Origin: a phage | Sequence record: PZ445134.1 | Reading direction: 5' to 3' (one strand) | Length of the DNA stretch: 64,000 bases | Shown: in pieces, positions 1-64,000 of the stretch | How the letters are laid out: every line of letters begins with the position of its first letter | How positions within the stretch are numbered: the stretch's first letter is position 1 | Notes under the pieces: model-generated | Databases searched by the model: none | What the model was told of the DNA's origin: nothing | Seen by the model: the letters and a program-made list of their open reading frames with translations, nothing else | Translations under genes and position numbers: made by a program

Positions 1-125
1 CCACAGAACATTCGATAATGTGCTCTTTCAAATCTTTAGAGTCGGTATATCCCATCTCAGTAATAAAGCGGCGAATTAAAGCTTTATTCTTATCATTAAC
101 AGAATTAAAATAATCTACTTTAGAA

Positions 126-407
126 TCAATTATTCTCATCATCTAATTTCCTTAATTGATATTGCAACGAGCTAATAATTTCTTCGTTCATTTTAATATA
201 CATATCACGCAAGAAAGGTTTTAACCCATCACGAATAATTGCTAATGTATCACCTTTACATAAATTAACCAAATAAGGATGATCTAAAGCATCCCAACCA
301 GGCTGATTAGCATACATACCATAGTTTTCTTCCATCATATGATTAAGACGTTTGATATCTTGGATACGTGATTCAATAGCATCTTTCTGGAGTTGTTTAA
401 TATTCAT
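126..407 (-). CDS. hypothetical protein (93 aa)
   Basis: ORF track; compact spacing with neighbours in the asiA/arn/motA.1 region by synteny; no recognisable motif. Confidence 0.45.
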   Translation of the reverse strand: MNIKQLQKDAIESRIQDIKRLNHMMEENYGMYANQPGWDALDHPYLVNLCKGDTLAIIRDGLKPFLRDMYIKMNEEIISSLQYQLRKLDDENN

Positions 408-868
408 TAATAAAGGTCCTCTGAATAAAGTTCTTTCTCACTTCCGCCACGTTCAATACGCACCTGTCCAGCATACGTTGCAATAATCATTGCTTCTTCA
501 CGAGTCCAGTAATTAGAGTATTGGTCGATAAAGCCTTGGTCGTCACCACAAACTTGTTGCGAGACTAATTGAGGACCAACTATATCAAGTACTTCAGCCA
601 TATCTTTAGAGTAATGACGAACTCCAGGAATAACCAGAGTTCCACCACTCTTCAATTTAAACCTATTAGCTGCACATACTATAACACGTTGAACTTTTTG
701 GTCATTATTCCAATAGCACGTTTGCCAACAGATTTCAGGAACTTCATTCATTATATCATCAGCAGAATAATTATAACCGTAGGACTGGAATTTTTCTGCT
801 AGACTTTCAGGAGTCTCACGAGACAAGGCCAAATCTAATAGCTCTAAACGTTCTTTAAATGATTTCAT
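407..868 (-). CDS. hypothetical protein (153 aa)
   Basis: ORF track; 1-nt start/stop overlap with downstream gene suggests translational coupling. Confidence 0.5.
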
Positions 869-1209
869 TTAAACCATTCCTTAATACGTTGCCAAATAGA
901 TTTTTGTGCTTGTTTATTTACACCAATCGAACGAATAACAGGTTGTGACTGCTGATATTCTTTATAATCTTCTTTATAGATTTCGTAAGCTGCATCAACA
1001 AATGAACTGATCGCTGCCATAAAGTTTTTACGTATACCGCCAGGAGCTACTCCATTAGGGAATTCAGAATTTTCGCGAATAATTAAATATAACCCAGCTT
1101 TAACTTTAACTATAGTTCCAAGATAAGCCCCGTGGTACCAAATATCCCATCCTTCCTGAGTAGGTTCTGCACATTTACGAAGTTCGTTAATAATATTCAG
1201 CTTATTCAT
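865..1209 (-). CDS. hypothetical protein (114 aa), motA.1 position
   Basis: ORF track; immediately downstream of motA on minus strand. Confidence 0.5.
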
Positions 1210-1219
1210 TATGTATTCC

Positions 1220-1852
1220 TCACAGTACGTTAGTTACAAGGGTAATGATTTCTTTGGACACATTAGGGAAGTCAATGTAAGTATATTTACCACCGATCTT
1301 AATCTTAACATCATTTTCAAGAGAAGTAAACAGCTTTGATTCAGTTTCTGACATGTTGTATGCAAAGATTCTAAGAGAACCATTTCGACGAATTTCGATC
1401 TGACGAATACCTAGAACTCGTTTTGCAAATCGAACTTCCAAGTTACTACGGTTTTCACCAATTTCTTTAACTTCAACTTTATCTTTAATATTTTCAAAAA
1501 CAAAGTTTGCTAGTTCATGCATTTCAGGAGTAACTCCACGTGCTTTTCTGGTGTTACGTTTCTGAAGAAGTTCTGGAGCATTTTCTTGGGCAAAGAGGTC
1601 TGCAGCTTTTTGGATAATATCCATTGCTTCGCCTGTTGCTATAAGTCCATCACCAGATTTTTCGACTAAACCTTTCTTAATCAATACACCAATGTTAGAG
1701 TTAACAACTGATGCATTGTATTCCGCTTCCAGAGCTTCACGGACATTGGCAGCAGTGGTGAAGTTGTTCTTAATGATATAAACCATTATTGCAGCAGTTT
1801 TTTCATTCAGAGCGTTTTCAGAAGCTTTGATGATGTAAGTAACTTTAGACAT
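1220..1852 (-). CDS. motA: MotA, middle-promoter transcription activator
   Basis: 210 aa; N-terminus MSKVTYIIKAS... and overall length match T4 MotA as recalled; RBS GGAGAAAT upstream. Confidence 0.85.
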   Translation of the reverse strand: MSKVTYIIKASENALNEKTAAIMVYIIKNNFTTAANVREALEAEYNASVVNSNIGVLIKKGLVEKSGDGLIATGEAMDIIQKAADLFAQENAPELLQKRNTRKARGVTPEMHELANFVFENIKDKVEVKEIGENRSNLEVRFAKRVLGIRQIEIRRNGSLRIFAYNMSETESKLFTSLENDVKIKIGGKYTYIDFPNVSKEIITLVTNVL

Positions 1853-1889
1853 TTTATTTCTCCAAATTAGTATTTGTTTTGATAGGTCT

Positions 1890-1918
1890 ATAATATCATG
1901 TTTGAAGCAAAAGTAAAC
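1890..1918 (-). promoter_or_regulatory. early/middle-type promoter upstream of motA (GTTTAC, 17 nt, TATTAT; MotA-box-like TTTGCTTCA in spacer)
   Basis: minus strand reads GTTTACTTTTGCTTCAAACATGATATTAT; sigma70-like spacing. Confidence 0.55.
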
Positions 1919-1955
1919 TTTATTTTGGGCTCTTTTTCAAAAGCCCTGGTAAAAT

Positions 1956-2171
1956 TTACAAACTCATTTCTTTAATAAGGCTAATAAGTTTTGCCTTTTT
2001 AGAACGAAGCTTTTCTAAATGATGTCCATTTGAACCACGAACCACTAAAGAATTGATTTCAACTTCTAAGAAATTTAATTCTTCAACAAGTGCTTTACGT
2101 GGAGCATTCATACCAGGTTTAACTTTACCAAAACGAGTAGTTGTGTTTTGGGTTAATTTCATTTTAGACAT
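1956..2171 (-). CDS. hypothetical basic protein (71 aa)
   Basis: ORF track; own promoter cassette upstream; start region nearly identical to motA start region. Confidence 0.5.
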   Translation of the reverse strand: MSKMKLTQNTTTRFGKVKPGMNAPRKALVEELNFLEVEINSLVVRGSNGHHLEKLRSKKAKLISLIKEMSL

Positions 2172-2210
2172 TTTATTTCTCCAATTTGGTTGTTTTGTTT
2201 TGATAGGTCT

Positions 2211-2239
2211 ATAATATCATGTTTGAAGCACATGTAAAC
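2211..2239 (-). promoter_or_regulatory. early/middle-type promoter, near-identical copy of the motA promoter cassette
   Basis: minus strand GTTTACATGTGCTTCAAACATGATATTAT. Confidence 0.55.
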
Positions 2240-2261
2240 TGTTTTGTGAGAAAAAATGCAC

Positions 2262-2283
2262 AAAAAGGAACCCGAAGGTTCCT
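2262..2283 (-). terminator. intrinsic terminator (UUCG tetraloop hairpin + U-run) downstream of gene 52
   Basis: minus strand AGGAACC-UUCG-GGUUCCU followed by UUUUUG. Confidence 0.55.
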
Positions 2284-2383
2284 TACTTTTTAAAGTGAGC
2301 TGCTATTAAACCTATAGCTAAGCCCGTTGCCAGGCCTAGGATAACAGCAAAGATACAGAGTAACAAGAACTCGACTCCAAGGC

Positions 2384-3709
2384 TCATAGAGCCTCCAAGT
2401 CTTTAGTGTACTCTGTCACAACATCAGTAGACTTCCAATACTCATTTTCTTCTTTCTTAGCTTTAGCTTCTTCTGCCAGTTTACGCGCTTCGTCGGAAGT
2501 GATATGGAAGATGTTAAGGCCTACCAGTTTATCGACATGTTCTTTATACATTTCGATTTGTGCTAGCTCTTCAGTCAAAGCTTTACGAGTCTTGCCCTGA
2601 ATCACAATTTCACCGTTGATAACTTTTTTGATGAAGTGTGCCTTAGCAAAAGCAAGTTTAAATGCTTTTTCGGATTCAAGGATTTTGTTGTCAATACGTT
2701 TCTGAACGTAAGTCTTACGGACTTCAACAAAATCTTTGATTAAGTCCACTACGTTATCGTAGACAGCTAATTTACCCTTTTCATTAATCACTGTGATATT
2801 TTGTGAACGACGTTCGATGAGACTAAAATCTTTCATGATTTTTTCATGACGTAGCTCTTCATCATCAGGAAGCGAGTACTCTTTACGGAACTTCACTTTA
2901 AACCCAAAGCCGTGTTCACCACAATCATCTTCCCATGAGATTAGACCTTTGTCTTCCAATGGGTCAAGAACCTTACTCACATATGTTTCACGGTCGAATT
3001 TATATGGGATTTCAGTTATCTGCATTTGAGTGCGAGATGTGAACTTATATGTTCCGTGAATCTCATAACGTCCATCAACTTCATGTACTTCACCACGGAA
3101 TTCCGGGAATTCAACTTTTGGCTTAGTGACATTTTTACCTTGAAGAGCTTGTAATACAGCCTTTTTGACTGATTTAAAACTATGAGGCAGAATATTTGTT
3201 GCGTAACCGGTTGCAATACCAGAGACACCATTCAAAAGAACTGTTGGAATAATAGGAAGATAGAATTTTGGTGGAATGTGTTCTTTATCTTCATGAGCTG
3301 GAGCATATTCAGTATCTTTATATACGTTATAGAAATTTTTACTTACACGAGCAAAAATATAACGAGATGCTGCAGCTTTTTGGACTGTTCTAGAACCAAA
3401 GTTGCCTTGGCCATCTAACAGTGGATAGTTGTTGTTCCATGTGTTAGCCATCAATGCACCTGCATCTTGTGCAGAAGATTCACCATGGTGATAACCTAAA
3501 TCTGCAACACCGCCTGCAATTGACGCAAGTTTATGAAATTTTTCTTTATTACCACGAGCCAAATCTAACGCACGATGAACCACAAAACGTTGAACCGGCT
3601 TAAATCCATCAATCATGTTTGGGATTGCACGGTTTTCAACGGTGTACATCGCATATGCTAAGGCTTCGTTATCAATAATACTTTTTAGATTACGAGAATT
3701 CAATTCCAT
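2384..3709 (-). CDS. 52: DNA topoisomerase II medium subunit (GyrA-like)
   Basis: 441 aa, same length as T4 gp52; position between motA and ndd. Confidence 0.85.
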   Translation of the reverse strand: MELNSRNLKSIIDNEALAYAMYTVENRAIPNMIDGFKPVQRFVVHRALDLARGNKEKFHKLASIAGGVADLGYHHGESSAQDAGALMANTWNNNYPLLDGQGNFGSRTVQKAAASRYIFARVSKNFYNVYKDTEYAPAHEDKEHIPPKFYLPIIPTVLLNGVSGIATGYATNILPHSFKSVKKAVLQALQGKNVTKPKVEFPEFRGEVHEVDGRYEIHGTYKFTSRTQMQITEIPYKFDRETYVSKVLDPLEDKGLISWEDDCGEHGFGFKVKFRKEYSLPDDEELRHEKIMKDFSLIERRSQNITVINEKGKLAVYDNVVDLIKDFVEVRKTYVQKRIDNKILESEKAFKLAFAKAHFIKKVINGEIVIQGKTRKALTEELAQIEMYKEHVDKLVGLNIFHITSDEARKLAEEAKAKKEENEYWKSTDVVTEYTKDLEAL

Positions 3710-3713
3710 AATT

Positions 3714-3854
3714 TTACCATACTAGTGAATGAATAGCCATAATAACATCGGAAATAAAAAGCACAACTTGAATTATCCCGAACATTACTCCATAATACAG
3801 CGCTACCAATAAAGCAGCAAGGGCTAACGAGTAGCCCAAGATTTTATTAATCAT
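3714..3854 (-). CDS. small hydrophobic membrane protein (46 aa from internal ATG)
   Basis: ORF track 62 aa from TTG; internal ATG overlaps the stop of the upstream small ORF (AATGATTAA); single TM-like segment; ac-region by synteny. Confidence 0.35.
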   Translation of the reverse strand: MINKILGYSLALAALLVALYYGVMFGIIQVVLFISDVIMAIHSLVW

Positions 3855-4008
3855 TTTTAATCGTCTTAAGTAAACCGACAAAAGTAGAAAGAACCCAACC
3901 AATAAGCAGAAAACTTAAGAATATCGGACCAGGGGCCCACACACCTAAAAAGAAGCAAACCGAACAGACTATAGCCGTAATAAGTTCAATAAAAACTACG
4001 ATAATCAT
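3847..4008 (-). CDS. small hydrophobic membrane protein (53 aa)
   Basis: hand-translated MIIVVFIELITAIVCSVCFFLGVWAPGPIFLSFLLIGWVLSTFVGLLKTIKND; RBS GAGGA upstream; below ORF-track length cutoff. Confidence 0.35.
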   Translation of the reverse strand: MIIVVFIELITAIVCSVCFFLGVWAPGPIFLSFLLIGWVLSTFVGLLKTIKND

Positions 4009-4094
4009 ATTTTCCTCATTAGCGTCCGAAGACGCCTTTAGTTTTAAGATTGTTACGATAGAACTGCATCACATGTTCGTTATGGAAATACTCA

Positions 4095-4541
4095 TTAGTA
4101 AGCCTGCAGGATGAATTTAAAGTTATCAGCCAACATACGGTTCATTTCAGTGAGTGTTTGATATTCTGATGTATGATTGCGAGTGAATGCCAGAGCCAAT
4201 TGACCTTTACCATAACCAGTGGTCAGCGGTTTCATGTTCTTAGCTGCAACAAAGATTACATCGTATTCAATATTGTTAGTGCCCATAGTACGGGCTAGTT
4301 GCGAACGACCTTGACGAATGTGAGAAAGAATTGCATCCAACCCTTGTTTAGAACGTTGACGTCCTACAAAGAATCGTGCTGCTACTTGTCGCCAATCAGA
4401 TGAACCTTTAACAAAGAAGTAAAAACCTTCACGAGAACGAAACTCTTTAGAAACTTCAGAACCGTATTCGCCATTACGAACTACTGCAACAACTTCACCA
4501 CCAACTGCCAGAAGGTCTTTACGAGTTAAATATTTAGACAT
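4095..4541 (-). CDS. ndd: Ndd nucleoid disruption protein
   Basis: 148 aa; C-terminal half ...[34 protein letters not shown] matches T4 Ndd as recalled. Confidence 0.75.
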
Positions 4542-4617
4542 GCTAATTTCCTCAATTGATTAATGTTTTTGTAATCCATGAGAGCATTATACTCTGCTCT
4601 CAAGAGTTTGTACAATT

Positions 4618-4818
4618 TTATTCGGTTATATCAGAACGTTCAAAAAGCTCTTCAACAGTTAAACATTCGGTGTCATCCTCAATAAAGAATCGGGTCCAAC
4701 ACGTTGGGGCGATGCAGTTATGAGTTTGGCCAGCTATAGAAGCTACACGAATAAGCTGCTGGCCATTATTCAGGACAAATTTTTCACCAATTTCAACATC
4801 TTTAAAAAGCTTAGCCAT
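4618..4818 (-). CDS. hypothetical protein (66 aa)
   Basis: ORF track; promoter cassette upstream. Confidence 0.4.
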   Translation of the reverse strand: MAKLFKDVEIGEKFVLNNGQQLIRVASIAGQTHNCIAPTCWTRFFIEDDTECLTVEELFERSDITE

Positions 4819-4846
4819 TTTGTATTCCTCATGTTTTGATAGGACT

Positions 4847-4876
4847 ACTATACCATAATCCTACCTTGATGTAAAC
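4847..4876 (-). promoter_or_regulatory. early-type promoter (GTTTAC ... TATAGT)
   Basis: minus strand GTTTACATCAAGGTAGGATTATGGTATAGT. Confidence 0.4.
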
Positions 4877-5068
4877 AATTAAATTACATTAAAATATGTT
4901 AAAGCCAACCATGTTCCAGTGAACGAACATGCGATGTAAAAACCCGTATCGCAAATTGTTCTTAGTACAATAAGAAGTGCATTTTTCATAAGTACCTCAA
5001 TACAATTGAAAATATTATACAAATCATAGGGATACTAAGCAACCATATTCCGATCCACATTTTAGAAC

Positions 5069-5332
5069 TCATATCTCAACTTCCGCGAGTTCCATATATC
5101 CTTTGTTGATAACCTCTTTAAGGTCTTTAGAAAGAATAACATTAAAATGGTCGTTCATATGTCCATTAACTAAACGAGTTATTTCGGCTTCAGATGACAT
5201 ATAAGGCACGTCTGAGTCCCAATGAGATAGACCCAAATGGGTATAAATCATCCCTTCGTCATCTGCAGTGTTGTACATTGAAACAAATTCGCCTGTTACT
5301 TTATGTTTTGCGTAGAAAAATTTAAATTTCAT
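5069..5332 (-). CDS. hypothetical protein (87 aa)
   Basis: ORF track; promoter cassette upstream at ~5350-5390. Confidence 0.45.
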   Translation of the reverse strand: MKFKFFYAKHKVTGEFVSMYNTADDEGMIYTHLGLSHWDSDVPYMSSEAEITRLVNGHMNDHFNVILSKDLKEVINKGYMELAEVEI

Positions 5333-5400
5333 GATGTTATCCTCTTTTAGATAGGACTACTATATCATAGTCCTACTTAGTTGTAAACACTTTTATGAAA

Positions 5401-5958
5401 TTAAAGATGAAGATACCAGCCGTTGTAGTTGCTCTTGCGGACGATTTTCTTTAGGTCTTCATGGTCTCCCACGAACTTTATAGAATAAGAGAAGACGTCA
5501 GGTGAGGTTTCTTTGACATTCAATATAATAATACAGTCTGCAACTCGATGATTCAGGAATGGCCCTATGTTGATTCCGTTGCCACCCGGATAATCACCAC
5601 TGTATCCTGTGGTAACAGAAATCCATTTAGAATCCATCTGATGTGTCTTGACTTCTACACGAATTCCACAATATTTGGGATGGGCTAACACGTCCCATGC
5701 ATACGTGTACGGGTCTTCTACGTCTTCAATACCTTTATTAACATATCCGTCTAGCCAATTTGCTACTACATACTCTGCAAAGACCGCAACCTTACAACGT
5801 CGAACTACATCTTCTTTGTTTTGGTCAGGATTTTGGCTCAGGGAATACCGAGCAGTGTCAGCAATCTTCACCTTCATTTCACTAGTCAAAAACTCATTCG
5901 ACAGGATAAATGTCGGAAGATTCTTCAGTCTCAACAGTCCCAAGTTCGTCTTTACCAT
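5401..5958 (-). CDS. denB: probable endonuclease IV DenB (185 aa from internal ATG)
   Basis: position between ndd and rIIB; refined start at ATG with RBS AGAGGT gives 185 aa, the T4 DenB length; ORF track start at 6021 is probably a non-ATG extension. Confidence 0.45.
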   Translation of the reverse strand: MVKTNLGLLRLKNLPTFILSNEFLTSEMKVKIADTARYSLSQNPDQNKEDVVRRCKVAVFAEYVVANWLDGYVNKGIEDVEDPYTYAWDVLAHPKYCGIRVEVKTHQMDSKWISVTTGYSGDYPGGNGINIGPFLNHRVADCIIILNVKETSPDVFSYSIKFVGDHEDLKKIVRKSNYNGWYLHL

Positions 5959-6181
5959 AGATACCTCTGATGTGTAGTTCGCCAAAATAAATGCGGTCTC
6001 CTTCTTCAAGATAGTTAGCATCTACCGGTGGGATTTCAATAACAACTTCGTCGCATTCTAACCAGCCGTAGTGTGCATCACCAGGATGTTTTACCAATTT
6101 AGCGCAATAAACTGATTTACACTTATGATGACCACGAAGATTAGCAATTTTGGATTCTGATACGTCAAATGGATGAATCAT
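5894..6181 (-). CDS. hypothetical protein (95 aa)
   Basis: ORF track; overlaps refined denB start by ~65 nt. Confidence 0.4.
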   Translation of the reverse strand: MIHPFDVSESKIANLRGHHKCKSVYCAKLVKHPGDAHYGWLECDEVVIEIPPVDANYLEEGDRIYFGELHIRGIYGKDELGTVETEESSDIYPVE

Positions 6182-6222
6182 AATTACCCCTAAAGAAAAA
6201 AAGGGACCGAAGTCCCCAATTA

Positions 6223-7158
6223 TTATTCTGCAAATAATTCAGTAACGTCTGAAATTACTTCATAACGACAAGTACGCATCTTAGCATCACCATAGTCAAC
6301 CGGGATGGATACAACATCACGTGGATGAACTTTAACCTTAACAACTTTATCTGAGCTTGAACCAAAGTGGCGAATATAAGATTTAGCACAAACGTGGAGA
6401 CCGCGAGAACAGGTTTGAGTATCATCGTCGTTAACTCGAGTACGAGGCATTGAAACAACTTTACCTGGGGAGTTATCAAATGTGCCGCTATAGCAATCTA
6501 AATAGTCTTTACGAACTACTTTCCACGCATAGAAATGCCCATCTTCAGTGATTTCAATATCGTTTGCAACCAAGAAGTCGAATAAACGTTGTACAGCTTT
6601 TTCACTTGGGTTTTCTAACAGGTTTTCAAGGAACGGCAGATAGAATTTAAAGTCTTCGCCTTTTTCCATGGAATCAATAATACGATTAACCAGTCCTGAA
6701 CGAATTTCTATACCTTGATAAAATAAACTACCACCTTCAATAGTAACATTACCATCAACAAACTTACTAATAGCTTTCTTGATGTTAATAAGTTCGACAG
6801 CTTTACTAAGGTTTCCTGCGACCAGATTAGCTTTAATTTCTTCAAAATTTGCATGACTTGATGGGGTCGCATTGTATGCTACGCGTCCTTCAATAATTGA
6901 AATAAATTTAGATGACGCGTTCCATACGATTTCTGGACGATGTCCGCCGATAATAGGTTCATCATTTTCTGGAACCTGTTCTTCGTCTTCAAATTCAGCG
7001 GCTTTCTCTTCAGCTTTAAAATTCTTAACAATCTTACGAAGAGTGTCAGTGGAAATATTGAAGTAATCAGCAATTTCCTGACGAGTCCATTGGCCTGATT
7101 TAACCAGATCGTAAGCTTCTAACTGTTCTTCTTGAGACAAGCATTTAATATTGTACAT
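6223..7158 (-). CDS. rIIB: rIIB rapid-lysis/exclusion protein
   Basis: 311 aa (T4 rIIB 312); directly downstream of rIIA. Confidence 0.85.
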   Translation of the reverse strand: MYNIKCLSQEEQLEAYDLVKSGQWTRQEIADYFNISTDTLRKIVKNFKAEEKAAEFEDEEQVPENDEPIIGGHRPEIVWNASSKFISIIEGRVAYNATPSSHANFEEIKANLVAGNLSKAVELINIKKAISKFVDGNVTIEGGSLFYQGIEIRSGLVNRIIDSMEKGEDFKFYLPFLENLLENPSEKAVQRLFDFLVANDIEITEDGHFYAWKVVRKDYLDCYSGTFDNSPGKVVSMPRTRVNDDDTQTCSRGLHVCAKSYIRHFGSSSDKVVKVKVHPRDVVSIPVDYGDAKMRTCRYEVISDVTELFAE

Positions 7159-7167
7159 AATGTTTCC

Positions 7168-9381
7168 TTATTTGGCTGCTTCCACAGCCTTCATGAATTT
7201 AACGATTTGAGCGACTTGTTCTTTAGAAAGAGTACCACGTCGTCCCATGTATTCTGACACAATATGATAATTGGTTTCGAATTCAATAACCATTTTATCA
7301 TCATTATCGTAAGCATTATCTTTAAGCTTATCGAAAATTTTAGCACACAATTCTAACTTCCTGTTCAGGTCTCTGTTAGTAGCACCTGAGAATCGATTCC
7401 ATCCCCAACGATTATTTACTGATGAGAGTTTTGCAAAATCTTTACTGATTTCTTTGTTCTTAGAGCTAAAATACTTACTAAGGAAGTTAAGCTCTTCATT
7501 ACGAGTAATATGATTCAAATAAGGCTGTGCTCTACGACTTGGTGATACATACTCATCATAATCCACTTTATCAATTAGCGTAATATAGTCATTAATTGAT
7601 TTTTCGAACAAGCATTCTACTTCACCAAGTTTACGAACTTTCTTAGCGATCTGTGGACGGACTACAGTGAACTCTTTAATACCTGACAAATCAGCAATAC
7701 GGGTCAAGAAATTAGAGTCATAGTTCAACCAACCTTTATCTGCGTCAAGACATTCGGCATTAGAACGATTACGAACTATAGCATAACCTTGGATTTCATC
7801 AGCTTCACTCGCTGGAATAAAGAGATCTTCTGATACCCAAACATCGTTTTCATTCTTAAAGAACCGATGAGCACTCGGGGATTTAGGACGAGGCCCATTA
7901 GAACGAGTCTTGACTTCAATCCATGGCTTAACGATTTGTAAAAGCTCTGAAGTCTTGTACATGTTAATGGTGTCGCCATCAAAGATAACTTTAAGGCGTT
8001 CCAGAAGTTTCATTGCATCTTCGTCTGTAGGGTCAACGAATAGTACGCTTTTACCAAAACCGCGTGGAACTTTACCGGTTAATTTAACCTCGTCTTTAGA
8101 CATTTCAATTGAATTAAGAGCTCGCATTAATGGAACACGTCCCTTAACGTCGTCAATAACAATTTCAACGTTTTTAATGTTAATGCCAATCAGACTGTTA
8201 ATTGAAATAGTTGCAGATGAGCTACCACTTTCACGAATACGACGAAGACGAGGGTCTTCAATGATATCGTATACGACGCCGAGATTACACCATTCAGGTC
8301 CCATTTTAAAACGTTTGTACAACTCAGAATAAGTTAGTTGTTCTTTAGAGTATTTCAGTGATTCAATATTAGACCCGGCCTTTTCCATGTATTTACGAGC
8401 TGTATAGCCAAGAGAATCAATTTCACGGAACACATGACGCGGGTATTTACAATCAATCCATTTCTTAGAATCTTCAGCGAACAATTTAGCATCGATTTCT
8501 GCAACGCGTTTATGGATATTTGCTACTGTACGTTTATCAAATGACAATGCTTCACGAGACGGGGCTACATCTAGTTCACCCATAGGGAATTTAATATAAG
8601 CTGTAGTGCATCGCGTCATCATCCATGTTTGTTCTTTAATAACACTTCCAATTGGATATACAATACCACCATAAACAGCCATGATATTACCACGTTCACC
8701 CCATGGAGCTTCCTTGGCTAAATAAACATCATCGAATTCCGGGAAGTATTTAATATCTTTAACACCACGAACTTCTGCAATATCACCTAGAGGACGCATA
8801 ACATATGCAATTTCAGATGCGAACTTTTCAAAATCTTCTGGGTTAACAGGCACAACTACTTCAACGCCGGTCCGGTCATCAGGACCCATCTTATCTACAA
8901 AGGTTGGCTTAATCTGTGGACCTGTGTCATCTTGATAAATTACATAACCACGAACTTCACCGTTGTGATAAGACGTAAGGTTAAACGTATCGGTATATGC
9001 TAGTGGAGCTTTAGAACCGAGACCGAATCCACCAATGAAATCGTTACTCGATGTTTTAGTTGAAGCAAAATATGAGTTATAGATTCCTGGCTCTTCGTCA
9101 TTACCTCGAATGGTGAAATCACTCATACCAGGACCAAAGTCTCGAACTACAAAACGTGGATCTAAACGACCTGGCGCCTGAACAATAAACTTATCAGTGC
9201 AACCATTAAGAATTTGTCCATCGATACAGTTTGTGATTAATTCACGTACACAAGCCAATTCTTTGTTTGTATAAAGGTCGTTAGACAAAATCTTATAAAC
9301 TTTGCTATTGCCTTGAATAGTAAATGCTGTGCTCTTACCGCCTGAACCAATAATCGTTTCTTTAGCCGTTTCAATAATCAT
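7168..9381 (-). CDS. rIIA: rIIA protein (GHKL-like ATPase N-terminus)
   Basis: 737 aa; synteny with rIIB; N-terminal ATPase-like region. Confidence 0.85.
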   Translation of the reverse strand: MIIETAKETIIGSGGKSTAFTIQGNSKVYKILSNDLYTNKELACVRELITNCIDGQILNGCTDKFIVQAPGRLDPRFVVRDFGPGMSDFTIRGNDEEPGIYNSYFASTKTSSNDFIGGFGLGSKAPLAYTDTFNLTSYHNGEVRGYVIYQDDTGPQIKPTFVDKMGPDDRTGVEVVVPVNPEDFEKFASEIAYVMRPLGDIAEVRGVKDIKYFPEFDDVYLAKEAPWGERGNIMAVYGGIVYPIGSVIKEQTWMMTRCTTAYIKFPMGELDVAPSREALSFDKRTVANIHKRVAEIDAKLFAEDSKKWIDCKYPRHVFREIDSLGYTARKYMEKAGSNIESLKYSKEQLTYSELYKRFKMGPEWCNLGVVYDIIEDPRLRRIRESGSSSATISINSLIGINIKNVEIVIDDVKGRVPLMRALNSIEMSKDEVKLTGKVPRGFGKSVLFVDPTDEDAMKLLERLKVIFDGDTINMYKTSELLQIVKPWIEVKTRSNGPRPKSPSAHRFFKNENDVWVSEDLFIPASEADEIQGYAIVRNRSNAECLDADKGWLNYDSNFLTRIADLSGIKEFTVVRPQIAKKVRKLGEVECLFEKSINDYITLIDKVDYDEYVSPSRRAQPYLNHITRNEELNFLSKYFSSKNKEISKDFAKLSSVNNRWGWNRFSGATNRDLNRKLELCAKIFDKLKDNAYDNDDKMVIEFETNYHIVSEYMGRRGTLSKEQVAQIVKFMKAVEAAK

Positions 9382-9393
9382 ATTTTTCTCTCA

Positions 9394-9594
9394 TCACAAG
9401 TTACGTTTAAAAATTTCTGCTACTTCAAGAAGTTCTTCTTTAGTAGCTGTATCGGTTTGTATTTTATATCGAATTTCTTTAAAGCGTTCTTTAAAAGACT
9501 CTGCCGACTCGATATCAAAAAATCGTTGGATAAGCCGGAATTCCCGGAGCACCGCTTTATCAAAAAGGTCCAAGTCCACGTTATATGTTCTCAT
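9394..9594 (-). CDS. hypothetical protein (66 aa), rIIA.1 position
   Basis: ORF track; synteny. Confidence 0.5.
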   Translation of the reverse strand: MRTYNVDLDLFDKAVLREFRLIQRFFDIESAESFKERFKEIRYKIQTDTATKEELLEVAEIFKRNL

Positions 9595-9686
9595 AATATT
9601 CTCTTCAGTAGATTCCTAGGGCACTATTACTAAAGACCATATAATCTATCATCTTATGTGTAATAGCGCCTCAGGCTATTCAGGAT

Positions 9687-10787
9687 TTACGCTGTGAAGA
9701 TTTTATCCCACATCGCAACAACTGCATCTCGGTTATACTTCTTCCATACTGCTTCAGCACGTTTAACTCGAGCTTCGTATGTGTCAGTGAATTCTAATAC
9801 AGCTTTTGTGTAAAGCGCAACTACTTCTTTCTTAGGAGTAGAGGAATCAATTTCTACACGCACAGTATCTGGGTCGTATTCGAATGTCGCATGAGGATAA
9901 TCCTTAAAAACTAACTGGATTACAGGGACACCTTTAGAAATGGCTTCAATAGAACTATTCTCTACTGTACCTGTGTCAGGACACGTATTAATAAGTGCTT
10001 TAGCTGTTTTAAGACGTTCCATGATTTCACTGTGTGGAGCATCAATAATAACAGGATATTTAGCTGGTGGTGCCCATTTACTAGGACAGTATCCTGCACC
10101 GTTTTCGCCTAGTGCTTTAATCGCTTCAAGAGCAACATCGGCGCGACGCATTTTAGTGTCATAACGTTGTGCACTAATAATCAGATCAGTCGCCGGAAGA
10201 ACTTCAGGTTTCTCATTCAAACAAATAACCGGATAATCTTCGGCTTCAAACAACGGATTTGCTCGCCAATAATCATAATCAATTTTGTCAGTCAGAGCTG
10301 AAGTCATATGGCAATATTTACGTTCAAATTCACGGAAGGCTTTAGTAGGAGCATAACTCTTACCACCATTCTTATGAATTTGAATAGTCTGGTCCCAAAT
10401 TTGAACAATGCCACGAGATACCGGTTCAAATGGTGTTGCCATAAAATTCTTATGAACTTTAGAGAGACCTGCGTCTTTAATTGCCTGAACGGTTAGTTTA
10501 GTCGGTTCCATAGTAACAACAAAATCGTATTCATGGATGCCGGCTAGTTCAACAATCTTACGAGCCATAGTATAACTCATACCTAGACTGAATTTAGTCA
10601 GATGACCAACAGGATGGTGTGTAACTTTCCAGTCACCAAACGTGTCATTATCAAAGCCGATATAATCAATATCAGCACCAATAGAAACTAAATATTTCAA
10701 CACATTTAAATGTACTGCTTCAAGGCCACCTTGTACACGGTCAGGATTAAATGGGACTGCACGAGATGGGATAAACATAACTTTCAT
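9687..10787 (-). CDS. GT-B fold glycosyltransferase (candidate DNA hmC glycosyltransferase)
   Basis: 366 aa; C-terminal ...TVENSSIEAISKGVPVI... resembles the E-x7-E / LEAMA-G-PVV region of GT4-type GT-B enzymes; no counterpart at this locus in T4. Confidence 0.6.
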   Translation of the reverse strand: MKVMFIPSRAVPFNPDRVQGGLEAVHLNVLKYLVSIGADIDYIGFDNDTFGDWKVTHHPVGHLTKFSLGMSYTMARKIVELAGIHEYDFVVTMEPTKLTVQAIKDAGLSKVHKNFMATPFEPVSRGIVQIWDQTIQIHKNGGKSYAPTKAFREFERKYCHMTSALTDKIDYDYWRANPLFEAEDYPVICLNEKPEVLPATDLIISAQRYDTKMRRADVALEAIKALGENGAGYCPSKWAPPAKYPVIIDAPHSEIMERLKTAKALINTCPDTGTVENSSIEAISKGVPVIQLVFKDYPHATFEYDPDTVRVEIDSSTPKKEVVALYTKAVLEFTDTYEARVKRAEAVWKKYNRDAVVAMWDKIFTA

Positions 10788-10805
10788 AATTAAGCCTTAT
10801 TAAAA

Positions 10806-10832
10806 TTAAAATGAAGCTCCCGAAGGAGCTTA
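10806..10832 (-). terminator. hairpin (UUCG tetraloop) overlapping gene 39 stop, followed by U-rich tract
   Basis: minus strand AAGCUCC-UUCG-GGAGCUU then CAUUUUAAUUUU. Confidence 0.45.
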
Positions 10833-12647
10833 GGACATCCATTCTTTACGAAGTTCTGAATCGTCACCCAACAACATTTCAAAGAGTTCTTTCCAATTTT
10901 CAGGAAGTTTAACTACGTCGTACACAGGGTTCTGAATCATTTCACGATATTCTGACTTTTCAAGGGAGCCTAATCCCTTGATGTATCGAATACTATGCTT
11001 AGGAAGTGTATCTTTAGCTTCTTCATACTCAGCTACAGTATAAAACCATTTTTGAGTTTTGCCAATTTGTGCAATAATTACAGGCGTTTTAACAAAGCGA
11101 ATACGTCCTTGTTCAAACAATTCGGGCCAATTACTAAAGAAAGCAAGCAAAGCTGGATAAATACTTCCAAGACCGTCATGATCGGCATCGGTCATAATTG
11201 CAATATTACGATAGTTTGTATTCTCTGCCTTTTCACCAAGAATAAGACCTGTGATAGCACAGATATCAAAGAGCTCTTTATTCTTCATCATATCAGCATA
11301 TGACATACCCCAGCTATTCATCACCTTACCACGTAATGGGAATCCGCCGTGTAGTTCACGGTCACGAACATCAATGAGATAACCAATTGCAGAATCACCT
11401 TCTGTTAAGAACAATGTCGTATCTGCATCTTTACCACATTGGTTAGCTTTAATATGTTTATGAACCTTAGCTTTAGTTGCCTTTTTAGCTGCTTTAGTTT
11501 CTGCAGCCTTTTCTGCTGCCAATTTACGAGCTAATGCTGCTTCAACAATAGGCATAATCAAGGCTTCGTTTTTAAGAAGCGCCTGAGCAATTTTCTTAGC
11601 ATCTAATTGGATATGATTACGAATATCACCATACGTTGACGTTAAACGTTCTTTAGTCTGAGAATCAAAACGCATGTTGCTCATGTCTCTAATAAACATC
11701 AACATTGTGAGACATTCTTTAACACGAGCTTTAGTGACTTCAATACCCTTATATTTCTTTTTAATACCCGGCAAAAGATGTTCGCAGATATCATCCATTA
11801 CACATTCAACATGATGACCACCATTTTTAGTATGGATGTTATTCACATAAGTTAAATGACGAAAGCCATCTGGTGATGTTGTGAATGCTATAGAGACTTT
11901 ATCATTTTCTTGAATGATGTTATCTTCGCCAAATTGTTTAGCAAATCGTTTAAAATTACCATCAACCTTTTTACCATTAAATGTGAACTTGATATCAGGA
12001 TAAACGACTGCCAATGTTTGAAGTCGGTCTAAAGTAATATCTAAATAAATTTGAGATAAATTATGTTCTTCAAATGAAGAGAAATCAGGAGTGAAGATTA
12101 CTTTAGTGCCTTTACCTTTAGATTTCTTAGATGACCATGATTTGTTTTCCATTCCGTTTGAACAGTTAACAGTGATTTCATTTTCGCCATCTGACGTGAT
12201 GCCTGTAAACAACGTAGAGAAGATATTAGTTAAACTACTCCCGACGCCGTTCATACCACCGGTTTTACGTTCAGAGTCATCACCAAAGTTACCACCGGCC
12301 TTTGGAATAGTCCAGGCTGCTACAGGCCCAGGAATTTGTTCACCATTTTGGTCGGTGACCATTGCTTGAGGAATACCACGTCCGTTATCTTCAACAGAAA
12401 CTTGATTATTTTTAATTTGCACATCAATTTTATTTGCAAACTTAAATGATGTACGAATAGCTTCATCAACCGAGTTGTCAATAATCTCATCGATTAATTT
12501 AACCAGACCAGGAACATATTCAACTTGTTGATATTTACCAAACAAAAAACGCTCGTGGGCTTCTTTGGCCGAAGAACCAATATACATGCCACTTCGTTTC
12601 TTAATATGTTCTACATCTGACAATACCTTAATTTCATTTTTAATCAT
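10830..12647 (-). CDS. 39: DNA topoisomerase II large subunit (GyrB-like ATPase; unsplit 39+60)
   Basis: 605 aa; GHKL ATPase motifs (DNGRGIP); length equals T4 gp39+gp60 fused. Confidence 0.9.
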   Translation of the reverse strand: MIKNEIKVLSDVEHIKKRSGMYIGSSAKEAHERFLFGKYQQVEYVPGLVKLIDEIIDNSVDEAIRTSFKFANKIDVQIKNNQVSVEDNGRGIPQAMVTDQNGEQIPGPVAAWTIPKAGGNFGDDSERKTGGMNGVGSSLTNIFSTLFTGITSDGENEITVNCSNGMENKSWSSKKSKGKGTKVIFTPDFSSFEEHNLSQIYLDITLDRLQTLAVVYPDIKFTFNGKKVDGNFKRFAKQFGEDNIIQENDKVSIAFTTSPDGFRHLTYVNNIHTKNGGHHVECVMDDICEHLLPGIKKKYKGIEVTKARVKECLTMLMFIRDMSNMRFDSQTKERLTSTYGDIRNHIQLDAKKIAQALLKNEALIMPIVEAALARKLAAEKAAETKAAKKATKAKVHKHIKANQCGKDADTTLFLTEGDSAIGYLIDVRDRELHGGFPLRGKVMNSWGMSYADMMKNKELFDICAITGLILGEKAENTNYRNIAIMTDADHDGLGSIYPALLAFFSNWPELFEQGRIRFVKTPVIIAQIGKTQKWFYTVAEYEEAKDTLPKHSIRYIKGLGSLEKSEYREMIQNPVYDVVKLPENWKELFEMLLGDDSELRKEWMS

Positions 12648-12690
12648 GTTGTCTCCTCGTTATGAAGGTATTCTATCATCCGAAATCTAA

Positions 12691-12713
12691 AGCAAAAAGG
12701 GCCGAAGCCCTTA
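12691..12713 (-). terminator. intrinsic terminator (GGGC-UUCG-GCCC + U5)
   Basis: minus strand AAGGGC-UUCG-GCCCUUUUUGCUUU. Confidence 0.55.
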
Positions 12714-13157
12714 TTTAAATTTAATTTTCTGAAGTGCATCAATTGCAGCCAAACGCCCTTGTTCACTTTTAACTGTAATGACCACATCACCTGATACGAT
12801 CACCGAACCATCAACAAATTCTACAGAGCCTTTTTTGAAATCGACAGATGTATCTGGTTCCGGAACTTCTTCAAAGAATTTAAATTCTGCACCATAAATC
12901 AGAATATCACCTTGCATACTATGAATAGTTCGGCCATAATCGCCTACGGCTTCTACAGCAATCACTGAAACACCATGACCAATCATCTCTTCCACAATAA
13001 AATCTTTGGACAATAAAGTAGTATGCAGATTAGTATTAAGACGTTTACCAGTCGTATTAAGAATTCTCAAGAAATTATCTTCCTGTCCTTTGATAATACG
13101 ATATTTCTTACCAACTTCAAAACCTTTAAAATCTTTAAAAGCCGTATTAAAAGCCAT
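12711..13157 (-). CDS. hypothetical protein (148 aa)
   Basis: ORF track; terminator immediately downstream. Confidence 0.5.
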   Translation of the reverse strand: MAFNTAFKDFKGFEVGKKYRIIKGQEDNFLRILNTTGKRLNTNLHTTLLSKDFIVEEMIGHGVSVIAVEAVGDYGRTIHSMQGDILIYGAEFKFFEEVPEPDTSVDFKKGSVEFVDGSVIVSGDVVITVKSEQGRLAAIDALQKIKFK

Positions 13158-13341
13158 AATTAACCCTTCTTAAGTAAGTCGTAAAAACCACCATTCACAT
13201 GTTTAGGAGCAGAAACCCGACGAGTAGACAGACGATGACATTCAGGGCAAACATCGTTTTCTCGTTCAGAAATCCTTTTAATTTTTTCATATTCATGACC
13301 ACAATCTTCAGATTGGCATTTATAGTCGTATAACGGCATTA

Positions 13342-13752
13342 TTATTCCTTAAAGTGAGCTTTCAACATTTGATACAAAGACCATGCCTGGTCGTTATTTT
13401 TGATAGTAATCGTCATCGCAGGAAATTCAGACAATTCGTCAAGTTCATCAGAATCTTGCTCTTCAGACGCTTGATATGGATTTTCAACTTCGTCAAAGAA
13501 CTCTGCTTCATTCGTGGAGAGCCAGATAAAGTTTTCATCAAGGATATCACCGCCTGTCGCGTATCCAACCGTGCCAGTAGATGTCACAATTTTAGTAGGA
13601 CGGCCAAGATGGTCAACATCTAATACTTTAAATGGTTCCATGCCAAGACGTCGTGCATAAATCCCATTATCAGTGTGGTCTTTAATAAACTCTTCTCGGG
13701 CACGTTTATCTATAAATTGGTACCATGAGTTAACGCGGAATTTATTAGCCAT
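13342..13752 (-). CDS. hypothetical acidic protein (~136 aa)
   Basis: ORF track 13342..13770; likely starts at second Met (MANKFRV...). Confidence 0.45.
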
Positions 13753-13979
13753 TAGTAAGTTTCCTTCCAATAAGTTGTACCGTTTTCAGTGATTTCACGG
13801 AAGATACCATAGATAGGCATTTCATCACCGAGTTTTTCGTAAACGTAAACCACTTCGGTGTAGCATAAAAATTCGGTCCAGTTTTTCTGTACAACAACTA
13901 AATCAGGATTAAACAGAACATCTTCAAACTCATCGATGTTTGAATCGGTAGTTACGTTTTTAATGATTTGACGTTTCAT
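13752..13979 (-). CDS. hypothetical protein (~75 aa)
   Basis: ORF track 13752..14024; likely starts at internal Met after RBS AGAGGAG within the promoter/leader cassette. Confidence 0.4.
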
Positions 13980-14036
13980 AATATTCTCCTCTTGTTTTGA
14001 TAGGTCTATAGTATCATAGACCATAGTTGTTGTACA

Positions 14037-14561
14037 TCATTTTAGCAAAATAAAATCAACTTGTTCTGCCAATGAACGTCTAAACATTAATTGACAACTT
14101 CCGAGGATGAAATCAGGTGCTTCATAGACCGCGATGTAGTATCCTTTAGCTTTCAAGAGTTCAACATCCACCTGGTCATCAAACCATGCATAAACCGCAT
14201 CAACACTTTCAAATCCAAAATAGAACCCTTTAGCCCAATCTTCACTCAATTCAAATGTGTGCTCAATTCTATAGTATCTTAAGATATTTTGTTCAAGGAG
14301 TTTGTCTTCGTTTACTGTAGGACGATTAGGGACATTATAGTTGTCGCCGTGATGGTAGAAGTTACCTGAGAGTATTCCATGCTTATCAAGGAACTCCCAT
14401 GTTTCTTCAGAGTTGTCGGTGCCCGACCAACCGTATGGCGAGCGAGGTTCTTTATTCCAAGAGGTTTCCCAAATTCTGACGGCTTTACCGTCTTCGATAG
14501 CAATTCCTGGCAATGATTCACATTGAGTACAAAAACTACGTTCTACGCGGTAAACTAACAT
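14037..14561 (-). CDS. hypothetical protein (174 aa)
   Basis: ORF track; promoter cassette upstream (~14575-14615). Confidence 0.5.
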   Translation of the reverse strand: MLVYRVERSFCTQCESLPGIAIEDGKAVRIWETSWNKEPRSPYGWSGTDNSEETWEFLDKHGILSGNFYHHGDNYNVPNRPTVNEDKLLEQNILRYYRIEHTFELSEDWAKGFYFGFESVDAVYAWFDDQVDVELLKAKGYYIAVYEAPDFILGSCQLMFRRSLAEQVDFILLK

Positions 14562-14620
14562 ATTATTCTCCTCTGGTTGATGTGGTTATAATATCAAAAC
14601 CAGAGGAGAAGTAAACAACT

Positions 14621-15040
14621 TTATGCAAAAGACGCTGGACAATATTTTTTGATTTGGAACTCAGGAACTACCATGAACTGACCAGCGAAAACGATGTTAT
14701 AAAGCTTAACACCATCTTCTACCCAACGGTCGCTAATAAATCCGGCGATTTGCTTAGTTTTCCATGGAGACCCATCAGTTGCAGCAGCAATAGTAAATTC
14801 ATGGTCTTTTACAACTAAAACTGATCTGCATAGTCCCCATTTGAACGCTTTTTCTTCTGGTTCAATGAATTGGCTTTTAACATAACCAATATTACCATCG
14901 GCGTCACGAACTTTAACTTCGTTACGTCCAAAAACCGGATCACTCACAGAAAGAACTTCAACCAACTTCCCGGCAACTTTAGAGCGAGAAGCAACAGATA
15001 CATATACGTAATCACCTGTAGAGAGATTTACAATATTCAT
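14621..15040 (-). CDS. hypothetical protein, tandem paralog A (139 aa)
   Basis: shares SRSK(A/V)AG(R/K)LVEV and GFISD(Q/R)WVEDG.KLYNIVF.G.F.VV blocks with the adjacent gene. Confidence 0.55.
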   Translation of the reverse strand: MNIVNLSTGDYVYVSVASRSKVAGKLVEVLSVSDPVFGRNEVKVRDADGNIGYVKSQFIEPEEKAFKWGLCRSVLVVKDHEFTIAAATDGSPWKTKQIAGFISDRWVEDGVKLYNIVFAGQFMVVPEFQIKKYCPASFA

Positions 15041-15049
15041 AATAATTCC

Positions 15050-15505
15050 TTAAGCTTTACGAGGAGACACATAGCGAGTGATTTCAGATTCTTTAACAAC
15101 TCGGAAGTCACCTAAGAATACGATATTGTATAACTTTTCACCATCTTCAACCCATTGGTCACTAATGAAGCCACACATAGTATCAGTTTTGCTTGGATAA
15201 CCATATTCGTCGATGAAGTCAAATTCTTTATCAGTCTGGAATTCAACACCTTTACACAAGGCCCATTTGAACTGTACATTAGGCTCATTGGAAGCAGAAT
15301 GAGCGCTCACAGGATTTTCCAAGAATTTAGGACTTACATAAGCGAACTGAACATCTTTTTGCCCAAAGTTATAAATGATTCGAACTTTAACTTCTTTAAT
15401 GCGTCCCATGCCATTTGTGCGAAGTCCCACCACTTCAACCAATCGTCCTGCAGCTTTAGAACGAGATACAGGCGATACATACTTAATTTCACCAATAGTA
15501 ATCAT
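15050..15505 (-). CDS. hypothetical protein, tandem paralog B (151 aa)
   Basis: see paralog A; RBS AGAGAGAGA; promoter cassette upstream. Confidence 0.55.
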   Translation of the reverse strand: MITIGEIKYVSPVSRSKAAGRLVEVVGLRTNGMGRIKEVKVRIIYNFGQKDVQFAYVSPKFLENPVSAHSASNEPNVQFKWALCKGVEFQTDKEFDFIDEYGYPSKTDTMCGFISDQWVEDGEKLYNIVFLGDFRVVKESEITRYVSPRKA

Positions 15506-15534
15506 AATTTCTCTCTCTTTGTTAAATTGAATTT

Positions 15535-15564
15535 ATTATACTCCAACCATCCTTGGTTGTAAAC
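15535..15564 (-). promoter_or_regulatory. early-type promoter cassette (GTTTAC ... CCAAGGATGGTTGG ... TATAAT)
   Basis: minus strand GTTTACAACCAAGGATGGTTGGAGTATAAT; same cassette recurs at 57599 and 58592. Confidence 0.5.
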
Positions 15565-15569
15565 TGATT

Positions 15570-16247
15570 TTATCGCTGTTTTACACTTAACGGGTCAGGA
15601 TTCTCAGGGACATCTTCAAGGCCAAGCGCATAACGCTGAGCATATTTTAACATCAAAATATCTTTAGCACAATCATGAATACTATCATGGGCAATGAATC
15701 CTTTTAACGTACCTATCGGTAATGGACACATACTTAATCCTCGTGTCAACGAGTAAGCTTCGATTGCCGTACGAATATCGCGTTGAGCCCAGAATTTAAC
15801 CGGTTCTAATTTATCAGTATCAATCTCTGGTTCAGGAACACCTTCATCACGATAGAGATCACGAATCAAATCGACCAAGATCGGGAAGTCAAAGCTCATA
15901 CCACGACACCACATCTGTGATTTCCATTGGTCAACTTTATTAGCTCGGCAATAATCTAAAAAGATTTTAATGCCTTCAAGCGTAGTGACATCGTCTTCAG
16001 ACGGAGCCAAGTTTTTACGTGCTTCAGCCGATTGTTCTTTCCACCATTTCATAGTGGATTTAGCGAAAACTCGCTTCCCTTTCTGAGAAGCTAAATTAAA
16101 TTTAATTCGCTTACCTCGTTGAACAAGTTCTTCAAATGATTCAACAACTTCAGGGTCGGAATTATATGCAATAACCGCAAGGTCAATAACAGCCGCTTTT
16201 GATGTATTGCCGAATGTTTCAAAATCTATAATAACATCAGTGCTCAT
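15570..16247 (-). CDS. dexA: exonuclease A (DnaQ-like 3'-5' exonuclease)
   Basis: 225 aa; N-terminal IIDFETFG exonuclease motif; synteny with dda. Confidence 0.8.
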   Translation of the reverse strand: MSTDVIIDFETFGNTSKAAVIDLAVIAYNSDPEVVESFEELVQRGKRIKFNLASQKGKRVFAKSTMKWWKEQSAEARKNLAPSEDDVTTLEGIKIFLDYCRANKVDQWKSQMWCRGMSFDFPILVDLIRDLYRDEGVPEPEIDTDKLEPVKFWAQRDIRTAIEAYSLTRGLSMCPLPIGTLKGFIAHDSIHDCAKDILMLKYAQRYALGLEDVPENPDPLSVKQR

Positions 16248-16256
16248 AATTTTCTC

Positions 16257-17570
16257 TCAAATAAAATGGACGTCAAACCGACCACGAGTTGTGCCAACAT
16301 ACAATAACTGTTTAGCTAATTCTGAATCGGCATAATGGATACACGGTGTATAAACAAAGGCCGTGTCAACAGACATACCCTGGGCCTTATGGAAGGTTGA
16401 TACTGGTAGTGCCTTCACCTTAGTGAACATACGTTTAGCATCCCAGAATTCGTTCCATGGAGCTTTACCACCTTTATTCCAAAATTTGTATGTTTCTGCG
16501 GTTTTAGCCAAAAACAAATTGAATTTATAAAGCTCTTCTTCAGAAGAAATAACCTTTATATCTTCGCGGATGTATTCTTCATCATCCCCATATGTTTCTA
16601 CTGTAAGATTCCAGTATCGTATCATATATTCACCTGAAACACCACGTGCTTTAACGAATGTAGACGTTTCTACAGCATCTCGAATACGAACGAATTGGCC
16701 GTTATTGAAAAGCATTTCGGTCATATTTTTACCATCTAGCTTATATGTCTTAGTAAATGGTTCTTGTAGAACAATGACTTCGTCTTTAACAAATGGTTTT
16801 TCTGTTTCAAGAAGTTTTCGGCGAATAATTGAATTTAACTTGTCCACCGACTTATTTGTGAATGCCATCATTCGATTTTCGAAAAGGTCTTCAGGAGTTT
16901 TAACGACGTTAAAATAGTTCATCATATACGATTTAAGGTCTGTATATCCATGAACACCGTGCCCATCAACTACTTTATCGTAAATCCATTTGCCGTTACG
17001 AATATCAGTCGCAACATCAATAATTGGTGCATTGCTACGTTTAACTTCTGTAAGGTTGCATTGCACGAAGTCTTTGTGTGTGAAGAAAGGACTTAGATAC
17101 GCAGTTGATTCGCCTGGGTCTACCGGACGAATCTGGCATCGGTCGCCGATTCCAATTACTGTACACCATTTAGGGATACTAGCTAACATTATTTTAAACA
17201 GAGAACGGTCGCACATTGATGCTTCATCAAATAACAGTACACGACACAAGGCTAAGTCGGGAACCTTTTTCTGTTCAAACAATACGTTTTCTTCGTATGT
17301 AGTCGGGTTGATTTTAAGAATGCTATGAATAGTCGATGCTTCTTGACCTGCGAGTTTGCTTAGAACCTTTTTAGCAGCATGTGTAGGGGCTGCTAAAATA
17401 ATACCTGATTCTCCAGAAGAAATAAGGGCTTCAACGATGAATCTAGTAAGGGTTGTTTTACCTGTACCAGCAGGCCCGTTAATAGTTACGTGATGTTTCT
17501 TTTCTTTAATAGCTTTCATAACAACGTTGAAGGCGTTTTTCTGGCCTTCGGTCAAATCATCAAATGTCAT
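16257..17570 (-). CDS. dda: Dda DNA helicase (SF1)
   Basis: 437 aa; Walker A GPAGTGKTT; T4 Dda length 439. Confidence 0.9.
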   Translation of the reverse strand: MTFDDLTEGQKNAFNVVMKAIKEKKHHVTINGPAGTGKTTLTRFIVEALISSGESGIILAAPTHAAKKVLSKLAGQEASTIHSILKINPTTYEENVLFEQKKVPDLALCRVLLFDEASMCDRSLFKIMLASIPKWCTVIGIGDRCQIRPVDPGESTAYLSPFFTHKDFVQCNLTEVKRSNAPIIDVATDIRNGKWIYDKVVDGHGVHGYTDLKSYMMNYFNVVKTPEDLFENRMMAFTNKSVDKLNSIIRRKLLETEKPFVKDEVIVLQEPFTKTYKLDGKNMTEMLFNNGQFVRIRDAVETSTFVKARGVSGEYMIRYWNLTVETYGDDEEYIREDIKVISSEEELYKFNLFLAKTAETYKFWNKGGKAPWNEFWDAKRMFTKVKALPVSTFHKAQGMSVDTAFVYTPCIHYADSELAKQLLYVGTTRGRFDVHFI

Positions 17571-17878
17571 CGTAAAGTCCCTGCAATTGGAATACTAACA
17601 ATACGGCCTGTGTCCAGGATTCGTTGATACAATTTTTGCGTCTCCGCATCTAGTTTAATGCGTTTCATTTCAAGCTTATTAAACCAGAACTTACGCGGAG
17701 TTTCGACCATTCTTAGAACTCCCATTTTTAAATCTGTTTTATACTGTGTTTTCAAAGTATCAAAAACTTTATCTGCAATATCCTTTCTAAAAAATACTGC
17801 AGGACGATGCTCATCAAGTGGAACCGGGACAGTAAATCCTTCCATATCTCGATAAACTATTGCATATACATAAACCAT
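17567..17878 (-). CDS. hypothetical protein (103 aa), dda.1 position
   Basis: ORF track; 4-nt overlap with dda start. Confidence 0.5.
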   Translation of the reverse strand: MVYVYAIVYRDMEGFTVPVPLDEHRPAVFFRKDIADKVFDTLKTQYKTDLKMGVLRMVETPRKFWFNKLEMKRIKLDAETQKLYQRILDTGRIVSIPIAGTLR

Positions 17879-17880
17879 AA

Positions 17881-18627
17881 TTAACCTTTAATCAGTTGGA
17901 ATAATGATGCGCTAAGTGGTAGGCCACGTTTCAATTTTAATTTACCAATGAAACCAATCTTTTCAAAACGTTGCAGACCTTGGATAACTTTATCATATGT
18001 ATCGAAAAGCGATTCAGCGTCAGTTAATTTAGTTTTAGTTTTCCAGTCAGAGCCTTTAAGAAGAACGTTGAGTTTAGTAAGTTCATGTCCTTCCGCTTGA
18101 TGTGAGCCGTTAATGCGTGCTTTCAAAGCAACAATTCTAAGTTTAGATTCGTTAGATAAAGGTTGATTTTTCATCATGTTCGCCATATGCTTAACACGAT
18201 TTTCACGTTTTGCTCGGATTTTTAAAATAGTACCATAAACCTTTTTAATTTGGGCCCATTTCTTCTCGTCGAGATTAAGTTTCTCTACTTTACGGGCAGA
18301 AGGATTAGCGATACGCCTTGCAATGGCATCACGTTTCTCAATAAGTTCTTCTAATGTTAAATCAGAACGAGCCGTGTTATATTTTTTCTTAACTGGGATA
18401 ACATTACCTTTAATGTAGCCGATATCGTTATTAAAACGTTCTAAGGATAATTTCTCACCTTCAACAGAGTTATTGAAAGATTCACCTGAGTAAGCGCAGA
18501 CCTTTTGATCAAGAATGTTTTTAAGGTAATTAAAGTCTAAGTTAAAATCCTTAGAGCGTCTCTTCGCAGAAGCTCTAGTGTGGTCAAGACGACGATTGAT
18601 TTTGTTAATTTTATTATTTGATAACAT
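17881..18627 (-). CDS. srd: Srd-like protein (sigma-related)
   Basis: 248 aa; N-terminus MLSNNKINKINRRLDHTRAS... resembles T4 Srd as recalled; synteny dda-srd-modA. Confidence 0.65.
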   Translation of the reverse strand: MLSNNKINKINRRLDHTRASAKRRSKDFNLDFNYLKNILDQKVCAYSGESFNNSVEGEKLSLERFNNDIGYIKGNVIPVKKKYNTARSDLTLEELIEKRDAIARRIANPSARKVEKLNLDEKKWAQIKKVYGTILKIRAKRENRVKHMANMMKNQPLSNESKLRIVALKARINGSHQAEGHELTKLNVLLKGSDWKTKTKLTDAESLFDTYDKVIQGLQRFEKIGFIGKLKLKRGLPLSASLFQLIKG

Positions 18628-18780
18628 AATATTTTCCTCTGTCTTACGGACGTTAAGGTCATTTAGCTGATAAGCTTATAATATCATGCCCTCAGGTAGT
18701 GTACACTCTTTTTTCGTAAAATGCTTTAATTTTTTATGTGTTATAATGGTTCTGAGTTCCATCCGGTTATTCCAATCCGG

Positions 18781-19389
18781 TCAGTAACCGACAATAGACA
18801 GATTCCAGATTGTATAACGCCCATCTTGAATAATAGAATCTACACGCAGTGTAGTCCCTATAGGGAGCATAAATTCACATTCGTCAGATATAAGTCTAGC
18901 ATTAGACCGTCTTGTCGCTTCAGGGAAAGCTCCATTGAACTCACAAGATGGTGCAGCCAGAATCATATTAAGCATATGTTCACGGAAGTTGAAAGCAAAT
19001 GGTGCATCTTTGATGCAGAACATATTAAATGTTCCATAAAAATTATATGAAGCGAAGTTACGTGCTACACCAAACACCGGACTAAAGCTCATTACTCTGT
19101 CAAATTTAATAATACTACCAATGCCTTTATCATCGAGTGTGGCCATAGTTTTCTTAGAGATTCCACGATACATTGTCTCAGGAACAGAAGACGTCCAATT
19201 TCTACGAACAATTGCACTTAAATCTTGTTGGATGCTGTCTGGCTTGTTTTCCATACATTGCCATAGTACACTTTGTTCAATGTCGCTGAATTGCTCATCG
19301 ATTTTGTACTGAAGCATATCTTGATAATCCGGGCATTGAGCACGTCGAACCATTTCTTCAATTTCACACTCGTTATACGGCATAAACAT
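18781..19389 (-). CDS. modA: ADP-ribosyltransferase (Mod family)
   Basis: 202 aa; R (YRG), S-x-S (MSFS) and E-x-E (ECEF) ART motif order; paralogous to adjacent gene; A/B assignment by position only. Confidence 0.6.
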   Translation of the reverse strand: MFMPYNECEIEEMVRRAQCPDYQDMLQYKIDEQFSDIEQSVLWQCMENKPDSIQQDLSAIVRRNWTSSVPETMYRGISKKTMATLDDKGIGSIIKFDRVMSFSPVFGVARNFASYNFYGTFNMFCIKDAPFAFNFREHMLNMILAAPSCEFNGAFPEATRRSNARLISDECEFMLPIGTTLRVDSIIQDGRYTIWNLSIVGY

Positions 19390-19446
19390 TTAGATTTCTC
19401 CTGTGGTTGATAAAGGTATAGTATCATCATCGGAAGAGTTTGTACA

Positions 19447-20028
19447 CTAAAAATTCAACATTTTCAAATGAATGATTTTGTATAATCGAGATAAAGGGTC
19501 ATATTCTAAGTCTTCAATTTTCACAATCTCAAATCTAGAGATACCTGAGGCCATGTACTCTTGTTCAGATTCAATCATATCTAGGACATCGATACGAGTT
19601 TCTTCCATAACATGCTTAGGGTTCTTTCCGGCAAGTACAATGTTAACCATGTTTTGGTAGTAATCAAAAATGAATGGAGCATTCCTGAGACTAAGAATAG
19701 TGTACGTCTGATATTCCCAGCTCCCGGAGAATTGACGAGCTGTACTGAAATCAGTTGTGAACGATGTTACTCGTCCAGGAGACCAATGACATCCAACAGA
19801 AAGAAGGGAAAGACGTTCTACTTCTTCTGGAGTTACACCGCGGTAGAGTTCTACTGGTACTGTAGAAGTCATATGCTTACGAACAAGATGGTCTAATTCA
19901 TAGTGGAAATCCGGGTCTTCCTTAGAATCAGTGCAAGCCCAGAGAATGTTTTGTTCTTGGCGGGTGAATTTGCTATCAATCAGATTTGTTAGGTATTCAC
20001 GTTCTTGAAGTTCAGATTGACATGTCAT
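19447..20028 (-). CDS. modB: ADP-ribosyltransferase (Mod family)
   Basis: 193 aa; YRG ... TSFT ... EQEY motif order; paralog of upstream gene. Confidence 0.6.
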   Translation of the reverse strand: MTCQSELQEREYLTNLIDSKFTRQEQNILWACTDSKEDPDFHYELDHLVRKHMTSTVPVELYRGVTPEEVERLSLLSVGCHWSPGRVTSFTTDFSTARQFSGSWEYQTYTILSLRNAPFIFDYYQNMVNIVLAGKNPKHVMEETRIDVLDMIESEQEYMASGISRFEIVKIEDLEYDPLSRLYKIIHLKMLNF

Positions 20029-20244
20029 GATAGACCTCCATTTAAAGATAAGCCTATCATAACACGAGAGGAGGGAATGTAAACTACTTTTTAAGCTTTC
20101 CTACTAAAGGTCCATCAGGGCCGGGTTGTTCTAACATGAATAAGGATGCTTTAAAAAGCAATGTCAGCCCTTTCACCATTCGATACCATGTCTCAAAGTC
20201 TTTTTCCTTGATTTCTAGTAAGAATTTCTCTTTAAATTTCTCTT

Positions 20245-20433
20245 TCATTTCCAAGGACTCCATGGTGGAGGGTCGTCATAATAAGAGGCAAGGTCTTTCA
20301 GGGCTTCAACAGGTAAACTAAAGCCGTGACGTTGTATAATACTATCTAGTTCATCAACAAGTTCACTACGATGCACTTTAGGAGCCTCAACTTCGGGCTC
20401 ATCAAACATACTCATCAAGTCCATATTATTCAC
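20245..20433 (-). CDS. hypothetical acidic protein (62 aa)
   Basis: ORF track. Confidence 0.4.
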   Translation of the reverse strand: MNNMDLMSMFDEPEVEAPKVHRSELVDELDSIIQRHGFSLPVEALKDLASYYDDPPPWSPWK

Positions 20434-20890
20434 CGAGATAAAAACTAGCAGGTTCAGAGAATGTTTCTAGTGCTACGCCTTTTGTCTTAAAAAATTTCCA
20501 AATAGCTCGTTGCAAATGGATTAAATCTGCTAATGATGTAATAAAGTATTTTTTAGCAAAATACTTATGGTCTCGTTTTTCAAACAAATCTAAACGCTTT
20601 TCTGGATTCACATAAACGGCATTTTCCGTAGATTCATAACCTAAGTCCTTTATGCCTTCTTCAAGACTAAATGGAGAATTTTTAGAATGAGTAATAGCTC
20701 CAACTCGCTCTACACGAATTTTGTAACCTTTAGGAATCTGCAATTTGCAGAATTCTTCTACGATATATTGCGGATTATTTAGACTTTTGTTAATGAGAAT
20801 AGCTATTTCTAGTGGAGTCTTATCTTCTACTGGTATATGTTTAAACGACTTGGCTTCAAGCAAATACATTTTAAATAACATAGCATCCAT
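20426..20890 (-). CDS. hypothetical protein (154 aa)
   Basis: ORF track. Confidence 0.5.
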   Translation of the reverse strand: MDAMLFKMYLLEAKSFKHIPVEDKTPLEIAILINKSLNNPQYIVEEFCKLQIPKGYKIRVERVGAITHSKNSPFSLEEGIKDLGYESTENAVYVNPEKRLDLFEKRDHKYFAKKYFITSLADLIHLQRAIWKFFKTKGVALETFSEPASFYLGE

Positions 20891-21096
20891 TATAATTTCC
20901 TCGATGGTTCACCCATATAAAGTTTTACAATACGTTCGCCTTCATCTTCGATGAGCTTCTCTTCGTGTTTCTGGAATTCTTTAGCCATATTCTCTTCAAG
21001 AACATCCAGCCAATCTTCCGGACCGACACCATCGTCCCAGCTTTTAAACCATCTTACCACTCTGTTCATTCGCAGCTCCCTGAGCTTGAACCACAA
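20890..21096 (-). CDS. hypothetical protein (68 aa)
   Basis: ORF track; 1-nt overlap with downstream gene. Confidence 0.4.
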   Translation of the reverse strand: MWFKLRELRMNRVVRWFKSWDDGVGPEDWLDVLEENMAKEFQKHEEKLIEDEGERIVKLYMGEPSRKL

Positions 21097-21305
21097 TCAG
21101 AATAACTTGTCCCAGAATCACCAGGCCAAGACGATACGTATGAATGATTATAATCGGAAGAGCTTGAAGCATTAACCTGTTTTGTTTTTGGACGAACAAC
21201 TTCTTCCATCATTCCGTCGCCGATATATTCCCAACTTTTTTCGTGTGTATCAGGAATAGGCATCATACCTTCGCCTGGTTTAACAGCAAACAACTTCTTC
21301 AGCAT
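21066..21305 (-). CDS. hypothetical protein with Ser-rich C-terminus (~79 aa)
   Basis: ORF track 21066..21389; probable internal start overlapping upstream stop. Confidence 0.35.
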   Translation of the reverse strand: MLKKLFAVKPGEGMMPIPDTHEKSWEYIGDGMMEEVVRPKTKQVNASSSSDYNHSYVSSWPGDSGTSYSDCGSSSGSCE

Positions 21306-21507
21306 CGTAAGCATTAATTGTTCCTCGAACAAAACGAACACCACCATCGTCCCAACGGATTTCGGCGTTAAATTTGACGTCTTCACCATCCATCATGAAT
21401 GAGTGTACGACTACATCATCGTAATATCCAAGACCGTATTTCAACGAAACTTCTTGAGCAATCAAAGCACCTAATGTGTTATTAGGTTTAATCCAACGAT
21501 TTAACAT
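21280..21507 (-). CDS. hypothetical protein (~75 aa)
   Basis: ORF track 21280..21576; internal Met preceded by RBS GAGGAG. Confidence 0.4.
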   Translation of the reverse strand: MLNRWIKPNNTLGALIAQEVSLKYGLGYYDDVVVHSFMMDGEDVKFNAEIRWDDGGVRFVRGTINAYDAEEVVCC

Positions 21508-21573
21508 ATTGTTCTCCTCTTGAGTAAGTAAGAATATCTTAACACAGTTTTTAGTGTTTGTAAACTGTAGAAA

Positions 21574-21600
21574 CAAAAAAAGGAATCCCGAAGGATTCCT
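21574..21600 (-). terminator. intrinsic terminator downstream of soc
   Basis: minus strand AGGAAUCC-UUCG-GGAUUCCU then UUUUUUUG. Confidence 0.55.
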
Positions 21601-21608
21601 TAAATTAT

Positions 21609-21845
21609 TTAACCACTTACTGGTGTAGGGGTAAACATTGCAGCATTCTTAGTTTTCCAATCAGCTGCATCAGAAACTACAGTAGAATATGCTGCCTTTT
21701 CTGATGGAAAGATTTGGTAATGAGAATCTGCAATCCGATGTTCGTTTGAATAAATCTCAAACGGCACAGAAACTTCCATACCTTTAACTTCTTTGCCTTC
21801 ACCAGCAGGATGCGTAAAGGTTTTGATGTTTACATAACCACCCAT
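21609..21845 (-). CDS. soc: small outer capsid protein Soc
   Basis: 78 aa; GYVNIKTF ... HYQ.FPSEKAAYSTV matches T4 Soc as recalled; late promoter upstream. Confidence 0.8.
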   Translation of the reverse strand: MGGYVNIKTFTHPAGEGKEVKGMEVSVPFEIYSNEHRIADSHYQIFPSEKAAYSTVVSDAADWKTKNAAMFTPTPVSG

Positions 21846-21876
21846 AATTAACTCCTTTGTTGTTTAATTACAGGTG

Positions 21877-21884
21877 TATTTATA
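21877..21884 (-). promoter_or_regulatory. late promoter TATAAATA upstream of soc
   Basis: minus strand TATAAATA ~30 nt upstream of soc ATG, followed by RBS AAGGAG. Confidence 0.5.
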
Positions 21885-21890
21885 ACTTAA

Positions 21891-22412
21891 TCAGTAACCA
21901 TTATCCTGGCGTTCAAAGTTGTGTTGGTTTTTCAAGTAGTAAAGTTTAAAGATTTCTTCAGCGGAAAGACCCAGACCTTGGAACATGTTCAGGACAAAGT
22001 GGAGGATATCAATCATCTCGAATTTAATTTCAAGCTGGTCTTCAGGAGACAGTTCATCGATACGACGATTTCGATATTCAGCGTGTTGCGCCTTCCACGG
22101 TTTCCATACAGAGCTAGCGGCTTTTTCACCATTGCTCATACCACCAAGTGAAGTCAGCAGTTCACGGAATTCATCATCAATATAATCTTTCTGATTACGC
22201 AGCCAATCAACAACATCGCCAGCAGTGGCTAATTCATCAGGATGTTTGTTATGTTCAGGCTTGTCATTTGCCAGACGAACCTGTAAAGATTTCTGCATAT
22301 CAAGCATTACCTGCAGAGGGTCTTTATCTTCGTGAATCAGAGCATTAAAATAAGCTTCTTCTGCTTTATCAACACCAGAAATAAGTTGTGAACATTCGTT
22401 AAAGTGTGCCAT
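21891..22412 (-). CDS. 56: dCTPase/dUTPase (MazG-like)
   Basis: ORF track 21891..22427; likely start at MAHFNEC...; length ~173 aa as T4 gp56; synteny soc-56-61. Confidence 0.75.
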   Translation of the reverse strand: MAHFNECSQLISGVDKAEEAYFNALIHEDKDPLQVMLDMQKSLQVRLANDKPEHNKHPDELATAGDVVDWLRNQKDYIDDEFRELLTSLGGMSNGEKAASSVWKPWKAQHAEYRNRRIDELSPEDQLEIKFEMIDILHFVLNMFQGLGLSAEEIFKLYYLKNQHNFERQDNGY

Positions 22413-22502
22413 TATTTTTCCTTTCAATTTAGTATAAGAGAAGTTAATTCTAACATTAATTTTATAAAGCGTAATAAATAATAAGGTAACTAAGGAGATA
22501 TT

Positions 22503-22700
22503 ATGTTTAAACTTCCATCGTTAATCAACGCTATTAAAGGCAATAAAAAGAAAACTGCTATCGCTGCAATAGTTGTAGGTGGCATTATTTCATGGAACTT
22601 CGGGATTGCGCCATTGTTAGTTGCCCATGGTGTTATGGTTCCTTCTGTTCCATTGGATACTGTAGTTGATTTGGCCTTTGCTATTATAGGGCTTGTTTAA
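22503..22700 (+). CDS. small hydrophobic membrane protein (65 aa), plus strand
   Basis: strong RBS AAGGAG 6 nt before ATG; hydrophobic sequence; only plus-strand ORF in an intergenic gap. Confidence 0.35.
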   Translation: MFKLPSLINAIKGNKKKTAIAAIVVGGIISWNFGIAPLLVAHGVMVPSVPLDTVVDLAFAIIGLV

Positions 22701-23719
22701 ATCTTAGAATAATGAGATAATCTCATTTTAGCATGCAACCCACTTGAAATATTCTGTTTCATATATTCTAAAATTTCTTGTGGTGTTGCATTTTCTTTCA
22801 TTACCATATCATTCACATCCTTTGATCTCCACGGAGCTCGGTCCCAGAACATGACACGTTCGCCTGCATCAACTAATCGCTTCATGCGAGCTATAGTATC
22901 CGGATGCCTAGGTTCATTATCCATCACCCATACCCGACGTTCTTTAAATGGTACCACATCTAAATCTATTGAGCCGCCTGTAATAGCGATTGCATTGGGT
23001 ATGAATAAACTATCAATAGGGCCTTCCATTACCCAGACGTCTCCTTCCTTAACACGTTCAACACCATAAATTTTTGTTGCAGACTCAAACGCTTTAATAG
23101 TGATATATTTCTGAGGAGCATCTTTACGAAGTGCACGTCCTTGGAATGACTCAGCCTTCCCATCTTTATTAAAAATAGGAATCACTAAACGTGGTTCGGG
23201 AATCTCTTTCTTATACGTACCAGGTTGAATCTTGTTGACCAATTTAGGCCATTCTAATGTGAACCATAATCTGTTCCATGATTCTTTAGGAATGCATCGA
23301 GACTTAACATATTTCACAATAGGATGCTCTTCAGGCAGCTTGTCCAGACGAGAACAAGACGGCAAAGAATTTATAGTCTTTTTCTCTGGCTCTGGCTTAG
23401 CTTCAGGAACCTTTTCAATCTTTGGTTCCATTCTAGCTTTTTCTTTACGAACTTCCATTAGATATTCGCGATAAAGCTCTTCATCATACTCTTTTAAGTA
23501 TCCGGAAATTGTATTGTGGTATTGACAATTATAGCAATGTACATTACCAGGAGTACCGCCATAATACCATCCGCGAGCTTTCATTGCATCTGTCTGGGAA
23601 TCGCCACAAACTGGACATCGAAATGTTAATTTAAATGTGCTTGAATTATTGATTTGTCTAAAACGAGGTAGGTGAGAAAACGCACGATAAGCAAATTCAT
23701 TATCTATCCATTCAGCCAT
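22697..23719 (-). CDS. 61: DNA primase
   Basis: 340 aa; N-terminal zinc ribbon CPVCGDS...HCYNC; T4 gp61 342 aa. Confidence 0.9.
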   Translation of the reverse strand: MAEWIDNEFAYRAFSHLPRFRQINNSSTFKLTFRCPVCGDSQTDAMKARGWYYGGTPGNVHCYNCQYHNTISGYLKEYDEELYREYLMEVRKEKARMEPKIEKVPEAKPEPEKKTINSLPSCSRLDKLPEEHPIVKYVKSRCIPKESWNRLWFTLEWPKLVNKIQPGTYKKEIPEPRLVIPIFNKDGKAESFQGRALRKDAPQKYITIKAFESATKIYGVERVKEGDVWVMEGPIDSLFIPNAIAITGGSIDLDVVPFKERRVWVMDNEPRHPDTIARMKRLVDAGERVMFWDRAPWRSKDVNDMVMKENATPQEILEYMKQNISSGLHAKMRLSHYSKI

Positions 23720-23758
23720 AGTATTCTCCAGAGGCCTTAAATTAATAAGGCCATCATA

Positions 23759-24253
23759 TCACAACTTATTAATATTTACTTTAATTCGCTTTCTTTTCTT
23801 GGAAGGAATTTGTTCTGGACCTTTATTTACGACTGCACCTGTAGTTGTTCCTGATGCAATAGCTTGAGGACTACCGCCTGAATCACCAGCAACCATATCC
23901 TCAAATAAAGGGAGTTCTTTAAATATTTCTTTCTGTTGTTCTTCCGTAATGTTATAGCGTGAAGCTACAGCACTCCAGGCAGACATCATTGAGGCCATTC
24001 CATTAAGACCTGGAACAGTGCTCATCATTCGCTTCATTGAACGAACTGAAGCATGAAAAGGTGTATAAGCCGCTTTCTCTTCGGGAGTAGAAGGACGTTT
24101 AAGAACACTTCCACGTTCATCGATGATTTTGGCTTCGTATGCTTTCCATTCGGTAAAAGGTTTTTGCATTAGTCGAATAAACTTATATGCATAAACAGAA
24201 TCTATTGCAGTGTTAATAATACCCATAGGTACCTCCTGAGTATATTTAATCAA
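23759..24253 (-). CDS. hypothetical protein (164 aa), 61.1 position
   Basis: ORF track; basic C-terminus. Confidence 0.5.
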   Translation of the reverse strand: MIKYTQEVPMGIINTAIDSVYAYKFIRLMQKPFTEWKAYEAKIIDERGSVLKRPSTPEEKAAYTPFHASVRSMKRMMSTVPGLNGMASMMSAWSAVASRYNITEEQQKEIFKELPLFEDMVAGDSGGSPQAIASGTTTGAVVNKGPEQIPSKKRKRIKVNINKL

Positions 24254-24443
24254 TTACACAGATTGCTTTGTCACCATTTATATCTGTGACTTCATATGTA
24301 GTGCCTTCATACTGCGGAATATTCCAAATTACACCATCATTAGCTTTTACGCTAATATGGTATTGGTGTTTTGAAACAACTTCATAATCTTCAAAACTTG
24401 TAAAAACACTAATTTTAGAACCAGTGCAAATTGCAGTAGTCAT
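24246..24443 (-). CDS. hypothetical protein (65 aa)
   Basis: ORF track. Confidence 0.4.
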   Translation of the reverse strand: MTTAICTGSKISVFTSFEDYEVVSKHQYHISVKANDGVIWNIPQYEGTTYEVTDINGDKAICVID

Positions 24444-24444
24444 T

Positions 24445-25104
24445 TTAACCTCGATTCATAAATGCGTTAAATATTTGGTCATCAACAGAAATTTCTAATT
24501 CGACTTCAATTGTTTCAGCCTTTTCTTCAGGTGGTAATTCGTATCCACACACTACAATTTTTTCATCGATATCAAAATATACAGAAGCAATACGATTAAT
24601 GTTACTTTCAGTTAAGTCTAAATCAACATCAACATCTTTTTGACCTACACTTAAAGGATAACTAATACGGGTTATTTTATTATCTTTAACAAAGAGTCCA
24701 CCGACATACTCTGTACTATGTTTGAAGCTTACACGTTTCCGAAATGAAAGATATGATGCATCTTTACCGTGAGCTCGGCTCATAGGACATAATGAATAGC
24801 TAGAATAAGAGATGTCAAATCCTACACCTTCAATATGAGCCAACGCGTCATGATTAAACCAATTATAATCATATGCCAAATCCATTATATTGTAATATGT
24901 GAAAGGCACTGGATTAACATCATACGTTGTACCTTTAAAATCTGCCCAGGCAACGATTTCGTTATCTTTAACAATTACAAAAATTACACCAATATGGTAT
25001 CCGTTATTATTTTCATTCGGCGTTATATTATAACATTGTGCATTAGGAAATTTACCATATTTAAATGGTGCGTTTTTGTGCATGTAATAAATCATATTAT
25101 TCAC
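24445..25104 (-). CDS. hypothetical protein (219 aa)
   Basis: ORF track. Confidence 0.5.
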   Translation of the reverse strand: MNNMIYYMHKNAPFKYGKFPNAQCYNITPNENNNGYHIGVIFVIVKDNEIVAWADFKGTTYDVNPVPFTYYNIMDLAYDYNWFNHDALAHIEGVGFDISYSSYSLCPMSRAHGKDASYLSFRKRVSFKHSTEYVGGLFVKDNKITRISYPLSVGQKDVDVDLDLTESNINRIASVYFDIDEKIVVCGYELPPEEKAETIEVELEISVDDQIFNAFMNRG

Positions 25105-25390
25105 CTGTGATTTCGGTTACGATATCTTTGTTATCGAAATTAGGGTCACAATACAAAACATAGTTGTACTGCATGATACCGCCAGACTTAAGTTGTCCAA
25201 CAACTTTATTAACCATATTAGGACGGTCTCGTTTAGTGATGTTCATGATATCAGAGAAGATTTGTTGTTCAACATCTTCTTGATTTGCAGTCATTGACCA
25301 CTCACAGAGGTCTTTATCATAACCTGCTGTAACTGGAGCTGGTGCACATGATACTGCAAGTAAGATTGCTGCCAATGATAACTTTTTCAT
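25097..25390 (-). CDS. sp: Spackle-like periplasmic protein (signal peptide)
   Basis: 97 aa; N-terminal signal peptide MKKLSLAAILLAVSC...; ...GYDKDLCEWSM...SGG.MQYNYVLYCD resembles T4 Sp as recalled. Confidence 0.5.
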   Translation of the reverse strand: MKKLSLAAILLAVSCAPAPVTAGYDKDLCEWSMTANQEDVEQQIFSDIMNITKRDRPNMVNKVVGQLKSGGIMQYNYVLYCDPNFDNKDIVTEITGE

Positions 25391-25453
25391 TTTAACTCCT
25401 TAGTTGATTTGATAGGACTACTATACCATAGTCCATCTATAATGTAAACAACT

Positions 25454-25702
25454 TTATTCTTTTTCGCGAATAATAATTACTTGTTGAGGCTGCTGGGCAG
25501 ATTTCTTTTCGGCAACGATAGACCAAATTAAAGTTCCAATCCAACCAATCATCGTCCAGTTAAAGAGTAAAGATATAAAGAAGATTGCTGTTGTGCTTTT
25601 TGTGCCACGAATAAGTGCGATTACCCAAGGCAACATGTAAATGATGATTGAACCAATACCTGCGATTAAAACTGCTACTGAACTAGCTACGAATAATTCC
25701 AT
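25454..25702 (-). CDS. membrane protein (82 aa, two TM-like segments)
   Basis: ORF track; hydrophobic. Confidence 0.5.
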   Translation of the reverse strand: MELFVASSVAVLIAGIGSIIIYMLPWVIALIRGTKSTTAIFFISLLFNWTMIGWIGTLIWSIVAEKKSAQQPQQVIIIREKE

Positions 25703-25763
25703 GTTAATTTCCTCTTGATTTGTTATGTTTATAATATCTTGTTTTAACTTTGGTGTAAACCAA

Positions 25764-26132
25764 TTAATTAAATTTGTTTAAACGTTCAATACACTGGACG
25801 TAGTTATTTGCGATTTGTTTCTGGGTGGGCTCTTTACCAGTTGTTTCAACATAGCGAATGAATGCGATTTCAGTAGCCTGTAGACAATGTTCTTTAACGC
25901 GTTGTTCTTTTGACAATGCTACAGTATCAGAGTCACGATAACGTTGAGCATGGGCATCAGCTTGAATCATTCGATTACCTACAGTAACCGGGTCTTCCAC
26001 TTCAACTTTAGGTTGGTCATACTGTTTAACATTCGGATTGTAAATCAGTTGGCCAACGTTATTAGGGATAAAGCCATGGGCACCACATCCGGTTAATCCA
26101 AATACCATTGCTAAAGCGATTAATTTTTTCAT
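25764..26132 (-). CDS. predicted lipoprotein (122 aa)
   Basis: signal peptide with lipobox LTGC. Confidence 0.55.
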   Translation of the reverse strand: MKKLIALAMVFGLTGCGAHGFIPNNVGQLIYNPNVKQYDQPKVEVEDPVTVGNRMIQADAHAQRYRDSDTVALSKEQRVKEHCLQATEIAFIRYVETTGKEPTQKQIANNYVQCIERLNKFN

Positions 26133-26192
26133 TTCAATTTCCTCTGTAGTTGATAGAAAGATAGTAACACAGTATGTGGTGCTTGTAAACAG

Positions 26193-26405
26193 TTATTTTA
26201 AACTTTTGCGAAATTTGCGTTTTTCTTGACGAATCTGTCGTTTAGTCGGACGTACAGCAAATTTAACGAAGTCCACTTTGCCGTGTGGAAACTTTTCAGA
26301 TGCTTCACAGTCCATCATTAGTTCCCATCCTTCCAGAATAAGAGCTTTCCATTGTGTAGTTGATGCAAATTCGTATGTTGATGGTTTAAACACAGTTGAA
26401 TACAT
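26193..26405 (-). CDS. hypothetical basic protein (~70 aa)
   Basis: ORF track 26193..26450; probable internal start. Confidence 0.4.
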   Translation of the reverse strand: MYSTVFKPSTYEFASTTQWKALILEGWELMMDCEASEKFPHGKVDFVKFAVRPTKRQIRQEKRKFRKSLK

Positions 26406-26406
26406 A

Positions 26407-26598
26407 TTATCCTCTGAAATCAGCTTCAAAAACTTTCTCGTCATTAACAAATGCTTTAACTAATGCGTTGTTCACTTCAGCAAGTTGTACCGTAACCCAC
26501 TCGATTTCTTCGCGATCACCTGATAACATAATATCTTTAGTGAACATCTCGCCGCTTTTAAACCAACCTATAAAAGTAACTTTAGTTAATTTGCTCAT
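26407..26598 (-). CDS. dmd: possible Dmd (discriminator of mRNA degradation)
   Basis: ORF track 26407..26619; internal Met gives ~63 aa; ...F.GWFK....FTK.I........W.T.Q.AEVN.ALVKAF..D.KV.E.D.RG resembles T4 Dmd as recalled; position between 61 and 41. Confidence 0.4.
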   Translation of the reverse strand: MSKLTKVTFIGWFKSGEMFTKDIMLSGDREEIEWVTVQLAEVNNALVKAFVNDEKVFEADFRG

Positions 26599-26912
26599 AT
26601 TTCCTCGCAAAATGCCCATTCAGCGTGATAAACTGTAGCACCTTTAGTATCATTCATTTGAACTACGTCTACCGGAGAAATTACTCGATAGAGACGTGGT
26701 TCACCTCCGTAAGAGCGTGCTGCTCGTCCTGCATAAATCTTTGCTAAACCGATATCTTCAGTAAAGAATACCCGATCCAAGTTTTTCTTACGTCCAGTTT
26801 CAGACAGAACTCCTGTTTCTTCAGGAGGACAAAGCATGTTTTCGATGTTAGCTGAACTACTTGAACCGTGATAAAAAATCTTAAATTCTGCTTTACAATC
26901 AATGGTTTTCAT
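26595..26912 (-). CDS. hypothetical protein (105 aa)
   Basis: ORF track. Confidence 0.45.
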   Translation of the reverse strand: MKTIDCKAEFKIFYHGSSSSANIENMLCPPEETGVLSETGRKKNLDRVFFTEDIGLAKIYAGRAARSYGGEPRLYRVISPVDVVQMNDTKGATVYHAEWAFCEEI

Positions 26913-26967
26913 TTTGTTCTCCAGTAGTTGATAGGTCTATAATAACACAACTACTGGAGAAGTAAAC

Positions 26968-27342
26968 TTAAAAACGTAATTTAGATACATCTACGTTGAT
27001 TTCGCTTTGGTTTGCGTCGTATGCAATTAAACGAACAGCTTTAGATGGGTCATTCAATGCATAGAAATGATGGAACATTGCTCGAACGATATCACCATTT
27101 ACGAGTTCTACCTGGATAGGAGAACCTTTTTCGAGTTGGAAATGTTCATAAGCTTTGATGGTTCGCAGATAATCAAGTTTTTGATTTCCGGCTCCAACAA
27201 TTTGTACGATACGTTTGCCCATGTTTTCCATACGAGATACAATAGTTTTAGGAGCAAGAATAACGTAGGTTGCCAGCGGAGAAACTACTTCAACAGTTGT
27301 GTTTTCGGTGATTGCAGTAAAAATTGCTTGAGACATATTCAT
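26968..27342 (-). CDS. hypothetical protein (124 aa)
   Basis: ORF track. Confidence 0.5.
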   Translation of the reverse strand: MNMSQAIFTAITENTTVEVVSPLATYVILAPKTIVSRMENMGKRIVQIVGAGNQKLDYLRTIKAYEHFQLEKGSPIQVELVNGDIVRAMFHHFYALNDPSKAVRLIAYDANQSEINVDVSKLRF

Positions 27343-27430
27343 AGTGTTTTCCTCTTGGTTTGTGTAAGTACATCATATCATGCCTAGAGGAAGATGTAAA
27401 CCCCGAAAGGAGACCGAAGTCTCCTTTTTA

Positions 27431-28873
27431 TTAAAATTTTAACTCATTGGCTAAGCTATCTAGGTCAGCACGTGTTGTTTTGGCTTTACCTACGCGTTCC
27501 GTACGATTCACCTCTGCCTGACGCATCTGGGCACCTGCGTTTTCATTTACTGTGTTAGGTGTGTTCATGCCTTCTTGCTCAATCTCAACCCATTTCTGGT
27601 TGCCTTTACGTACACCCATCAGGAATTTATTCCACTTATTCTTATCACCATACCGTGATTTGATTTGTTTGATAAGTTGTTGTTCAGCTTGTGCAAGTTC
27701 TTCGGTTTCAATTACGGCCAACATGAAATCTGCCGTTGCTGGTAAACCTGCTGATTCTGCAATATCGCTCATGTTCATATCCGAAGCATCCCATGCTGCA
27801 CGTCCTACTTGAGCTGCAGTCCATAGAACTGTTTCAGATTCTACTGCTAATGCACGAAGTTCTTCTGCGATAGCTTTAACTAATGTGTAGCTATTTTCAG
27901 TGTAAACTCTGATACGACAAGACCCACAAATACCTAAGTAATCAACCATGATTACAGATGGCACAAAGTTCTTCTTGAGTTTCAATTCATTAAGCAATGC
28001 ACGGAATGTATTAGCATTAGCTCCGCCAGTAGGATACTGTTTAACTACTAAACGTCCTAATGTTGTTTTTGAACGCCATTTTTCCATCTTGGCTTTATAT
28101 TCAGCATAAGATACGTTACCATCATCGATATCATCGAGCGATACGTCAAGCATGTTTGCATCTATACGCTTAGCACAAACTTCTTCAGCCATTTCCATAG
28201 AAATATAAAGAACGTTATGACCTGTTTGAAGATAATCTGCAGCAAGTGAACAAAGGCCTAAAGATTTACCGACGTTAACACCGGCCATTAAAACATTCAG
28301 TGTACCAGTTTCAGCACCACCTTTAGTGATTTTATTCAGAATGTTTAATTTGAACGGGACCTTACGTGCTTTGTTCAGATAAGAAAGCCAGCGTGCTTCA
28401 TAGTCTTCCATCCAGTCATGTCCAACATAACTATCAAACGAAATTGAAAGTGCTTGACGCATAATATCAGGAATAGCTCCTACGTCAGGCATTTTCTTGT
28501 TACGTTGTTCTGGAGGTAGTTCAGCATTAGACTGAATCTCAATGATTTTAGACGTAGCATTATACATCGCTTTTTGCTGGACATATTTCTCAGTTTCTTT
28601 AACCAACCATTCATGGTCTTCAGGAGTATCAGCCAATTTTTCAATTAGGTCTGAAGTTCCTTTATATTCTGCTTCAGTTAAAGAACTGTTATCTAAAGCC
28701 ACCTTTAATGCATTGATAGACGGCATTGCATTATATTCGTTAACGTGGCTCTTTATAATTTTAAAGACATTTTTTGCCGGTCCACGCTCAAAATACTCAG
28801 AATCCATATAAGGCCAGACCTTAGAAAAATAAGCCTGGTCATATACTAGATGAGACAAAATAATTTCTACCAC
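27431..28873 (-). CDS. 41: replicative DNA helicase (DnaB-like)
   Basis: 480 aa; Walker A AGVNVGKS; T4 gp41 475 aa. Confidence 0.9.
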   Translation of the reverse strand: MVEIILSHLVYDQAYFSKVWPYMDSEYFERGPAKNVFKIIKSHVNEYNAMPSINALKVALDNSSLTEAEYKGTSDLIEKLADTPEDHEWLVKETEKYVQQKAMYNATSKIIEIQSNAELPPEQRNKKMPDVGAIPDIMRQALSISFDSYVGHDWMEDYEARWLSYLNKARKVPFKLNILNKITKGGAETGTLNVLMAGVNVGKSLGLCSLAADYLQTGHNVLYISMEMAEEVCAKRIDANMLDVSLDDIDDGNVSYAEYKAKMEKWRSKTTLGRLVVKQYPTGGANANTFRALLNELKLKKNFVPSVIMVDYLGICGSCRIRVYTENSYTLVKAIAEELRALAVESETVLWTAAQVGRAAWDASDMNMSDIAESAGLPATADFMLAVIETEELAQAEQQLIKQIKSRYGDKNKWNKFLMGVRKGNQKWVEIEQEGMNTPNTVNENAGAQMRQAEVNRTERVGKAKTTRADLDSLANELKF

Positions 28874-28882
28874 GATAACTCC

Positions 28883-29245
28883 TTAAAAGAATTTAAATTT
28901 TTTCTTGGTCCGTTCATTAAAAGCTTGTTGTACTTGCATTGTAACACATTTTTCAACATGTGGTGCAAGTTCTGCTTTTCTGTCCTGGTCAAGAACTGCA
29001 AAGTCCATTACGATTTTACCATCAACCCAGTCTAGTTTTGTAATATAGACTATATGATGAGAACCATCTTCAAGTGTAATCAGAATCTCTTGAATGACAT
29101 TTTCCATTGCTGAACGGATAATTTTAAGAGATTCATTAAACACTCGTTCTTTGCGAATGTCTTCCCCTTCCGAAGAAGGGGATTCATCAACGATTTCTAG
29201 ATTTAAATCATCGAGATTATTCATCGAAATCTTCCATTTCATCAA
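28883..29245 (-). CDS. hypothetical protein (120 aa), gene 40 position
   Basis: located between 41 and uvsX as T4 gene 40; not verified by sequence. Confidence 0.4.
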   Translation of the reverse strand: MMKWKISMNNLDDLNLEIVDESPSSEGEDIRKERVFNESLKIIRSAMENVIQEILITLEDGSHHIVYITKLDWVDGKIVMDFAVLDQDRKAELAPHVEKCVTMQVQQAFNERTKKKFKFF

Positions 29246-30389
29246 GGTCGTTTTCTATATCTGCTGCAGACGGAGCATCAGAAGTTTTAACCGGAACTTT
29301 AGTTGTTGCTTTGCAATTAATAAGGTCATTAACAGCATCATCAACTTCTTTAATAGAAGAGATAGCACCTAGTTTATATTTAGTTTCAATTGCATCTCGG
29401 AAAGGTTTGTGTTTAAACAACGGCCCCCAGAATTCTACACAATCAGTAGCTTTAGCACGCCATGATTTTTCTTCACGAATCATTTCGCCTGTTTCTTCGT
29501 CAAGGAATTCACGAGCATACCAACCAGCTTTAGGCTTAACTACAAAACCAATTTCAGTTGCCATTTCTAACAAGCCACTGAATGGGTCGATACCACCATC
29601 AAAATTAACAGTGATCGGGAAAGTAGATTTTTCTTTAACGGTGCGAGATTTTTCTGCTTTCAACGTGAAGTCATAACCGGTCAATTCTGTACCTTCTTTA
29701 ACCTGACGTTTAGAGATAAAAAATACCGTGTTGGCAGAATAAAGAATACCTGTACCACCACCCATAATCTCTTTAGGATACAATCCGCCAATTTCCATTG
29801 CTGTATGGTTAATTGCAACACATGGAATATCTTTAATAGTCAGATAAGGAGTCACAATGCGGAACAGAGATTTAAGTGCCTTAGCACGAGACATATCACC
29901 TACGACTTTCTCGTTCAATGCATCTTCAGTTTCTTTCTTAGATGCAGTATTACCGATTGAATCGATAAAGATAATAACTTTATCACCGCGTTCAATCGCG
30001 TCAAGCTGATTAGTCATATCAACTTTAAGTTGTTCGACAGATTGAATCGGAGTATGAACTACACGGTCTAAATCAACACCCATTGAACGAAAATAAGATT
30101 CTGAAGCACCAAATTCTGAATCATAGAACAAACAAATTGCATCTTTATATTTCTTCATATATGCTGCAACCATGGTCAGCCCAAACAACGTTTTAAAGTG
30201 TTTAGAAGGAGCAGCAAAAATAGTTAAGCCTGATTGCAACCCGGCATTCAGTGCACCACCTAATGCAATATTCAACATCGGAATACGAGTAGGGACTTCA
30301 TCACGATTATTAAACAGCTTAGACTTAGTCAAGTCTGCAGTCATTTTAGAAGTAGAAGCTTTAATCAGACGAGATTTTAAATCAGACAT
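29217..30389 (-). CDS. uvsX: UvsX recombinase (RecA-like)
   Basis: 390 aa (T4 391); synteny. Confidence 0.9.
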   Translation of the reverse strand: MSDLKSRLIKASTSKMTADLTKSKLFNNRDEVPTRIPMLNIALGGALNAGLQSGLTIFAAPSKHFKTLFGLTMVAAYMKKYKDAICLFYDSEFGASESYFRSMGVDLDRVVHTPIQSVEQLKVDMTNQLDAIERGDKVIIFIDSIGNTASKKETEDALNEKVVGDMSRAKALKSLFRIVTPYLTIKDIPCVAINHTAMEIGGLYPKEIMGGGTGILYSANTVFFISKRQVKEGTELTGYDFTLKAEKSRTVKEKSTFPITVNFDGGIDPFSGLLEMATEIGFVVKPKAGWYAREFLDEETGEMIREEKSWRAKATDCVEFWGPLFKHKPFRDAIETKYKLGAISSIKEVDDAVNDLINCKATTKVPVKTSDAPSAADIENDLDEMEDFDE

Positions 30390-30488
30390 TGTATTTTTCC
30401 ATAGGCATCATTATATTTTACTCATGTTTAAAAGATAAGACGATTATATACTAAGGGCTATACAGCATTTAAAACTTTAAACAGGCTC

Positions 30489-31037
30489 TTAACGAGCCCA
30501 TTTGATAATTTCTGTAATCAAATTATTACGTTCGCTTGCATTAAATCCTATAACTTTGTTAGCACCATCATGATTAAGTAATTGATACGTTTGGATTTTG
30601 TTATGAATTGCAAACTCTTCAAAATATGAAATGACTGTATTAAAACCGAATGAAGACAAAGTAATAAGGTCGTCTTCAAAACTTTCAGTCATTTCGTTAC
30701 GTGTTAAAATAATTGTGAACACATCATGGTTTTGGCAAAGACGAACATAATCCTGTTCATAAACGTCAAGAACCGAGTCCACATCTTGTCGAATACGTCC
30801 ATAAACCCAGTTACTAATATATCCACGGTCTAACAGATAAATCTTAGTAGGGTCTAAATAATTCAACATCGTTTCGAAACAGCCAACTTCATTTCGAGAT
30901 TTAACATCGAAACGTCCATCAACTGTTCGTTTAGGGAAATCAATCTTTACATATCTTTCACTAATTTCCATTATGTCATTAATGAAAGTTGTTTTACCAG
31001 CATTATCCGGGCCATCTACTAAAATAATTTTAGCCAT
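30489..31037 (-). CDS. P-loop nucleotide kinase-like protein (TMPK/dNK-like)
   Basis: 182 aa; Walker A GPDNAGKTT; LLDRGY resembles the DR(Y/H) motif of thymidylate/deoxynucleoside kinases. Confidence 0.55.
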   Translation of the reverse strand: MAKIILVDGPDNAGKTTFINDIMEISERYVKIDFPKRTVDGRFDVKSRNEVGCFETMLNYLDPTKIYLLDRGYISNWVYGRIRQDVDSVLDVYEQDYVRLCQNHDVFTIILTRNEMTESFEDDLITLSSFGFNTVISYFEEFAIHNKIQTYQLLNHDGANKVIGFNASERNNLITEIIKWAR

Positions 31038-31038
31038 T

Positions 31039-31938
31039 TTATTCCTCGATTACGACATCTTCATATTTAGGTATATTATACGGTGAAGAAATTAAAGCAT
31101 TAAAGTAGATGAACTCACCAAGACCTGGATGGAATACTTCTTCAGGATTTTCGAAATATTGAATCTTCGGTCTTCCTTTAAGAATTTGATAGTACTCAGT
31201 TTTAGTTGGTTTAAAAATTCGAATCAGCGCTTCTTCAGGATACTTATTTCTGTCGAAGCTATTATTTGGATCGGTTATATAAAGCGGTTGACCTAATTGA
31301 ATTGCACATTCAACCACTTGTTCAAAACGATAACACGGGTCACTAATTCGAAATGGATGAAAAATACCATCTAGATGAATAGGAGCCAAATCACCTACAA
31401 GACGCTGCATGATGGAAGGACGTATAACTTTCTGGGTTACGATAATCTTATTACCATCTGCACCAGCGTTAACCAGCACTTCTTTTTGACGTTCATTCAA
31501 CACAGTAGTTTGAAGTGAACGATTAACCGACAACATGTCGGTTTTTAAGAATTCGTCAATGTAAAAACGTGGTTTATTAGGGTCTGCAGTGATATTGAAA
31601 TTGAATTCTACATCAAAAGCGCCGTCATATCCAGTGATATCTGTGATTAGAAAATCACAATCATAATAAGAAATTAATGAATCAACCACAAATTCATTTT
31701 CAGACCAGAAATATTTACGAGTGTTATACGCGTTATCTTTATACCATAATGGAACAAACTTAAATTCTGGGAAAAGACGTTCGCATTCTTTAATATCAGA
31801 TGCATTACGTGGATATGTAATCACATCACCCGGATTAGCACGGTGCAAATGAAGTTGGAAGTTGCCATCCTTAAGGATAGCATACTGTCCAGTTTCATAA
31901 GACCGCATACTCAAGATAGGTACGCGGAAAATAGCCAT
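31039..31938 (-). CDS. hypothetical protein (299 aa) at the locus where T4 has beta-glucosyltransferase
   Basis: ORF track; tight spacing with flanking kinase and gene 42; no recognisable motif. Confidence 0.5.
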   Translation of the reverse strand: MAIFRVPILSMRSYETGQYAILKDGNFQLHLHRANPGDVITYPRNASDIKECERLFPEFKFVPLWYKDNAYNTRKYFWSENEFVVDSLISYYDCDFLITDITGYDGAFDVEFNFNITADPNKPRFYIDEFLKTDMLSVNRSLQTTVLNERQKEVLVNAGADGNKIIVTQKVIRPSIMQRLVGDLAPIHLDGIFHPFRISDPCYRFEQVVECAIQLGQPLYITDPNNSFDRNKYPEEALIRIFKPTKTEYYQILKGRPKIQYFENPEEVFHPGLGEFIYFNALISSPYNIPKYEDVVIEE

Positions 31939-32654
31939 TAGTCAAGGAATCCTTTAACATAATCAAAATCACGTTCAAACACATGGGCACTTACCATGGT
32001 ATGAGTATAATCACCAACTTCTACACCACATTCGTTAGCTATATAATGAAGTAATTTTCCTTGGAGATAAAAATCCAACTGCATAACAACAGCACAGTTC
32101 TGAGAACGCATATGACAGTGGGTATAAAGCTTACCATCACGAATATAATAAGTCACTGAGTCAGTACATGGATATTCAAGTGTTTCGTCTGAATCAAGCA
32201 AAGCCTGATCAGAACTTTCTAGAATTTGGAACACAACTCTTCGAGAGTTAGGTTTTTCTTTAAGTTCTTTTAGAAGAGTTGGTAACTGGGCCGCAATTCG
32301 TGGACCGTAGAAAGTGTTGAAGTTTGCAGGCAAAGCATCTGATTTAGGTTTAGAAATAAATTTAGCGACGTTAGGATATGCCTTAAATGCTTCTTCTGCA
32401 TCAGTACCACCAGAAATCATAAATTTCCAGAAATCTTCAGCATATTCATAAGAGATGCGATTAATACGTGGGTCGGTCATTTTGAATGATGAAGGGGTAT
32501 CAACAACTACTGTCATAGACCCAATTTCATTACAACGTCCAATACGAGAATCAGTAACGAATTCCGGGTTTTCTAAAATTTCACGATTGACAGCTTTAAA
32601 TGCGGATTGAAAATCTGCGGCTTTAATATATTTCATTGTGTTATGTTTTCCCAT
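31938..32654 (-). CDS. 42: dCMP hydroxymethylase-like (thymidylate synthase fold)
   Basis: 238 aa; YPCTDSV...HCHMRSQN resembles the T4 gp42 catalytic Cys region (FMCTNTV...MRSND); synteny. Confidence 0.7.
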   Translation of the reverse strand: MGKHNTMKYIKAADFQSAFKAVNREILENPEFVTDSRIGRCNEIGSMTVVVDTPSSFKMTDPRINRISYEYAEDFWKFMISGGTDAEEAFKAYPNVAKFISKPKSDALPANFNTFYGPRIAAQLPTLLKELKEKPNSRRVVFQILESSDQALLDSDETLEYPCTDSVTYYIRDGKLYTHCHMRSQNCAVVMQLDFYLQGKLLHYIANECGVEVGDYTHTMVSAHVFERDFDYVKGFLD

Positions 32655-32787
32655 GTTTACCTCAATACAGTTATTATATACTCAATTCATAAAGCTTATT
32701 TGAATTTCTTAGCGATGTTGATATAACGTAGAGCTTCGGCATCGATACTTCCAAGGACGCTATGAAGGAACGCGTCGACATAGTATT

Positions 32788-32937
32788 CTAGTTGAACAGG
32801 TTCTCTTTAATCACTTTAGCCGCTTTAGTTTCAAACAGGCCCATAAGGGCCTTTTTAAGAATTTGTTCGTTGTTGTTAATTTTAATAGTCAAAATCTCTT
32901 CGTTAAGTTGGTGGTTAAAAGTTTTTCTAGAAATCAT
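32788..32937 (-). CDS. small ORF (~49 aa) translationally coupled to the upstream Cys-rich protein
   Basis: ATG overlaps upstream stop (GAATGATT); below ORF-track cutoff. Confidence 0.3.
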   Translation of the reverse strand: MISRKTFNHQLNEEILTIKINNNEQILKKALMGLFETKAAKVIKENLFN

Positions 32938-34094
32938 TCTGGGTACCTCAAAGCGTCATCAGAGTTAGTTATATCAATAATAGATATAGAGTTTTCCGAT
33001 AACCCATTTTTAGATAACTGACGTTTATAATATCTTTCACAATATGTACACGTCGTCCCACAGATTTCATTAGCACAATCGAAATCTGGATGTTTGAACC
33101 ACCTTTTTTCTAAAAAGCCATCTAACAAAGAGGTTTCAATATTTACCGTATGTGAAAACTCAGTCTCATTTTCAAGAGTGAAAATGGTCTCTAAAGGCTT
33201 CCACAATTCCAACAAATTACCTTCAAATTTTTCAGAAGCATAAGCTTCAAGAACTTTCAAAATGTAGTCTGTGCTACCTGTACGTCCTGAAACTTTGAAT
33301 TGAGTGATACCAATATCATTATAAAGTTTCAAATCTTGAGGACGAACAAAACGAGTTCTCAACCAGTTAAATGGATCTGTATCACGAGCTTTAATACAGT
33401 GCTGCATTGGATATCCATTTAAGGATTTGGCATCATCTACTGTAACATCAGTGCTATGGAAAATATAGCAAGAGTCACGATAACTACAATGTGTTGTATA
33501 CCCTTTACCAGCATTAGAACAGAACTCATTTACAAGAACTTCAAATATTATATTGTTCTTATTACAAAACTCTGCTGCACGCTTCAGGAAAGAAACTGAA
33601 CGGTTCTTATGAATTCCACAGCAGACCTTTTTGATATTATATTGGTCATGCAAGTATTTGATTTGAGTTACAGCATCGACATGTAGAATTGTTGAAACTT
33701 CAATCTCAATGTCTTTATTGACTTCACGAACAATTTCCATAACAACAGGGTTAGCGATAGTAATACGCCAAACGCCTATTGACCAAAGATACTGAACATA
33801 ATCCTGAATAGCTTTCTTCTTCCACTCAACTAGTTCTCTTTTTGAACCAGGATTTATCGTGTTGAGTGTACAGTTAAAGCAAATACCTAATTCGTTACAA
33901 CGTTTAACGTAATCTTCTAACATCTTTTTGTCAACGTCAGGAAGCCTAAAATCAGGTCTGGCTGCTACAAAAGCCATTTCTCTTGTAGAGCCGTATACTT
34001 CGTTTATCAAGCTATTAGGATAAGTTTTATTGAGCTCTACGATTTTATCAAGAAGAGCTAAATCAAAATTCGTTCCGATTTTAAAGGTATTCAT
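32934..34094 (-). CDS. Cys-rich protein of unknown function (386 aa)
   Basis: multiple Cys clusters including C-terminal C-x4-C-x3-C-x2-C (DCANEICGTTCTYC); first gene of the block inserted between 42 and 43. Confidence 0.5.
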   Translation of the reverse strand: MNTFKIGTNFDLALLDKIVELNKTYPNSLINEVYGSTREMAFVAARPDFRLPDVDKKMLEDYVKRCNELGICFNCTLNTINPGSKRELVEWKKKAIQDYVQYLWSIGVWRITIANPVVMEIVREVNKDIEIEVSTILHVDAVTQIKYLHDQYNIKKVCCGIHKNRSVSFLKRAAEFCNKNNIIFEVLVNEFCSNAGKGYTTHCSYRDSCYIFHSTDVTVDDAKSLNGYPMQHCIKARDTDPFNWLRTRFVRPQDLKLYNDIGITQFKVSGRTGSTDYILKVLEAYASEKFEGNLLELWKPLETIFTLENETEFSHTVNIETSLLDGFLEKRWFKHPDFDCANEICGTTCTYCERYYKRQLSKNGLSENSISIIDITNSDDALRYPE

Positions 34095-34148
34095 TTTTGC
34101 ATCTCGCGTTAATTGTTGCGATGGTTTTTGCAGGTCTTACTTAAATTA

Positions 34149-34550
34149 TTATAGATTCGGTTTATATGATTTAAATGTTTCGAATTCGCCTTTATTCATA
34201 AGAGCTTTGAATTCGTCAGGACGCATAGCTTTGTCGTCGATAATCCAATCATATACTGGTTTATGTGTTAGCAAATTATGGTACTTCAATCCAATGTTTG
34301 CCAAGTTCTGAATCAGACTTGGGAGAATGTCAATTGCTATACGACCAGGACCGACTGACTTCATACCACGAGCAGTGTAAAGCGTTATGGTATGCCCTGC
34401 ATCATACAGGGCATTAATGGCAGACACCATTTCGACGTCTGGTTTGAAGTTCACGTAATCACGATTGTTATTCCACTCTGTTATACAATCATCGACATCA
34501 AAACAAAGATTAAGCATGTTTTCTACACGGTGCATTAGATTCGTTCCCAT
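34149..34550 (-). CDS. HAD-superfamily phosphatase (sugar-phosphate phosphatase-like)
   Basis: 133 aa; motif I FDVDDCIT, motif II TLYTARG, motif IV YDWIIDDK. Confidence 0.6.
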   Translation of the reverse strand: MGTNLMHRVENMLNLCFDVDDCITEWNNNRDYVNFKPDVEMVSAINALYDAGHTITLYTARGMKSVGPGRIAIDILPSLIQNLANIGLKYHNLLTHKPVYDWIIDDKAMRPDEFKALMNKGEFETFKSYKPNL

Positions 34551-36220
34551 TGATGAGTGATATCGCCACCGATTGGACGATAGGAAACACCAGTTTCTTT
34601 ATCAGTTAGTACCCATTTACCAGGATTTTTTGTAATCAGAGTAGCCGTTACAGGTTCTGCTACGTCATAACTAATAGAGCCGTCCTGAAGTACACGGCCC
34701 ATGTTACGTAATTGCTTAGTCAGAAGTTCCATACCTTTATAATATGCGGCTACCGCTTTAAGTGGATTATTCTTGAAATAACCACCTAATGCAATCCAGA
34801 TAATTGCCACTGCCAAATGATGATACTCGTTAAACGAACTCATCTTTCCATATTTGTAAACTAATGGATTGATGTTAATAGTCACATTACAAGTTGTTTC
34901 ATCAATAGTAAACTGTCCCCAGGTCGGATTAGCGTTGAATTCATCATACCCTGAAACAGCATAAAGCACTTTAGCTTCGTCATACAATTTTGGTCCGTAA
35001 ATCTTGGTTTCGCCAAAATATCCACGAGGGTCGATAAACTTGACTTCGCCGTTATCAGTAATCATAGTATTACTGAAGTTCGGGTCACCATGAATAACAG
35101 AGTACTGTCCCTGAGAACGGTTATGATAACGAATAAGGTGTTCTAAAGCTTGTTTCAACATTGGCTTCAGACGTCCGATCTTAGTGTAGTTCACATGTGT
35201 GATTTTACCAAATGAATCAATCAATGGTTGAATACTTTCACAACGATCAATAACTTTCGTATAGAATTCTTTAGTGAAATCACGACGAACAGTTTCAGGA
35301 CTTACAAAATAAGTGTCTGTGCTGAATTTCAGTGCGTCTAAAATTGCATCAACAATTTGTGGACGAGCAAGACTCGATTTGGATTTAATATATTCAAATG
35401 CCGGCTTACCTTTAATGCGTTCCATTTCAAAGTTATTTTCATTAACAGAAACTAACTGAGGAACTGAATCTGATTTCACTTTAAGATACCATGAAATCTC
35501 ATCTTTCTGAAGAGCTCGGCCCTGTTCGGTTAATGCGAATTTAGTTACAGTTTCTTCACCAATTTCAACGGCATTAAAACTACGATTAAGTTCACGAACT
35601 TCATGAGCTTTTTCAAGTTTAGGCATATCACCTAAATCAATTAGATTCATAAGCTCTGATTTATTGAATGCGCTGCCGTAAAGGAATTCTACGAAATCAC
35701 GTCCTTTGCAGTATTCATGAATTTCCTCATCAGTAGAACCCATATAGAATTCCCAGTCTTTGAACTGATAAATTCCTACAACATTACCACCTGTTGAACC
35801 TACGTTAGTGATATTTTCACCGTCGAAATTATATCGACATTCGTCGCCCTTAACATAGATTGCGTTAACATTCCAAGACCACGAACCAAAATCAGGAATA
35901 ATATCGCACCAGTTAACAATTACATTATGGCCGTCTAAATCTTTGTGTAATTTAGCAAGAGCATAAGCAGAACCGTACGCTTCATCAACTGTACGAATAG
36001 TCACATTGAACCCTTCTTGCTCACAATAAGCTCGAACAGTTTCAGCAAATTTTGAATGAACTACTACAATAATTTCATCTGCGCCAAGGTCAGAATAAAT
36101 TGTATACAAATTGCTCAGAATAGTGTCTTGTTTATAGTTAACAAGCACCTTAGGAATATGATGCGTTATTGGATACAAACGAGTTGCCAGTCCAGCACCA
36201 AGAATAACAGCTTTTTTCAT
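34535..36220 (-). CDS. bifunctional sugar-1-phosphate nucleotidyltransferase (RmlA-like) / sugar kinase (APH-like)
   Basis: 561 aa; N-terminus KKAVILGAGLATRLYPIT (G-x-G-x-R-L); C-terminal HGDPNFSNTMI ... FIDPRG kinase catalytic/DxG-like motifs. Confidence 0.7.
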   Translation of the reverse strand: MKKAVILGAGLATRLYPITHHIPKVLVNYKQDTILSNLYTIYSDLGADEIIVVVHSKFAETVRAYCEQEGFNVTIRTVDEAYGSAYALAKLHKDLDGHNVIVNWCDIIPDFGSWSWNVNAIYVKGDECRYNFDGENITNVGSTGGNVVGIYQFKDWEFYMGSTDEEIHEYCKGRDFVEFLYGSAFNKSELMNLIDLGDMPKLEKAHEVRELNRSFNAVEIGEETVTKFALTEQGRALQKDEISWYLKVKSDSVPQLVSVNENNFEMERIKGKPAFEYIKSKSSLARPQIVDAILDALKFSTDTYFVSPETVRRDFTKEFYTKVIDRCESIQPLIDSFGKITHVNYTKIGRLKPMLKQALEHLIRYHNRSQGQYSVIHGDPNFSNTMITDNGEVKFIDPRGYFGETKIYGPKLYDEAKVLYAVSGYDEFNANPTWGQFTIDETTCNVTININPLVYKYGKMSSFNEYHHLAVAIIWIALGGYFKNNPLKAVAAYYKGMELLTKQLRNMGRVLQDGSISYDVAEPVTATLITKNPGKWVLTDKETGVSYRPIGGDITHQWERI

Positions 36221-36401
36221 GTTGTGGTCCTCATTGGTAAGTAGGAGTATTGTACACTATTCTAGTTAAAGCATTCATACTTTGCTTGTAGTCCAATCAT
36301 AATCCATCCGATTATAAGAGTCGGAATCATTACTGGAGCCGTTAAGCTCCAGTAGATAGTCATGACAAGCATCAATAGTAAAAGTCCTATTGTTATTGCT
36401 T

Positions 36402-37037
36402 TCATTGTTCGCCTCGTAACATGGCACCTAGTGCACCGCCAGGGTGGAACTTAAGGAAGTCATTAGAGGTAAATCCACGTTCAGACGAAAGGTTGATAGC
36501 AAACGTATCGATAAGCGCTAACAACAATGTAGTGGACATAGTCGGAGCTAGAGAATTCTCATCAACCTCTACTGCGATGCCTGTACAGAACGTATAATCA
36601 AAAAGAGCTTCGTATTCTTGTGGAATGTCTGGGTTACAATGCAACAGAATCTGTTTGACGTTCGGACGAATCATTTTAAGATGCTTAGCCACGCCTATCA
36701 TTTCTTCAGTTTTACCGGAACGACTAATATGAATCAACACATCATTAGGCGCAATGAATCCTGCATCACCGTGAGAATAATGCCCAGTGTTCAAGTACAT
36801 ACTCGGGATACCGAGTGAAGCAAATGTCTCAGAAGCTTTAGTTGCAATATTAGCATTCTTACCAACACCTGTAATAATTACTCTGCTTTCATAATTACTA
36901 AGTCCCGGGCGTCGAAGAGTTTCTAGAATAGCATTATAACGAGCAGGGTTTTGACTAATTACTTTGGCCATAGCGGCCAAAGAAGAAGCTTGTTTTATGA
37001 TTGCGTCAATAGCGATAGTAATAGGAGTAGTTTTCAT
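36402..37037 (-). CDS. SIS-domain sugar-phosphate isomerase (KpsF/GutQ-like arabinose-5-phosphate isomerase type)
   Basis: 211 aa; GVGKNANIA and SRSGKTEE SIS motifs; C-terminal HPGGALG as in KdsD/GutQ. Confidence 0.7.
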   Translation of the reverse strand: MKTTPITIAIDAIIKQASSLAAMAKVISQNPARYNAILETLRRPGLSNYESRVIITGVGKNANIATKASETFASLGIPSMYLNTGHYSHGDAGFIAPNDVLIHISRSGKTEEMIGVAKHLKMIRPNVKQILLHCNPDIPQEYEALFDYTFCTGIAVEVDENSLAPTMSTTLLLALIDTFAINLSSERGFTSNDFLKFHPGGALGAMLRGEQ

Positions 37038-37077
37038 ATTTCTCTCATTTAATTAGTTTGCCGTCCATGACATTATA

Positions 37078-39789
37078 TCAAAAATCGAACATATCGAAAA
37101 GAGATGCTTTCTTCTCGTAATCGAGTTTCGCTGCTGATGTGAATCCTTCAAGTGGTTTAATAAATGTCTTCTCAAGGAGAACAGTGTAGTCCATCCAATG
37201 AAGTACGTCGTCTTTAATTAAATCTGTGATTTCAGTACCGGAAGGCCATGCGATACATTTATCACCGAATGGGTTTCCTTCACGTAAAGGCAGAACATAT
37301 ACTTTTTCACCTTCTACAACTTGCGGTGCATCGATATTACCTTTGATAGCACGGTTATACGTCAGAATTCCACGAATATGGAATGGGCATTTGGGACCAG
37401 GGAATCCACCTACATCATATTTAGCAATGTTATTCGCAGAAGATACTGACGCGATGCTAATATAATTCAATTGACGGAATTCTTTTTCAAACTCTTTAAA
37501 ATATTCTTGTAATGATTCTTCACCTTCTTGAAGCATACGACGAATACATTCTTTAAGAGCTTTCTGTACTGCTTTAGGAGTCGAAGATTTCTGAGTCTCT
37601 AGACCCATGATTTTGAGTTTAGGCTCAGCGTAACGAGTACCTTCCATATCCCACACGTTTAATGCATAACGTTTCTTACCAGTCCAGAATCCACCAATAC
37701 CTTTAGAACCGAGTGGAGGCCCAGCGATAGCTTCTCGGTCCATGAACATTAAGTGTTGTTTATTGTTCATGTATTCACACATTTCACGGAAACCTCTATC
37801 AATAGCTGGTTCCATACGTTCACGTGCAAACTTATCTAAGAAGTCTACCCAATGGTTGGTATCACGGAATTTAGATTCACCAACCTTATCGATAATTTTA
37901 TCAGCAGATACGTAAATAGAGTCTGTATCACCATAAAGAACGAAAGCTTCACCTTCTGTGCCACAAACTTCATTCAGATATTCATTAACTTTACGTTCAA
38001 TCCACTGTAAAGCCATTTGCCCGAATGTTGTGATTGCAGTAGCATTACGCAAATCGTAATAACGGAACCAAACGTTGCCAAGTGCACCATAAAGTGAGTT
38101 GATAAGCAATTTACGGTTAATTTGGGCAGTCATACCTGCAACTTCAGTACGTTGAGCTCTAAACAACATTTCATTAAGAGATTTAGCAGACAACTTTTTA
38201 ATCTTTTCTTTAATCTCATCGCTGAAGTCGAAACGATAATCAACATCTAATGGTCCGTCAACAGAAAGATTAGGATTATGCAATGCCTCTTTAATTATTT
38301 CACCATTACGTTGAGCCGCAAGCATGTAACCTTTATGTTCTTTACGTTGATTAAAGACTTTAGTGATTTCAGTTGGAACAACACCGTCACGGTCTTTATA
38401 ATACATCATGCCGTTAGGAGAACAACTGTACACATCTGAAGGACGTTCAGCAACAGCGTTAATATAATCATGCAATGGAGCTACTTTAAACGTTCCTGCT
38501 ATTGTTTCTGGGCTAATATTCACTTGGCGAATAATACTTGGATACAGAGATGTAAGGTCGAAACTCATTACGTATTTGTATCGATTTGGAATAGGTTCCT
38601 TAACAAAAGCGCCGGGATAAGGTTGAACCGGGTGAGAACGACCTTGTGGAATCACCTTGTTCTGCTCTTTAAGGCTATTAAAAATAATAGCATCCCATGT
38701 TTTAATTGGGCTAAACACAGATTGAATCTGTATCTTAGCATAATAACCCATGTCCAAGCTCAAGTTAATGAACTGACGTTTAGCATCAATTTGCAATACA
38801 CGATACACGTCGATAATGTTATAAGAAATATATCGTTGGTGATTGCTTTCACGAAGCTTAGAAATAGGGCCGTCATATTTCAGTTTACCAACGTTCAATT
38901 CAAATTCTGAAATGTAATCCAGAGAATATGACGGTTGATTGGTAAAAGAGAATTTTTTGTAAAGGTCAATGTAATCAAGAACAGAGATACCGAACAATGT
39001 AATGATTTCACGAGAACCATACATGTTTTCGATAACTTTAACACGAGTTTTACGATGTGGTGATAAACGTTTCGCAGTAGATTCGCCAAAAATATTCTTG
39101 ATTCGGTTATACACATATGGAATATCAAATGACTCAACGTTCCATCCAGTCAAAATGACAGGAGTTTTCTGTTGCCAGAAGTTGAGATATTCCATCAACA
39201 ATTCTTTTTCGTTATCGAACGGCATATAAATGATTTTATCGATAATTTCGGATGGGACTTCATCACCGCCTTGTTCTTGAAGCTTAGCCGCAATTTCGAT
39301 AGACCATTCTTCCACATTCCCGTATGGAGAATTCAAAAGGTCAAATACGTAGAACCTGTCGTCAATTGAGTCATAATGAGTGATAGCATCAATCGGATGT
39401 TTTGCTTGTGACGGCTCAGGGAACCCGTCTGGAGATGTTACTTCGATGTCGAAGTTAGCCACACGAATTTTTGTATGGTCGTATTTGATTTCATAGTTAT
39501 AAGTGTCAGACAAATACGCCAATTTGAAATCGTCCATGCCAAGTGCTTCAAGTCCGATATCTTCCATGCGTTTAATCCATTGGGAGGCATCACGCATATT
39601 GGCGAACAACTTACGAGTACACGGCTTACCGTAGATATCGAAATATTTCGTAGCCTGACTTTCCGGACAATGAGCAAACAGTGATGGTTTATATTCTACT
39701 TCACGAGTACGTTCACGGCCGTTAGAATCGATGTAACGTTCAAAAATTGAATCACCAATCTGTTCAACCGTTAAGTAAAATTCTTTCAT
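37078..39789 (-). CDS. 43: DNA polymerase (family B)
   Basis: 903 aa; exo motif FDIEV, pol motifs KLLINSLYG and YGDTDS; N-terminus MKEFYLTVEQIGDSIFERYIDSNGRER reads like RB69-type gp43 as recalled. Confidence 0.95.
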   Translation of the reverse strand: MKEFYLTVEQIGDSIFERYIDSNGRERTREVEYKPSLFAHCPESQATKYFDIYGKPCTRKLFANMRDASQWIKRMEDIGLEALGMDDFKLAYLSDTYNYEIKYDHTKIRVANFDIEVTSPDGFPEPSQAKHPIDAITHYDSIDDRFYVFDLLNSPYGNVEEWSIEIAAKLQEQGGDEVPSEIIDKIIYMPFDNEKELLMEYLNFWQQKTPVILTGWNVESFDIPYVYNRIKNIFGESTAKRLSPHRKTRVKVIENMYGSREIITLFGISVLDYIDLYKKFSFTNQPSYSLDYISEFELNVGKLKYDGPISKLRESNHQRYISYNIIDVYRVLQIDAKRQFINLSLDMGYYAKIQIQSVFSPIKTWDAIIFNSLKEQNKVIPQGRSHPVQPYPGAFVKEPIPNRYKYVMSFDLTSLYPSIIRQVNISPETIAGTFKVAPLHDYINAVAERPSDVYSCSPNGMMYYKDRDGVVPTEITKVFNQRKEHKGYMLAAQRNGEIIKEALHNPNLSVDGPLDVDYRFDFSDEIKEKIKKLSAKSLNEMLFRAQRTEVAGMTAQINRKLLINSLYGALGNVWFRYYDLRNATAITTFGQMALQWIERKVNEYLNEVCGTEGEAFVLYGDTDSIYVSADKIIDKVGESKFRDTNHWVDFLDKFARERMEPAIDRGFREMCEYMNNKQHLMFMDREAIAGPPLGSKGIGGFWTGKKRYALNVWDMEGTRYAEPKLKIMGLETQKSSTPKAVQKALKECIRRMLQEGEESLQEYFKEFEKEFRQLNYISIASVSSANNIAKYDVGGFPGPKCPFHIRGILTYNRAIKGNIDAPQVVEGEKVYVLPLREGNPFGDKCIAWPSGTEITDLIKDDVLHWMDYTVLLEKTFIKPLEGFTSAAKLDYEKKASLFDMFDF

Positions 39790-39870
39790 TTAATTTCCTT
39801 TAGACGAGTTATTGTCTTTTGTTTGTTGATGAACTTATTATACTCCAAATGGGACCGAAGTCCCATTGCT

Positions 39871-40248
39871 TTAATTACCAATTGTATATTTTGCTTTCAA
39901 AGTCCAGTCATCTTTCTGTTTAAAAGAGATAACACGGAAGTTATTAGTCAGGCCAAACAGATCTTCACGAGCAGAGTCTTCAATAACAATCAATCCCCAG
40001 TCTTCAAGCAACTGAGCAATCGAATCACGTCGTTGATAGTCTTCACCATCAATATCAACCTGACGTCCGTCCATACGCAGCATTTCTTTAAAGTGGACGA
40101 TGTAATATTTACCTTGCTTTTGGAGGATATGACAAGACTGGTAAAGGACTTTATCCTTGTTATTAGCGATGCCCATACGGGTCAAAGTCTCTTTGACTTT
40201 CAGAAAATCTTCAGGGTTCTTCAATTTAATTTCAATCATTTTTACCAT
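39871..40248 (-). CDS. regA: RegA translational repressor
   Basis: 125 aa; ...[47 protein letters not shown]... matches T4 RegA as recalled. Confidence 0.85.
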
Positions 40249-40805
40249 TCCAATGCTAATTTTTTAAATTGTTTTTGTTCTTTCACATTTTTTGTAACTT
40301 CTTTGAGAAACTCATCAGTGACCATGGCCTTCAGTTCTTTAAGGACTATTGGCAACTTGTTATTTTTTTCAAGGAGCCGCTTATACTCAGTAGCATCATT
40401 CATGTTGATTGTGTAATGTTTCATCAACAGTTTGATAACTAGTAACTCTGAAGTGTCTTCGACTAGTTTAGCCCATTTAGAGAATCGACGACCACGTGGA
40501 ATTGCCGCCATCATATAGTTGAAGTGCGCTTCATCACTTAATTCAGAACCGACTAAGTTCATCATGTAAACAGCTGGCATACATTCTGGGAACTGGGATA
40601 ATGAGTTCTCAACCATAAATTTTGAATAGTCGACCTGAGCAATTGACATAGATTTCTTTTCATTAATAGCATTAATGATTTTAAAGAATTCATTCTCAGG
40701 TTTTTCTTTAAACATATCAGCACATTTTTGAATCGCATCAGCGTCATTAGACTTCCATGCAATTTGGTGCTCGTTAAGCTGGACGTCATCATCGAATAAG
40801 TTCAT
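40242..40805 (-). CDS. 62: clamp loader small subunit
   Basis: 187 aa (T4 gp62 187); synteny 44-62-regA. Confidence 0.75.
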
Positions 40806-40806
40806 A

Positions 40807-41769
40807 TTATTTCCAAGTCAGTTCGCAGGTCAGTTGAAGAAGCATATACATAACATGTAATTCAATATTACTTGCTAATCCATGAAACTTATTGTTTTCG
40901 CCTGCAATTTCATAAAGCGAAATAATACTTTTACCAGGTGCAACTTGGTCATAACATTCTGAAACTAATTTATCGATGAACCATGAATAATCTGCGGCAT
41001 ATTTTGGAGCTAATGCACGAAGCTGTTTGATATCTTTGTTCTTCATTGCTTCGATAACATCAGAGACTGTGCCACGGTCATTAGTTACGATAGACAAAAT
41101 ACCAGCATCAAGAACACCTTTAGACGAGTACTGGTCTAATTGGCCAATTGTGCGACGAAAGTCCGGGAAGTTCTTTTTAACCAGAGCTGCAACAACTTTC
41201 ATATCAGCGATTTCGATATTTTCGTTCTTACAAATTTCAACCATACGATGAATCATTTTCTTCATCATCGATATTTTATCTTCTTCGGTTGGACGTCCGA
41301 ATTCGATAACTCGACAACGACTACGTAATGGTTCAATAATTCCATCGATGTTGTTAGCAGTAATAATAATAGAGCAGTTACTAGAGAATTCTTCCATAAA
41401 CGTACGAAGGTGACGTTGTGATTCGGCGAGGCCACTACGGTCAAATTCATCAATAACAATAACTTTCGGCTTGCCTTCCATTGAGACTGAACGAGCGAAT
41501 GCGGTTAACGGTCCCCGTACAAAATCAATCTTACAATCAGAACCGTTGACGAACATCATTTCGGCATTGATATCATTACATAATGCTTTTGCTACGGTTG
41601 TTTTACCTGTACCAGGAGAAGGAGAGTGCAAAATAATATGAGGAAGTTTTCCTTTAGATACTAAAGACTTGAATGTTTCATGGTCATACGCAGGCAGAAT
41701 ACATTCGTCAATGGAAGAAGGACGATATTTCTGTTCTAGAATGTGTTCTTTGGAATTGATAGTAATCAT
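40807..41769 (-). CDS. 44: clamp loader AAA+ ATPase subunit
   Basis: 320 aa; Walker [10 protein letters not shown]; synteny. Confidence 0.9.
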
Positions 41770-41844
41770 GTAATTTTCCTCATTAACATTAAACTGGAGG
41801 ATTTCTCCTCCATAATCATATCACAATAAACGTAAAGCTTTGAC

Positions 41845-42531
41845 TTAGAAGTCGTGAGTAGAATCGGCTTCCATTGCAATAACATAACTTACTTGAGAGC
41901 TTTCAAACTTGGCTGCAACTTTATCACCAGCTCCCCACAACATTACTTTATAGTTACCCGGCTGAATTTTCATATTAGCCATATTGATTACGAAGTTAAA
42001 GTTATTAGAACCATCATAATCGGTAAGAGTCAAAGAATACTTAGGACGAGTTAGTCCGGAATCTTCAACTTTATTATAGCCATTGATAACAATTTTACCA
42101 TCTTTATTTGTAATAGCAATTGTATCAATCTGAAGACCACGTGAAACTCGAAGCAATTGTTGAAGGTCTTCAGCTTTAATTTCAGTAATCACAGAAGCCA
42201 CTGGGAATTGAATTGGCTTATTAGGAAAAACAATGGTGCTCTTGTCAGCGGCAGGCCAATAAACCGTGGAACGTGTATCTGCAATTTTAATATTGCCATC
42301 GGTGTGCATTGAAATTTCAGCATCATCAGACACTAGACTCAAAATGCTTAAGAAGCTATTCAAATCATAAAGTGCTACGTCAAAATCAATTTCATCAGAG
42401 ATATTTGCTTCCGCATAAGTGGTGCCATTAACTGCACGAGTCATAATAAATTTACCTTGACTCAGCAGAATGCCGGAGTTAATAGAGGCAAAGTTTTTCA
42501 GAATAGCGATAGTATCTTTAGTCAGTTTCAT
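41845..42531 (-). CDS. 45: sliding clamp
   Basis: ORF track 41845..42546; start at MKLTKDT gives 228 aa as T4 gp45; sequence matches T4 gp45 as recalled. Confidence 0.85.
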   Translation of the reverse strand: MKLTKDTIAILKNFASINSGILLSQGKFIMTRAVNGTTYAEANISDEIDFDVALYDLNSFLSILSLVSDDAEISMHTDGNIKIADTRSTVYWPAADKSTIVFPNKPIQFPVASVITEIKAEDLQQLLRVSRGLQIDTIAITNKDGKIVINGYNKVEDSGLTRPKYSLTLTDYDGSNNFNFVINMANMKIQPGNYKVMLWGAGDKVAAKFESSQVSYVIAMEADSTHDF

Positions 42532-42573
42532 TTTATTTCCTTTCAAGACAATTCAAAGTTTATAACAAATTTA

Positions 42574-42990
42574 TTATGCAGCAACCATTTGCTTTTTAAT
42601 AGCTTCAGGCAGTGATTCAATATATTCTGGAATTTTAGAAGCAACAATTTCGCCAGCTGCAATTAGTTGTTCGTCGGCATCAACACAGTAGAAATCTTCC
42701 AGACGCTCAGAACCATCTTTATCAAGAACGATTTTTCCGCCGGCTTCAATAGAATCTTTATAGTGCTTACGCATCAGATGAATCCACATATCAGATACAT
42801 CGTTATCAATAAAACCATAAATCATAAAACGAGTTTCTTGTGGCAAAGATTGGAGTTTTTTAGCACTTGCGTCATCACAATGCAGGACCCATGCTTTACG
42901 AACACGATTATGGTTATGTGGGTTAGCGTCAGTACGGATAGAAGTAACTTTCAGATCAGCAGCAGTGAAACCTTTAGCAGTAGTAAACAT
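42574..42990 (-). CDS. rpbA: hypothetical protein (138 aa), rpbA position
   Basis: located between 45 and 46 as T4 rpbA; symbol by position only. Confidence 0.45.
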   Translation of the reverse strand: MFTTAKGFTAADLKVTSIRTDANPHNHNRVRKAWVLHCDDASAKKLQSLPQETRFMIYGFIDNDVSDMWIHLMRKHYKDSIEAGGKIVLDKDGSERLEDFYCVDADEQLIAAGEIVASKIPEYIESLPEAIKKQMVAA

Positions 42991-43002
42991 ATTATTTCTC
43001 TC

Positions 43003-43203
43003 TTATTCGTAGAAGTCGGTAACTGTCCATGCGGAATTGCGATTAGACATTATTTTATTATACTCATCTTTAAAAGCAGATTTGAGCATTTGTTCAGTAA
43101 CAATATGTTCTTCACCTGAAAACGTATTGGTCAAAACATATTTTTTAATTTCAGGGACAACGAGAAGATGTTGGCCAGTTGAATACTCCATGTTGTTCTC
43201 CAT
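43003..43203 (-). CDS. hypothetical protein (66 aa)
   Basis: ORF track. Confidence 0.4.
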   Translation of the reverse strand: MENNMEYSTGQHLLVVPEIKKYVLTNTFSGEEHIVTEQMLKSAFKDEYNKIMSNRNSAWTVTDFYE

Positions 43204-43245
43204 TTAATTTGATGTGGTCATTATAACCACATCGTGTTAAAGCAT

Positions 43246-44934
43246 TTATGAAACAGTCATTACCGTAAATCGTCCAACTTTGCTCATTTGAAGATGTTGT
43301 CCATACCGTTGAGGGTCATGGTCTCGATGAGAGATAATGAACACATTAGTATTTTGTAAACTTCCGAGAATGGTATCTATAGCCTTAACAGCCTCAGAAT
43401 CGACAGCACCATCAAAAACCTCATCAAGAATCAGAGTGTTGATTTTAACACCGGAGACCTTTTCAGCAATATCTCGCCATGTAAACAACAATGCGATATC
43501 GATACGTGCCTTTTCACCTTGACTAAATGAAGCATAACTAAAATCTTCACGACCACGTGATTTTATAGATTCATTGAATTCTTCGTCAATAGAAAACACG
43601 TAATCAGCTTCCATGATTTTAAGATAATGGTTAATCTGCTTATTGAACAGAGGCACATATTTTTTAATGATAGCACCTTTAATACCAGAATCTTTTAACA
43701 TATCTGTGATAATACCACGATGGTATTTTTCAAGAACGATATCTGATTTTGTTTTAACGATTTTATCAAGTTCTTTTTGAAGCAAAGCTATCTCATCGGC
43801 ATGGTCGATAAATTCTGCCGAGGCTTGTTCTATTGCAGCTTTAACTTTCTTAGCTTTATCAATAGTGGCAATCATTGCTTGTTTCTTGGTACGAATATCA
43901 GATGCAAGGTCCTGTTTAGTCTTAACATTAGCTCTATATTCGTCCACTAGGACACTCAGATTATCTCTGTGACATGTAAGTTGCTCGAATGAGTTATTAC
44001 ATTCGTGAAGCTTATCGGTAATCTTAGAGACAATAGGATCACCCTGGTGCAACTGTGATGCACAAGTAGGACACGTACCACCATCATGATACATCTTAAT
44101 AACTTTGTTATACGAGTCAATTTTAGATTTAATCAAGAATGCTTCTTGTCCTATCTTGTTAAATGCCTCAGTAGGGTCTTCATCAAGAACGATATTAAGT
44201 AGTCGCTCATTAGCTTCTTCGATTTCTGCTTTTAATGAACGAGCTTCTTTGGCTAGGTCGTCATACATATTCTGTAGACGCGCTACATTATCACCAGATA
44301 ATTTCTTTTGACGTTCGATATTCTCGTTATAAATCTTAATTTGTTGGATAACACCATCTTTCTTGGCATCGAGAACTTGTCCCTGGGAATTAAGTTCTCG
44401 AACTTGAGACTTATTGATTTTATCCATTTCAGCGAGTGTGCCGACTTCTAAAAGGTCTTCGACAAGTTTTCTGCGAGCAGGGGTGCTAAGAGCCATGAAA
44501 GGGGTATACCCTGCCGTCCCAAGCACAACGATTTGTTTAAAAGACGCGTATGACATTCCGATGCTACGTTCAAATTCTTCTTGGAAGTCACGACTGCTGG
44601 CAGATTCATCAAGACGAACACCGTCAACGGAGATTTCGAAAATATTGGGCTTTTGGCCACGTTTAATGAAGTATTTTTTATCATCGAATTCCATCCAAAG
44701 CTCAACTAAGAGCCCTTTCTTGTTCGTGCTATTAATGATTTGCCCTTTCTTAACGTCACGAAATGGTTTACCGAAAAGTCCGAAAGTAACGGCTTCTAAC
44801 ATCGTAGATTTACCACCACCATTTTTACCAGTGATTAATGTCTTTTGGACTTTATCTAATTGGATATCAATAGGATTCCCGCCTACCGACATGATGTTTT
44901 GATAACGAACACGATTTAATTTAAATGATTTCAT
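43246..44934 (-). CDS. 46: recombination endonuclease subunit (Rad50/SbcC-like)
   Basis: 562 aa; Walker A GKNGGGKST; central coiled-coil with CxxC hook (CPTC); synteny. Confidence 0.9.
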   Translation of the reverse strand: MKSFKLNRVRYQNIMSVGGNPIDIQLDKVQKTLITGKNGGGKSTMLEAVTFGLFGKPFRDVKKGQIINSTNKKGLLVELWMEFDDKKYFIKRGQKPNIFEISVDGVRLDESASSRDFQEEFERSIGMSYASFKQIVVLGTAGYTPFMALSTPARRKLVEDLLEVGTLAEMDKINKSQVRELNSQGQVLDAKKDGVIQQIKIYNENIERQKKLSGDNVARLQNMYDDLAKEARSLKAEIEEANERLLNIVLDEDPTEAFNKIGQEAFLIKSKIDSYNKVIKMYHDGGTCPTCASQLHQGDPIVSKITDKLHECNNSFEQLTCHRDNLSVLVDEYRANVKTKQDLASDIRTKKQAMIATIDKAKKVKAAIEQASAEFIDHADEIALLQKELDKIVKTKSDIVLEKYHRGIITDMLKDSGIKGAIIKKYVPLFNKQINHYLKIMEADYVFSIDEEFNESIKSRGREDFSYASFSQGEKARIDIALLFTWRDIAEKVSGVKINTLILDEVFDGAVDSEAVKAIDTILGSLQNTNVFIISHRDHDPQRYGQHLQMSKVGRFTVMTVS

Positions 44935-45185
44935 ATGTATTCTCTTCGAATGAAGTCCTCTACATATTTTAACATGTCATCTCTATCAGCAAAATATTCA
45001 TCTAGTTCTGCATACATAACAACACCTGGCGCGTACTCACAGGTAACATACATTGTTCCAAAGAAACGAGGAGTTGATTCCTCGTAATTCTCAGTCCATT
45101 CAACGACGCCAATATAACCGTCACCAATACTAAATTCATGACGATGGATTTCATAATCAGTCTTCGTCATTATACGCGTCCTCAA
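44931..45185 (-). CDS. hypothetical protein (84 aa)
   Basis: ORF track; 4-nt overlap with gene 46 start. Confidence 0.45.
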   Translation of the reverse strand: MRTRIMTKTDYEIHRHEFSIGDGYIGVVEWTENYEESTPRFFGTMYVTCEYAPGVVMYAELDEYFADRDDMLKYVEDFIRREYI

Positions 45186-45414
45186 TACACGCTTCAGCCA
45201 TTTTAAGAATAGAGCCAGGAGTATCGTTGTCCATTATATTAAAGCTAAATTCAACAGCCCAGTCGGTGCAGACATGAACTGCTTTAACTTCATTACCTTC
45301 AACGCGTAATGGCTCAATCCAATACTTGATAGTGTTCTCGAATCCATCATCATCTTTAACGTCCATTTCAACTTCAAGCCTGAGTCCAGCATTGTTAAAT
45401 TCATCTAAAGTCAT
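45157..45414 (-). CDS. hypothetical acidic protein (85 aa)
   Basis: ORF track. Confidence 0.45.
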   Translation of the reverse strand: MTLDEFNNAGLRLEVEMDVKDDDGFENTIKYWIEPLRVEGNEVKAVHVCTDWAVEFSFNIMDNDTPGSILKMAEACIEDAYNDED

Positions 45415-46430
45415 TGTGTTGCCTCAATATAAAGTTCGTTGGAATATTTGACCAGCGCTTCTCTGTCTTCGTCTGAGATATCTGGAATCGCGTCAATATA
45501 TTCTTTAATGATATCTTGAAGAGATTTAATCTCGATTTCCTGGTCGTCATCAGATTCAACACTGTTATCAACTTTAGAAACCATACGAAGAGAGTGAACT
45601 ACTTTTTCAAGTTCAGATTCAAACTTAGTCAACTCTGAATCAATTTCTGATACTATAACACGTACGGCTAGATTAGTATAATCAGAATAATTGATTTTGC
45701 CTTTAAACGGATAAGTGATTCGTCGATGCCATGTTGTTTCGTTAGGAATAAATTCCATACGTTCAACATCAGTGTCAAATACCCAAAATCCGCGCGGGTC
45801 GTTCTCATCACCTGCAGTAAGGGTCCATGGTGTCCCAATATATTTGACGTTAGCAGCTTCAGAGATTGTGTGGAAGTGGCCGGACCAGACTTGTTTATAG
45901 GTCTTTAAGAAATCAGGTTCAAGCCCATGAGACTTCATTCCTTTATAGAAATAAAAACCATTCAGTTCCCAGTGCCCAACACAATACGCTGCGGAAGAAG
46001 TCTTGATGTGCTCTAAGATTTCACCTGTATTTTCTTCGCACATCCATGGAACGATATCAATCAGACATCCGTCAAAATCTACAGTAGTTGGATGCTCGTA
46101 AATAGTAAAGTTTTCAAATTGAGTTAACAATTCAGAAACAGTGTTAGGTGTTATTGTATTCTTAAACGCCATGTCATGGTTTCCTATCGTGACATGAACG
46201 TGAATGCCTGCTTTAGAAATCATATCAACGATTTCACGATTGAATTCCATTGTACGATGTGTTATTGCTTTACGGACGTCAAACCAATCACCGTACTGAA
46301 TCCAAGTTTTAATCCCATGTTTCTTAGAGTATTCAATTGCTTGACGAATACCATCACGTTGAATATCTTGAACCCATGGGTCGTCTTGTTTGACTCCGAT
46401 ATGGAAGTCGCCTAAGTGCAAAATTTTCAT
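45411..46430 (-). CDS. 47: recombination endonuclease subunit (Mre11/SbcD-like phosphoesterase)
   Basis: 339 aa (T4 gp47 339); N-terminal MKILHLGDFH phosphoesterase motif. Confidence 0.9.
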   Translation of the reverse strand: MKILHLGDFHIGVKQDDPWVQDIQRDGIRQAIEYSKKHGIKTWIQYGDWFDVRKAITHRTMEFNREIVDMISKAGIHVHVTIGNHDMAFKNTITPNTVSELLTQFENFTIYEHPTTVDFDGCLIDIVPWMCEENTGEILEHIKTSSAAYCVGHWELNGFYFYKGMKSHGLEPDFLKTYKQVWSGHFHTISEAANVKYIGTPWTLTAGDENDPRGFWVFDTDVERMEFIPNETTWHRRITYPFKGKINYSDYTNLAVRVIVSEIDSELTKFESELEKVVHSLRMVSKVDNSVESDDDQEIEIKSLQDIIKEYIDAIPDISDEDREALVKYSNELYIEATQ

Positions 46431-46476
46431 ATTATTTCCTCATTAGTTAATTCATTCTATCATCCGCTTATAAAGC

Positions 46477-46502
46477 AAAAAAAAGGAACTCCGAAGAGTT
46501 CC
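46477..46502 (-). terminator. intrinsic terminator (GGAACUC-UUCG-GAGUUCC + U8)
   Basis: hairpin with UUCG loop followed by UUUUUUUUGC on minus strand. Confidence 0.55.
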
Positions 46503-46675
46503 TATCCACATAGTACACCATACAGAGGCTCATTTGAACTTTTAAATCGAATGGGCTTGTATGTAATAGTTCCTTCGGCTTTAGCTTTATCATAAGACTC
46601 TTTAAAACGCCTCATTCTTTCTGCTTTGCCTTTACGGATTTTATCGAAATTTTCAGAGGTCAGGTCGTTCGTCAT
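46502..46675 (-). CDS. small basic ORF (~57 aa)
   Basis: hand-translated MTNDLTSENFDKIRKGKAERMRRFKESYDKAKAEG...; ends at the terminator; below ORF-track cutoff. Confidence 0.3.
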   Translation of the reverse strand: MTNDLTSENFDKIRKGKAERMRRFKESYDKAKAEGTITYKPIRFKSSNEPLYGVLCG

Positions 46676-46895
46676 GCATAATCACCTCTCAGAAAATACC
46701 TAAATCGATTTCTCTCATCGTTTCCACCATTTCTTAACTTGAAATGAGTCAACCCACACGAGTTGTTTTGGGTCGGCCCTTATAACAGGTGGACAAATTT
46801 CTGTAATAGAACTGTCGTGATATTCCTTTTCAGAGATTTTAACACAAAGAGGACCTCCCAATTTAAGGGTGAACCCTGCGTTCAGCTTAAGACGT

Positions 46896-47219
46896 TTAAA
46901 CTTTGTTTGAACTAGCGCCATTAATGATGTCCTCAATAGCCTGACGAGTAGTAACCCACTGGATTTTAATTAACTTGTCATTATATGGTTGTCGTAGAAT
47001 ATCCCGAGATTTCTTAATAGCATATTCGTAAGCTTCGAAGTTGTTTTGAATTGCTGCTTCTTGAGCATGAGCATAAAGACGGTTTAGTTCAAAACGATTC
47101 TTTTTAAGAATCTTTTCGGATTTTTTACGTGCTTCAGCTTCATTTTTCTTTTGGATTTCTTGTAGCATTTTAGCTACTGCATCTTCTGCTTCTTTATTTT
47201 CAATAATCTCGGTAGTCAT
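46896..47219 (-). CDS. hypothetical protein (107 aa)
   Basis: ORF track. Confidence 0.45.
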   Translation of the reverse strand: MTTEIIENKEAEDAVAKMLQEIQKKNEAEARKKSEKILKKNRFELNRLYAHAQEAAIQNNFEAYEYAIKKSRDILRQPYNDKLIKIQWVTTRQAIEDIINGASSNKV

Positions 47220-47220
47220 A

Positions 47221-47430
47221 TTATCTCATTAAATTAAAATAAAAACGTCCATCCTCTTCAATACAGAACTCATACTCAACCGGAGTCCCATTTATCGAAA
47301 ATGACACGTCATGTGGGTTCAAAGGGTCGATGTCAAAATTAATTTTAAATTCACGACCCAACAGTTTTACCAAATAAGGGATTGCTTCGTCAAAAGGTTC
47401 TTCTAAGTAGTTAGAGATGTCAATTGTCAT
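47221..47430 (-). CDS. hypothetical protein (~69 aa)
   Basis: ORF track 47221..47514; probable internal start overlapping gene 55 stop. Confidence 0.4.
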
Positions 47431-47977
47431 CCTCATATAAAAAATCCAAACTAGGCGAATCGCTAACAACTTCCTTCTTTTCAGCCCCAGGAGCTTTATA
47501 AGCGGATTCTTCATAATGCGTCATTTTATCGTAGATGTCTTGAATAAACGTTTCATCTACCAACGCTACCATATCATCGTCATGACTGTCGTAGACGTTA
47601 TGAACGAAGTAACTATATTTCTTTGCAACTTCCTTACGTTCTTTTTTGATACGTTGGACAAAAGCATTAAAACAAGCTCGAGTTATGTATGCATGTGGGT
47701 TATTGTACTTAGTTTCGTCGAAATTATGAAGACCCTTAATAGAGGCTTCAATCCCATCTGCAATCATCTCCTGCTTCCAAGACTGGGTATATCCTGAAAA
47801 GTTGAAACGTTTGGACAGGCCTTCGGCGATAAGCATAATTGCTAAACCGATGGTATCATTCTGACGAATAATTTTGTTTGGGTCTTTATTATTTAAGAGC
47901 TCCTTTTTCCACTCGATTATAGCGGCGAGAAGCTCTTTATTATTCACATAGTTATTTTTAGGTTTTTGTTCAGTCAT
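47420..47977 (-). CDS. 55: late transcription sigma factor gp55
   Basis: 185 aa as T4 gp55; synteny 47...55...nrd. Confidence 0.8.
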
Positions 47978-48132
47978 AAGTACCTCTTAGCTCAATTCAT
48001 AGGTCTATTATATCATAATATTTAGAGACCTATCTTAAAGCACGAGATACTATCAAAGATACATAACTTTCATAAAGTTGTCGACTTAAAATTCACCAAA
48101 CTTTTATTCGGTTATAGTAATTCGAGATAGTT

Positions 48133-48360
48133 TCATTCTATTTCCTTTGCTGCAAATAAGGCAGCATCCAACGAATCAAATTGGTCAACGAAATCAATAT
48201 TCAATGCATCGTCATCCGTAGCATATAACCACCATTGTTTGAATTCGTATTCTAGAATAAATCCAGGACCTTCAATCTGAGGAAGACCTAGACTATTTGT
48301 ACTAACTTCATAACCAGCTAGACGCAGGTCATTAATCAAAGTTTCTGTTAATACGTTCAT
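48133..48360 (-). CDS. hypothetical acidic protein (75 aa)
   Basis: ORF track. Confidence 0.4.
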   Translation of the reverse strand: MNVLTETLINDLRLAGYEVSTNSLGLPQIEGPGFILEYEFKQWWLYATDDDALNIDFVDQFDSLDAALFAAKEIE

Positions 48361-48728
48361 TTTACCGCCTTAACAATTTTCAGGTCAACGAATTTTTTCT
48401 TACGTTGATTTTTCATACGACGGATAGTCTTTTCAGAGATTTCATGTTTCTGATAAGCTTTAGATTCAACACCAAATGCAGCAACGTCAAATTCAGAAAG
48501 AATATATTGTACTAGAATTTCACGAATAGAATTACGTCCAATTTTCTGGTCGTGTTTTTGCATGATTTCATAAAGACGGAATTCCCACGCGTCAAGAACT
48601 TGAGGAGTAACAATATTGCCGGATTCAAGAAGAGCAACAACTTTATCGAAAGCGAAAGAATTAACTACGTTTTTGATTTTAGTAGACATATTATTTTCCT
48701 CGGTTATTTTATTATCCAATGAGAGCAT
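48357..48728 (-). CDS. hypothetical protein (123 aa)
   Basis: ORF track. Confidence 0.45.
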   Translation of the reverse strand: MLSLDNKITEENNMSTKIKNVVNSFAFDKVVALLESGNIVTPQVLDAWEFRLYEIMQKHDQKIGRNSIREILVQYILSEFDVAAFGVESKAYQKHEISEKTIRRMKNQRKKKFVDLKIVKAVK

Positions 48729-48758
48729 TATACTCTGCTCTCAAGAGTTTGTAAATCG

Positions 48759-48971
48759 TTATCCGAACTTTTTAGCGCCTTTCCAGCCTTCGTACATAAC
48801 TGCACAAGTCAGTAATACAGCGTGCTGGCATTCTTTGTATTTGTAAATCCAGAACCAGCGTAAAAAGTCTTCATCCTCAACACCGTTGAGTTTCATGTTG
48901 GCAAAGAATTCGGCACGTTCTTCACGAAGTTGCCATGACACAATATTTTCAGGATTCATTTTGTGTTCCAC
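48759..48971 (-). CDS. hypothetical protein (70 aa)
   Basis: ORF track. Confidence 0.4.
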   Translation of the reverse strand: MEHKMNPENIVSWQLREERAEFFANMKLNGVEDEDFLRWFWIYKYKECQHAVLLTCAVMYEGWKGAKKFG

Positions 48972-49090
48972 GCCCCGTTTTCGTCGATGAACTTAATCCA
49001 GTCATTTACAGACCATTTAGTTGTGTCACCCTTTGGATTAACATTTAAAGTATATAATCCCTGCTTAAAAAGCATTCGTTTGATATTCAT
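48956..49090 (-). CDS. small ORF (~44 aa)
   Basis: ORF track 48956..49183; internal Met preceded by RBS GAGGAA. Confidence 0.3.
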   Translation of the reverse strand: MNIKRMLFKQGLYTLNVNPKGDTTKWSVNDWIKFIDENGAWNTK

Positions 49091-49097
49091 AATTTCC

Positions 49098-49391
49098 TCA
49101 ACTGTAACGATAACATTCGTTAGCTTTACGTTTGGCTTCAGTATGAGAAGTATTATAATCATAATCTTCTTTACTGTAAACATCTTTTTTCAACTTACGA
49201 ACTTCTTTGCGGAGTTGTCGATTCATTTCGTTCTTGACTTCAGAATCAACGCCTTTCATACGTTTCCATTTATCCGAGCGGAAAATGTTTTCAACCATGT
49301 CTTTGTGGCTAACACCGTCAGGAGCTTTACGTTTACCAAAATAGTCGTAATCACGAACTTTCAAATCTTTACGACGATACGTTTTACCCAT
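49098..49391 (-). CDS. hypothetical basic protein (~97 aa)
   Basis: ORF track 49098..49418; probable internal start. Confidence 0.4.
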   Translation of the reverse strand: MGKTYRRKDLKVRDYDYFGKRKAPDGVSHKDMVENIFRSDKWKRMKGVDSEVKNEMNRQLRKEVRKLKKDVYSKEDYDYNTSHTEAKRKANECYRYS

Positions 49392-49398
49392 AAGTACC

Positions 49399-49809
49399 TC
49401 AGAGGTTGATTGATACAATGCGTTTGATAAAATTCACTTCACTTACTGAAAGGTCTTTAAGACCGATTGATTCTAAACGCTGAGTAAGCGTCAACATCGG
49501 GATATAGTCCCAATGTGTTTTAGACGTTTGATAAGTACGGACGCCATTAGCAATTTCAACGTTCAAATCAGAAATGGTAATGAATACCAGACGTTCGTTG
49601 TTTACATTAAGAGTTAGAACAACTTTCTTCGAATTCAGACTAATCATTTTGTTTTCCTCTATAGTAGATGGTTTAATCTTAACACATCTATTGAGGATGT
49701 AAACTGTTTTATGAAAATATTTTCGATTTGAGAGGGGCACAAGGAGATAGTGAAGTGAAGATTCCAATTGGATTATATTAGAAATGAGATAAAGAAGACC
49801 AGGCGGCAC
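49399..49809 (-). CDS. hypothetical protein (136 aa)
   Basis: ORF track. Confidence 0.45.
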   Translation of the reverse strand: MPPGLLYLISNIIQLESSLHYLLVPLSNRKYFHKTVYILNRCVKIKPSTIEENKMISLNSKKVVLTLNVNNERLVFITISDLNVEIANGVRTYQTSKTHWDYIPMLTLTQRLESIGLKDLSVSEVNFIKRIVSINL

Positions 49810-49813
49810 CTGG

Positions 49814-50137
49814 TCAATCTTCTATGATATCAGAGTCATATCCTAATGAAATCAAGGACTTTTTAAACTCTGCAATATTCTTTTGTTTCTTATCATTTAA
49901 AAATATGACAGGATAACGAATATTAAGTGAAGTGAATCCTGCACGTTTAGCAAGAGATACGATTAAAGGACGGTCATATTCAATCTTACCATTATTAGTG
50001 AGGACTTTATAAAATGTATAAGGAGCATTGAGCTCCTTTAAAAGTTTTGTAACAGTATAACATCCTGGACAACGTCCTACTTCTTCAGGGATGCCATAGA
50101 TTTCAATCTTGTTCTTTAAGTTCGAGTTTTGTTCCAC
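49814..50137 (-). CDS. nrdH: glutaredoxin-like protein NrdH
   Basis: CPGCY redox motif; probable GTG start with RBS AAGGA; ORF-track N-terminal extension rejected. Confidence 0.55.
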   Translation of the reverse strand: MEQNSNLKNKIEIYGIPEEVGRCPGCYTVTKLLKELNAPYTFYKVLTNNGKIEYDRPLIVSLAKRAGFTSLNIRYPVIFLNDKKQKNIAEFKKSLISLGYDSDIIED

Positions 50138-50420
50138 GAGAAATAATTCCTTGGTAAGCCCAATAAGGAGGATTAACAGAATCCTCGCCAGAGTTTTCTT
50201 CAGGAAAATAAACCTGGATAACAAATCCAGATTCATCAAAGGTAAAATAAACTGTAGGTAATTCACCTAACAATTCAGCACGATTATTAATTTCTTCGAG
50301 TTCTCGTTCACATCCAGCCCAAAAACTAGGATTTAAACTACATTCGTAAAAATAATAGTCATTACCGAACATATCAAAACCATTCCAACTCTCAACCACA
50401 TACCGCTCAAAACTAATCAT
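50103..50420 (-). CDS. hypothetical acidic protein (105 aa)
   Basis: ORF track; overlaps nrdH start by ~35 nt. Confidence 0.45.
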   Translation of the reverse strand: MISFERYVVESWNGFDMFGNDYYFYECSLNPSFWAGCERELEEINNRAELLGELPTVYFTFDESGFVIQVYFPEENSGEDSVNPPYWAYQGIISRGTKLELKEQD

Positions 50421-50422
50421 AA

Positions 50423-50662
50423 TTAAGCCTTTTTATCAAGAACAGAATTCAGTTTATTAGTAATTTTGTCCAAACGTTCATTGAATTCGCTGGAGGATAA
50501 ACCCTTTTCAGGAGAAATTAAACTAATCACGAAAAATACAACAGTAAAAGGAATAAGAAAAATAGCTCCAACTGCCATAAACAAAAAGAACGTTACAGTT
50601 GTAAGAAAATCAGCTAAACCTTTACGAAATTTATACATATTTACCCTTAATTGATTAACCAA
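50423..50662 (-). CDS. membrane protein (79 aa)
   Basis: ORF track; one long hydrophobic segment. Confidence 0.45.
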   Translation of the reverse strand: MVNQLRVNMYKFRKGLADFLTTVTFFLFMAVGAIFLIPFTVVFFVISLISPEKGLSSSEFNERLDKITNKLNSVLDKKA

Positions 50663-50752
50663 ACATTGATAAACACTAAACTATATTGCGAATAAAATTC
50701 TGGACCAAAACGAAAAATCATATCATTTATAGTATCCATAGTGTAATTCAAT

Positions 50753-51223
50753 TTAATCATGTTTCCACACCCCGTCGGTATTTGTCCAAAGTCGCTGATT
50801 ATCTGATCCTCGCCACAGTTTTTTGGTCGGAAGATTTTTCTCATACTTCCCATCAATAATAACATCAACATATTTAAGCATTTCTAGTTGTTTAATATCT
50901 TCAAACTTATATCCTGTCCACAACCAAATGCTTTTATTGGGATAAAGTTTTTTTACTGTTTGAACAATGCAATGAACAACATCTTGGTTATCAGGATAGA
51001 GAGGGTCTCCTCCAGTTATAGTTAATCCTTCTATATAATCGTTATTCAAACATTCAATTAATTGTTCCAGCGTTTCACCGGTGAATGGGATACCATTTCT
51101 AGCGTTCCATGTTGATTTATTATAACACCCCTCGCATTTATGCAAACAACCTGTAACGAAAAGAACGACCCTGCAACCGGGGCCATTCACAAAATCGCAA
51201 GGATAAAATCTATCATAATTCAT
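50753..51223 (-). CDS. nrdG: anaerobic ribonucleotide reductase activating protein (radical SAM)
   Basis: 156 aa; C-x3-C-x2-C (CLHKCEGC); 4-nt overlap with nrdD stop. Confidence 0.85.
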   Translation of the reverse strand: MNYDRFYPCDFVNGPGCRVVLFVTGCLHKCEGCYNKSTWNARNGIPFTGETLEQLIECLNNDYIEGLTITGGDPLYPDNQDVVHCIVQTVKKLYPNKSIWLWTGYKFEDIKQLEMLKYVDVIIDGKYEKNLPTKKLWRGSDNQRLWTNTDGVWKHD

Positions 51224-52518
51224 TGGTGTTTAACCCTATGCATGATTTCTTTATTTTTGCCGAGATTAAATCCGCGTTCGTTCGGATTTCCAAGATAACC
51301 GCATGTTCTTCTTATTGTGTTCATCTTTTTAGGATCAGTTTCTCCGCAAACTGAACAAACAAATCCGTTTTCAGTAGGAGTCATTTCATGAGTACTTCCA
51401 CATGTAAAACATTTATCTACTGGCATATTAACACCAAAATAATCTAAATGTTGTGCAGCATAATCCCATACAGCCTCAAGACCTTTTAGGTTATTTTTCA
51501 TATCAGGAAGTTCAACATAAGAAATGTGACCACCAGTCGCAATGAAATGATATGGCGCTTCACGAGAAATCTTTTCAAACGGAGTAATATTTTCTTCTAC
51601 TGAAACGTGGAAACTATTAGTGTACCAGCCTTTATCAGTAACATCTTTTACACTTCCATATTTTTCGGTATCAAGTTTACAGAAGCGATAGCACAGGTTT
51701 TCAGCAGGAGTAGAATACAAGCTAAAAGCAAAACCGGTTCTTTCAGTCCACTGCTTAAGACGAGCATTCATTTTAGTCAAAATTTCCTGTCCAATATCAC
51801 GTCCGACAAGAATATTCAATTCGTGAATACCAATGTATCCTAAAGACACTGAACTTCTGCCGTTTTTAAATAACTCAATTATATCATCATCAGGTTTAAG
51901 ACGAACCCCAAATGCACCTTCTTGGTAAAGAATAGGAGCAACAGTAGCTTTAACTCCTTTTAAGGAACTAATTCTACACATCAAAGCTTCAAAACACAGA
52001 TCCATTCGTTCATTAAATAGCTCAACAAATTTCTGTTCATTGAATTGTGTTCCAATATAAGAATCTAACGCAATACGAGGAAGATTCAGTGTTACAACAC
52101 CAAGATTATTACGCCCATCAAGAATTTCATTACCAGTCGAATCTTTCCATACGCTCAAAAAACTACGGCAACCCATTGGAGAAACAGGAACAGATGAACC
52201 GGTGATAGCTTTATTATTCTTAACTGAAATAATATCAGGATACATTCTTTTGCTTGCACATTCTAACGCAAGCTGCTTAATATCATAGTTCGGGTCGTCT
52301 TTATAAAGATTAACACCCTCTTCAACGAACATAACAAGTTTAGGGAAAATAGGAGTTATCCCATCGCGACCAAGACCTTTAATACGATTTTTCAGAATTG
52401 CTTTCTGAATCATTCGTTCAGTCCAGTCAGTTCCCGTGCCAAATGTAATGGTTACAAAAGGCGTTTGTCCGTTTGAACTGAAAAGTGTATTTACTTCATC
52501 ATTATATTCAGCATGAGT
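51220..52518 (-). CDS. nrdD: anaerobic ribonucleotide reductase NrdD, exon 2
   Basis: glycyl radical motif RRTCGYLG and C-terminal Zn ribbon CFTCGS...CSVCG; 5' boundary inferred from frame plus terminal intron G. Confidence 0.75.
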   Translation of the reverse strand, partial: THAEYNDEVNTLFSSNGQTPFVTITFGTGTDWTERMIQKAILKNRIKGLGRDGITPIFPKLVMFVEEGVNLYKDDPNYDIKQLALECASKRMYPDIISVKNNKAITGSSVPVSPMGCRSFLSVWKDSTGNEILDGRNNLGVVTLNLPRIALDSYIGTQFNEQKFVELFNERMDLCFEALMCRISSLKGVKATVAPILYQEGAFGVRLKPDDDIIELFKNGRSSVSLGYIGIHELNILVGRDIGQEILTKMNARLKQWTERTGFAFSLYSTPAENLCYRFCKLDTEKYGSVKDVTDKGWYTNSFHVSVEENITPFEKISREAPYHFIATGGHISYVELPDMKNNLKGLEAVWDYAAQHLDYFGVNMPVDKCFTCGSTHEMTPTENGFVCSVCGETDPKKMNTIRRTCGYLGNPNERGFNLGKNKEIMHRVKHQ

Positions 52519-52525
52519 CGCAAAT

Positions 52526-53296
52526 TCATGCCCGTTTATATGAAACAACAAAATTTGGATAGTCCATAGATATGCAACGTTCTTTTATAGTGCTAGGATG
52601 AAAATTTAGCGCTTTAGCTGCTTCTATATAAGACGTATACTTAATACCGTCAACAACCACATATTCAGGAACTTTATGAATAGTAGTCTTAATACTCAAA
52701 ACAAGAGGATGAGTTTCGACTTCACTTTCAGTGCAATTTAAATATTCCGCTGCTTTTTTAAAACTTCTAAAAGTTTTATTTTTAAGCTTTATCGATACTT
52801 GTTTTTTACTTTTTCGACTATTGATATTATTTTGCACATGTTCCTTAGATCTTCTGTTTTTAGCATAATATTCAGCCACAGAAGATTTTATATTGTTTTT
52901 ATGAGATTCGGATAACACTTTACCCTTATGAGCATCTCTTAATTTTTGAATATGTTCTTCAGTATCCGGATGCTTATAAAACTTTTTACCGCCTATGGAT
53001 TTATTTAAACATTTTTTGCTATAAAAATATTTACGTATGACCTCTTCTTCATGTTTTAATGCATCTTTATAACTATCAAATGTTTTTAAAATTATCCATT
53101 TAGTAGGTGTATCAGTTTTTAAGCGTTCATTTATATACTTAGATGACGTTGTGTAAGTTTTCCAGTTTGTGGGCTTGTTTTTAATTGTTCTAAATTTTTT
53201 ATAACCGATATAAATGTCGCCATTAGAAAACTTAACTAAGTATGTAAATGCGTCTTTATCTTTTATTTTAGTACAACGTCTTTTTATCCATTTCAT
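52526..53296 (-). CDS. GIY-YIG homing endonuclease (I-TevII-like)
   Basis: 256 aa; N-terminal YLVKFSNGDIYIGY GIY-YIG-type motif; Lys-rich C-terminal DNA-binding region; inside nrdD intron. Confidence 0.7.
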   Translation of the reverse strand: MKWIKRRCTKIKDKDAFTYLVKFSNGDIYIGYKKFRTIKNKPTNWKTYTTSSKYINERLKTDTPTKWIILKTFDSYKDALKHEEEVIRKYFYSKKCLNKSIGGKKFYKHPDTEEHIQKLRDAHKGKVLSESHKNNIKSSVAEYYAKNRRSKEHVQNNINSRKSKKQVSIKLKNKTFRSFKKAAEYLNCTESEVETHPLVLSIKTTIHKVPEYVVVDGIKYTSYIEAAKALNFHPSTIKERCISMDYPNFVVSYKRA

Positions 53297-53325
53297 TGTT
53301 TCACCTCGTATTCATAAGATAATCT

Positions 53326-53333
53326 TATTTATA
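53326..53333 (-). promoter_or_regulatory. late promoter TATAAATA upstream of intron endonuclease ORF
   Basis: minus strand TGTATAAATAAGATTATCTTATGAATACGAGGTGAAACAATG. Confidence 0.45.
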
Positions 53334-53539
53334 CAAGATGACTGCTGCATGTCGCCATGCAGATTAGACTATATCTTCATCTTTCGATGCCGGCCGTTTC
53401 GAATAGCATTAGCTTCTATTCTACACCGCTACATTCATCACGGTTAGTCGTTAGGCATTTAGTTCAAAAGAACATTTAGCACGGGATTGTCTACTAGAGA
53501 GGTTCCCCGTTTAGACCGGTTTTACATGAGCCTGAATTA

Positions 53540-54082
53540 AATTAACTCATACGCCTGGAATGCATCATATACGTCTTTTTCTGTTTTAGATTGGGCATAA
53601 TTCAACGCATCAGCGATTTGCCATTTTTCTGCATCCTCAATATGTTTTGCATAGGTGCGTTTAACATAAGGAGAAAGTACTTTGTCTACATTAGCAAAAG
53701 TCGTTCCGCCGTATTGATGGGAAGCAACCTGTGCGGTAATTTGTGCCATAATTGCAGTAGCAACACCAATCGATTTAGGCGTTTCAATTTGAGCATTGCC
53801 TAATTTAAATCCATTCTCAAGCATCCCCTTTAAATCGACTAAACAGCAATTAGTAAACGGAAGAGCAGGAGAATAATCAATATCATGCATGTGAATGATT
53901 CCGCTTTCATGCGCATGCATAATAAAAGACGGGACCATATTTTTGGCAATGTGCTTAGACACAATACCAGCCATAAGGTCCCGTTGAGTTGGAAAAACAC
54001 GAGAATCTTTATTAGCATTCTCGTTCAAAAGATCTTTATTAGTTTTATGAATTAATCCTTCAATTTCTTTTTCAATTTTCAT
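53540..54082 (-). CDS. nrdD: anaerobic ribonucleotide reductase NrdD, exon 1
   Basis: 181 aa N-terminal part; ORF terminates at a stop that is the first codon of the intron. Confidence 0.75.
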
Positions 54083-54552
54083 TTTAAACTCTTTCTAAGC
54101 TGCTTTTTGAATGAAGCTATTAATTGTGTTTTGGTATCAGATTCATTATATTCAAATCCTCTTTGAAGCATCTCGGCCATCATTTCCTCTTTACCTAGTC
54201 TTGAGAACTCTTTAGTTTTGTCTGGAACAAAATTAGGATGGATATTATTATCAGAATAATCTTGTTTCAAATAAGCGAGAAGAGCTTCAAGCCATTCGAG
54301 GTAGTCGACATCACGTCCTTTAAGACCGGAACGGTTGAACTTATGCTTCATTTGACCTTCTGCTGCGTTGCACAGATTACAGAGTAATCCACGAACTCTA
54401 CCGGCTTTTGGCCCGTTTAATTCATGGTCGTGGTCAAGATGGTTACCTTGAACATCAGGGTCTAATTCACGGTGGCAAATAGGACACTTACCGTTCTGTG
54501 CATCATAAAATTTTTGTTTTTCTTCTTTATATTTTGCGCCTGATAATAACAT
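54079..54552 (-). CDS. 49: endonuclease VII (Holliday junction resolvase)
   Basis: 157 aa as T4 endo VII; CPIC ... HLDHDH ... CNLCN zinc/H-N-H-like motifs. Confidence 0.85.
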   Translation of the reverse strand: MLLSGAKYKEEKQKFYDAQNGKCPICHRELDPDVQGNHLDHDHELNGPKAGRVRGLLCNLCNAAEGQMKHKFNRSGLKGRDVDYLEWLEALLAYLKQDYSDNNIHPNFVPDKTKEFSRLGKEEMMAEMLQRGFEYNESDTKTQLIASFKKQLRKSLK

Positions 54553-54561
54553 GATAAACCC

Positions 54562-54586
54562 TTACCTTAAATAGATAAGGGTATTT
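54562..54586 (-). terminator. possible hairpin terminator (ACCCUUA ... UAAGGGU)
   Basis: 7-bp stem with 11-nt loop, weak U-tract; between upstream ORF and gene 49. Confidence 0.3.
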
Positions 54587-54587
54587 A

Positions 54588-55013
54588 TTAACTTAAACGT
54601 CTTTCTAAATATTCAATGTATTCTGCGGCTGCTTGCATCAGGTTACCTTCATAGCCGTCGTTATTTTCTTGTCCAGCTAATTTAGCTAATGCATAAGAAA
54701 TTCGTTCACCTTCGAATTCACCAAGTTTACTACCTAGCACATCCGCAATATCAGCCGAATCAATTTCTTCGAGTTCATCTATTGAATGGGATTCCCAGAA
54801 GCACCAAAGAGAAGTATCACGGTCATAGATGCAAAGTTTCTCACCTGTGTTCAACATCACTTCGATAATGCCATGGCCGCCATAACCATCTTCGGTAGTA
54901 GTACCAATTACCTTGATGATTGTTCCTTTCTTTAATTCAGGAAACTTGTCTTGTAGTTCTTCATCTTCTTTAACAATCTTGAACCATTTACCGCGAGTTT
55001 CAGAAATATTCAT
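54588..55013 (-). CDS. hypothetical acidic protein (141 aa)
   Basis: ORF track. Confidence 0.45.
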   Translation of the reverse strand: MNISETRGKWFKIVKEDEELQDKFPELKKGTIIKVIGTTTEDGYGGHGIIEVMLNTGEKLCIYDRDTSLWCFWESHSIDELEEIDSADIADVLGSKLGEFEGERISYALAKLAGQENNDGYEGNLMQAAAEYIEYLERRLS

Positions 55014-55014
55014 A

Positions 55015-55212
55015 TCAATATCCTCTATAAAAGTTGCGATGCGTGCGTTTCGCTTTGCGAAGCTGACGTTTAGTTGGTCGAACCGTAAATGGTCGTCCGG
55101 AGAAAAAATTTGGTTCGGTTTTAATCAACACATACCAATCGTGTTCGCCACTTTTTAATAAACGGTACAATAATTTAACTTGCATAATAATCTCTTCCCA
55201 TTTCCAAATCAA
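55015..55212 (-). CDS. hypothetical basic protein (65 aa)
   Basis: ORF track. Confidence 0.35.
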   Translation of the reverse strand: MIWKWEEIIMQVKLLYRLLKSGEHDWYVLIKTEPNFFSGRPFTVRPTKRQLRKAKRTHRNFYRGY

Positions 55213-55313
55213 TCATATCGTTTACTGTAGGTTCATCATAACACGTTTCTTCGTCGTTGTAAACTGTTTCGACGTCTGGCTCGACAGTTTCCCATCGAGC
55301 CGAATACCATGGT

Positions 55314-55649
55314 TTAACCCCGGAGTTTATTGAGCTCTTCATAATCAATCCAGGATTCTAGCCCTGACGGCAGGTCACATTCAATGTTCCACAGAAGCTC
55401 TTCGATGGCTTGTAGGCGATTATATTCTTCAACAGTAATAGTAACCATTGTTTCAGGCTTTTTAACCATCATGTCATTCATCAGAATGTACAGGTCTTCA
55501 CAAACAGCCGGGTCGTCCCATGTCCATATTTCAGCATCTCGAACCAATGAAGTCGGAATCGAATTTAAAACTTCAAGCTTAGTAGGAGCGTCAGGGCCGA
55601 GAAGAGTTGCTACAAATTTATACGCTCTGGCGAAATCAATATCATTCAT
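55314..55649 (-). CDS. hypothetical protein (111 aa)
   Basis: ORF track. Confidence 0.45.
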   Translation of the reverse strand: MNDIDFARAYKFVATLLGPDAPTKLEVLNSIPTSLVRDAEIWTWDDPAVCEDLYILMNDMMVKKPETMVTITVEEYNRLQAIEELLWNIECDLPSGLESWIDYEELNKLRG

Positions 55650-55909
55650 TTAAAATATTCTCGCAGTTGGTCGAATCCACCAATGTGACTTCCGTCAGGA
55701 GCAAACACTTGAGGCATAGTCAATCCGACTTGTGATTCACGTCCAAGCTTAACCAGAAGCTCAGCAATTTTCTCATCATCAAAAACACCTTTTTCTGGCA
55801 TAACATTAATGAATTCAAATGGCTGTTTCTTAACAGTCAGCAATCGTTTCGCATTATCGCAATAAATGCATTTATGAATAGTAGAGTCATACCCGTACAC
55901 TTTAAACAT
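55646..55909 (-). CDS. nrdC: glutaredoxin/thioredoxin NrdC
   Basis: ORF track 55646..55927; start at MFKVYGYDS gives 87 aa; CIYC active site; matches T4 NrdC as recalled. Confidence 0.8.
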   Translation of the reverse strand: MFKVYGYDSTIHKCIYCDNAKRLLTVKKQPFEFINVMPEKGVFDDEKIAELLVKLGRESQVGLTMPQVFAPDGSHIGGFDQLREYFK

Positions 55910-56315
55910 TATTTTTCCTTTCATCAATTAAATATGCAATGCCAAATACAATACATGTAATAAAACCTGTGATACAGATAGAAACCAACAACACTGTACC
56001 AAAGAACCAAATCAAGTTATCTTTAGTAGTTTGTTTGATATCCATCTCACGAATTTCTATAGCTATCGTATCACCTTTATTAAGAAGCGTATAAAACGAT
56101 GGTGATACATGCCTGTCAAAAACTCGACCTTGTTCATCTTTATAAACTGCAATAAATTCCAGTTTAGAATATTTTCCTGTAGATTGACCTGAAATTAATT
56201 CCACTACCTCCACAGGAATTACTTTAGTTTCCATGTAAGTATTCTGGCTGTTCCAAATGAATGGAATGATGGCAAAAACTAAAGCTGTAATAAAACAACG
56301 AAGGCTATATCTCAT
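55902..56315 (-). CDS. membrane protein (137 aa)
   Basis: ORF track; N- and C-terminal hydrophobic segments. Confidence 0.45.
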   Translation of the reverse strand: MRYSLRCFITALVFAIIPFIWNSQNTYMETKVIPVEVVELISGQSTGKYSKLEFIAVYKDEQGRVFDRHVSPSFYTLLNKGDTIAIEIREMDIKQTTKDNLIWFFGTVLLVSICITGFITCIVFGIAYLIDERKNNV

Positions 56316-56620
56316 TATAATGTTCTCTCAAATTTGTGGAAGCATTTACGGCATTTCAATTTCAAGTTATCAGTGGTCCAGTTAACCAGTTGGACTTGGA
56401 TAGTTCCACATTCCGGACATGGATGTTTTGCTGCCGATTTGGCAGCATTTTCACGTCGTTCAACCATTTTCATTATTTCGTTCCATGCCGGAGGAACGAA
56501 CTCTTCTTCACCGTGGATTTTATCTCGCTGAACAAATTCAATCTTTGAACTATCGTCGATAAACTTAACCAAGCTGTGATTAGTGCTCATGTCAATATCC
56601 TCTAAAAGACGTAGTTTCAT
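56315..56620 (-). CDS. zinc-ribbon protein (101 aa)
   Basis: CPECG ... CRKC four-Cys arrangement. Confidence 0.45.
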   Translation of the reverse strand: MKLRLLEDIDMSTNHSLVKFIDDSSKIEFVQRDKIHGEEEFVPPAWNEIMKMVERRENAAKSAAKHPCPECGTIQVQLVNWTTDNLKLKCRKCFHKFERTL

Positions 56621-57570
56621 TATAAAACCTCAATGGCATTTCGTAAACCATCCGCTTTCGCATTCAGAGCTTTTAACGATTTAGTTTTTTCTGCAATCTG
56701 GGCTTCGACTTCTTTCAGTCGAGATTTGAGATATTCGCGTTCTTCTCTTAAATTATCAACTTTTTCTACTTTAGGTTCTTTAATAGGCTTAGGTTTATAC
56801 GTATTAGGGTTCTTCAGTTTAATTAGAATGTGTGAACTGTACAGCATTGAACCATTATCTTCGGTTTCGTCATACATTTCCACTACGTCCATCATCTCCA
56901 CCATCGTGCAGAGTTTATAAGACAACGAACGAATAGTTTTGTTGTGCTTATTAATTTCTTTAGAGTTCATGGTGCCTAGATTACGCGAGTAGTAATAAGG
57001 AACCTGGATATCAATTGTCAATGATGCGTTACCATTACCAGTTGGTTTGAATACTGCAGTAACCCAATCTTTAACATGAACTTTATTTGTACGACCATCG
57101 CCACCTGTGAATAATTTACGAGAATGTTTAAAAAGCATATTCACTTGGTTATTGAATTCACAAGCAAATTTATCAGCAAATTTAGTTTCAGGAATGGTAG
57201 ATAACCAATCAGCCAAGTAGGTCTTTTTAACATCGTTAACAATAGTAAATTCAACCAAATCGGTTATAGATGTCGCAGTTTTAATGAAGCTCGGCTTCAT
57301 AAAGTTTTTAATGTTATCGCGAGCTATAGTAGAAGATAATAAACGAGAACGTTTGAACCATTGAAGCAGTGTCCCTAATGAATGAGAATACGCATTCTGA
57401 GTATCTTTACAGATATGATTTTCTTGGCCTGTGTATGTACCAAAATCGCGAAGAATACCGCTTACTACAACTCGGTGTGGAACATCAAATCCTAATGAAC
57501 CAGAAGCACGTTGGGCATGAACGTTAGCGATAAGACCTGCAAAATAATCAACGTAATGTGAACGTGTCAT
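56620..57570 (-). CDS. hypothetical protein with C-terminal coiled coil (316 aa)
   Basis: ORF track; heptad-like C-terminus; promoter cassette upstream. Confidence 0.5.
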   Translation of the reverse strand: MTRSHYVDYFAGLIANVHAQRASGSLGFDVPHRVVVSGILRDFGTYTGQENHICKDTQNAYSHSLGTLLQWFKRSRLLSSTIARDNIKNFMKPSFIKTATSITDLVEFTIVNDVKKTYLADWLSTIPETKFADKFACEFNNQVNMLFKHSRKLFTGGDGRTNKVHVKDWVTAVFKPTGNGNASLTIDIQVPYYYSRNLGTMNSKEINKHNKTIRSLSYKLCTMVEMMDVVEMYDETEDNGSMLYSSHILIKLKNPNTYKPKPIKEPKVEKVDNLREEREYLKSRLKEVEAQIAEKTKSLKALNAKADGLRNAIEVL

Positions 57571-57598
57571 AATATTTTCCTCTCGTTAAGATAGATTC

Positions 57599-57628
57599 AT
57601 TATACTCCAACCGTCCTTGGTTGTAAAC
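57599..57628 (-). promoter_or_regulatory. early-type promoter cassette (GTTTAC...CCAAGGACGGTTGG...TATAAT)
   Basis: near-identical to cassette at 15535 and 58592. Confidence 0.5.
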
Positions 57629-57632
57629 TGAT

Positions 57633-58565
57633 TTATGATTTTAATGCATTCATTGCGTTAAAAAGTTTAGAGTACTGCAACTGGAGCTTGGTAACTACTT
57701 GTTGAGCATCACGAAGCTTAGCTTGTGCTTTGTCAAGTTCAACAGACAGTTGGTCCACAGTGGCTTTGATTTGATTATAATAGTAATCTTCGGCAGGAAG
57801 AAGACCGTTAGAGATTTCCAGTTTAGTCGACGGTGTGCCGTTAAACATAACAGGTTGTGCTGAAGCTGCATTAATCTTACCGATAGTCGGGGCGACAATA
57901 ATTGACGCTTCGAACGTTGCATTTTCCTTTTTAAGATTTTTATAATATTCAGAGTCTTTGTGCCACCATGGCGCAGGAACCTTTTTACCAATAGATACAC
58001 GAGCCTGGATAGCGATATGGCCCTTATTCTTGATAACGTCGATAATATTAAGCTCACGAGAATAAATTGCTTTAATCTGGTGAATATTATCACCTAACAC
58101 TTCCAACGCTTGGTGGAATACACGAGCAACGTTATCATTCTTAGGTTTATACGTAAGAGTGAACTCATTCTCACTGATAACCATGATTTCTAACTTATCG
58201 TAAGTATATTTCAAATGTTTCATGTTAATTGCTTGAGGACGAATACGAGAAGCAATGGCCATCAAATTGTTAAGGTTATTCCGGAACTGCTTAGCGAAAT
58301 ATTGTCCTTCACCGCCAATACAAAAATTACGAAGTTTCTGTTTGGCTAATAAACGGCTGAACTCACCATTTTTAATGAACTCTTTAACAGGTGTGTTAGT
58401 AACGCATTCAAATTGAGTAAACTTACGAGAAGTAATCCCATAATATGAACAGATTTCCTCAATCTCTTCAGGGGTCTTTACAGGCATACGGATAGGATTA
58501 GGTCCTGGAGTATATGCGTTCGAGGTAAATTCTTTGATAAGTTCTCTACGTGTAATAAAAGCCAT
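57633..58565 (-). CDS. hypothetical protein with C-terminal coiled coil (310 aa)
   Basis: ORF track; promoter cassette upstream. Confidence 0.5.
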   Translation of the reverse strand: MAFITRRELIKEFTSNAYTPGPNPIRMPVKTPEEIEEICSYYGITSRKFTQFECVTNTPVKEFIKNGEFSRLLAKQKLRNFCIGGEGQYFAKQFRNNLNNLMAIASRIRPQAINMKHLKYTYDKLEIMVISENEFTLTYKPKNDNVARVFHQALEVLGDNIHQIKAIYSRELNIIDVIKNKGHIAIQARVSIGKKVPAPWWHKDSEYYKNLKKENATFEASIIVAPTIGKINAASAQPVMFNGTPSTKLEISNGLLPAEDYYYNQIKATVDQLSVELDKAQAKLRDAQQVVTKLQLQYSKLFNAMNALKS

Positions 58566-58591
58566 TTTATATTCCTCGTGTTGAAAAATTT

Positions 58592-58621
58592 ATTATACTC
58601 CAACCATCCTTGGTTGTACAT
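58592..58621 (-). promoter_or_regulatory. early-type promoter cassette (variant -35 TGTACA)
   Basis: minus strand GTACAACCAAGGATGGTTGGAGTATAAT. Confidence 0.45.
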
Positions 58622-59616
58622 CATTCCTTAAGAAGTTTTACTACTTGAATAAGATTAGCTCGTTCTGTTTTATTTTTACCATTTAAGCCTGCTAATCGTG
58701 AGATTTCATCGTCAGTCTGTTGAATAGTTACATTAAGTTCGTTAATCAAAGCTTCAAAGTATTTGATTTGCTCAGCATGTTTTGATTCAAATTTCTGAAC
58801 CGGAATAACGTCTTGGTTCAGTTCATCAATAAGGACTTTAAGAGCATCTTCTTGGTTGATATCGTATTCAATTTCTTTTATTTCTTCAACGAGCTCGTCT
58901 TTATATCTAACGTCTTTTAGTCCTGGTGCTGGTCCTGAAATCTCTTCTTTAAGAGTGCAAACATATCCAATACGGTATCCAATGCCGTCTCGCTTGATAT
59001 CAACTTCGTCAATAAATCCACAATGTTTAAGACCAGAGCCGATTATGTCAAAATATCCTTGACGTCGTCCTTCAAACGTTACACGAACTACTAAGACAGT
59101 TTTACCACCGACCTTTTGAAGCTCACATTTATAAAAGTTTGTTGAACCTGAATAACGTGGATGAGTTTTAAAGTTCATCTGACGATCTAGGCCCATTTGT
59201 AAGCGTGCTGATACGGCCATAAAACGTGTTTGGTTCTCGTTAAGATGAGCAACAATCCATTTCAAAGGCATTTTACACTGTTCACGACCGAACAAATCAG
59301 TACGTCCTAGATTACGCAGGATGTTGTTAGAGTTAATCATCGACAGAACGTTAAGTTTATTCAGCGCGCTGAAGATTCCATCGGCCATTGATTTTCCGTA
59401 ACCTTTACACGCTTTAATAAGCGCTCGCGGTAGATTAGTATAGATTTCAGACGGCATATGAAAATCAAATTTACTAGTCAGTAATTGATGAACTTGGATA
59501 GCAATTTGCTCATAATTAAGTGCTCTGCGATCATTATGATCTTTAAACCACACTTTAATCTGTGAAGCACATAAACCGTTAATTTCATGTTTTACCGCAT
59601 CAGATGTAATGCTCAT
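58621..59616 (-). CDS. hypothetical protein with C-terminal coiled coil (331 aa)
   Basis: ORF track; promoter cassette upstream. Confidence 0.5.
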   Translation of the reverse strand: MSITSDAVKHEINGLCASQIKVWFKDHNDRRALNYEQIAIQVHQLLTSKFDFHMPSEIYTNLPRALIKACKGYGKSMADGIFSALNKLNVLSMINSNNILRNLGRTDLFGREQCKMPLKWIVAHLNENQTRFMAVSARLQMGLDRQMNFKTHPRYSGSTNFYKCELQKVGGKTVLVVRVTFEGRRQGYFDIIGSGLKHCGFIDEVDIKRDGIGYRIGYVCTLKEEISGPAPGLKDVRYKDELVEEIKEIEYDINQEDALKVLIDELNQDVIPVQKFESKHAEQIKYFEALINELNVTIQQTDDEISRLAGLNGKNKTERANLIQVVKLLKE

Positions 59617-59651
59617 ATCTATTTCCTCAGATTGAATTGGAACTCAAAACC

Positions 59652-59675
59652 ATTATAACCCGTCCTTGGGTAAAG
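59652..59675 (-). promoter_or_regulatory. early-type promoter cassette variant (CTTTAC...CCCAAGGACGGGT...TATAAT)
   Basis: same architecture as 57599 with substitutions on both arms of the spacer palindrome. Confidence 0.45.
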
Positions 59676-59678
59676 CGT

Positions 59679-60206
59679 TTATGCGTGAACCGTCTTTAAA
59701 CGTTCTTCAAATTTCCGAAGAGTACTAATACGTTCTGCTTTCTGTTTTGTATAGTTTGCAATACGTTCTGAAGTGAGAGCGTATCGTTCATTTACTGTTT
59801 CTTTCATGAAGTCAGGGATTTCACGAGAAGCTTTAATTTCATCAAACTTATCGAGTACTGCCTGGTCTTCAGCGATTAAATTTTCGTACATCTCGATATC
59901 TTTCTTGATAAACTCGATATCTTCCTGGGTTACTTTGGATAAACGAGATGCTTTATCCTTTTTGTACTGCTCGTTAGTTTCACGAGACCAGAATAATGTA
60001 CGTTTTTTGTTAGTGTTTTTGTAGACTTCCACAATTCCAACTGAATCGATGATAGCAATCCAATTCCAGCGAGATTTGAAAATCTGACCTCCATCCACGG
60101 TAATCTCGTTACCATAAGCAACGTCATTAAAGAACTTGCTTTGTGCTTCAGATTTAAATTTACCGTCGTTATAATTTACCAGGTTGAAAATATCTTTAGC
60201 GTTCAT
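59679..60206 (-). CDS. hypothetical protein (175 aa)
   Basis: ORF track; promoter cassette at ~60215-60260. Confidence 0.5.
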   Translation of the reverse strand: MNAKDIFNLVNYNDGKFKSEAQSKFFNDVAYGNEITVDGGQIFKSRWNWIAIIDSVGIVEVYKNTNKKRTLFWSRETNEQYKKDKASRLSKVTQEDIEFIKKDIEMYENLIAEDQAVLDKFDEIKASREIPDFMKETVNERYALTSERIANYTKQKAERISTLRKFEERLKTVHA

Positions 60207-60264
60207 GTTTTACCTCCAGTAGTTGATAGGTCTATAATAACATAACCATAGACCTTGTAAACAA

Positions 60265-60552
60265 CTAAAAGAAACTTTTTTCGGTATTTTTTCCACTGAA
60301 CCAAACCGATTTCGGAATTTTCTGTAATTTTTCAGATTTAAGTTTCTCTTCCTGTTCTTTCTTATATGCATCCTTGTCGTACTGGAACAACTCTAAGGCA
60401 TTCTTTTGTAGACGGTCTAAGGTAATTAAGGCTTTAGTTTTTCCTTTCAAGGAAGAGTCCTGGCGAACCTCCTCGCTATATTGCATCGTAGAACTAACCA
60501 TACGATGAGCATACAGTTCGACTGCGGCTTTAATTTTTTGCATAAAATCCAT
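60265..60552 (-). CDS. hypothetical basic protein (95 aa)
   Basis: ORF track; overlapping alternative ORF 60447..60653 not resolved. Confidence 0.35.
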   Translation of the reverse strand: MDFMQKIKAAVELYAHRMVSSTMQYSEEVRQDSSLKGKTKALITLDRLQKNALELFQYDKDAYKKEQEEKLKSEKLQKIPKSVWFSGKNTEKSFF

Positions 60553-60690
60553 AACATAGCCTCTTTGATTTGTACAACATTATTTTTAAATATTTCTATG
60601 CCCTCAGTAGGTTCCTGGTGTCCTTCTTTGAGGTAAGCCATATGATTATTCATCTTTATGGCTTTTGTTACCTCAGAACTTCCTATAAGC

Positions 60691-61692
60691 TTATTTCAGT
60701 AAAGTAACTTCCGAGATTTCCTCCCAACCATCTTTATCAGTTGAAATAAAATCTGCTACGTAAAGAGCCGTACGTAATGATACATTGCGAAGACGAGATA
60801 CGTTAGCCTTCATCCAGGACAATGCTTTATACGTTTCTGCATCTGTCAGACCACGTTTCTGCATCATGTCAGTAGATAATATTACATCTTCAACTCGAAC
60901 CATAATCTCTTCATTAGAGTGTACTCCAAGGTCGAGATACACTGAACGAGATACTAAAGCTTGAAGGTGCGGGGCAAGCTTCGAACCGCGTTCTAACTCT
61001 TTATCGATATCAACGTTTGTAATGAAAACGATAGTACCTTCAAACTCAAATTCTTTATCAATACCCTTATCATCGAGATAAGATGACGCAGTGCTCCAGC
61101 AAACTTTGCGTTTATCTCCGGTATCTAATGCTGCTTTAAGAAGGTTCAAGATGTCCATATCTGAGAATACGTCAACGTCGTCGATTAAGAGAACGCTGTC
61201 TGCATCACGGTTGAGCCAAAGTTGTTCGTAAAGGCCAATACCGGAGATTTTACCATTAATGCTTTTGTATTTGATGAAACCATTATCATTAGCATTATTA
61301 AGTGCTTTATCCAGAGAATACGTCTTACCAATACCAGCTGCACCTGAAATAATGAGTGAACGAATTTTGCCATCGATAATGCCATTCGTCATCATGTTCA
61401 TTACTTTAAAGCGTTTGTTGATACGAGTTTTCATATCTTCAGTGCTTTCAACAACTGAAACTGGTGACGTCTCAGCTCCTTCCATTACGATGTCTGATTT
61501 GAAGACCCATACTCCACGTTCAGAACCATCAATCATAACGAAAATTTTACCATCACCTAAGTGGGAACATTCAGGATTAAGCTTTGCCGGAAACCATGTC
61601 TTTGTGGCAACATAAGAACCAGAGATTTCGTTATTACGATAGATACCTTTTTTGATTTGAACGTTGAACATTTTATTCTCCAATTTACTCAT
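60691..61692 (-). CDS. P-loop NTPase (Walker A/B) of unknown function
   Basis: 333 aa; Walker A GAAGIGKT, Walker B-like VLLIDDVD. Confidence 0.55.
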   Translation of the reverse strand: MSKLENKMFNVQIKKGIYRNNEISGSYVATKTWFPAKLNPECSHLGDGKIFVMIDGSERGVWVFKSDIVMEGAETSPVSVVESTEDMKTRINKRFKVMNMMTNGIIDGKIRSLIISGAAGIGKTYSLDKALNNANDNGFIKYKSINGKISGIGLYEQLWLNRDADSVLLIDDVDVFSDMDILNLLKAALDTGDKRKVCWSTASSYLDDKGIDKEFEFEGTIVFITNVDIDKELERGSKLAPHLQALVSRSVYLDLGVHSNEEIMVRVEDVILSTDMMQKRGLTDAETYKALSWMKANVSRLRNVSLRTALYVADFISTDKDGWEEISEVTLLK

Positions 61693-61709
61693 TTCGTTTC
61701 GATAGGTTT

Positions 61710-61738
61710 ATAATAACATGTTTAAAGCAAAAGTAAAC
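61710..61738 (-). promoter_or_regulatory. early/middle promoter with exact MotA-box TTTGCTTTA
   Basis: minus strand GTTTACTTTTGCTTTAAACATGTTATTAT; ATG of downstream gene only ~12 nt after predicted start site. Confidence 0.5.
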
Positions 61739-61740
61739 AA

Positions 61741-61959
61741 TTATTTGCGACGAGATTTTTTGGTAAGAGGTTGAAAGAACACTGCTTTACCTGCAGGAGT
61801 CAAAGTAACTCGTAATGCATTACCGATTCCCAAGGATGCTTTAACAAGACCTTTAGATTTCAGTTCACCGAATGCTTGACGTTGGTCTGCATCACGAGTG
61901 TTAACCATAAGACCTTTATCACCAGCTTCACGAATCATTTCTAACATTTTGGTTTTCAT
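61741..61959 (-). CDS. hypothetical basic protein (~72 aa)
   Basis: ORF track 61741..62016; internal Met after RBS AGAGGAA. Confidence 0.4.
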   Translation of the reverse strand: MKTKMLEMIREAGDKGLMVNTRDADQRQAFGELKSKGLVKASLGIGNALRVTLTPAGKAVFFQPLTKKSRRK

Positions 61960-62063
61960 TTTGTTCTCCTCTTGTTTTGATAGGTCTATAATAACATATC
62001 CTAAAAGTATGTACACTACTTTTTAAAAATATTTTGACCCCCTAAAGGGCCCTAAGGCCCTTA

Positions 62064-63053
62064 TCATTTATAGTATGAATTGTGGTTTTCTAAGTAGACT
62101 TGCTCAAGGAAGTCATCCCAGAAACTCATATCTACTTTTTGCTGCATACCATTCTTGGAAGCTTGTTCTGACGCATGTTCAACTTGGTCAACGATATCTT
62201 CTAGGAATTCTTGTACAGTTTTAAACGTATGTTTACCAAGCTTAACATCGAGAATAAATGGAGCATCCTGAAGTGGGTAAACCAGGTCGCCGGTTTTGTA
62301 AATTTCCAATAGTTGAAGTCCACCGCGACATGCATGACTCAGTGCTTTCCAGTCAATACCTTCGTTAGCTTCTGCCTTACGAGCACGTTCACCATAGTTC
62401 TCTTCCAGTTTAACCAGGATGGCATTGAACTCTTTATTGGTTAATGTGTCTTGGAATTTACGGTCCAACAGATTATAGAATGTTTGCTTACCTGTTTTCT
62501 CGTTTTCGGTTTCAACCCATGAAGCAAATTCACCTACAGGCAGAACATTCTTCATATGTGATAAACGAATTACTGCACCATTATCAAAGTATTGTCCCCA
62601 TTCATTAGAACGTTTAAGGGCTTGTCGAAGAACAGCCAGTCGAGAACCCTTGACACCATATTTAGAAGCTTGCTTACGGACATACCCTAAATAAGATTTC
62701 ATGTTAGTAGTATAGAAACGAGACCTGTTATCTTGAATATACTTCCACACGTCAGGCAAATCAGATTTAACTACTAAACTTGGTGGAGTGTGAAGCATAT
62801 CTAATGCGACAGTTTCACCATCCGCAGCTAGTTTAAAGAAATATTTGAGACTATACAACTCATGGTCCACGTCGTCTTTTGTGTTCTTAGAAGATGTGTT
62901 ATTCGTGTTCTTGCTCATATGTTCTTTAACGTTACCGGTCAAGATGTCACGAGCATGAGGGACATAAATTTCTTTAAAATCGACGTCAGATTCAGGAGTA
63001 GACGTTCCATAAAGGTGGCTACCAAAGTAGCCTTTCATAATTGTTTTCATCAT
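62064..63053 (-). CDS. predicted nucleotidyltransferase-fold protein (pol-beta superfamily-like)
   Basis: 329 aa; N-terminal GS-x9-DVDF (YFGSHLYGTSTPESDVDF) fits the minimal NTase motif hG[GS]...[DE]h[DE]h. Confidence 0.5.
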   Translation of the reverse strand: MMKTIMKGYFGSHLYGTSTPESDVDFKEIYVPHARDILTGNVKEHMSKNTNNTSSKNTKDDVDHELYSLKYFFKLAADGETVALDMLHTPPSLVVKSDLPDVWKYIQDNRSRFYTTNMKSYLGYVRKQASKYGVKGSRLAVLRQALKRSNEWGQYFDNGAVIRLSHMKNVLPVGEFASWVETENEKTGKQTFYNLLDRKFQDTLTNKEFNAILVKLEENYGERARKAEANEGIDWKALSHACRGGLQLLEIYKTGDLVYPLQDAPFILDVKLGKHTFKTVQEFLEDIVDQVEHASEQASKNGMQQKVDMSFWDDFLEQVYLENHNSYYK

Positions 63054-63523
63054 TTAGCCTTATATTCAAGAGTAGGACAGACTTTTTCTTTACGAGCTTT
63101 AAGGTATTCACCTATTAATGATTTCTTACGTTCAATAGGTTCAAGTCCATTTTTAATTCGTTCTTGGTTTTGTGCAATGAACTCAATTTCTTTATAATAT
63201 TTTCTGTCGTTATATTTGTCTAACAACCAAGACGGACCAATTACCAACACGGTAGCAATAAAAGCCATGACTGCTACAATTAAAATGCCTACACCAATTG
63301 AGGCTGGAACTAATGTCCATAGACTGCTAAAAACAAAGAATTTAGTTAAAATTTCCTGGCCAATGATTGTTACTGCTGCTAAAATCGCAAATCCAATAAT
63401 TGAAACAGCCAATACTGGGATTAACGTTTTCCAAAAATAAGCACACAACGTTTTCGGGCGATTCCATGTACTATTGAACGCGGCATAAATTTTAAAGTGC
63501 CAAGAGTTTTCATTGATAATCAT
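63050..63523 (-). CDS. membrane protein (157 aa, 2-3 TM segments)
   Basis: ORF track; hydrophobic core. Confidence 0.45.
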   Translation of the reverse strand: MIINENSWHFKIYAAFNSTWNRPKTLCAYFWKTLIPVLAVSIIGFAILAAVTIIGQEILTKFFVFSSLWTLVPASIGVGILIVAVMAFIATVLVIGPSWLLDKYNDRKYYKEIEFIAQNQERIKNGLEPIERKKSLIGEYLKARKEKVCPTLEYKAK

Positions 63524-63532
63524 AATAATTCC

Positions 63533-64000
63533 TTATTTCAAAGTCGGGATAATAGAATCAAGATAAGCTTTAAGAGCAACTGCTTCATCTTTGTCTAATG
63601 TAACGATATGTTGACGAAGGTCATCAATTTGACGAATAACTACGACATCACCATCTTCATAAGAAGGATTAACGCCTAAGACCGTTGTAGAGTCAGGGTT
63701 GGCTGGATTTGTAATAAAAGCATTACGGCATTTAGCCCATTGAAGTTTGGCCTTTTTGGCTGTTTCAGATTCCACGAATTCTTTCACCTTAGTGACGAAT
63801 GTTTTCCAATTATTAATAGAAAAACATTCGTCTTCAGTTTCGATATTAACACCACTATAAAGTCCATGATAAAAACGAACTTGAAGGTCTTCGTCAATGT
63901 TAATTACAGATGCATGGCCTGGTGGATTGAGTTTCAAAATCTTGTCAAGTTCCATAGGAAGAATAGTAGCAGCATCATCTTCTTGTGTCAGAACATACAC
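63533..64000 (-). CDS. hypothetical protein, 5'-truncated at window edge
   Basis: ORF runs to the window end; true start lies outside. Confidence 0.45.
   Translation of the reverse strand: MYVLTQEDDAATILPMELDKILKLNPPGHASVINIDEDLQVRFYHGLYSGVNIETEDECFSINNWKTFVTKVKEFVESETAKKAKLQWAKCRNAFITNPANPDSTTVLGVNPSYEDGDVVVIRQIDDLRQHIVTLDKDEAVALKAYLDSIIPTLK

Follow-up and report, generated by a model that had tools for sequence, protein, structure and literature searches.

Judged from its sequence, the uvsX–gene 43 region in the window that we analysed (a stretch of 64,000 nucleotides of phage DNA, record PZ445134.1) is the published cluster that replaces cytosine with 5-arabinosyl-5-hydroxycytosine. We are highly confident that the block between the gene-42 homologue and the DNA polymerase gene represents the known pathway predicted to make UDP-arabinose for 5-hydroxycytosine in DNA. 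This core finding was already known, and the novel lead is the U32-family gene of the block. Its product is a candidate [4Fe-4S], prephenate-dependent, O2-independent cytosine (pyrimidine C5) hydroxylase, an assignment to which we give an even chance. The joint reading, the known arabinosyl-5-hydroxycytosine cluster together with U32 as a prephenate-dependent, O2-independent hydroxylase, appears quite probable.

Organization and conservation of the locus

The phage is an RB69-like Mosigvirus: the DNA of the window is 99.5% identical to that of Mosigvirus AV112, and its proteins are 98–100% identical to RB69 gp44–gp56. A preliminary description of this DNA had already compared the block with arabinosylated DNA of RB69-type phages. 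The four co-oriented, close-packed genes that it had reported at 32934–37037 are found in the ORF listing, on the minus strand, and separate the gene-42 homologue from the DNA polymerase gene; only imm and imm.1 separate genes 42 and 43 in T4, as it had also stated. The SIS gene and a fifth, 47-residue ORF of membrane type overlap by 4 nt, the nucleotidyltransferase-kinase and HAD genes overlap, and the U32 gene shares a 4-nt ATGA overlap with the next ORF. The block is kept in 190 phage records, at full length in 153 of them, and is therefore not a chance feature. Its GC content (0.35–0.41) is in line with that of its flanks.

Predicted genes of the cluster and associated ORFs in the window
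Feature	Coordinates	Strand	Details
Putative second DNA arabinosyltransferase (RB69 gp3 orthologue)	9690..10787	-	tblastn 98.6% identity, 366 aa
dCTPase (gp56 orthologue)	21894..22412	-	tblastn 97.1% identity, 173 aa
Thymidylate-kinase-like P-loop nucleotide kinase (RB69 gp45)	30489..31037	-	phrog_761 thymidylate kinase, E = 7e-45
Putative DNA arabinosyltransferase 1 (RB69 gp46:47)	31039..31938	-	98% identical to RB69; phrog_3891
5-Hydroxy-dCMP synthase (‘gene 42’), flavin- and O2-dependent thymidylate synthase (TS) homologue	31938..32654	-	PDB 9IQC/9IR2
Truncated ORF in chorismate mutase slot (RB69 ORF049c, 79 aa)	32788..32937	-	49 aa; phrog_8601, positions 1-46 of 79-residue profile
U32-family Fe-S-type protein (RB69 gp50)	32934..34094	-	386 aa, 14 Cys
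Small HAD-family phosphatase (RB69 gp51; AfhF)	34149..34535	-	TIGR01689, E = 4e-13
Bifunctional nucleotidyltransferase + kinase (RB69 gp52:53; HY126 AfhE counterpart)	34535..36220	-	561 aa
ORF with two hydrophobic segments (RB69p054 position)	36262..36405	-	47 aa; phrog_3610, E = 4.5e-27
Predicted D-arabinose-5-phosphate isomerase (RB69 gp55 orthologue)	36402..37037	-	211 aa, single SIS domain

The sugar branch

The preliminary description had read all four genes as a sugar-activation block. Three of them (SIS, fusion and HAD) fit a path from ribulose-5-phosphate to NDP-arabinose, while the fourth, U32, probably belongs to base hydroxylation and not to sugar activation. The families that it had assigned (HAD, RmlA-like nucleotidyltransferase fused to an APH-like kinase, SIS) were upheld by Pfam and NCBIfam profile searches, with weak matches for the kinase, and the motifs that it had quoted are all present. 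The SIS protein has HPGGALG; the HAD protein has FDVDDCIT, TLYTARG and DWIIDDK, and its HAD motifs are DVDDC, T..TARG, K and IIDDK.

The SIS protein (Pfam SIS, 41.2 bits; KpsF/GutQ TIGR00393, E = 2e-32; KdsD NF008141, E = 1e-30) is 99% identical to RB69 gp55 and 36% identical to the SIS domain of E. coli KdsD; compared with KdsD, no CBS domains were found in it. It keeps K59, H88, E111, E152 and H193, which we take to be the catalytic residues of KdsD, and its isomerase function is also predicted in the literature (PMC13326640). The fusion protein, 100% identical to its RB69 counterpart over the aligned part, matches Pfam NTP_transferase at residues 3–99 (39.1 bits) and NCBIfam sugar-1-phosphate nucleotidyltransferases; residues 308–409 give weak kinase-family matches, and the kinase motifs VIHGDPNFSN and FIDPRG can be read in its APH/choline-kinase-like C-terminal domain. 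The HAD protein is identical to PDB entry 9IQW at 128/128 residues. Its ORF is listed as 34149–34550 (133 aa), but the true start is likely to be at 34535, which would yield a protein of 128 aa, as annotated for both RB69 and AV112.

For phage HY126, work cited in PMC13326640 describes the phosphorylation of arabinose-5-phosphate to arabinose-1,5-bisphosphate by AfhE, the removal of one phosphate by the HAD protein AfhF to give arabinose-1-phosphate, and the conversion of the latter with UTP to UDP-arabinofuranose by the N-terminal domain of AfhE. By the same route, the SIS isomerase of our phage would turn host ribulose-5-phosphate into arabinose-5-phosphate, the kinase domain of the fusion would phosphorylate it at C1, the small HAD phosphatase would take off the 5-phosphate and the nucleotidyltransferase domain would make UDP-arabinofuranose. 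The logic is that of the bacterial ADP-heptose pathway (GmhA, HldE, GmhB).

The base branch and the published chemistry

The TS homologue is identical to PDB entries 9IQC/9IR2 at 235/238 residues and 99% identical to RB69 gp48. In ThyA numbering it carries C146, L143E, N177D and D169N, whereas T4 gp42 keeps D169; L143E/N177D/D169N, with D169N included, is the published signature of 5-hydroxy-dCMP synthases. RB69 gp48 was shown to make 5hodCMP with the use of 18O2, and the TS homologue alone is enough for 5hodC in aerobic E. coli (PMC13326640), a point against the role proposed below for U32. The nucleotide kinase is 98% identical to RB69 gp45, which is listed in Table 1 of PMC13326640, as is the dCTPase; the latter, as a gp56 orthologue, is predicted to supply dCMP and exclude dCTP. 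Arabinosyltransferase 1 gave neither a Pfam match nor a PDB sequence match, and its role was assigned through structure comparison (PMC13326640); that of the gp3 orthologue was assigned in PMC6024577 and PMC13326640. The TS homologue would thus hydroxylate dCMP at C5 with flavin and O2, kinases would raise 5-hydroxy-dCMP to the triphosphate, the polymerase would build it into DNA, and the two glycosyltransferases would add arabinose on the DNA.

In the version of the preliminary description, the pathway ran to an NDP-pentose through free arabinose and glycosylated 5-hydroxymethylcytosine made by a gp42-type dCMP hydroxymethylase. The same enzyme families would serve it; Thomas et al., who first flagged the module in 2018, originally reported ara-hmC (PMC6024577), and Table 1 of PMC13326640 retains the older wording ‘A5P to Ara to Ara1P’. 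This version is nevertheless very improbable, being already contradicted by published chemistry: by NMR and MS the arabinose is joined to 5-hydroxycytosine through an ether link, and the former assignment as ara-hmC has been called erroneous (PMC13326640, PMC13390438). The signature of the adjacent TS homologue is that of a 5hodCMP maker, and the AfhE/AfhF biochemistry, as cited in PMC13326640, passes through arabinose-1,5-bisphosphate. Nor does the statement that the enzymatic steps had not been demonstrated hold. They were reported in 2025–2026 (PMC13326640; He et al. 2026 and Mahler et al. 2025 as cited there), the sugar- and base-branch steps being shown in the literature for RB69, DLP3 and HY126, and PDB entries are identical or near-identical to two proteins of the window. 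For the present phage, we infer both sets of steps from near-identity to the RB69-type enzymes.

The U32-family protein

The preliminary description had given this Cys-rich protein no role. It matches Pfam Peptidase_U32 (42.4 bits, cutoff 22.4) and phrog_5757, and its AF2 model (pLDDT 92.3) has a TIM-barrel fold, with the top PDB match, 5D88, itself a U32 protein. Across 77 homologues nine cysteines are invariant, among them those of a C-terminal CX4CX3CX2C; two alignments differ in exactly how they map the four cluster-ligand cysteines. Of the E. coli paralogues, hhalign ranks RlhA first (85.7% probability, E = 5.5e-6), the probabilities for UbiU (5%) and TrhP (13%) being low. RlhA, a cytidine C5 hydroxylase, is the 23S rRNA 5-hydroxycytidine synthase; its 653 residues include a DUF3656 extension unique to the RlhA subfamily (PMC5727448), which the phage protein lacks. 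RlhA, TrhP and UbiU/V depend on both prephenate and Fe-S clusters but function without O2 (PMC5727448, PMC10990095), although in vitro reconstitution as a hydroxylase has yet been achieved for no U32 protein (PMC10990095). We propose that U32 could make the same 5-hydroxypyrimidine nucleotide as the TS homologue when O2 is absent, for example in the gut. The two phage enzymes would then parallel the E. coli pairs UbiI/H/F and UbiU/V, and TrhO and TrhP.

No gene in this region is better conserved than U32 (79–87% identity across genera, compared with 66–80% for DNA polymerase and 44–72% for the nucleotidyltransferase-kinase). By tblastn it was found in no Acinetobacter phage record, though 57 carry the arabinose module; the Acinetobacter host is a strict aerobe. 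The Dhakaviruses of E. coli also have the module without U32, which is thus dispensable on a facultatively anaerobic host. DLP3, whose DNA has been shown to be arabinosylated (PMC13326640), likewise has the module and no U32.

Thirty-one non-T4-like viral contigs hold a U32 homologue together with AfhE-like (16 loci), GT46:47-like (13) or SIS (9) genes, and also with thymidylate-kinase-like genes and with fusions of DAHP synthase to chorismate mutase. The search covered 10 kb on either side of U32 and found no TS of the 5-hydroxy-dCMP-synthase type in these contigs, although TS homologues could sit farther out. In contigs without a TS-type hydroxylase, U32 takes the TS place beside nucleotide kinase and glycosyltransferase genes; 6/31 loci contain overlapping kinase–glycosyltransferase–U32 triads that mirror the TS–glycosyltransferase–kinase triad of the window. 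Further U32 homologues adjoin dCMP deaminase, dUTPase/DCD, NT5C, dNK and TAGT genes.

Linkage to chorismate mutase

A genuine chorismate mutase (Pfam CM_2 33–45 bits, cutoff 27) lies just downstream of U32 in five lineages of T4-like phages (Serratia, Enterobacter, Klebsiella, Proteus and Shewanella). In Proteus the distance is about 370 bp, whereas the other four show translational coupling of the mutase to the U32 stop. It adjoins U32 in every non-Mosigvirus lineage examined, and in Thanatos-2 the pair moves as a unit. This type of mutase occurs in 56 records of the phage database, all but one from phages of Enterobacterales or Shewanella hosts, which are U32-bearing taxa (55/56; the exception is an unannotated faecal ‘Bacteriophage sp.’ record). 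Among the matches listed, it is within 600 bp of U32 in 15/15 accessions common to both lists.

In the Mosigvirus lineage itself there is no recognisable chorismate mutase, a point against the proposed role of U32. The slot is occupied by the 49-residue ORF, the start of which overlaps the U32 stop codon; its frame is shifted by a 2-bp insertion relative to RB69, and AV112 has the same form. It has no CM_2 match, and an HMM of the phage chorismate mutases gives it a score of -0.3.

Alternative roles for U32

Table 1 of PMC13326640 names gp50 a ‘sugar or heterocycle reductase’. If U32 served the arabinose branch as a reductase or in some other tailoring step, on the sugar or on the heterocycle, the block would be a true four-gene sugar pathway, and the position of the gene inside the cluster, between the HAD gene and that for the TS homologue, its co-occurrence with AfhE-like and SIS genes in many viral contigs and a TIM-barrel fold common among sugar enzymes would all suit this role. 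We consider it unlikely, given the arabinose modules without U32 in DLP3, with its arabinosylated DNA, and in Dhakaviruses, and six viral loci where U32 is paired with a kinase and a glycosyltransferase but sugar-activation genes are missing. Moreover, linkage to chorismate mutase and DAHP synthase makes no sense for sugar chemistry, and no characterised U32 member is known to be a sugar enzyme.

U32 and chorismate mutase might instead constitute a TrhP/RlhA-like RNA hydroxylase that acts on tRNA or rRNA of phage or host and tunes translation during infection, unrelated to DNA modification, as the closeness to RlhA and the tRNAs encoded by T4-like phages would allow. The known nucleic-acid substrates of U32 enzymes are also RNA only (PMC5727448, PMC6599085). 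Yet the phage protein is without DUF3656, it sits translationally coupled in DNA-modification operons, its linkage to dNMP kinases, dCMP deaminase, dUTPase, NT5C, DNA glycosyltransferases and TAGT is steady, and TrhP, TrhO and RlhA are already host-encoded, which leaves such a role quite improbable. A collagenase-like peptidase, as databases call it (‘peptidase’ or ‘putative protease’, including phrog_5757, after the Pfam family name), is hardly credible: the label is historical, characterised U32 members act in hydroxylation, and neither the invariant Cys clusters nor the contexts of prephenate supply and nucleotide metabolism suit a protease.

A small membrane-type ORF

The 47-residue ORF had been missed in the preliminary description. 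It was not found in the Klebsiella, Proteus and Shewanella relatives; Serratia LC53 and Enterobacter Entb_45 have copies with 62–64% identity at this position.

Gene organization of the region and its place among known systems

The minus strand carries every gene of the region extending from the DNA polymerase to uvsX, according to the ORF listing summarized in the table. The preliminary description had recognized in it a four-gene block for making an NDP-pentose, and the coordinates, number of ORFs and motifs that it gave for this block are all correct; profile searches confirm the protein families to which it assigned the products. As it had also stated, T4 genes 42 and 43 are separated by imm and imm.1 alone. 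In the window, imm is displaced by about 7 kb from this T4-type slot, which is filled by the arabinose module. The GC content of the block is that of its flanks, and the block is present in 190 phage records. The window DNA is 99.5% identical to that of Mosigvirus AV112/AV113, and its proteins are 98–100% identical to RB69 gp44–gp56.

Coordinates of the arabinosylation region and of related genes elsewhere in the window
Feature	Coordinates	Strand	Remark
DNA polymerase	37078-39789	-	one end of the region
SIS protein, 211 aa	36402-37037	-	
Hydrophobic ORF, 47 aa	36262-36405	-	
Fusion protein, 561 aa	34535-36220	-	
Small HAD protein	34149-34535, or up to 34550	-	
U32 protein, 386 aa	32934-34094	-	14 Cys
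49-aa ORF	32788-32937	-	ATG overlaps the U32 stop codon
TS homologue	31938-32654	-	
299-aa protein	31039-31938	-	gp46:47 position
P-loop kinase	30489-31037	-	
uvsX	29217-30389	-	other end of the region
RB69 gp3 arabinosyltransferase homologue	9690-10787		same system, elsewhere in the window
gp56 dCTPase	21894-22412		same system, elsewhere in the window
imm	25457-25702		97.6% identical to RB69 imm

RB69 DNA contains arabinose, and Thomas et al. 2018 (PMC6024577) concluded that UDP-arabinose probably comes from the module between gene 43 and uvsX, including ORF055c (the SIS protein) and the corrected 561-residue ORF53_52c. NMR and MS established that the modified base is 5-hydroxycytosine, to which the arabinose is joined by an ether link (Lee et al. 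2026, PMC13326640), and the ara-hmC assignment of earlier work was erroneous (PMC13390438). The thymidylate synthase (TS) homologue of RB69, gp48, binds flavin and produces 5-hydroxy-dCMP with oxygen taken from 18O2 (PMC13326640). For phage HY126, PMC13326640 summarizes that the bifunctional AfhE converts arabinose-5-P to the 1,5-bisphosphate and forms UDP-arabinofuranose with its N-terminal domain (He et al. 2026), and cites the Mg2+-dependent HAD protein AfhF as converting arabinose-1,5-bisphosphate to arabinose-1-P. The window has the same gene order and content as RB69 gp45–gp55, HY126 Afh and DLP3 gp76–83 (Thomas 2018; Mahler 2025; He 2026; Lee 2026) and is a member of this RB69/HY126/DLP3 5-arabinosyl-5-hydroxycytosine system; it differs from the RB69 system at strain level only.

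Proteins of the sugar branch and the TS homologue

The SIS protein, the arabinose-5-P isomerase of the pathway, matches the Pfam SIS model with 41.2 bits (cutoff 25 bits), as well as TIGR00393 (KpsF/GutQ; E = 2e-32) and the KdsD model (E = 1e-30), both scores falling below the full-length cutoffs on account of its reduced length: it stops after HPGGALG at 211 residues, without the tandem CBS domains, compared with 328 residues for KdsD. In a BLASTP alignment (36% identity), it has identical residues at all five of the E. coli KdsD positions K59, H88, E111, E152 and H193, which we take to be the catalytic and substrate-binding residues. Such a single-domain SIS variant resembles the Bacteroides 3ETN protein cited in PMC13326640. 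In a Klebsiella phage and in Shewanella phage Thanatos-2, the AfhE-like, HAD, U32, chorismate mutase, TS and glycosyltransferase genes are present and the SIS isomerase is absent; these phages presumably draw arabinose-5-P from the host KdsD.

Motifs I–IV of the HAD phosphatases (DVDDC, TLYTARG, K and IIDDK) can be read from the sequence of the small HAD protein, which matches TIGR01689 (E = 4e-13) and is identical at 128 of 128 positions to PDB entry 9IQW, itself presumably linked to HY126 AfhF. A GmhB-like structural match has been reported for this protein (PMC13326640). It should be noted that its public labels are inconsistent and misleading, namely ‘phosphoheptose isomerase’ (PHROG 1238, RefSeq) and ‘capsule biosynthesis protein’ (PDB entry 9IQW).

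The fusion protein is a single uninterrupted ORF of 561 residues, in agreement with the corrected RB69 ORF53_52c. Its residues 3–99 match Pfam NTP_transferase (39.1 bits, cutoff 21.2 bits), and its nucleotidyltransferase matches LicC (PDB entry 1JYK; E = 2e-5). The C-terminal kinase region gives sub-threshold Pfam matches only (Fructosamin_kin, EcKL and RIO1, 16–17 bits), and VIHGDPNFSN and FIDPRG can be read in the protein as candidates for the HGDxxxxN catalytic loop and the metal-binding D of an APH/choline-kinase-like domain; the AfhE-type kinase domain has a structural match to APH (3HAM; PMC13326640).

Aligned by MAFFT with E. coli ThyA and T4 gp42, the TS homologue shows C146, L143E, N177D and the diagnostic D169N (ThyA numbering), whereas T4 gp42 retains D169; it is identical at 235 of 238 positions to PDB entries 9IQC/9IR2. 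The acceptor base is thus not hmC, as first proposed, but the 5-hydroxycytosine identified by NMR and MS (PMC13326640). Nor is a free pentose an intermediate, the route passing through a sugar bisphosphate according to the account of HY126 AfhE/AfhF in PMC13326640. The interpretation of the preliminary description is therefore supported in part, its base, its order of steps and its view that the enzymatic steps had not been demonstrated being outdated; the enzymology has now been demonstrated. Its core finding is real and already explained in the literature, since our checks of the TS, HAD and SIS proteins agree with the published pathway; as posed, it is already known.

The sugar branch follows the same logic and uses the same enzyme classes as the GmhA/HldE/GmhB pathway to ADP-heptose. 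In both routes, an anomeric kinase acts after a SIS ketose–aldose isomerase and yields a sugar bisphosphate, the distal phosphate is cut by a HAD phosphatase and the donor is completed by a nucleotidyltransferase, with the kinase and the nucleotidyltransferase fused into a single protein in HldE and in the phage alike. The phage pathway, however, acts on a pentose (arabinose-5-P) where the bacterial one acts on a heptose, and it yields a UDP-furanose; the phage kinase domain is APH/choline-kinase-like, whereas that of HldE is ribokinase-like, the domain order is reversed, and the donor is used on DNA instead of LPS. The T4 glucosyl-hmC system (gp42, gp56, gp1 and the α- and β-glucosyltransferases) occupies the same neighbourhood, from uvsX to gene 43, and works in the same way, with dCMP as the substrate of a TS-family enzyme, with a dCTPase, and with transfer of the sugar to DNA that has already been replicated. 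The two differ in the base, which is 5-hydroxy in the window (D169N; flavin and O2) and 5-hydroxymethyl, made with folate, in T4, and in the donor, which is phage-made in the former and host UDP-glucose in the latter. The block shows phages building their own nucleotide-sugar donor for a DNA hypermodification that evades restriction, CRISPR and glycosylase defences, and the correction from hmC to 5-hydroxycytosine matters for any prediction of the defence systems and sequencing chemistries on which the modification bears.

The U32 protein

The cysteine-rich protein of the block (hereafter U32) belongs to the Pfam family Peptidase_U32 (42.4 bits, cutoff 22.4), and databases label its gene ‘peptidase’ throughout. 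The RB69 homologue gp50 appears a single time in PMC13326640, under the label ‘sugar or heterocycle reductase’ and without discussion, and the paper nowhere mentions prephenate, chorismate, TrhP or iron–sulfur. The characterized U32 proteins act in O2-independent hydroxylations that need prephenate and Fe–S clusters: RlhA in that of 5-hydroxycytidine 2501 in 23S rRNA, TrhP in that of ho5U34 in tRNA and UbiU/UbiV in anaerobic ubiquinone synthesis, and in the case of ubiquinone prephenate is the demonstrated donor of oxygen (PMC5727448, PMC6599085, PMC10990095).

A search of PDB sequences with U32 gave no match even at E = 1. Its AF2 model (pLDDT 92.3) has the U32 protein 5D88 as best PDB match, Foldseek otherwise returning generic TIM barrels only. 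Among UbiU, TrhP and RlhA, hhalign gave a usable alignment with RlhA only (85.7% probability, E = 5.5e-6, 205 columns); the probabilities for UbiU and TrhP were low (5% and 13%, respectively, against single-sequence templates). U32 is not an RlhA orthologue, since it lacks DUF3656 in Pfam and has 386 residues compared with 653 for RlhA; the DUF3656 extension is described as unique to RlhA (PMC5727448).

Nine cysteines are invariant in an alignment of 77 homologues: C158, C192, C203, C209, C233, C340, C345, C349 and C352. Among them, C192, C203, C209 and C233 are candidate [4Fe-4S] ligands, with an ambiguous mapping: hhalign places C203/C209 on RlhA C169/C176, whereas MAFFT places C192/C209/C233 on UbiU C169/C176/C232. 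The last four form a C-terminal motif, C340-X4-C345-X3-C349-X2-C352 (FDCANEICGTTCTYC; window 33036–33080, U32 residues 340–352), which 77/77 homologues have and which E. coli RlhA, TrhP, UbiU and UbiV lack. This CX4CX3CX2C motif resembles a radical-SAM or ferredoxin-type cluster motif and may bind a second Fe–S cluster. The phage protein shares with the E. coli proteins the Pfam U32 core and conserved cysteines near the C-terminal end of the barrel, but with about 20% identity it forms a separate subfamily and is virus-encoded, with its extra C-terminal motif and with neither DUF3656 nor a UbiT-like partner.

U32 and chorismate mutase in T4-like phages

By tblastn, the U32 gene is found in 222 phage records, every one with at least 81.6% identity, from phages of Escherichia, Klebsiella, Proteus, Yersinia, Serratia, Erwinia, Providencia and Shewanella. 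It is the most conserved gene of the region when compared with five distant lineages (79–87% identity, against 71–82% for the TS homologue, 66–80% for the DNA polymerase, 62–89% for HAD and 44–72% for the nucleotidyltransferase–kinase). Records with an AfhE-like gene number 377 (26–100% identity), 57 of them from Acinetobacter phages, and tblastn detected U32 in none of the Acinetobacter phage records. The TS gene of DLP3, like that of VR5, a Dhakavirus of E. coli, comes directly after the HAD gene (whether or not a kinase gene accompanies the latter), without U32. A strict rule linking U32 to host aerobiosis does not hold: Acinetobacter phages have no U32, but neither do the E. coli Dhakaviruses, and the pattern is suggestive at most.

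In Serratia phage LC53, Enterobacter phage Entb_45, the Klebsiella phage and Thanatos-2, U32 is followed by an ORF whose start lies on its stop codon and which encodes a CM_2 chorismate mutase (CM); in Proteus phage phiP4-3 the CM lies about 370 bp downstream of U32, with two small ORFs between. These phage CMs score 32.8–44.6 bits against Pfam CM_2 (cutoff 27 bits). U32 and CM move together, since in Thanatos-2 the pair occupies a different place in the cluster, relocated as one. This type of CM is found in 56 phage records, of which 55 are from phages infecting Enterobacterales or Shewanella, the same taxa in which U32 occurs, the exception being an unannotated faecal ‘Bacteriophage sp.’; among the matches listed for both genes, CM lies at most 600 bp from U32 in 15 of 15 accessions.

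The Mosigviruses are the exception, with an unrelated ORF of 79 residues (RB69 ORF049c) in the CM slot, and neither Pfam CM_2 nor an HMM of phage CMs detected a CM in the window. The Mosigviruses would depend on the host PheA/TyrA for prephenate. In the window, the ORF coupled to U32 carries a 2-bp ‘AG’ insertion relative to ORF049c that shortens it from 79 to 49 residues (with region 32655–32787 beyond it); AV112 has the identical truncated form, which is thus a lineage variant and not an error. By eye, the 49 residues and their continuation in a second frame looked like a decayed CM, but homology is undetectable: Pfam CM_2 matches neither the 49-residue ORF nor the 79-residue ORF049c, even at E = 10, and the score of ORF049 against the HMM of phage CMs is −0.3. 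ORF049 falls into phrog_8601 and the phage CMs into phrog 10027; the former family is unrelated to the CM that fills the same slot elsewhere.

U32 homologues in uncultured viruses

Beyond the T4-like phages, metagenomes contain a large clade of homologues of about 360 residues (48–58% identity). Their surroundings are phage-like, with nucleotide metabolism at the centre: they include a dCMP deaminase gene that is coupled to the start of U32, genes for thymidylate-kinase-like kinases and UDG, and further those for NT5C, dNK, dUTPase/DCD, a TAGT DNA glycosyltransferase and UDP-galactopyranose mutase. We scanned IMG/VR, which yielded 31 non-T4-like U32 loci in 23 clusters, and counted features within 10 kb of U32. 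An AfhE-like gene is present in 16/31 loci, a gp46:47-related glycosyltransferase (gp46:47 being the putative DNA arabinosyltransferase) in 13/31, a CM domain in 12/31 (6/23 clusters) and a SIS gene in 9/31. A TS homologue is present in 1/31 loci, although further TS genes could lie beyond these flanks, and this sole example has the ordinary ThyA signature L143/D169/N177. The commonest Pfam families among 128 immediate neighbours are Thymidylate_kin (8), DAHP_synth_1 (5), CM_2 (4) and SIS (4); Thymidylat_synt is not among the 25 families listed for them.

In four of the CM-bearing loci, the CM is fused to a DAHP synthase (L046:8411–9433, L048:7302–8357, L050:8332–9387 and L060:11079–12197), with the synthase (KPRT motif) at the N-terminus and the CM at the C-terminus, one or two genes from U32. 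Viruses with these fusions carry the first and last steps towards prephenate. Six other arrangements of interest (L038:8434–11086, and L042, L043, L049, L051 and L064) consist of overlapping genes for a thymidylate-kinase-like kinase, a gp46:47-like glycosyltransferase and U32, in this order. This corresponds to the TS–glycosyltransferase–kinase triad of the window, with U32 occupying the position of the hydroxylase. Within 10 kb, these six loci have neither a TS homologue nor arabinose-activation genes, which suggests a different sugar donor on a hydroxylated base made by U32. On an 86-kb metagenome contig (L004:8001–15428), U32 is flanked by an NT5C deoxyribonucleotidase, an NMN-transporter-family protein and a deoxynucleoside kinase, together with a radical-SAM/SPASM protein, a second divergent U32-like protein and a nucleoside 2-deoxyribosyltransferase-like protein; this deoxynucleoside-centred cluster is possibly cellular.

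A possible second hydroxylase

The only demonstrated hydroxylase of the pathway requires O2, yet these phages prey on gut Enterobacterales. From sequence and gene context, we infer that U32 may act as a second hydroxylase, mechanistically unrelated to the TS type, and the simplest reading is that it would yield the 5-hydroxypyrimidine acceptor with prephenate, not O2, as the oxygen source. More specifically, we tentatively put forward, as a possibility that we hold somewhat short of probable, that it could be the first viral, deoxynucleotide- or DNA-directed prephenate-dependent U32 hydroxylase, providing an O2-independent route to 5-hydroxycytosine or another 5-hydroxypyrimidine; such a substrate would set it apart from E. 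coli RlhA, TrhP, UbiU and UbiV. The frequency of kinase neighbours suggests that it would act on mononucleotides. Each E. coli U32 enzyme has an O2-dependent counterpart; that of the phage protein would be the TS homologue, and the pair would match the E. coli pattern of an O2-dependent and a U32/prephenate-dependent enzyme for one reaction. In RB69-like phages, U32 would serve as a backup to the O2/flavin-dependent TS-type enzyme where oxygen is lacking, the gut being one such habitat. Many uncultured phages, among them jumbo phages with kinase–glycosyltransferase–U32 triads or SIS/AfhE/DAHPS-CM/U32 operons, have no TS-type hydroxylase in the vicinity, and in these U32 would be the sole hydroxylase feeding DNA glycosylation.

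Phage U32 is tied genomically to prephenate supply, through the CM of related phages and the DAHP synthase/CM fusions of viral contigs; CM, sometimes with DAHP synthase, would raise this supply. A protein of the U32 family could also be involved in sugar tailoring, RNA hydroxylation or proteolysis, but these roles are less consistent with the data, as they fit the genomic contexts less well than hydroxylation of a pyrimidine acceptor. Caution on this hydroxylase role is warranted because the Mosigviruses have no CM and the E. coli Dhakaviruses manage without U32, and no U32 protein has been reconstituted in vitro to date (PMC10990095). The U32 gene is a well-supported and testable lead. The searchable literature gave nothing relevant on U32 with phage arabinosylation or on U32 with prephenate in bacteriophages, although the role may already have been proposed; the retrieved passages of a phage Tn-seq preprint (LC53, Bas46) are silent on U32, peptidase and chorismate and do not report the essentiality of individual genes of the cluster. 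If true, an anaerobic route would account for maintenance of the modification under anoxia, the U32 gene would serve, in uncultured phages without the TS-type marker, as a genomic marker of DNA hypermodification based on 5-hydroxypyrimidine, and a small soluble phage U32 acting on a mononucleotide could become the tractable model that the field lacks.

Small ORFs and mobile elements of the region

A scan for promoters and terminators over 30300–37300 was uninformative (23 promoter-like sequences against 26.7 expected, and five terminator-like against 3.5 expected). The 47-residue ORF has two hydrophobic segments and overlaps the SIS stop codon by 4 nt. It is kept in Serratia LC53 and Enterobacter Entb_45 (62–64% identity) and missing in the relatives that infect Klebsiella, Proteus and Shewanella; in RB69, a shorter version carries the annotation ‘similar to T4 42-imm intercistronic region’. 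Serratia LC53 has a putative homing endonuclease gene between the HAD and U32 genes (L001:5352–5990), and in Proteus phiP4-3 another putative gene of this kind adjoins uvsX. Mobile endonucleases have a hotspot in this region, comparable to the case of segA in T4.

Follow-up and report, generated by a model that had tools for sequence, protein, structure and literature searches.

We found that an RB69-like Mosigvirus genome segment carries, in the middle of its DNA-modification block, a U32-family gene whose product probably makes 5-hydroxycytosine anaerobically in a prephenate-dependent reaction. The gene occupies 32934..34094 on the minus strand of the window (the whole 64,000-nucleotide stretch that was analysed). 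Its product belongs to the U32 family, keeps the residues that are essential in E. coli TrhP and RlhA, evolves under purifying selection (dN/dS ~0.04) and is linked to genes for prephenate and for glycosylation of 5-hydroxycytosine (5hoC). The 5-hydroxycytosine/arabinose hypermodification of RB69-like phages was itself worked out only in 2025-2026.

The first-pass annotation had recognised a Cys-rich protein of 386 aa here, and this was borne out: it contains 14 Cys, and 382 of the 386 residues are the same as in its orthologue RB69p050 (RB69 gp50, 99%). It matched phrog_5757 (E 4e-265) and, over residues 94-286, the Pfam family Peptidase_U32 (PF01136; 42.4 bits vs a gathering cut-off of 22.4; E 6.3e-11), along with a weak UbiU match in NCBIfam. 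Comparison by hhalign with aligned E. coli TrhP, RlhA, UbiU and UbiV gave a probability of 97.6% over 265 columns that span the U32 core only, a confident match that came from the four-paralogue alignment alone, the match to the single UbiU being weak (5.6% probability). A search of PDB sequences with the protein returned nothing at E up to 1. The top PDB match of its AF2 model (pLDDT 92.8) in Foldseek was the U32 protein 5d88 (E 3e-7, TM 0.63, target-normalised) and the remaining matches were generic TIM barrels; the model adopts the TIM-barrel-like fold of this solved family member. Structure and profile comparison both led to the U32 family, whose characterised members are [4Fe-4S] proteins, and judged by sequence the protein is a divergent Peptidase_U32 member, not a radical-SAM enzyme. 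At least 80% of the protein was covered in all 222 phage-record matches. A scan of 30300-37200 for promoters and terminators found sites no more numerous than in shuffles, and a TTTAAA-16-TATAAT match immediately before the U32 gene was not taken as a promoter. A Tn-seq preprint on Bas46 and LC53 holds no essentiality data for the U32 gene.

Part of the 14 Cys are conserved. Among the query and 120 homologues (identity down to ~47%), C158, C192, C203, C209, C233, C340, C345, C349 and C352 were invariant and C177 was conserved at 98%, and C66, C72, C75 and C159 were unconserved. Phage E185/C203/C209 aligned with TrhP E162/C170/C177 and RlhA E161/C169/C176, the Glu and Cx6C pair that is essential in vivo in both proteins (PMC6599085). 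In 82-121 close homologues C203 and C209 were invariant and E185 was at least 90% conserved; among 130 more distant representatives both Cys were kept in only about 60%, and about 20% have G and H at these positions. The phage spacing is Cx5C, vs Cx6C in TrhP and RlhA, and the invariant central arrangement is C192-x10-C203-x5-C209-x23-C233, in which the canonical third and fourth Cys of CX6CX15CX3/4C are unaligned. UbiU and UbiV show that variation in the spacing of the four-Cys motif is tolerated (PMC6747719). The Fe-S ligand positions of the family would correspond to the central Cys (C203/C209 with TrhP C170/C177) and not to the C-terminal motif from which the first-pass annotation had argued. 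Its suggestion of Fe-S or redox chemistry beyond glycosyl transfer is supported by the homology to the U32 family, and not by that reasoning. The C-terminal CxxxCxxC that it had noted does exist and is invariant; however, it forms part of a larger motif with a fourth Cys, C-x4-C-x3-C-x2-C (residues 339-352, DCANEICGTTCTYC). All four Cys are invariant in the close clade, and the motif is kept in 84-89% of the 130 more distant representatives, which is far beyond chance. In the predicted structure it lies past the barrel, at residues 340-352 of 386.

The U32 gene had been thought to head the modification block. Instead, it sits mid-block between a HAD phosphatase and a small ORF, in the order gp43, arabinose-5-phosphate isomerase, a 47-aa ORF, kinase/pyrophosphorylase, HAD phosphatase, U32, small ORF, ThyA homologue, glycosyltransferase, kinase and UvsX. 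On its HAD side, all on the minus strand, are the isomerase (RB69 gp55, 36402..37037; Pfam SIS, phrog_5670 E 2e-116), an AfhE-like bifunctional sugar kinase/nucleotidyltransferase (RB69 gp52:53, 34535..36220; Pfam NTP_transferase and kinase-like, phrog_4098), whose role is in making UDP-arabinofuranose (PMC13326640), and the AfhF-like HAD phosphatase (RB69 gp51, 34149..34550; phrog_1238 E 5e-43; role from PMC13326640). The other side, also on the minus strand, begins beyond the small ORF with the ThyA homologue (31938..32654; Pfam Thymidylat_synt), which had been taken for the gp42 dCMP hydroxymethylase. It shares 236 of 238 residues (99%) with RB69p048, that is, RB69 gp48, a flavin/O2-dependent 5-hydroxy-dCMP synthase for which activity and 18O2 labelling have been reported and whose installed oxygen derives from O2 (PMC13326640). 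It is followed by the glycosyltransferase (RB69 gp46:47, 31039..31938; phrog_3891 E 4e-156), the putative first arabinosyltransferase on 5hoC in DNA (PMC13326640), and by a thymidylate-kinase-like nucleotide kinase (RB69 gp45, 30489..31037; phrog_761 E 7e-45). The anaerobic RNR genes NrdD and NrdG are also encoded in the 64-kb window.

A 49-codon ORF (32788..32937, minus strand) is coupled to the U32 gene by ATGA, as first proposed: its ATG overlaps the U32 TGA by 4 nt (GAATGATT). It matched phrog_8601 (E 7e-26) over profile positions 1-46 of 79 and is a truncated allele of RB69 ORF049c. Compared with Shigella phage Shf125875, it has a 2-nt insertion after codon 45 that changes AAAGAACC to AAAGAGAACC. 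Deletion of the insertion restored the ancestral 79-codon frame (32696..32937, minus strand), which is otherwise intact and whose full 79 aa are 94-96% identical to the products of RB69, Shf125875 and phiE142. The dN/dS of ORF049c was 0.05-0.19. By these comparisons purifying selection acts on ORF049c, a genuine gene family, but the allele in this stretch is frameshifted. Together with a Y75C substitution in the U32 protein of this isolate, which affects a position at least 90% conserved, the frameshift may indicate that the module is decaying in the present isolate. The AF2 model of ORF049c had low confidence (pLDDT 66, three helices). The idea that the small ORF is a degenerate chorismate mutase was dropped. 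It belongs to PHROG 8601 vs 10027 for chorismate mutase, Pfam CM_2 matched neither the 49-codon ORF nor the 79-aa ORF049c family, and an ORF049c-like gene and a chorismate mutase gene stand side by side in PM2, Yersinia TG1 and L032. The N-terminal extension of the LC53 and EcS1 chorismate mutases resembles the ORF049c N-terminus.

In related T-even genera, the gene that overlaps the U32 stop points to prephenate. In Serratia phage LC53 and Enterobacter phage Entb_45 it matches CM_2 chorismate mutase in Pfam (E 1.7e-11 and 2.4e-10, respectively). The product of chorismate mutase is prephenate. Both predicted enzymes keep EcCM R11/R28/K39/S84/Q88; EcCM R51, however, is missing from the T-even chorismate mutases, whose activity is therefore putative. 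Homologues of the T-even chorismate mutase were found in 51 phage records and, among the 40 matches listed, adjoin U32 and/or ThyA-like genes. A separate comparison set comprised 51 non-T4 phage or MAG loci with the same U32 clade, with neighbours taken within 10 kb. Chorismate mutase and/or DAHP synthase occurred within 10 kb of U32 in 18 of these 51 loci, mostly one or two genes away and in four different arrangements. AfhE-like genes were present in 20 loci and relatives of the phrog_3891 glycosyltransferase in 10, often directly upstream of U32 (six loci). Thymidylate_kin was the commonest Pfam family among the non-T4 neighbours (8 members), and the immediate neighbours, sampled at 29 loci, included thymidylate-kinase-like and TAGT genes. 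In 50 of the 51 loci there was no ThyA-type hydroxylase, the sole exception being a weak match. Non-T4 U32 genes also often lie near AfhE-like, arabinose-5-P-isomerase-like and KdsC-like phosphatase genes.

Because U32 co-occurs with sugar-activation genes, genomic context alone is compatible with U32 working in the sugar branch, where it might, for instance, reduce or isomerise an arabinose or nucleotide-sugar intermediate. The position of the gene, with the HAD phosphatase on one side and the base-modifying genes on the other, fits such a role, as do its AfhE-like, isomerase-like and KdsC-like neighbours outside the T4 group, the label 'sugar or heterocycle reductase' (PMC13326640 Table 1) and the GenBank label 'putative enzyme involved in UDP-arabinose biosynthesis' in phage AlbertHofmann. 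In the arabinosylation literature, whose newest reports were partly covered, we found no function for the U32 gene beyond the former label. However, the same sugar genes occur without U32 in DLP3 and in 57 Acinetobacter phage records, DLP3 makes the same arabinosyl-5hoC (PMC13326640), and the isomerase, AfhE and AfhF already account for UDP-arabinofuranose (summarised in PMC13326640). A sugar-branch role would also leave unexplained why chorismate mutase and DAHP synthase genes recur next to U32 and why the residues essential for pyrimidine hydroxylation in TrhP and RlhA are conserved, and we regard it as unlikely.

Less probable still is an RNA hydroxylase that tunes translation during infection by modifying tRNA of the phage or the host (ho5U34) or rRNA (ho5C). 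RNA is indeed the substrate of TrhP and RlhA, the sole U32 proteins with a pyrimidine target to have been characterised (PMC6599085, PMC5727448), but both are already encoded by the host, and the phage protein lacks their C-terminal domains. Moreover, in every phage lineage examined the U32 gene lies inside a DNA-modification cassette, next to dCMP deaminase, nucleotide kinase, dUTPase/DCD, DNA glycosyltransferase and DNA polymerase genes and not tRNA genes. We consider it just as improbable that U32 and chorismate mutase use prephenate or chorismate elsewhere, for another aromatic metabolite or for diversion of host aromatics. The chorismate mutase/DAHP synthase linkage points to the shikimate pathway and not to the acceptor, and UbiU/UbiV show that U32 proteins can act on aromatics other than nucleic acids (PMC6747719); nevertheless, the position of U32 inside base-modification cassettes is constant, and in phages without another hydroxylase it adjoins 5hoC-type glycosyltransferases and nucleotide kinases. 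Finally, a radical-SAM or generic Fe-S enzyme, suggested by the invariant Cx3Cx2C spacing within C345-C352, and a true U32 peptidase or collagenase, suggested by the name 'peptidase' in many GenBank records, are scarcely credible and were rejected: Pfam Radical_SAM (PF04055) was not matched, the motif is past the barrel at the C-terminus and not near the barrel start where that family has it, and with its fourth invariant Cys it has no iron left free to bind SAM, while the peptidase name is inherited from a family whose characterised E. coli members are hydroxylation factors, and protease-type context was seen in none of the loci.

The distribution of U32 was also considered with regard to oxygen. 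In Acinetobacter phages the HAD gene is directly followed by the ThyA-like gene, and none of the 57 Acinetobacter records that carry an AfhE-like gene has U32. Acinetobacter is a strict aerobe, and its phages make the same modification as RB69-like phages (PMC13326640), which indicates that U32 is dispensable in air. All T-even hosts with U32-bearing phages are facultative anaerobes, although this aerobe/anaerobe contrast is confounded by phylogeny because the Acinetobacter phages form a separate subfamily. Among 185,579 species genomes the U32 clade was found in only 12, most of which were MAGs of anaerobes. The E. coli Dhakaviruses (JS98) have the modification pathway without U32, and Klebsiella phage Biddle_MM4 has U32 without chorismate mutase, so the U32 module is neither universal nor always self-sufficient.

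For the anaerobic route to 5-hydroxycytosine, we infer a substrate, oxygen donor, metal binding and anaerobic role as follows. U32 would hydroxylate cytosine at C5 in an O2-independent reaction whose substrate is most probably dCMP, DNA being the less likely alternative. If it works as TrhP, RlhA and UbiU/UbiV do, prephenate would donate the oxygen atom and end up as phenylpyruvate, and the base would be hydroxylated. The central C192/C203/C209/C233 would hold the family-type [4Fe-4S] centre, and the C-terminal Cx4Cx3Cx2C may hold a second cluster through which the two electrons taken from the base would be passed on. The resulting 5-hydroxy-dCMP would join the route of the ThyA enzyme through kinase, DNA polymerase and arabinosyltransferases. 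U32 would thus be the anaerobic counterpart of the ThyA-type flavin enzyme, and since the latter needs O2, the two together would maintain complete modification of the DNA whether the phage multiplies in air or in the anoxic gut, a pairing that would parallel TrhO/TrhP, UbiIHF/UbiUV and phage NrdAB/NrdDG. A source of 5ho-dCTP is vital because the phage destroys dCTP; without it, replication would fail. In uncultured phages of anaerobes, jumbo phages included, U32 may be fuelled by the phage's own chorismate mutase and a deregulated DAHP synthase. We give roughly even chances to the wider reading that this is the first O2-independent DNA-nucleobase hydroxylase, a single-chain two-cluster U32 protein which uses prephenate oxygen to make 5-hydroxy-pyrimidine deoxynucleotides and which is the anaerobic twin of a flavin/O2 enzyme in T-even phages of facultative anaerobes and the sole route to glycosylated 5-hydroxypyrimidine DNA in many uncultured phages of anaerobes.

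If true, this would explain how gut phages that destroy dCTP replicate and remain camouflaged without oxygen, and it would bring DNA precursors, besides RNA and quinones, within the reach of U32/prephenate chemistry. Uncultured phages of anaerobes would be flagged as predicted carriers of DNA modifications based on 5-hydroxypyrimidines. The question also bears on phage therapy, as the susceptibility of a phage to restriction, CRISPR and type IV systems at anoxic infection sites depends on how its DNA is modified. No U32 enzyme has so far been reconstituted in vitro (PMC10990095), and a small, soluble, single-chain protein with a simple nucleotide substrate may make the chemistry of the family tractable.

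Characterised U32 members bind [4Fe-4S] clusters and are required for O2-independent hydroxylations (PMC6747719, PMC6599085, PMC10990095), and TrhP and RlhA hydroxylate pyrimidine C5 in RNA (PMC6599085, PMC5727448). RlhA (YdcP), without which 5-hydroxycytidine is not formed at C2501 of E. coli 23S rRNA, shares with the phage protein the U32 domain, the essential Glu and the Cys pair. It relies on prephenate and Fe-S (PMC5727448, PMC6599085), and its C5-hydroxylation of cytosine is the same outcome as that proposed here. However, similarity between the two is marginal (8.7 bits in hmmsearch); RlhA, at 653 aa, contains tandem U32-related parts and targets a single rRNA residue, whereas the phage protein is a single domain of 386 aa with a unique C-terminal four-Cys region and a DNA precursor as its proposed substrate. 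TrhP (YegQ), needed for prephenate-dependent ho5U34 in tRNA and an Fe-S protein (10.1101/2021.04.01.438105), shares the U32 core and is the closest match in E. coli. With TrhO it forms a pair of O2-independent and O2-dependent enzymes for one product (PMC6599085), a logic like that suggested for phage U32 and ThyA. The Cys spacings differ (CX6CX15CX3C in TrhP vs C-x10-C-x5-C-x23-C in the phage), and TrhP has a Peptidase_U32_C domain and an RNA substrate where the phage protein has a Cys-rich tail. In UbiU-UbiV, binding of [4Fe-4S] by four Cys was shown experimentally (PMC6747719) and prephenate was shown to be the oxygen donor (PMC10990095). Its functional unit contains two clusters, which the phage protein may hold in one chain; unlike the latter, UbiU-UbiV is a heterodimer that acts on a lipid-soluble aromatic ring with UbiT as carrier and has no connection with nucleic acids. 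RB69 gp48, DLP3 gp80 and the HY126 homologue would share product and pathway with U32, and this enzyme is encoded one gene away, but its fold and cofactor are unrelated, it requires O2, and its activity has been demonstrated experimentally whereas the U32 role is predicted. Although they involve other chemistry and other families and serve as an analogy only, T-even NrdAB and NrdDG set a precedent for O2-dependent and O2-independent enzymes at one nucleotide step.

The window derives from an RB69-like T-even phage of the genus Mosigvirus. Across the 6.7-kb block around the U32 gene, identity to Escherichia phages AV112 and AV113 was 99.4%, and the block had matches of at least 95% identity in 155 phage records. 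The first-pass annotation of a Cys-rich 386-aa ORF followed by a coupled 49-codon ORF was borne out: the two lie on the minus strand at 32934-34094 and 32788-32937, respectively, and the ATG of the latter overlaps the TGA of the former. However, contrary to what had been proposed, the Cys-rich gene does not head the modification block. It lies mid-block on the minus strand, preceded, in this order, by gp43 (DNA polymerase), the arabinose-5-phosphate isomerase gene, a 47-aa ORF and the genes for a bifunctional kinase/nucleotidyltransferase and a HAD phosphatase, and followed by the small ORF and then the genes for a thymidylate-synthase homologue, a glycosyltransferase, a thymidylate-kinase-like kinase and UvsX. 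The conserved, hydrophobic 47-aa ORF (36262-36405, minus strand; phrog_3610, E 4.5e-27), between the isomerase and kinase/pyrophosphorylase genes, occupies the position of RB69 ORF054c. Besides, a 366-aa ORF beside rIIA (9687-10787, minus strand; phrog_8302) is, by position only, a candidate for RB69 gp3, a putative second arabinosyltransferase.

RB69 DNA, earlier believed to contain arabosyl-hydroxymethylcytosine, carries mono- and di-arabinosylated 5-hydroxycytosine (5hoC) (PMC13326640, 2026). The flavin-carrying ThyA homologue gp48 converts dCMP to 5-hydroxy-dCMP, with an oxygen atom that derives from O2 as judged by 18O2 labelling (PMC13326640); in vitro confirmation came from He et al. 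2026, as cited in PMC13326640. The ThyA homologue of the window (31938-32654, minus strand) was identical to gp48 at 236 of 238 residues, and the Cys-rich protein to RB69 gp50 at 382 of 386. In PMC13326640, gp50 is a table entry without discussion, labelled “sugar or heterocycle reductase” with 5d88 as structural match. Hundreds of genomes annotate the gene as a “peptidase”, and we found no supported function for it in the readable literature on it.

The Cys-rich protein matched Pfam Peptidase_U32 above the curated threshold, and no close solved relative was found for it by sequence. An AlphaFold model built from 82 homologues (pLDDT 92.8) had the U32 protein Mk0906 (5d88) as its best PDB match. 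The clade profile aligned with E. coli TrhP, RlhA, UbiU and UbiV, which constitute the characterised part of the family, with a probability of 97.6% across 265 columns. UbiU and UbiV each bind one [4Fe-4S] cluster on four Cys and are required for O2-independent ubiquinone hydroxylation (PMC6747719), in which prephenate is the oxygen donor (PMC10990095). TrhP, which binds Fe-S (10.1101/2021.04.01.438105), is required for prephenate-dependent, O2-independent formation of tRNA ho5U34, with TrhO as O2-dependent counterpart (PMC6599085), and RlhA is required for ho5C2501 of 23S rRNA (PMC5727448). Thus, the Fe-S or redox enzyme of the first-pass annotation found support in a family with Fe-S-binding relatives, but no radical-SAM domain was present.

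Nine Cys were invariant among the query and 120 homologues: C158, C192, C203, C209, C233 and C340-x4-C345-x3-C349-x2-C352, the last four within DCANEICGTTCTYC (residues 339-352). Phage E185, C203 and C209 align with the in vivo essential E162, C170 and C177 of TrhP and E161, C169 and C176 of RlhA. A set of 130 representatives at greater distance retained C192 and C233 in 98-100% of cases, against 84-89% for the C-terminal four and approximately 60% for C203 and C209. The C-terminal motif had been likened to radical-SAM ligands; it is real and important, but the absent domain, its location after the barrel and the fourth Cys rule that reading out. It may instead form a second, clade-specific metal site. 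In approximately 20% of distant clade members (among P0153-P0301), the equivalents of TrhP C170 and C177 are Gly and His, with C192, C233 and the C-terminal four Cys kept; from sequence, this sub-clade is predicted to have a different metal site. The clade is small and distinct, with 1,704 matches in 1.84 billion representative proteins and occurrence in 12 of 185,579 species genomes, mostly MAGs of anaerobes. Purifying selection on the gene was strong within Mosigvirus (dN/dS ~0.04, dS 0.10-0.14). Codon 75 of the window gene (33870-33872, minus strand) encodes Cys, where RB69, Shf125875 and phiE142 have Tyr. Tyr occurred here (FNYTxN) in 116 of 121 aligned sequences, and Y75C was private to the window; at a position at least 90% conserved, it may be either deleterious or a sequencing error.

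Chorismate mutase produces prephenate. We found that in T-even relatives outside Mosigvirus a chorismate mutase gene overlaps the U32 stop codon; an exception is Klebsiella phage Biddle_MM4, which has U32 but no chorismate mutase. The enzymes of Serratia phage LC53 and Enterobacter phage Entb_45 matched Pfam CM_2 above threshold and retained EcCM R11, R28, K39, S84 and Q88. Homologues occurred in 51 phage records (hosts Klebsiella, Serratia, Yersinia, Enterobacter, Edwardsiella, Erwinia, Pectobacterium, Shewanella, Providencia, Morganella and others), adjoining U32 and/or ThyA-like genes among the 40 matches listed. We also examined 51 further U32-clade loci at 34-56% identity, from 34 IMG/VR contigs (including jumbo phages of 190-294 kb), 5 metagenome contigs and 12 genome/MAG contigs. 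Chorismate mutase and/or DAHP synthase lay within 10 kb of U32 in 18 of the 51, mostly 1-2 genes away, in four arrangements, with chorismate mutase just downstream, a fusion of DAHP synthase and chorismate mutase one gene upstream, or DAHP synthase adjacent on either the upstream or the downstream side. Two DAHP_synth_1 neighbours scored 221-237 bits against DAHP synthase models versus 61-67 bits against KDO8P synthase models (NCBIfam), and both were catalytic core only. Proteins of 340-351 aa one gene upstream of U32 in loci L042, L043, L044, L046 and L070 matched both profiles and are therefore phage-borne bifunctional fusions. In L013, L031, L056 and L063, U32 adjoins a DAHP synthase that has no match to chorismate mutase; those of L013 and L031 comprise the catalytic core only and have no regulatory domain.

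We infer, with moderate confidence, that the U32 protein is a prephenate-dependent, O2-independent C5-hydroxylase that would supply 5hoC when the flavin/O2 enzyme cannot work; this covers its presumed metal binding, substrate and O2 independence alike. The substrate is probably dCMP, because the clade's neighbours include nucleotide kinases, dCMP deaminase and dUTPase/DCD. As proposed for UbiU/UbiV (PMC10990095), the ring would first lose two electrons through Fe-S centres, and decarboxylative aromatisation of prephenate would then deliver hydroxide, yielding phenylpyruvate. If this reading is true, what is new is recruitment of a U32 prephenate-type hydroxylase to phage DNA hypermodification, U32 hydroxylation factors being already known.

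The remaining components of a 5hoC-type glycosylation cassette also occurred in these 51 loci: an AfhE-like kinase/pyrophosphorylase was present in 20, relatives of the RB69 gp46:47 glycosyltransferase (phrog_3891) in 10, usually directly upstream of U32, and a ThyA-type hydroxylase in only one, as a weak match. Immediate U32 neighbours in 29 sampled loci included thymidylate-kinase-like kinases, TAGT glycosyltransferases, dCMP deaminase, dUTPase/DCD and UDG. For example, L016, a 61-kb phage contig, has the order kinase, phrog_3891 glycosyltransferase, U32, TAGT, dUTPase/DCD and DNA polymerase; U32 stands where RB69 has its ThyA homologue, and L016 has no ThyA homologue. This cassette (3777-12179), which starts with a Gly_transf_sug glycosyltransferase and has UDP-galactopyranose mutase after the polymerase, predicts a so far uncharacterised DNA modification of the glycosylated 5-hydroxypyrimidine type. 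In L001 (a 466-kb contig) and L014/L015, a dCMP deaminase gene directly precedes U32 or overlaps it, and these contigs also encode bacterial-type DNA polymerase III alpha, UDG, thymidylate kinase and SSB. This pairing hints that some members may act on dUMP, or the deaminase on the hydroxylated product. Three loci (L002/L003/L068) carry another U32 paralogue, highly divergent (22% identity; phrog_5757, E 1e-16), ~5 kb downstream of U32 and next to radical-SAM/SPASM, nucleoside 2-deoxyribosyltransferase-like, deoxynucleoside kinase and 5'-nucleotidase genes.

The small coupled ORF is real, but in the window it is a frameshifted allele of RB69 ORF049c (phrog_8601), which has 79 codons in RB69, Shf125875 and phiE142. 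A 2-nt insertion after codon 45 leaves 49 codons, and its removal restores the full ORF. Selection on the full-length gene is purifying (dN/dS 0.05-0.19), and the segment best conserved across genera (YYADAFxHSxxGxI...) is the one missing here. Truncation is recurrent, since ~91 of ~225 database sequences (~40%; P0121-P0152) end early, at codons 45-51, through no fewer than four distinct lesions (KEPVQLEY*, KETCS..ILR*, KENLFN*, KEPV*) clustered around AAAGAACC. This suggests that the site is a hot spot for frameshifts or that the full gene is lost repeatedly when the phages are propagated aerobically. Together with Y75C, the frameshift may mean that the module is impaired in the window, or both may be sequencing errors. 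For ORF049c, AlphaFold gave a low-confidence model of three helices. The small ORF is not a chorismate mutase, because in PM2, Yersinia TG1 and L032 an ORF049c-like gene is followed by one. A 114-aa chorismate mutase of Serratia phage LC53 (L007, 6158-6502) and Escherichia phage EcS1 (L027) has a ~40-aa N-terminal extension (MRRINHxMNE...) resembling the ORF049c-like N-terminus (MNRINHKLNEE... in L032), which suggests that the two small genes have fused in phages of the Winklervirus type. From coupling and co-occurrence, one may speculate that ORF049c is a U32 partner.

U32 was found by tblastn in 222 phage records; every host listed belonged to the Enterobacterales or to Shewanella, and these are facultative anaerobes. 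The AfhE-like gene occurred in 367 records, 57 of them from phages of Acinetobacter, a strict aerobe, and U32 was absent from all 57. In Lazarus, the ThyA homologue directly follows the HAD gene. The published DLP3 cluster lists no U32 and DLP3 makes the same modification (PMC13326640), so U32 is dispensable for the chemistry in air. An exception to this distribution is the E. coli Dhakavirus JS98, in which the pathway occurs but U32 does not. The main alternative, that the protein works in the sugar branch, agrees with the published label, yet it is weakened because Acinetobacter phages make the same sugar without U32 and because it leaves the prephenate-pathway neighbours unexplained. The window also encodes anaerobic ribonucleotide reductase, and the phage is therefore equipped for anoxic replication: NrdG (50753-51223), the C-terminal two-thirds of NrdD (51220-52551) and, upstream of the latter, a homing-endonuclease ORF (52526-53296), all on the minus strand. 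The reductase gene appears interrupted, like T4 nrdD by its intron. The proposed pairing of the ThyA homologue with the O2-independent U32 hydroxylase would mirror the O2-dependent and -independent pairs TrhO/TrhP, UbiIHF/UbiUV and NrdAB/NrdDG.

Follow-up and report, generated by a model that had tools for sequence, protein, structure and literature searches.

A fused nucleotidyltransferase-kinase gene of a Mosigvirus is probably the ortholog of AfhE, an enzyme of DNA arabinosylation

The window, meaning the whole stretch of 64,000 nucleotides that was analysed (PZ445134.1), comes from a phage of the genus Mosigvirus. The gene under study and the features that bear on it are listed below, and all of them lie on the minus strand.

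9690..10787, minus strand: second DNA arabinosyltransferase, homolog of RB69 ORF003c (366 aa; tblastn 98.6% identity, full length)
21894..22412, minus strand: dCTPase, gp56 homolog (tblastn 97.1% identity; RB69 annotation), which provides dCMP and clears the pool of dCTP
30489..31037, minus strand: thymidylate-kinase-like nucleotide kinase, 182 aa, RB69 gp45 (PHROG 761, RB69 annotation, PMC13326640 Table 1)
31039..31938, minus strand: glycosyltransferase, 299 aa, RB69 gp46:47, 'arabinosyltransferase 1' (PHROG 3891, RB69 annotation, PMC13326640 Table 1)
31938..32654, minus strand: thymidylate-synthase homolog, 238 aa, RB69 gp48, a flavin- and O2-dependent 5-hydroxy-dCMP synthase (PMC13326640)
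32934..34094, minus strand: U32-family protein, 386 aa, RB69 gp50 (Pfam Peptidase_U32, E 6.3e-11; weak UbiU match)
34149..34535, minus strand: HAD-superfamily phosphatase, 128 aa, AfhF, RB69 gp51, downstream of the fused gene; AfhF reportedly strips arabinose-1,5-bisphosphate of its 5-phosphate (PMC13326640)
34535..36220, minus strand: fused nucleotidyltransferase-kinase gene, a 561-aa ORF starting with ATG, orthologous to HY126 AfhE and to RB69 ORF53_52c (gp52:53)
34538..34699, minus strand: C-terminal beta-rich tail of the fused protein, about 54 aa (aa 508-561), from secondary structure (pLDDT 81-91)
34700..35593, minus strand: C-terminal APH/choline-kinase-fold (eukaryotic-like) kinase domain, about aa 210-507
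35606..36220, minus strand: N-terminal sugar-1-phosphate nucleotidyltransferase domain, about aa 1-205
36262..36405, minus strand: hydrophobic mini-ORF, 47 aa, between the isomerase and fused genes, overlapping the isomerase stop codon
36402..37037, minus strand: SIS-only arabinose-5-phosphate isomerase, 211 aa, RB69 gp55 (ribulose-5-P to arabinose-5-P)

The isomerase was assigned from Pfam SIS (E 1.7e-10), NCBIfam KpsF/GutQ (E 2.2e-32) and KdsD (E 1.2e-30), PHROG 5670 and the RB69 annotation. In HY126 and Klebsiella phage KLB31 a mini-ORF of the same size as that beside it is annotated, in the latter with the remark 'contains transmembrane domain'. The HAD protein matches PDB 9iqw nearly perfectly (E 1.8e-87) and also matches 1xpj (E 4.9e-10) and the NCBIfam capsule-biosynthesis phosphatase TIGR01689 (E 4.3e-13). 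Its gene most likely starts at 34535 and not at the longest-ORF start, 34550, since the former gives a TAATG stop/start overlap with the fused gene and a product whose length, 128 aa, is that found in RB69 and HY126. The thymidylate-synthase homolog differs from PDB 9iqc/9ir2 at 3 of 238 residues, and the 299-aa glycosyltransferase gene, split in the RB69 reference record, is intact in the window. RB69 ORF003c has been assigned as an arabinosyltransferase (PMC6024577, PMC13326640). The fused gene is thus linked in the window to the isomerase, AfhF, the 5-hydroxy-dCMP synthase and the arabinosyltransferases, and the order of these linked genes is that of HY126 and RB69. A scan of 34000-37200 gave 11 promoter-like and 3 terminator-like sequences, compared with 11.4 and 2.0 in shuffled sequence; as these counts are no higher than in shuffled sequence, no regulatory claim is made.

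The N-terminal domain has the fold of an RmlA/MurU/LicC-type sugar-1-phosphate nucleotidyltransferase. It scored 39.1 bits against Pfam NTP_transferase (PF00483, E 8.5e-10), above the curated cut-off of 21.2, and its top matches are all nucleotidyltransferases, the best solved structure being LicC, with MurU also among the top structural matches (4y7t/u/v). The nucleotidyltransferase signature, GAGLATRLYPIT...PK, occupies aa 8-24 and is intact, and D106 and D195/D198 are the putative metal-binding Asp residues. The C-terminal domain was assigned as a kinase on its fold and motifs and not on sequence score, because the kinase-family Pfam scores all lie below their curated cut-offs (APH, PF01636, 14.4 vs 23.2 bits; Fructosamin_kin, 17.1 vs 22.4; EcKL, 16.2 vs 22); a PF01636 match is precomputed for some homologs. 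It shows a bilobal kinase fold with a beta3 Lys (K227), an alphaC Glu (E241), a Brenner H-x-D-x4-N motif (H377-G-D379-x4-N384, at window positions 35069-35092) and a DxG-type loop with the Mg-binding Asp (I396-D397-P-R-G), and LicA is among its structural matches. When the PDB was searched by sequence and by profile, the best kinase match was RIO2 (E 0.053), and the 561-aa protein itself had no solved structure there. The AlphaFold2 model of the protein is of high confidence (pLDDT 94.4, pTM 0.91). The earlier note on this DNA had predicted a fusion of these two domains from its letters, and had named a non-kinase fold in the C-terminal domain as the result that would count against it; comparison of the model with known folds bears the prediction out.

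The motifs KKAVILGAGLATRLYPIT (residues 2-19), HGDPNFSN (377-384) and FIDPRG (395-400) together are far beyond chance. In an alignment of 47 sequences, reaching down to 29% identity, G10, R14, K24, D106, D195, D198, K227, E241, D379, N384 and D397 are invariant. Five basic residues, R213, R326, R399, K417 and K488, are also conserved; an argument from them for a phosphorylated kinase substrate was considered and given no weight. The tail of about 54 aa is found in Straboviridae homologs and is absent from distant homologs of 499-545 aa, which cover just 87-90% of the query.

The closest reportedly characterised relative is the protein XAN60479.1 of Escherichia phage HY126. It shares the two-domain architecture and is 97% identical over its full length (545/562 with 1 gap), and its gene has the same neighbours, similarly ordered. 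We take it to be AfhE because, by architecture and position, it is the only nucleotidyltransferase-kinase gene in HY126; GenBank calls it hypothetical. The HY126 and window proteins differ by 17 substitutions and a gap of one residue; 13 of these substitutions fall in the kinase N-lobe (aa 228-265), and no functional difference is expected. Frame-corrected RB69 ORF53_52c is the same gene, with only H92Y and Q233H differing among 561 residues and DNA that is ~98% identical. In the reference record of RB69 one extra C breaks the gene into two, whereas the frame is intact in the window, and RB69 is reported to give the single 561-aa product ORF53_52c (Thomas 2018, PMC6024577).

Very probably (roughly 0.88), then, this Mosigvirus gene is orthologous to that of AfhE and encodes an enzyme with two activities, D-arabinose-5-phosphate 1-kinase and UDP-D-arabinofuranose pyrophosphorylase. 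Four grounds for this reading were computed on the window, namely the two folds, the intact catalytic residues, the orthology and the linkage of the genes, whilst the enzymatic activities of the HY126 protein and the order of the steps are taken second-hand from the literature (PMC13326640). In that account, arabinose-5-P is made de novo from ribulose-5-P, AfhE converts it to arabinose-1,5-bisphosphate, and AfhF then dephosphorylates the product (He et al., Nat Chem Biol 2026, via Lee 2026, PMC13326640). We infer the same activities for the window's 97%-identical copy. In the window's phage, the upstream SIS isomerase would divert host ribulose-5-P to arabinose-5-P (step 1), and the APH-fold kinase domain would use ATP to phosphorylate its anomeric hydroxyl, giving arabinofuranose-1,5-bisphosphate (step 2). 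AfhF, encoded by the next gene and apparently translationally coupled, would take off the 5-phosphate (step 3), and the RmlA/MurU-like domain would join arabinofuranose-1-P and UTP to form UDP-arabinofuranose (step 4). For the window's enzyme, UTP is presumed from the literature, as the present computations do not discriminate NTPs. The phage arabinosyltransferases would then put arabinofuranose onto 5-hydroxycytosine in replicated DNA, protecting it from host nucleases. If the kinase acts on arabinose-5-P and AfhF intervenes, the fused activities are steps 2 and 4 and so are not consecutive.

In a different order of steps, the HAD protein would free D-arabinose, or the sugar would be scavenged, the kinase would act at C1 of the free sugar, and the nucleotidyltransferase would act directly on the kinase product. 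Consecutive steps are the simplest explanation of a fusion, and the known APH-fold anomeric kinases NahK and AmgK use free sugars. The computations here do not separate this order from the bisphosphate order. Table 1 of PMC13326640 assigns the corresponding roles to DLP3 gp81/82 and RB69 gp51/52:53 (arabinose-5-P, then free arabinose, then arabinose-1-P), at odds with the paper's own text, where AfhE, on the strength of the in vitro work on HY126, makes the 1,5-bisphosphate before AfhF acts. The HAD protein, moreover, resembles bisphosphate and capsule-pathway phosphatases. HldE and GmhB offer a precedent for fusion of non-consecutive steps. We consider the free-sugar order unlikely. D-arabinose was correctly named as the relevant sugar in the earlier note, but its scheme of free-sugar salvage, with phosphorylation followed by nucleotidylation, conflicts with the account of HY126 AfhE, in which the substrate is arabinose-5-phosphate made de novo (PMC13326640).

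It is much less probable that the protein is a LicA/LicC-like pair in one chain activating a small alcohol or another sugar (choline to CDP-choline, xylose or a deoxypentose). The structural matches to LicC and LicA noted above would suit such a pair, and a role with xylose or a deoxypentose was proposed in the Thanatos paper (PMC12838424). However, the link to arabinose-5-P isomerase is conserved, the isomerase even being fused to the nucleotidyltransferase-kinase in other organisms, and arabinose has been measured in RB69 DNA (PMC6024577, PMC13326640) and arabinosylated dC in a Mosigvirus (PMC13390438). The Thanatos phage cannot grow without its homolog, which was inactive as a pyrophosphorylase on xylose-1-P whichever NTP was supplied (PMC12838424); this speaks against xylose and fits strict sugar specificity, yet it counts as a negative result against the AfhE reading. 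That the N-terminal domain is a glycosyltransferase placing sugar on DNA, as an old 'GT-A superfamily' domain match and the Thanatos study would have it, is scarcely credible, given its exclusively nucleotidyltransferase top matches and intact G-x-G-x-R-L...K signature, the separate GT-B arabinosyltransferases in the window, and the lack of transfer to DNA by the Thanatos homolog in vitro (PMC12838424).

The AfhE assignment can be set against four known systems. In the ADP-heptose pathway of Gram-negative bacteria, the steps are carried out by GmhA (isomerase), HldE (kinase), GmhB (phosphatase) and HldE again (nucleotidyltransferase). This is the same four-step logic, with the same fusion of non-consecutive steps, as in the AfhE pathway. 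HldE, however, begins with a ribokinase-fold kinase and ends with an adenylyltransferase domain of cytidylyltransferase fold, whereas the window protein lacks both of these folds, its RmlA-like nucleotidyltransferase being followed by an APH-fold kinase. AfhE-type proteins are thus analogs, not homologs, of HldE. AmgK and MurU, of MurNAc/GlcNAc recycling, have the same fold pair as the window protein (APH-type anomeric kinase and MurU-type uridylyltransferase), but are separate proteins that act on a free amino sugar, a true salvage, with no need of a phosphatase step. FKP, the bifunctional L-fucokinase/GDP-fucose pyrophosphorylase of bacteria and plants, resembles the window protein in having an N-terminal nucleotidyltransferase and a C-terminal kinase in one chain, and differs in its GHMP-fold kinase, free fucose substrate and consecutive steps. 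The domain order had been described as the reverse of that in several characterised bifunctional enzymes, which is so for the kinase-first HldE but not for FKP. LicA and LicC of Streptococcus pneumoniae are separate proteins that use choline or phosphocholine and CTP, and are only 11-20% identical to the window protein.

Beyond these systems, four-domain HAD-SIS-NT-kinase fusions, single polypeptides of 890-955 aa, occur in other organisms. In a 350-kb jumbo phage contig, SIS, nucleotidyltransferase-kinase (35% identical) and HAD genes lie in one cluster together with genes for a glycosyltransferase and a ThyA homolog. The four-domain fusions and the conserved jumbo-phage cassette are additions of the present analysis and, as evidence of pathway linkage, support the AfhE assignment. 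The fusions also bear on a tentative and rather doubtful idea of why non-consecutive activities are fused, namely that the protein channels with AfhF, which could dock on the tail (aa 508-561), so that arabinose-1,5-bisphosphate would never be released. The idea draws on the TAATG coupling of AfhF, the fusion of an AfhF-type HAD in the four-domain homologs, and the presence of the 54-residue tail only where AfhF is separate (T4-like phages).

The 561-aa fusion is an already described enzyme and not a new discovery, and the AfhE finding adds very little of its own. Attention was drawn to the RB69 gene in 2018 (PMC6024577), and RB69-like phages make UDP-arabinose with AfhE (RB69 ORF53_52c) to decorate DNA cytosines (PMC13326640). 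PHROG 4098 matches the protein end to end (E 3.7e-295), and a homolog is present in 374 phage records from many Straboviridae genera, so that the enzyme is hardly 'unusual for a phage', as the earlier note had it. Most of these records label the gene 'hypothetical', 'GlmU' or 'mannose-1-phosphate guanyltransferase', and the value of the check lies in a correct annotation for it and in correcting the idea of free-sugar salvage. In practice the pathway is important because arabinosylated 5-hydroxycytosine guards these phages, many of which are candidates for therapy, against restriction enzymes and CRISPR.

A separate lead concerns the U32-family gene, which is highly conserved and adjoins the gene of the O2-dependent cytosine hydroxylase. 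A chorismate mutase gene adjoins it in 48 phage records; RB69p049 and its window equivalent were considered as a diverged chorismate mutase and rejected, having no Pfam match and aligning poorly at the DNA level with the Klebsiella phage gene. The U32-family protein may be an oxygen-independent hydroxylase, and the gene bears on how cytosine hydroxylation proceeds in the absence of oxygen in a phage of gut bacteria.

The 561-aa nucleotidyltransferase-kinase protein is encoded from an ATG start on the minus strand at 34535-36220 of the window. Its features are:

Residues ~1-205: nucleotidyltransferase domain (placed from secondary structure)
Residues 2-19: N-terminal signature KKAVILGAGLATRLYPIT
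Residues ~210-507: kinase domain (placed from secondary structure)
Residues 377-384: HGDPNFSN
Residues 395-400: FIDPRG
Residues 508-561: beta-rich tail, absent from distant homologs of 499-545 aa

Residues 3-99 match Pfam NTP_transferase (E = 8.5e-10, above the curated cut-off) and PHROG 4098, of unknown function, matches the protein end to end (E = 3.7e-295), so the ORF and its motifs are not chance occurrences. A second PHROG spans residues 211-517 alone, and residues 308-409 match Fructosamin_kin, EcKL, RIO1 and APH in Pfam, all below their cut-offs. An alignment of 47 homologs, ranging from 73% to 29% identity, was the input for an AlphaFold2 model with mean pLDDT 94.4, pTM 0.91 and no disordered segments. 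Invariant in this alignment are the nucleotidyltransferase residues G10, R14, K24, D106, D195, G197 and D198, the kinase residues K227 (the beta3 lysine) and E241 (the alphaC glutamate), the Brenner motif G378-D379...S383-N384, and I396-D397-P-R-G; the kinase catalytic set is complete. Thus, the confident model, the NTP_transferase match and the invariant catalytic residues confirm the two domains assigned in the earlier note. A whole-chain Foldseek search with the model gave only nucleotidyltransferases among the matches listed, and the top match in a profile search of PDB sequences was the heptose-1-P guanylyltransferase HddC (E = 8e-14); no solved structure of the protein itself was found in the PDB.

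Genes for a T4-type DNA polymerase, clamp loader, UvsX and gp41 surround the gene, which is at least 95% identical in DNA to about 150 phage records. RB69 (genus Mosigvirus) is ~98% identical; across RB69 28094-29780 the differences are scattered and mostly silent, and the RB69 record contains a single additional C. Once this C is dropped, H92Y and Q233H are the only protein differences. The extra C is the sequencing error corrected by Thomas et al. (2018; PMC6024577), who re-sequenced RB69 and gave the gene its new name, ORF53_52c; its expression yielded a single band, and they suggested that it acts in UDP-arabinose synthesis. The RB69 protein, gp52:53, is the counterpart of AfhE from Escherichia coli phage HY126 (Lee et al., NAR 2026; PMC13326640). 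HY126 (PP658200.1) was found in the phage collection, and its cluster has the gene order of the window: polymerase, SIS (arabinose-5-P) isomerase, 47-aa ORF, 562-aa gene, 128-aa HAD gene, U32 gene, small ORF, ThyA homolog, 299-aa glycosyltransferase, 182-aa kinase and UvsX. The 562-aa product shares 545 of 562 positions (97%) with the window protein, and this identity, the shared gene order and the published work on AfhE together identify the window protein, as judged by sequence, as orthologous to a known enzyme that has been studied experimentally. The finding is an ordinary one, already explained, and the novelty implied by the earlier note falls away since AfhE has been described (PMC13326640) and the RB69 gene was re-sequenced in 2018 (PMC6024577).

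Thirteen of the 17 substitutions relative to HY126 AfhE, and the sole one-residue gap, lie within residues 228-265 (window 35426-35539), 38 residues of the kinase N-lobe at which RB69 has the window version. This clustering suggests a short recombination exchange between two alleles. PDB entries 9iqc, 9ir2 and 9iqu are near-identical to the window ThyA homolog (3 differences in 238 residues), as is 9iqw to the window HAD protein (E = 1.8e-87); these are most likely structures from the HY126 study of He et al. (Nat Chem Biol 2026).

RB69 DNA contains mono- and di-arabinosylated 5-hydroxycytosine, not hydroxymethylcytosine, the hydroxyl being put on dCMP by a thymidylate-synthase homolog with flavin and O2 (PMC13326640); the choice of D-arabinose as the sugar was right. 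Upstream of the gene, a 211-aa protein groups with the KpsF/GutQ/KdsD arabinose-5-P isomerases (NCBIfam, E = 2e-32), and the downstream HAD protein, AfhF in HY126, falls in a capsule-biosynthesis phosphatase family (NCBIfam, E = 4e-13). In the best-supported mechanism, the SIS isomerase would convert ribulose-5-P to arabinose-5-P, which the kinase domain would phosphorylate with ATP to arabinofuranose-1,5-bisphosphate; AfhF would turn this into arabinofuranose-1-P, and the nucleotidyltransferase domain would join it with UTP to give UDP-arabinofuranose. The 299-aa glycosyltransferase (31039-31938) and the homolog of RB69 ORF003c (9690-10787) would then arabinosylate 5-hydroxycytosine in DNA. 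The ADP-heptose pathway (GmhA, HldE, GmhB, HldE) follows the same logic, with its second and fourth steps fused likewise, but uses different folds.

The earlier note instead read the fusion as free-sugar salvage. In the corresponding route, the phosphatase and kinase steps would be swapped, with free arabinose as the intermediate. This order is listed in Table 1 of Lee et al. (PMC13326640) and our computations fit both orders, so it retains a small share of the probability; however, AfhF is reported to be a Mg-dependent phosphatase with the 1,5-bisphosphate as its substrate (He et al., as cited in PMC13326640), making the free-sugar route improbable and the bisphosphate order preferable.

Taken as its longest ORF, the HAD phosphatase gene would start at 34550 (133 aa); the start annotated in RB69 and HY126 is an ATG at window 34535 (128 aa) in a TAATG overlap with the stop codon of the nucleotidyltransferase-kinase gene. 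This overlap implies that AfhE and AfhF would be translationally coupled. Just upstream of the nucleotidyltransferase-kinase gene, inside the nucleotide-sugar cluster, a strongly hydrophobic 47-aa mini-ORF (MKAITIGLLLLMLVMTIYWSL..., window 36262-36405, minus strand) overlaps the isomerase stop codon; an ORF of equal size is annotated in HY126 and, as transmembrane, in Kanagawavirus KLB31. The glycosyltransferase is one minus-strand ORF in the window and two, p046 and p047, in the RB69 reference; Lee et al. blame this split on a second sequencing error (PMC13326640).

The fusion is not unusual for a phage, as had been supposed, since 374 records of the phage collection encode a homolog, with hosts including Escherichia, Acinetobacter, Klebsiella, Vibrio, Serratia, Proteus, Yersinia, Shewanella and others. 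The homolog of Shewanella phage Thanatos, 54% identical, is essential for propagation and lacks pyrophosphorylase activity on xylose-1-P (PMC12838424). Distant homologs of 890-955 aa have the Pfam order HAD, SIS, NTP_transferase and APH-like kinase. This architecture unites in a single chain precisely the three genes that are adjacent in the phage; such fusions in Butyrivibrio were remarked on by Thomas et al. (PMC6024577). Two distant homologs are:

L002:8001-10781: four-domain HAD-SIS-nucleotidyltransferase-kinase fusion P0084, 926 aa (GCA_013558355.1, contig JACCDH010973257.1)
L005:5135-10997: nucleotidyltransferase-kinase P0082, 35% identical (JGI 3300056750, 350-kb phage-like contig)

P0084 is flanked by RNA polymerase subunit genes and a MutS-HNH gene, and its contig, part of a eukaryote assembly, resembles a giant virus; P0091, a similar protein of 955 aa, comes from a eukaryotic transcriptome set. 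The same nucleotide-sugar route may serve giant-virus glycans. Around P0082 lie SIS, GT2 glycosyltransferase, HAD hydrolase, ThyA homolog, dCMP deaminase and T4 EndoIV-like genes. The cytosine-glycosylation cassette, present on this jumbo-phage-like contig, thus reaches well beyond T4-like phages. Five further homologs of 777-790 aa (P0106, P0108, P0111, P0112 and P0116) have ~230 extra C-terminal residues following the nucleotidyltransferase-kinase, with a weak cupin-type mannose-6-phosphate-isomerase signal in P0106; this group may use a cupin isomerase in place of the SIS isomerase, and a different sugar.

The interval from the HAD gene to the O2-dependent hydroxylase contains a U32-family gene:

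Window 32934-34094, minus strand: U32-family gene, 386 aa
L009:4983-6394 and L008:6001-7161: corresponding loci

The protein matches Pfam U32 (E = 6.3e-11) and, weakly, UbiU (NCBIfam). Lee et al. label it only 'sugar or heterocycle reductase', state that known tRNA pyrimidine-hydroxylation pathways use no homologs of their enzyme, and make no remark on the kinship of its U32 neighbour with the tRNA hydroxylase family (PMC13326640). All 222 phage records with the gene are at least 80% identical in it, even where nucleotidyltransferase-kinase identity is only 42-54%, and every host that is named is a facultative anaerobe. Acinetobacter, with the nucleotidyltransferase-kinase in 57 phage records, was absent among the U32 matches listed (seven small organism groups being unnamed). 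The gene is accessory, since ~40 Escherichia records have the nucleotidyltransferase-kinase without it. Aligned with UbiU, UbiV and RlhA of E. coli, it keeps the E185, T200, C209, G270 and Y277 columns, and C192, C203 and C209 cluster where RlhA has its cysteine cluster; in pairwise comparison the similarity is weak, with 20% identity and E = 0.041.

Chorismate mutase, whose product is prephenate, was present in 48 phage records, with hosts including Klebsiella, Serratia (LC53 among them), Yersinia, Enterobacter, Edwardsiella, Erwinia, Pectobacterium, Providencia and Morganella. It abuts a thymidylate-synthase-type gene in nearly all matches listed, and in KLB31 (Pfam CM_2, 38.5 bits) it has the U32 gene on one side and the ThyA homolog on the other. 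Among U32 proteins, RlhA makes 5-hydroxycytidine in 23S rRNA (PMC5727448), TrhP makes 5-hydroxyuridine in tRNA, prephenate-dependently and parallel to a second pathway (PMC6599085), and prephenate is the oxygen donor of UbiU/UbiV (PMC10990095). These precedents, the chorismate mutase, the ThyA-homolog adjacency and the host range lead us to hypothesize that the phage U32 protein is a candidate for making 5-hydroxycytosine by a prephenate-dependent route that needs no oxygen, which would serve infection in anoxic habitats. The papers that we read make no mention of such a route, which the studies by He et al. and by Mahler et al. may already address.

After the U32 gene comes one further feature:

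Window 32788-32937, minus strand: small ORF, 49 aa here, 79 aa in RB69 (p049) and 40 aa in HY126

No CM_2 signal was found in this ORF, though it is placed as is the chorismate mutase of other genera. Its length differences arise from 1-2 nt indels around one short A-rich stretch, and it may be decaying or affected by sequencing errors in some records.
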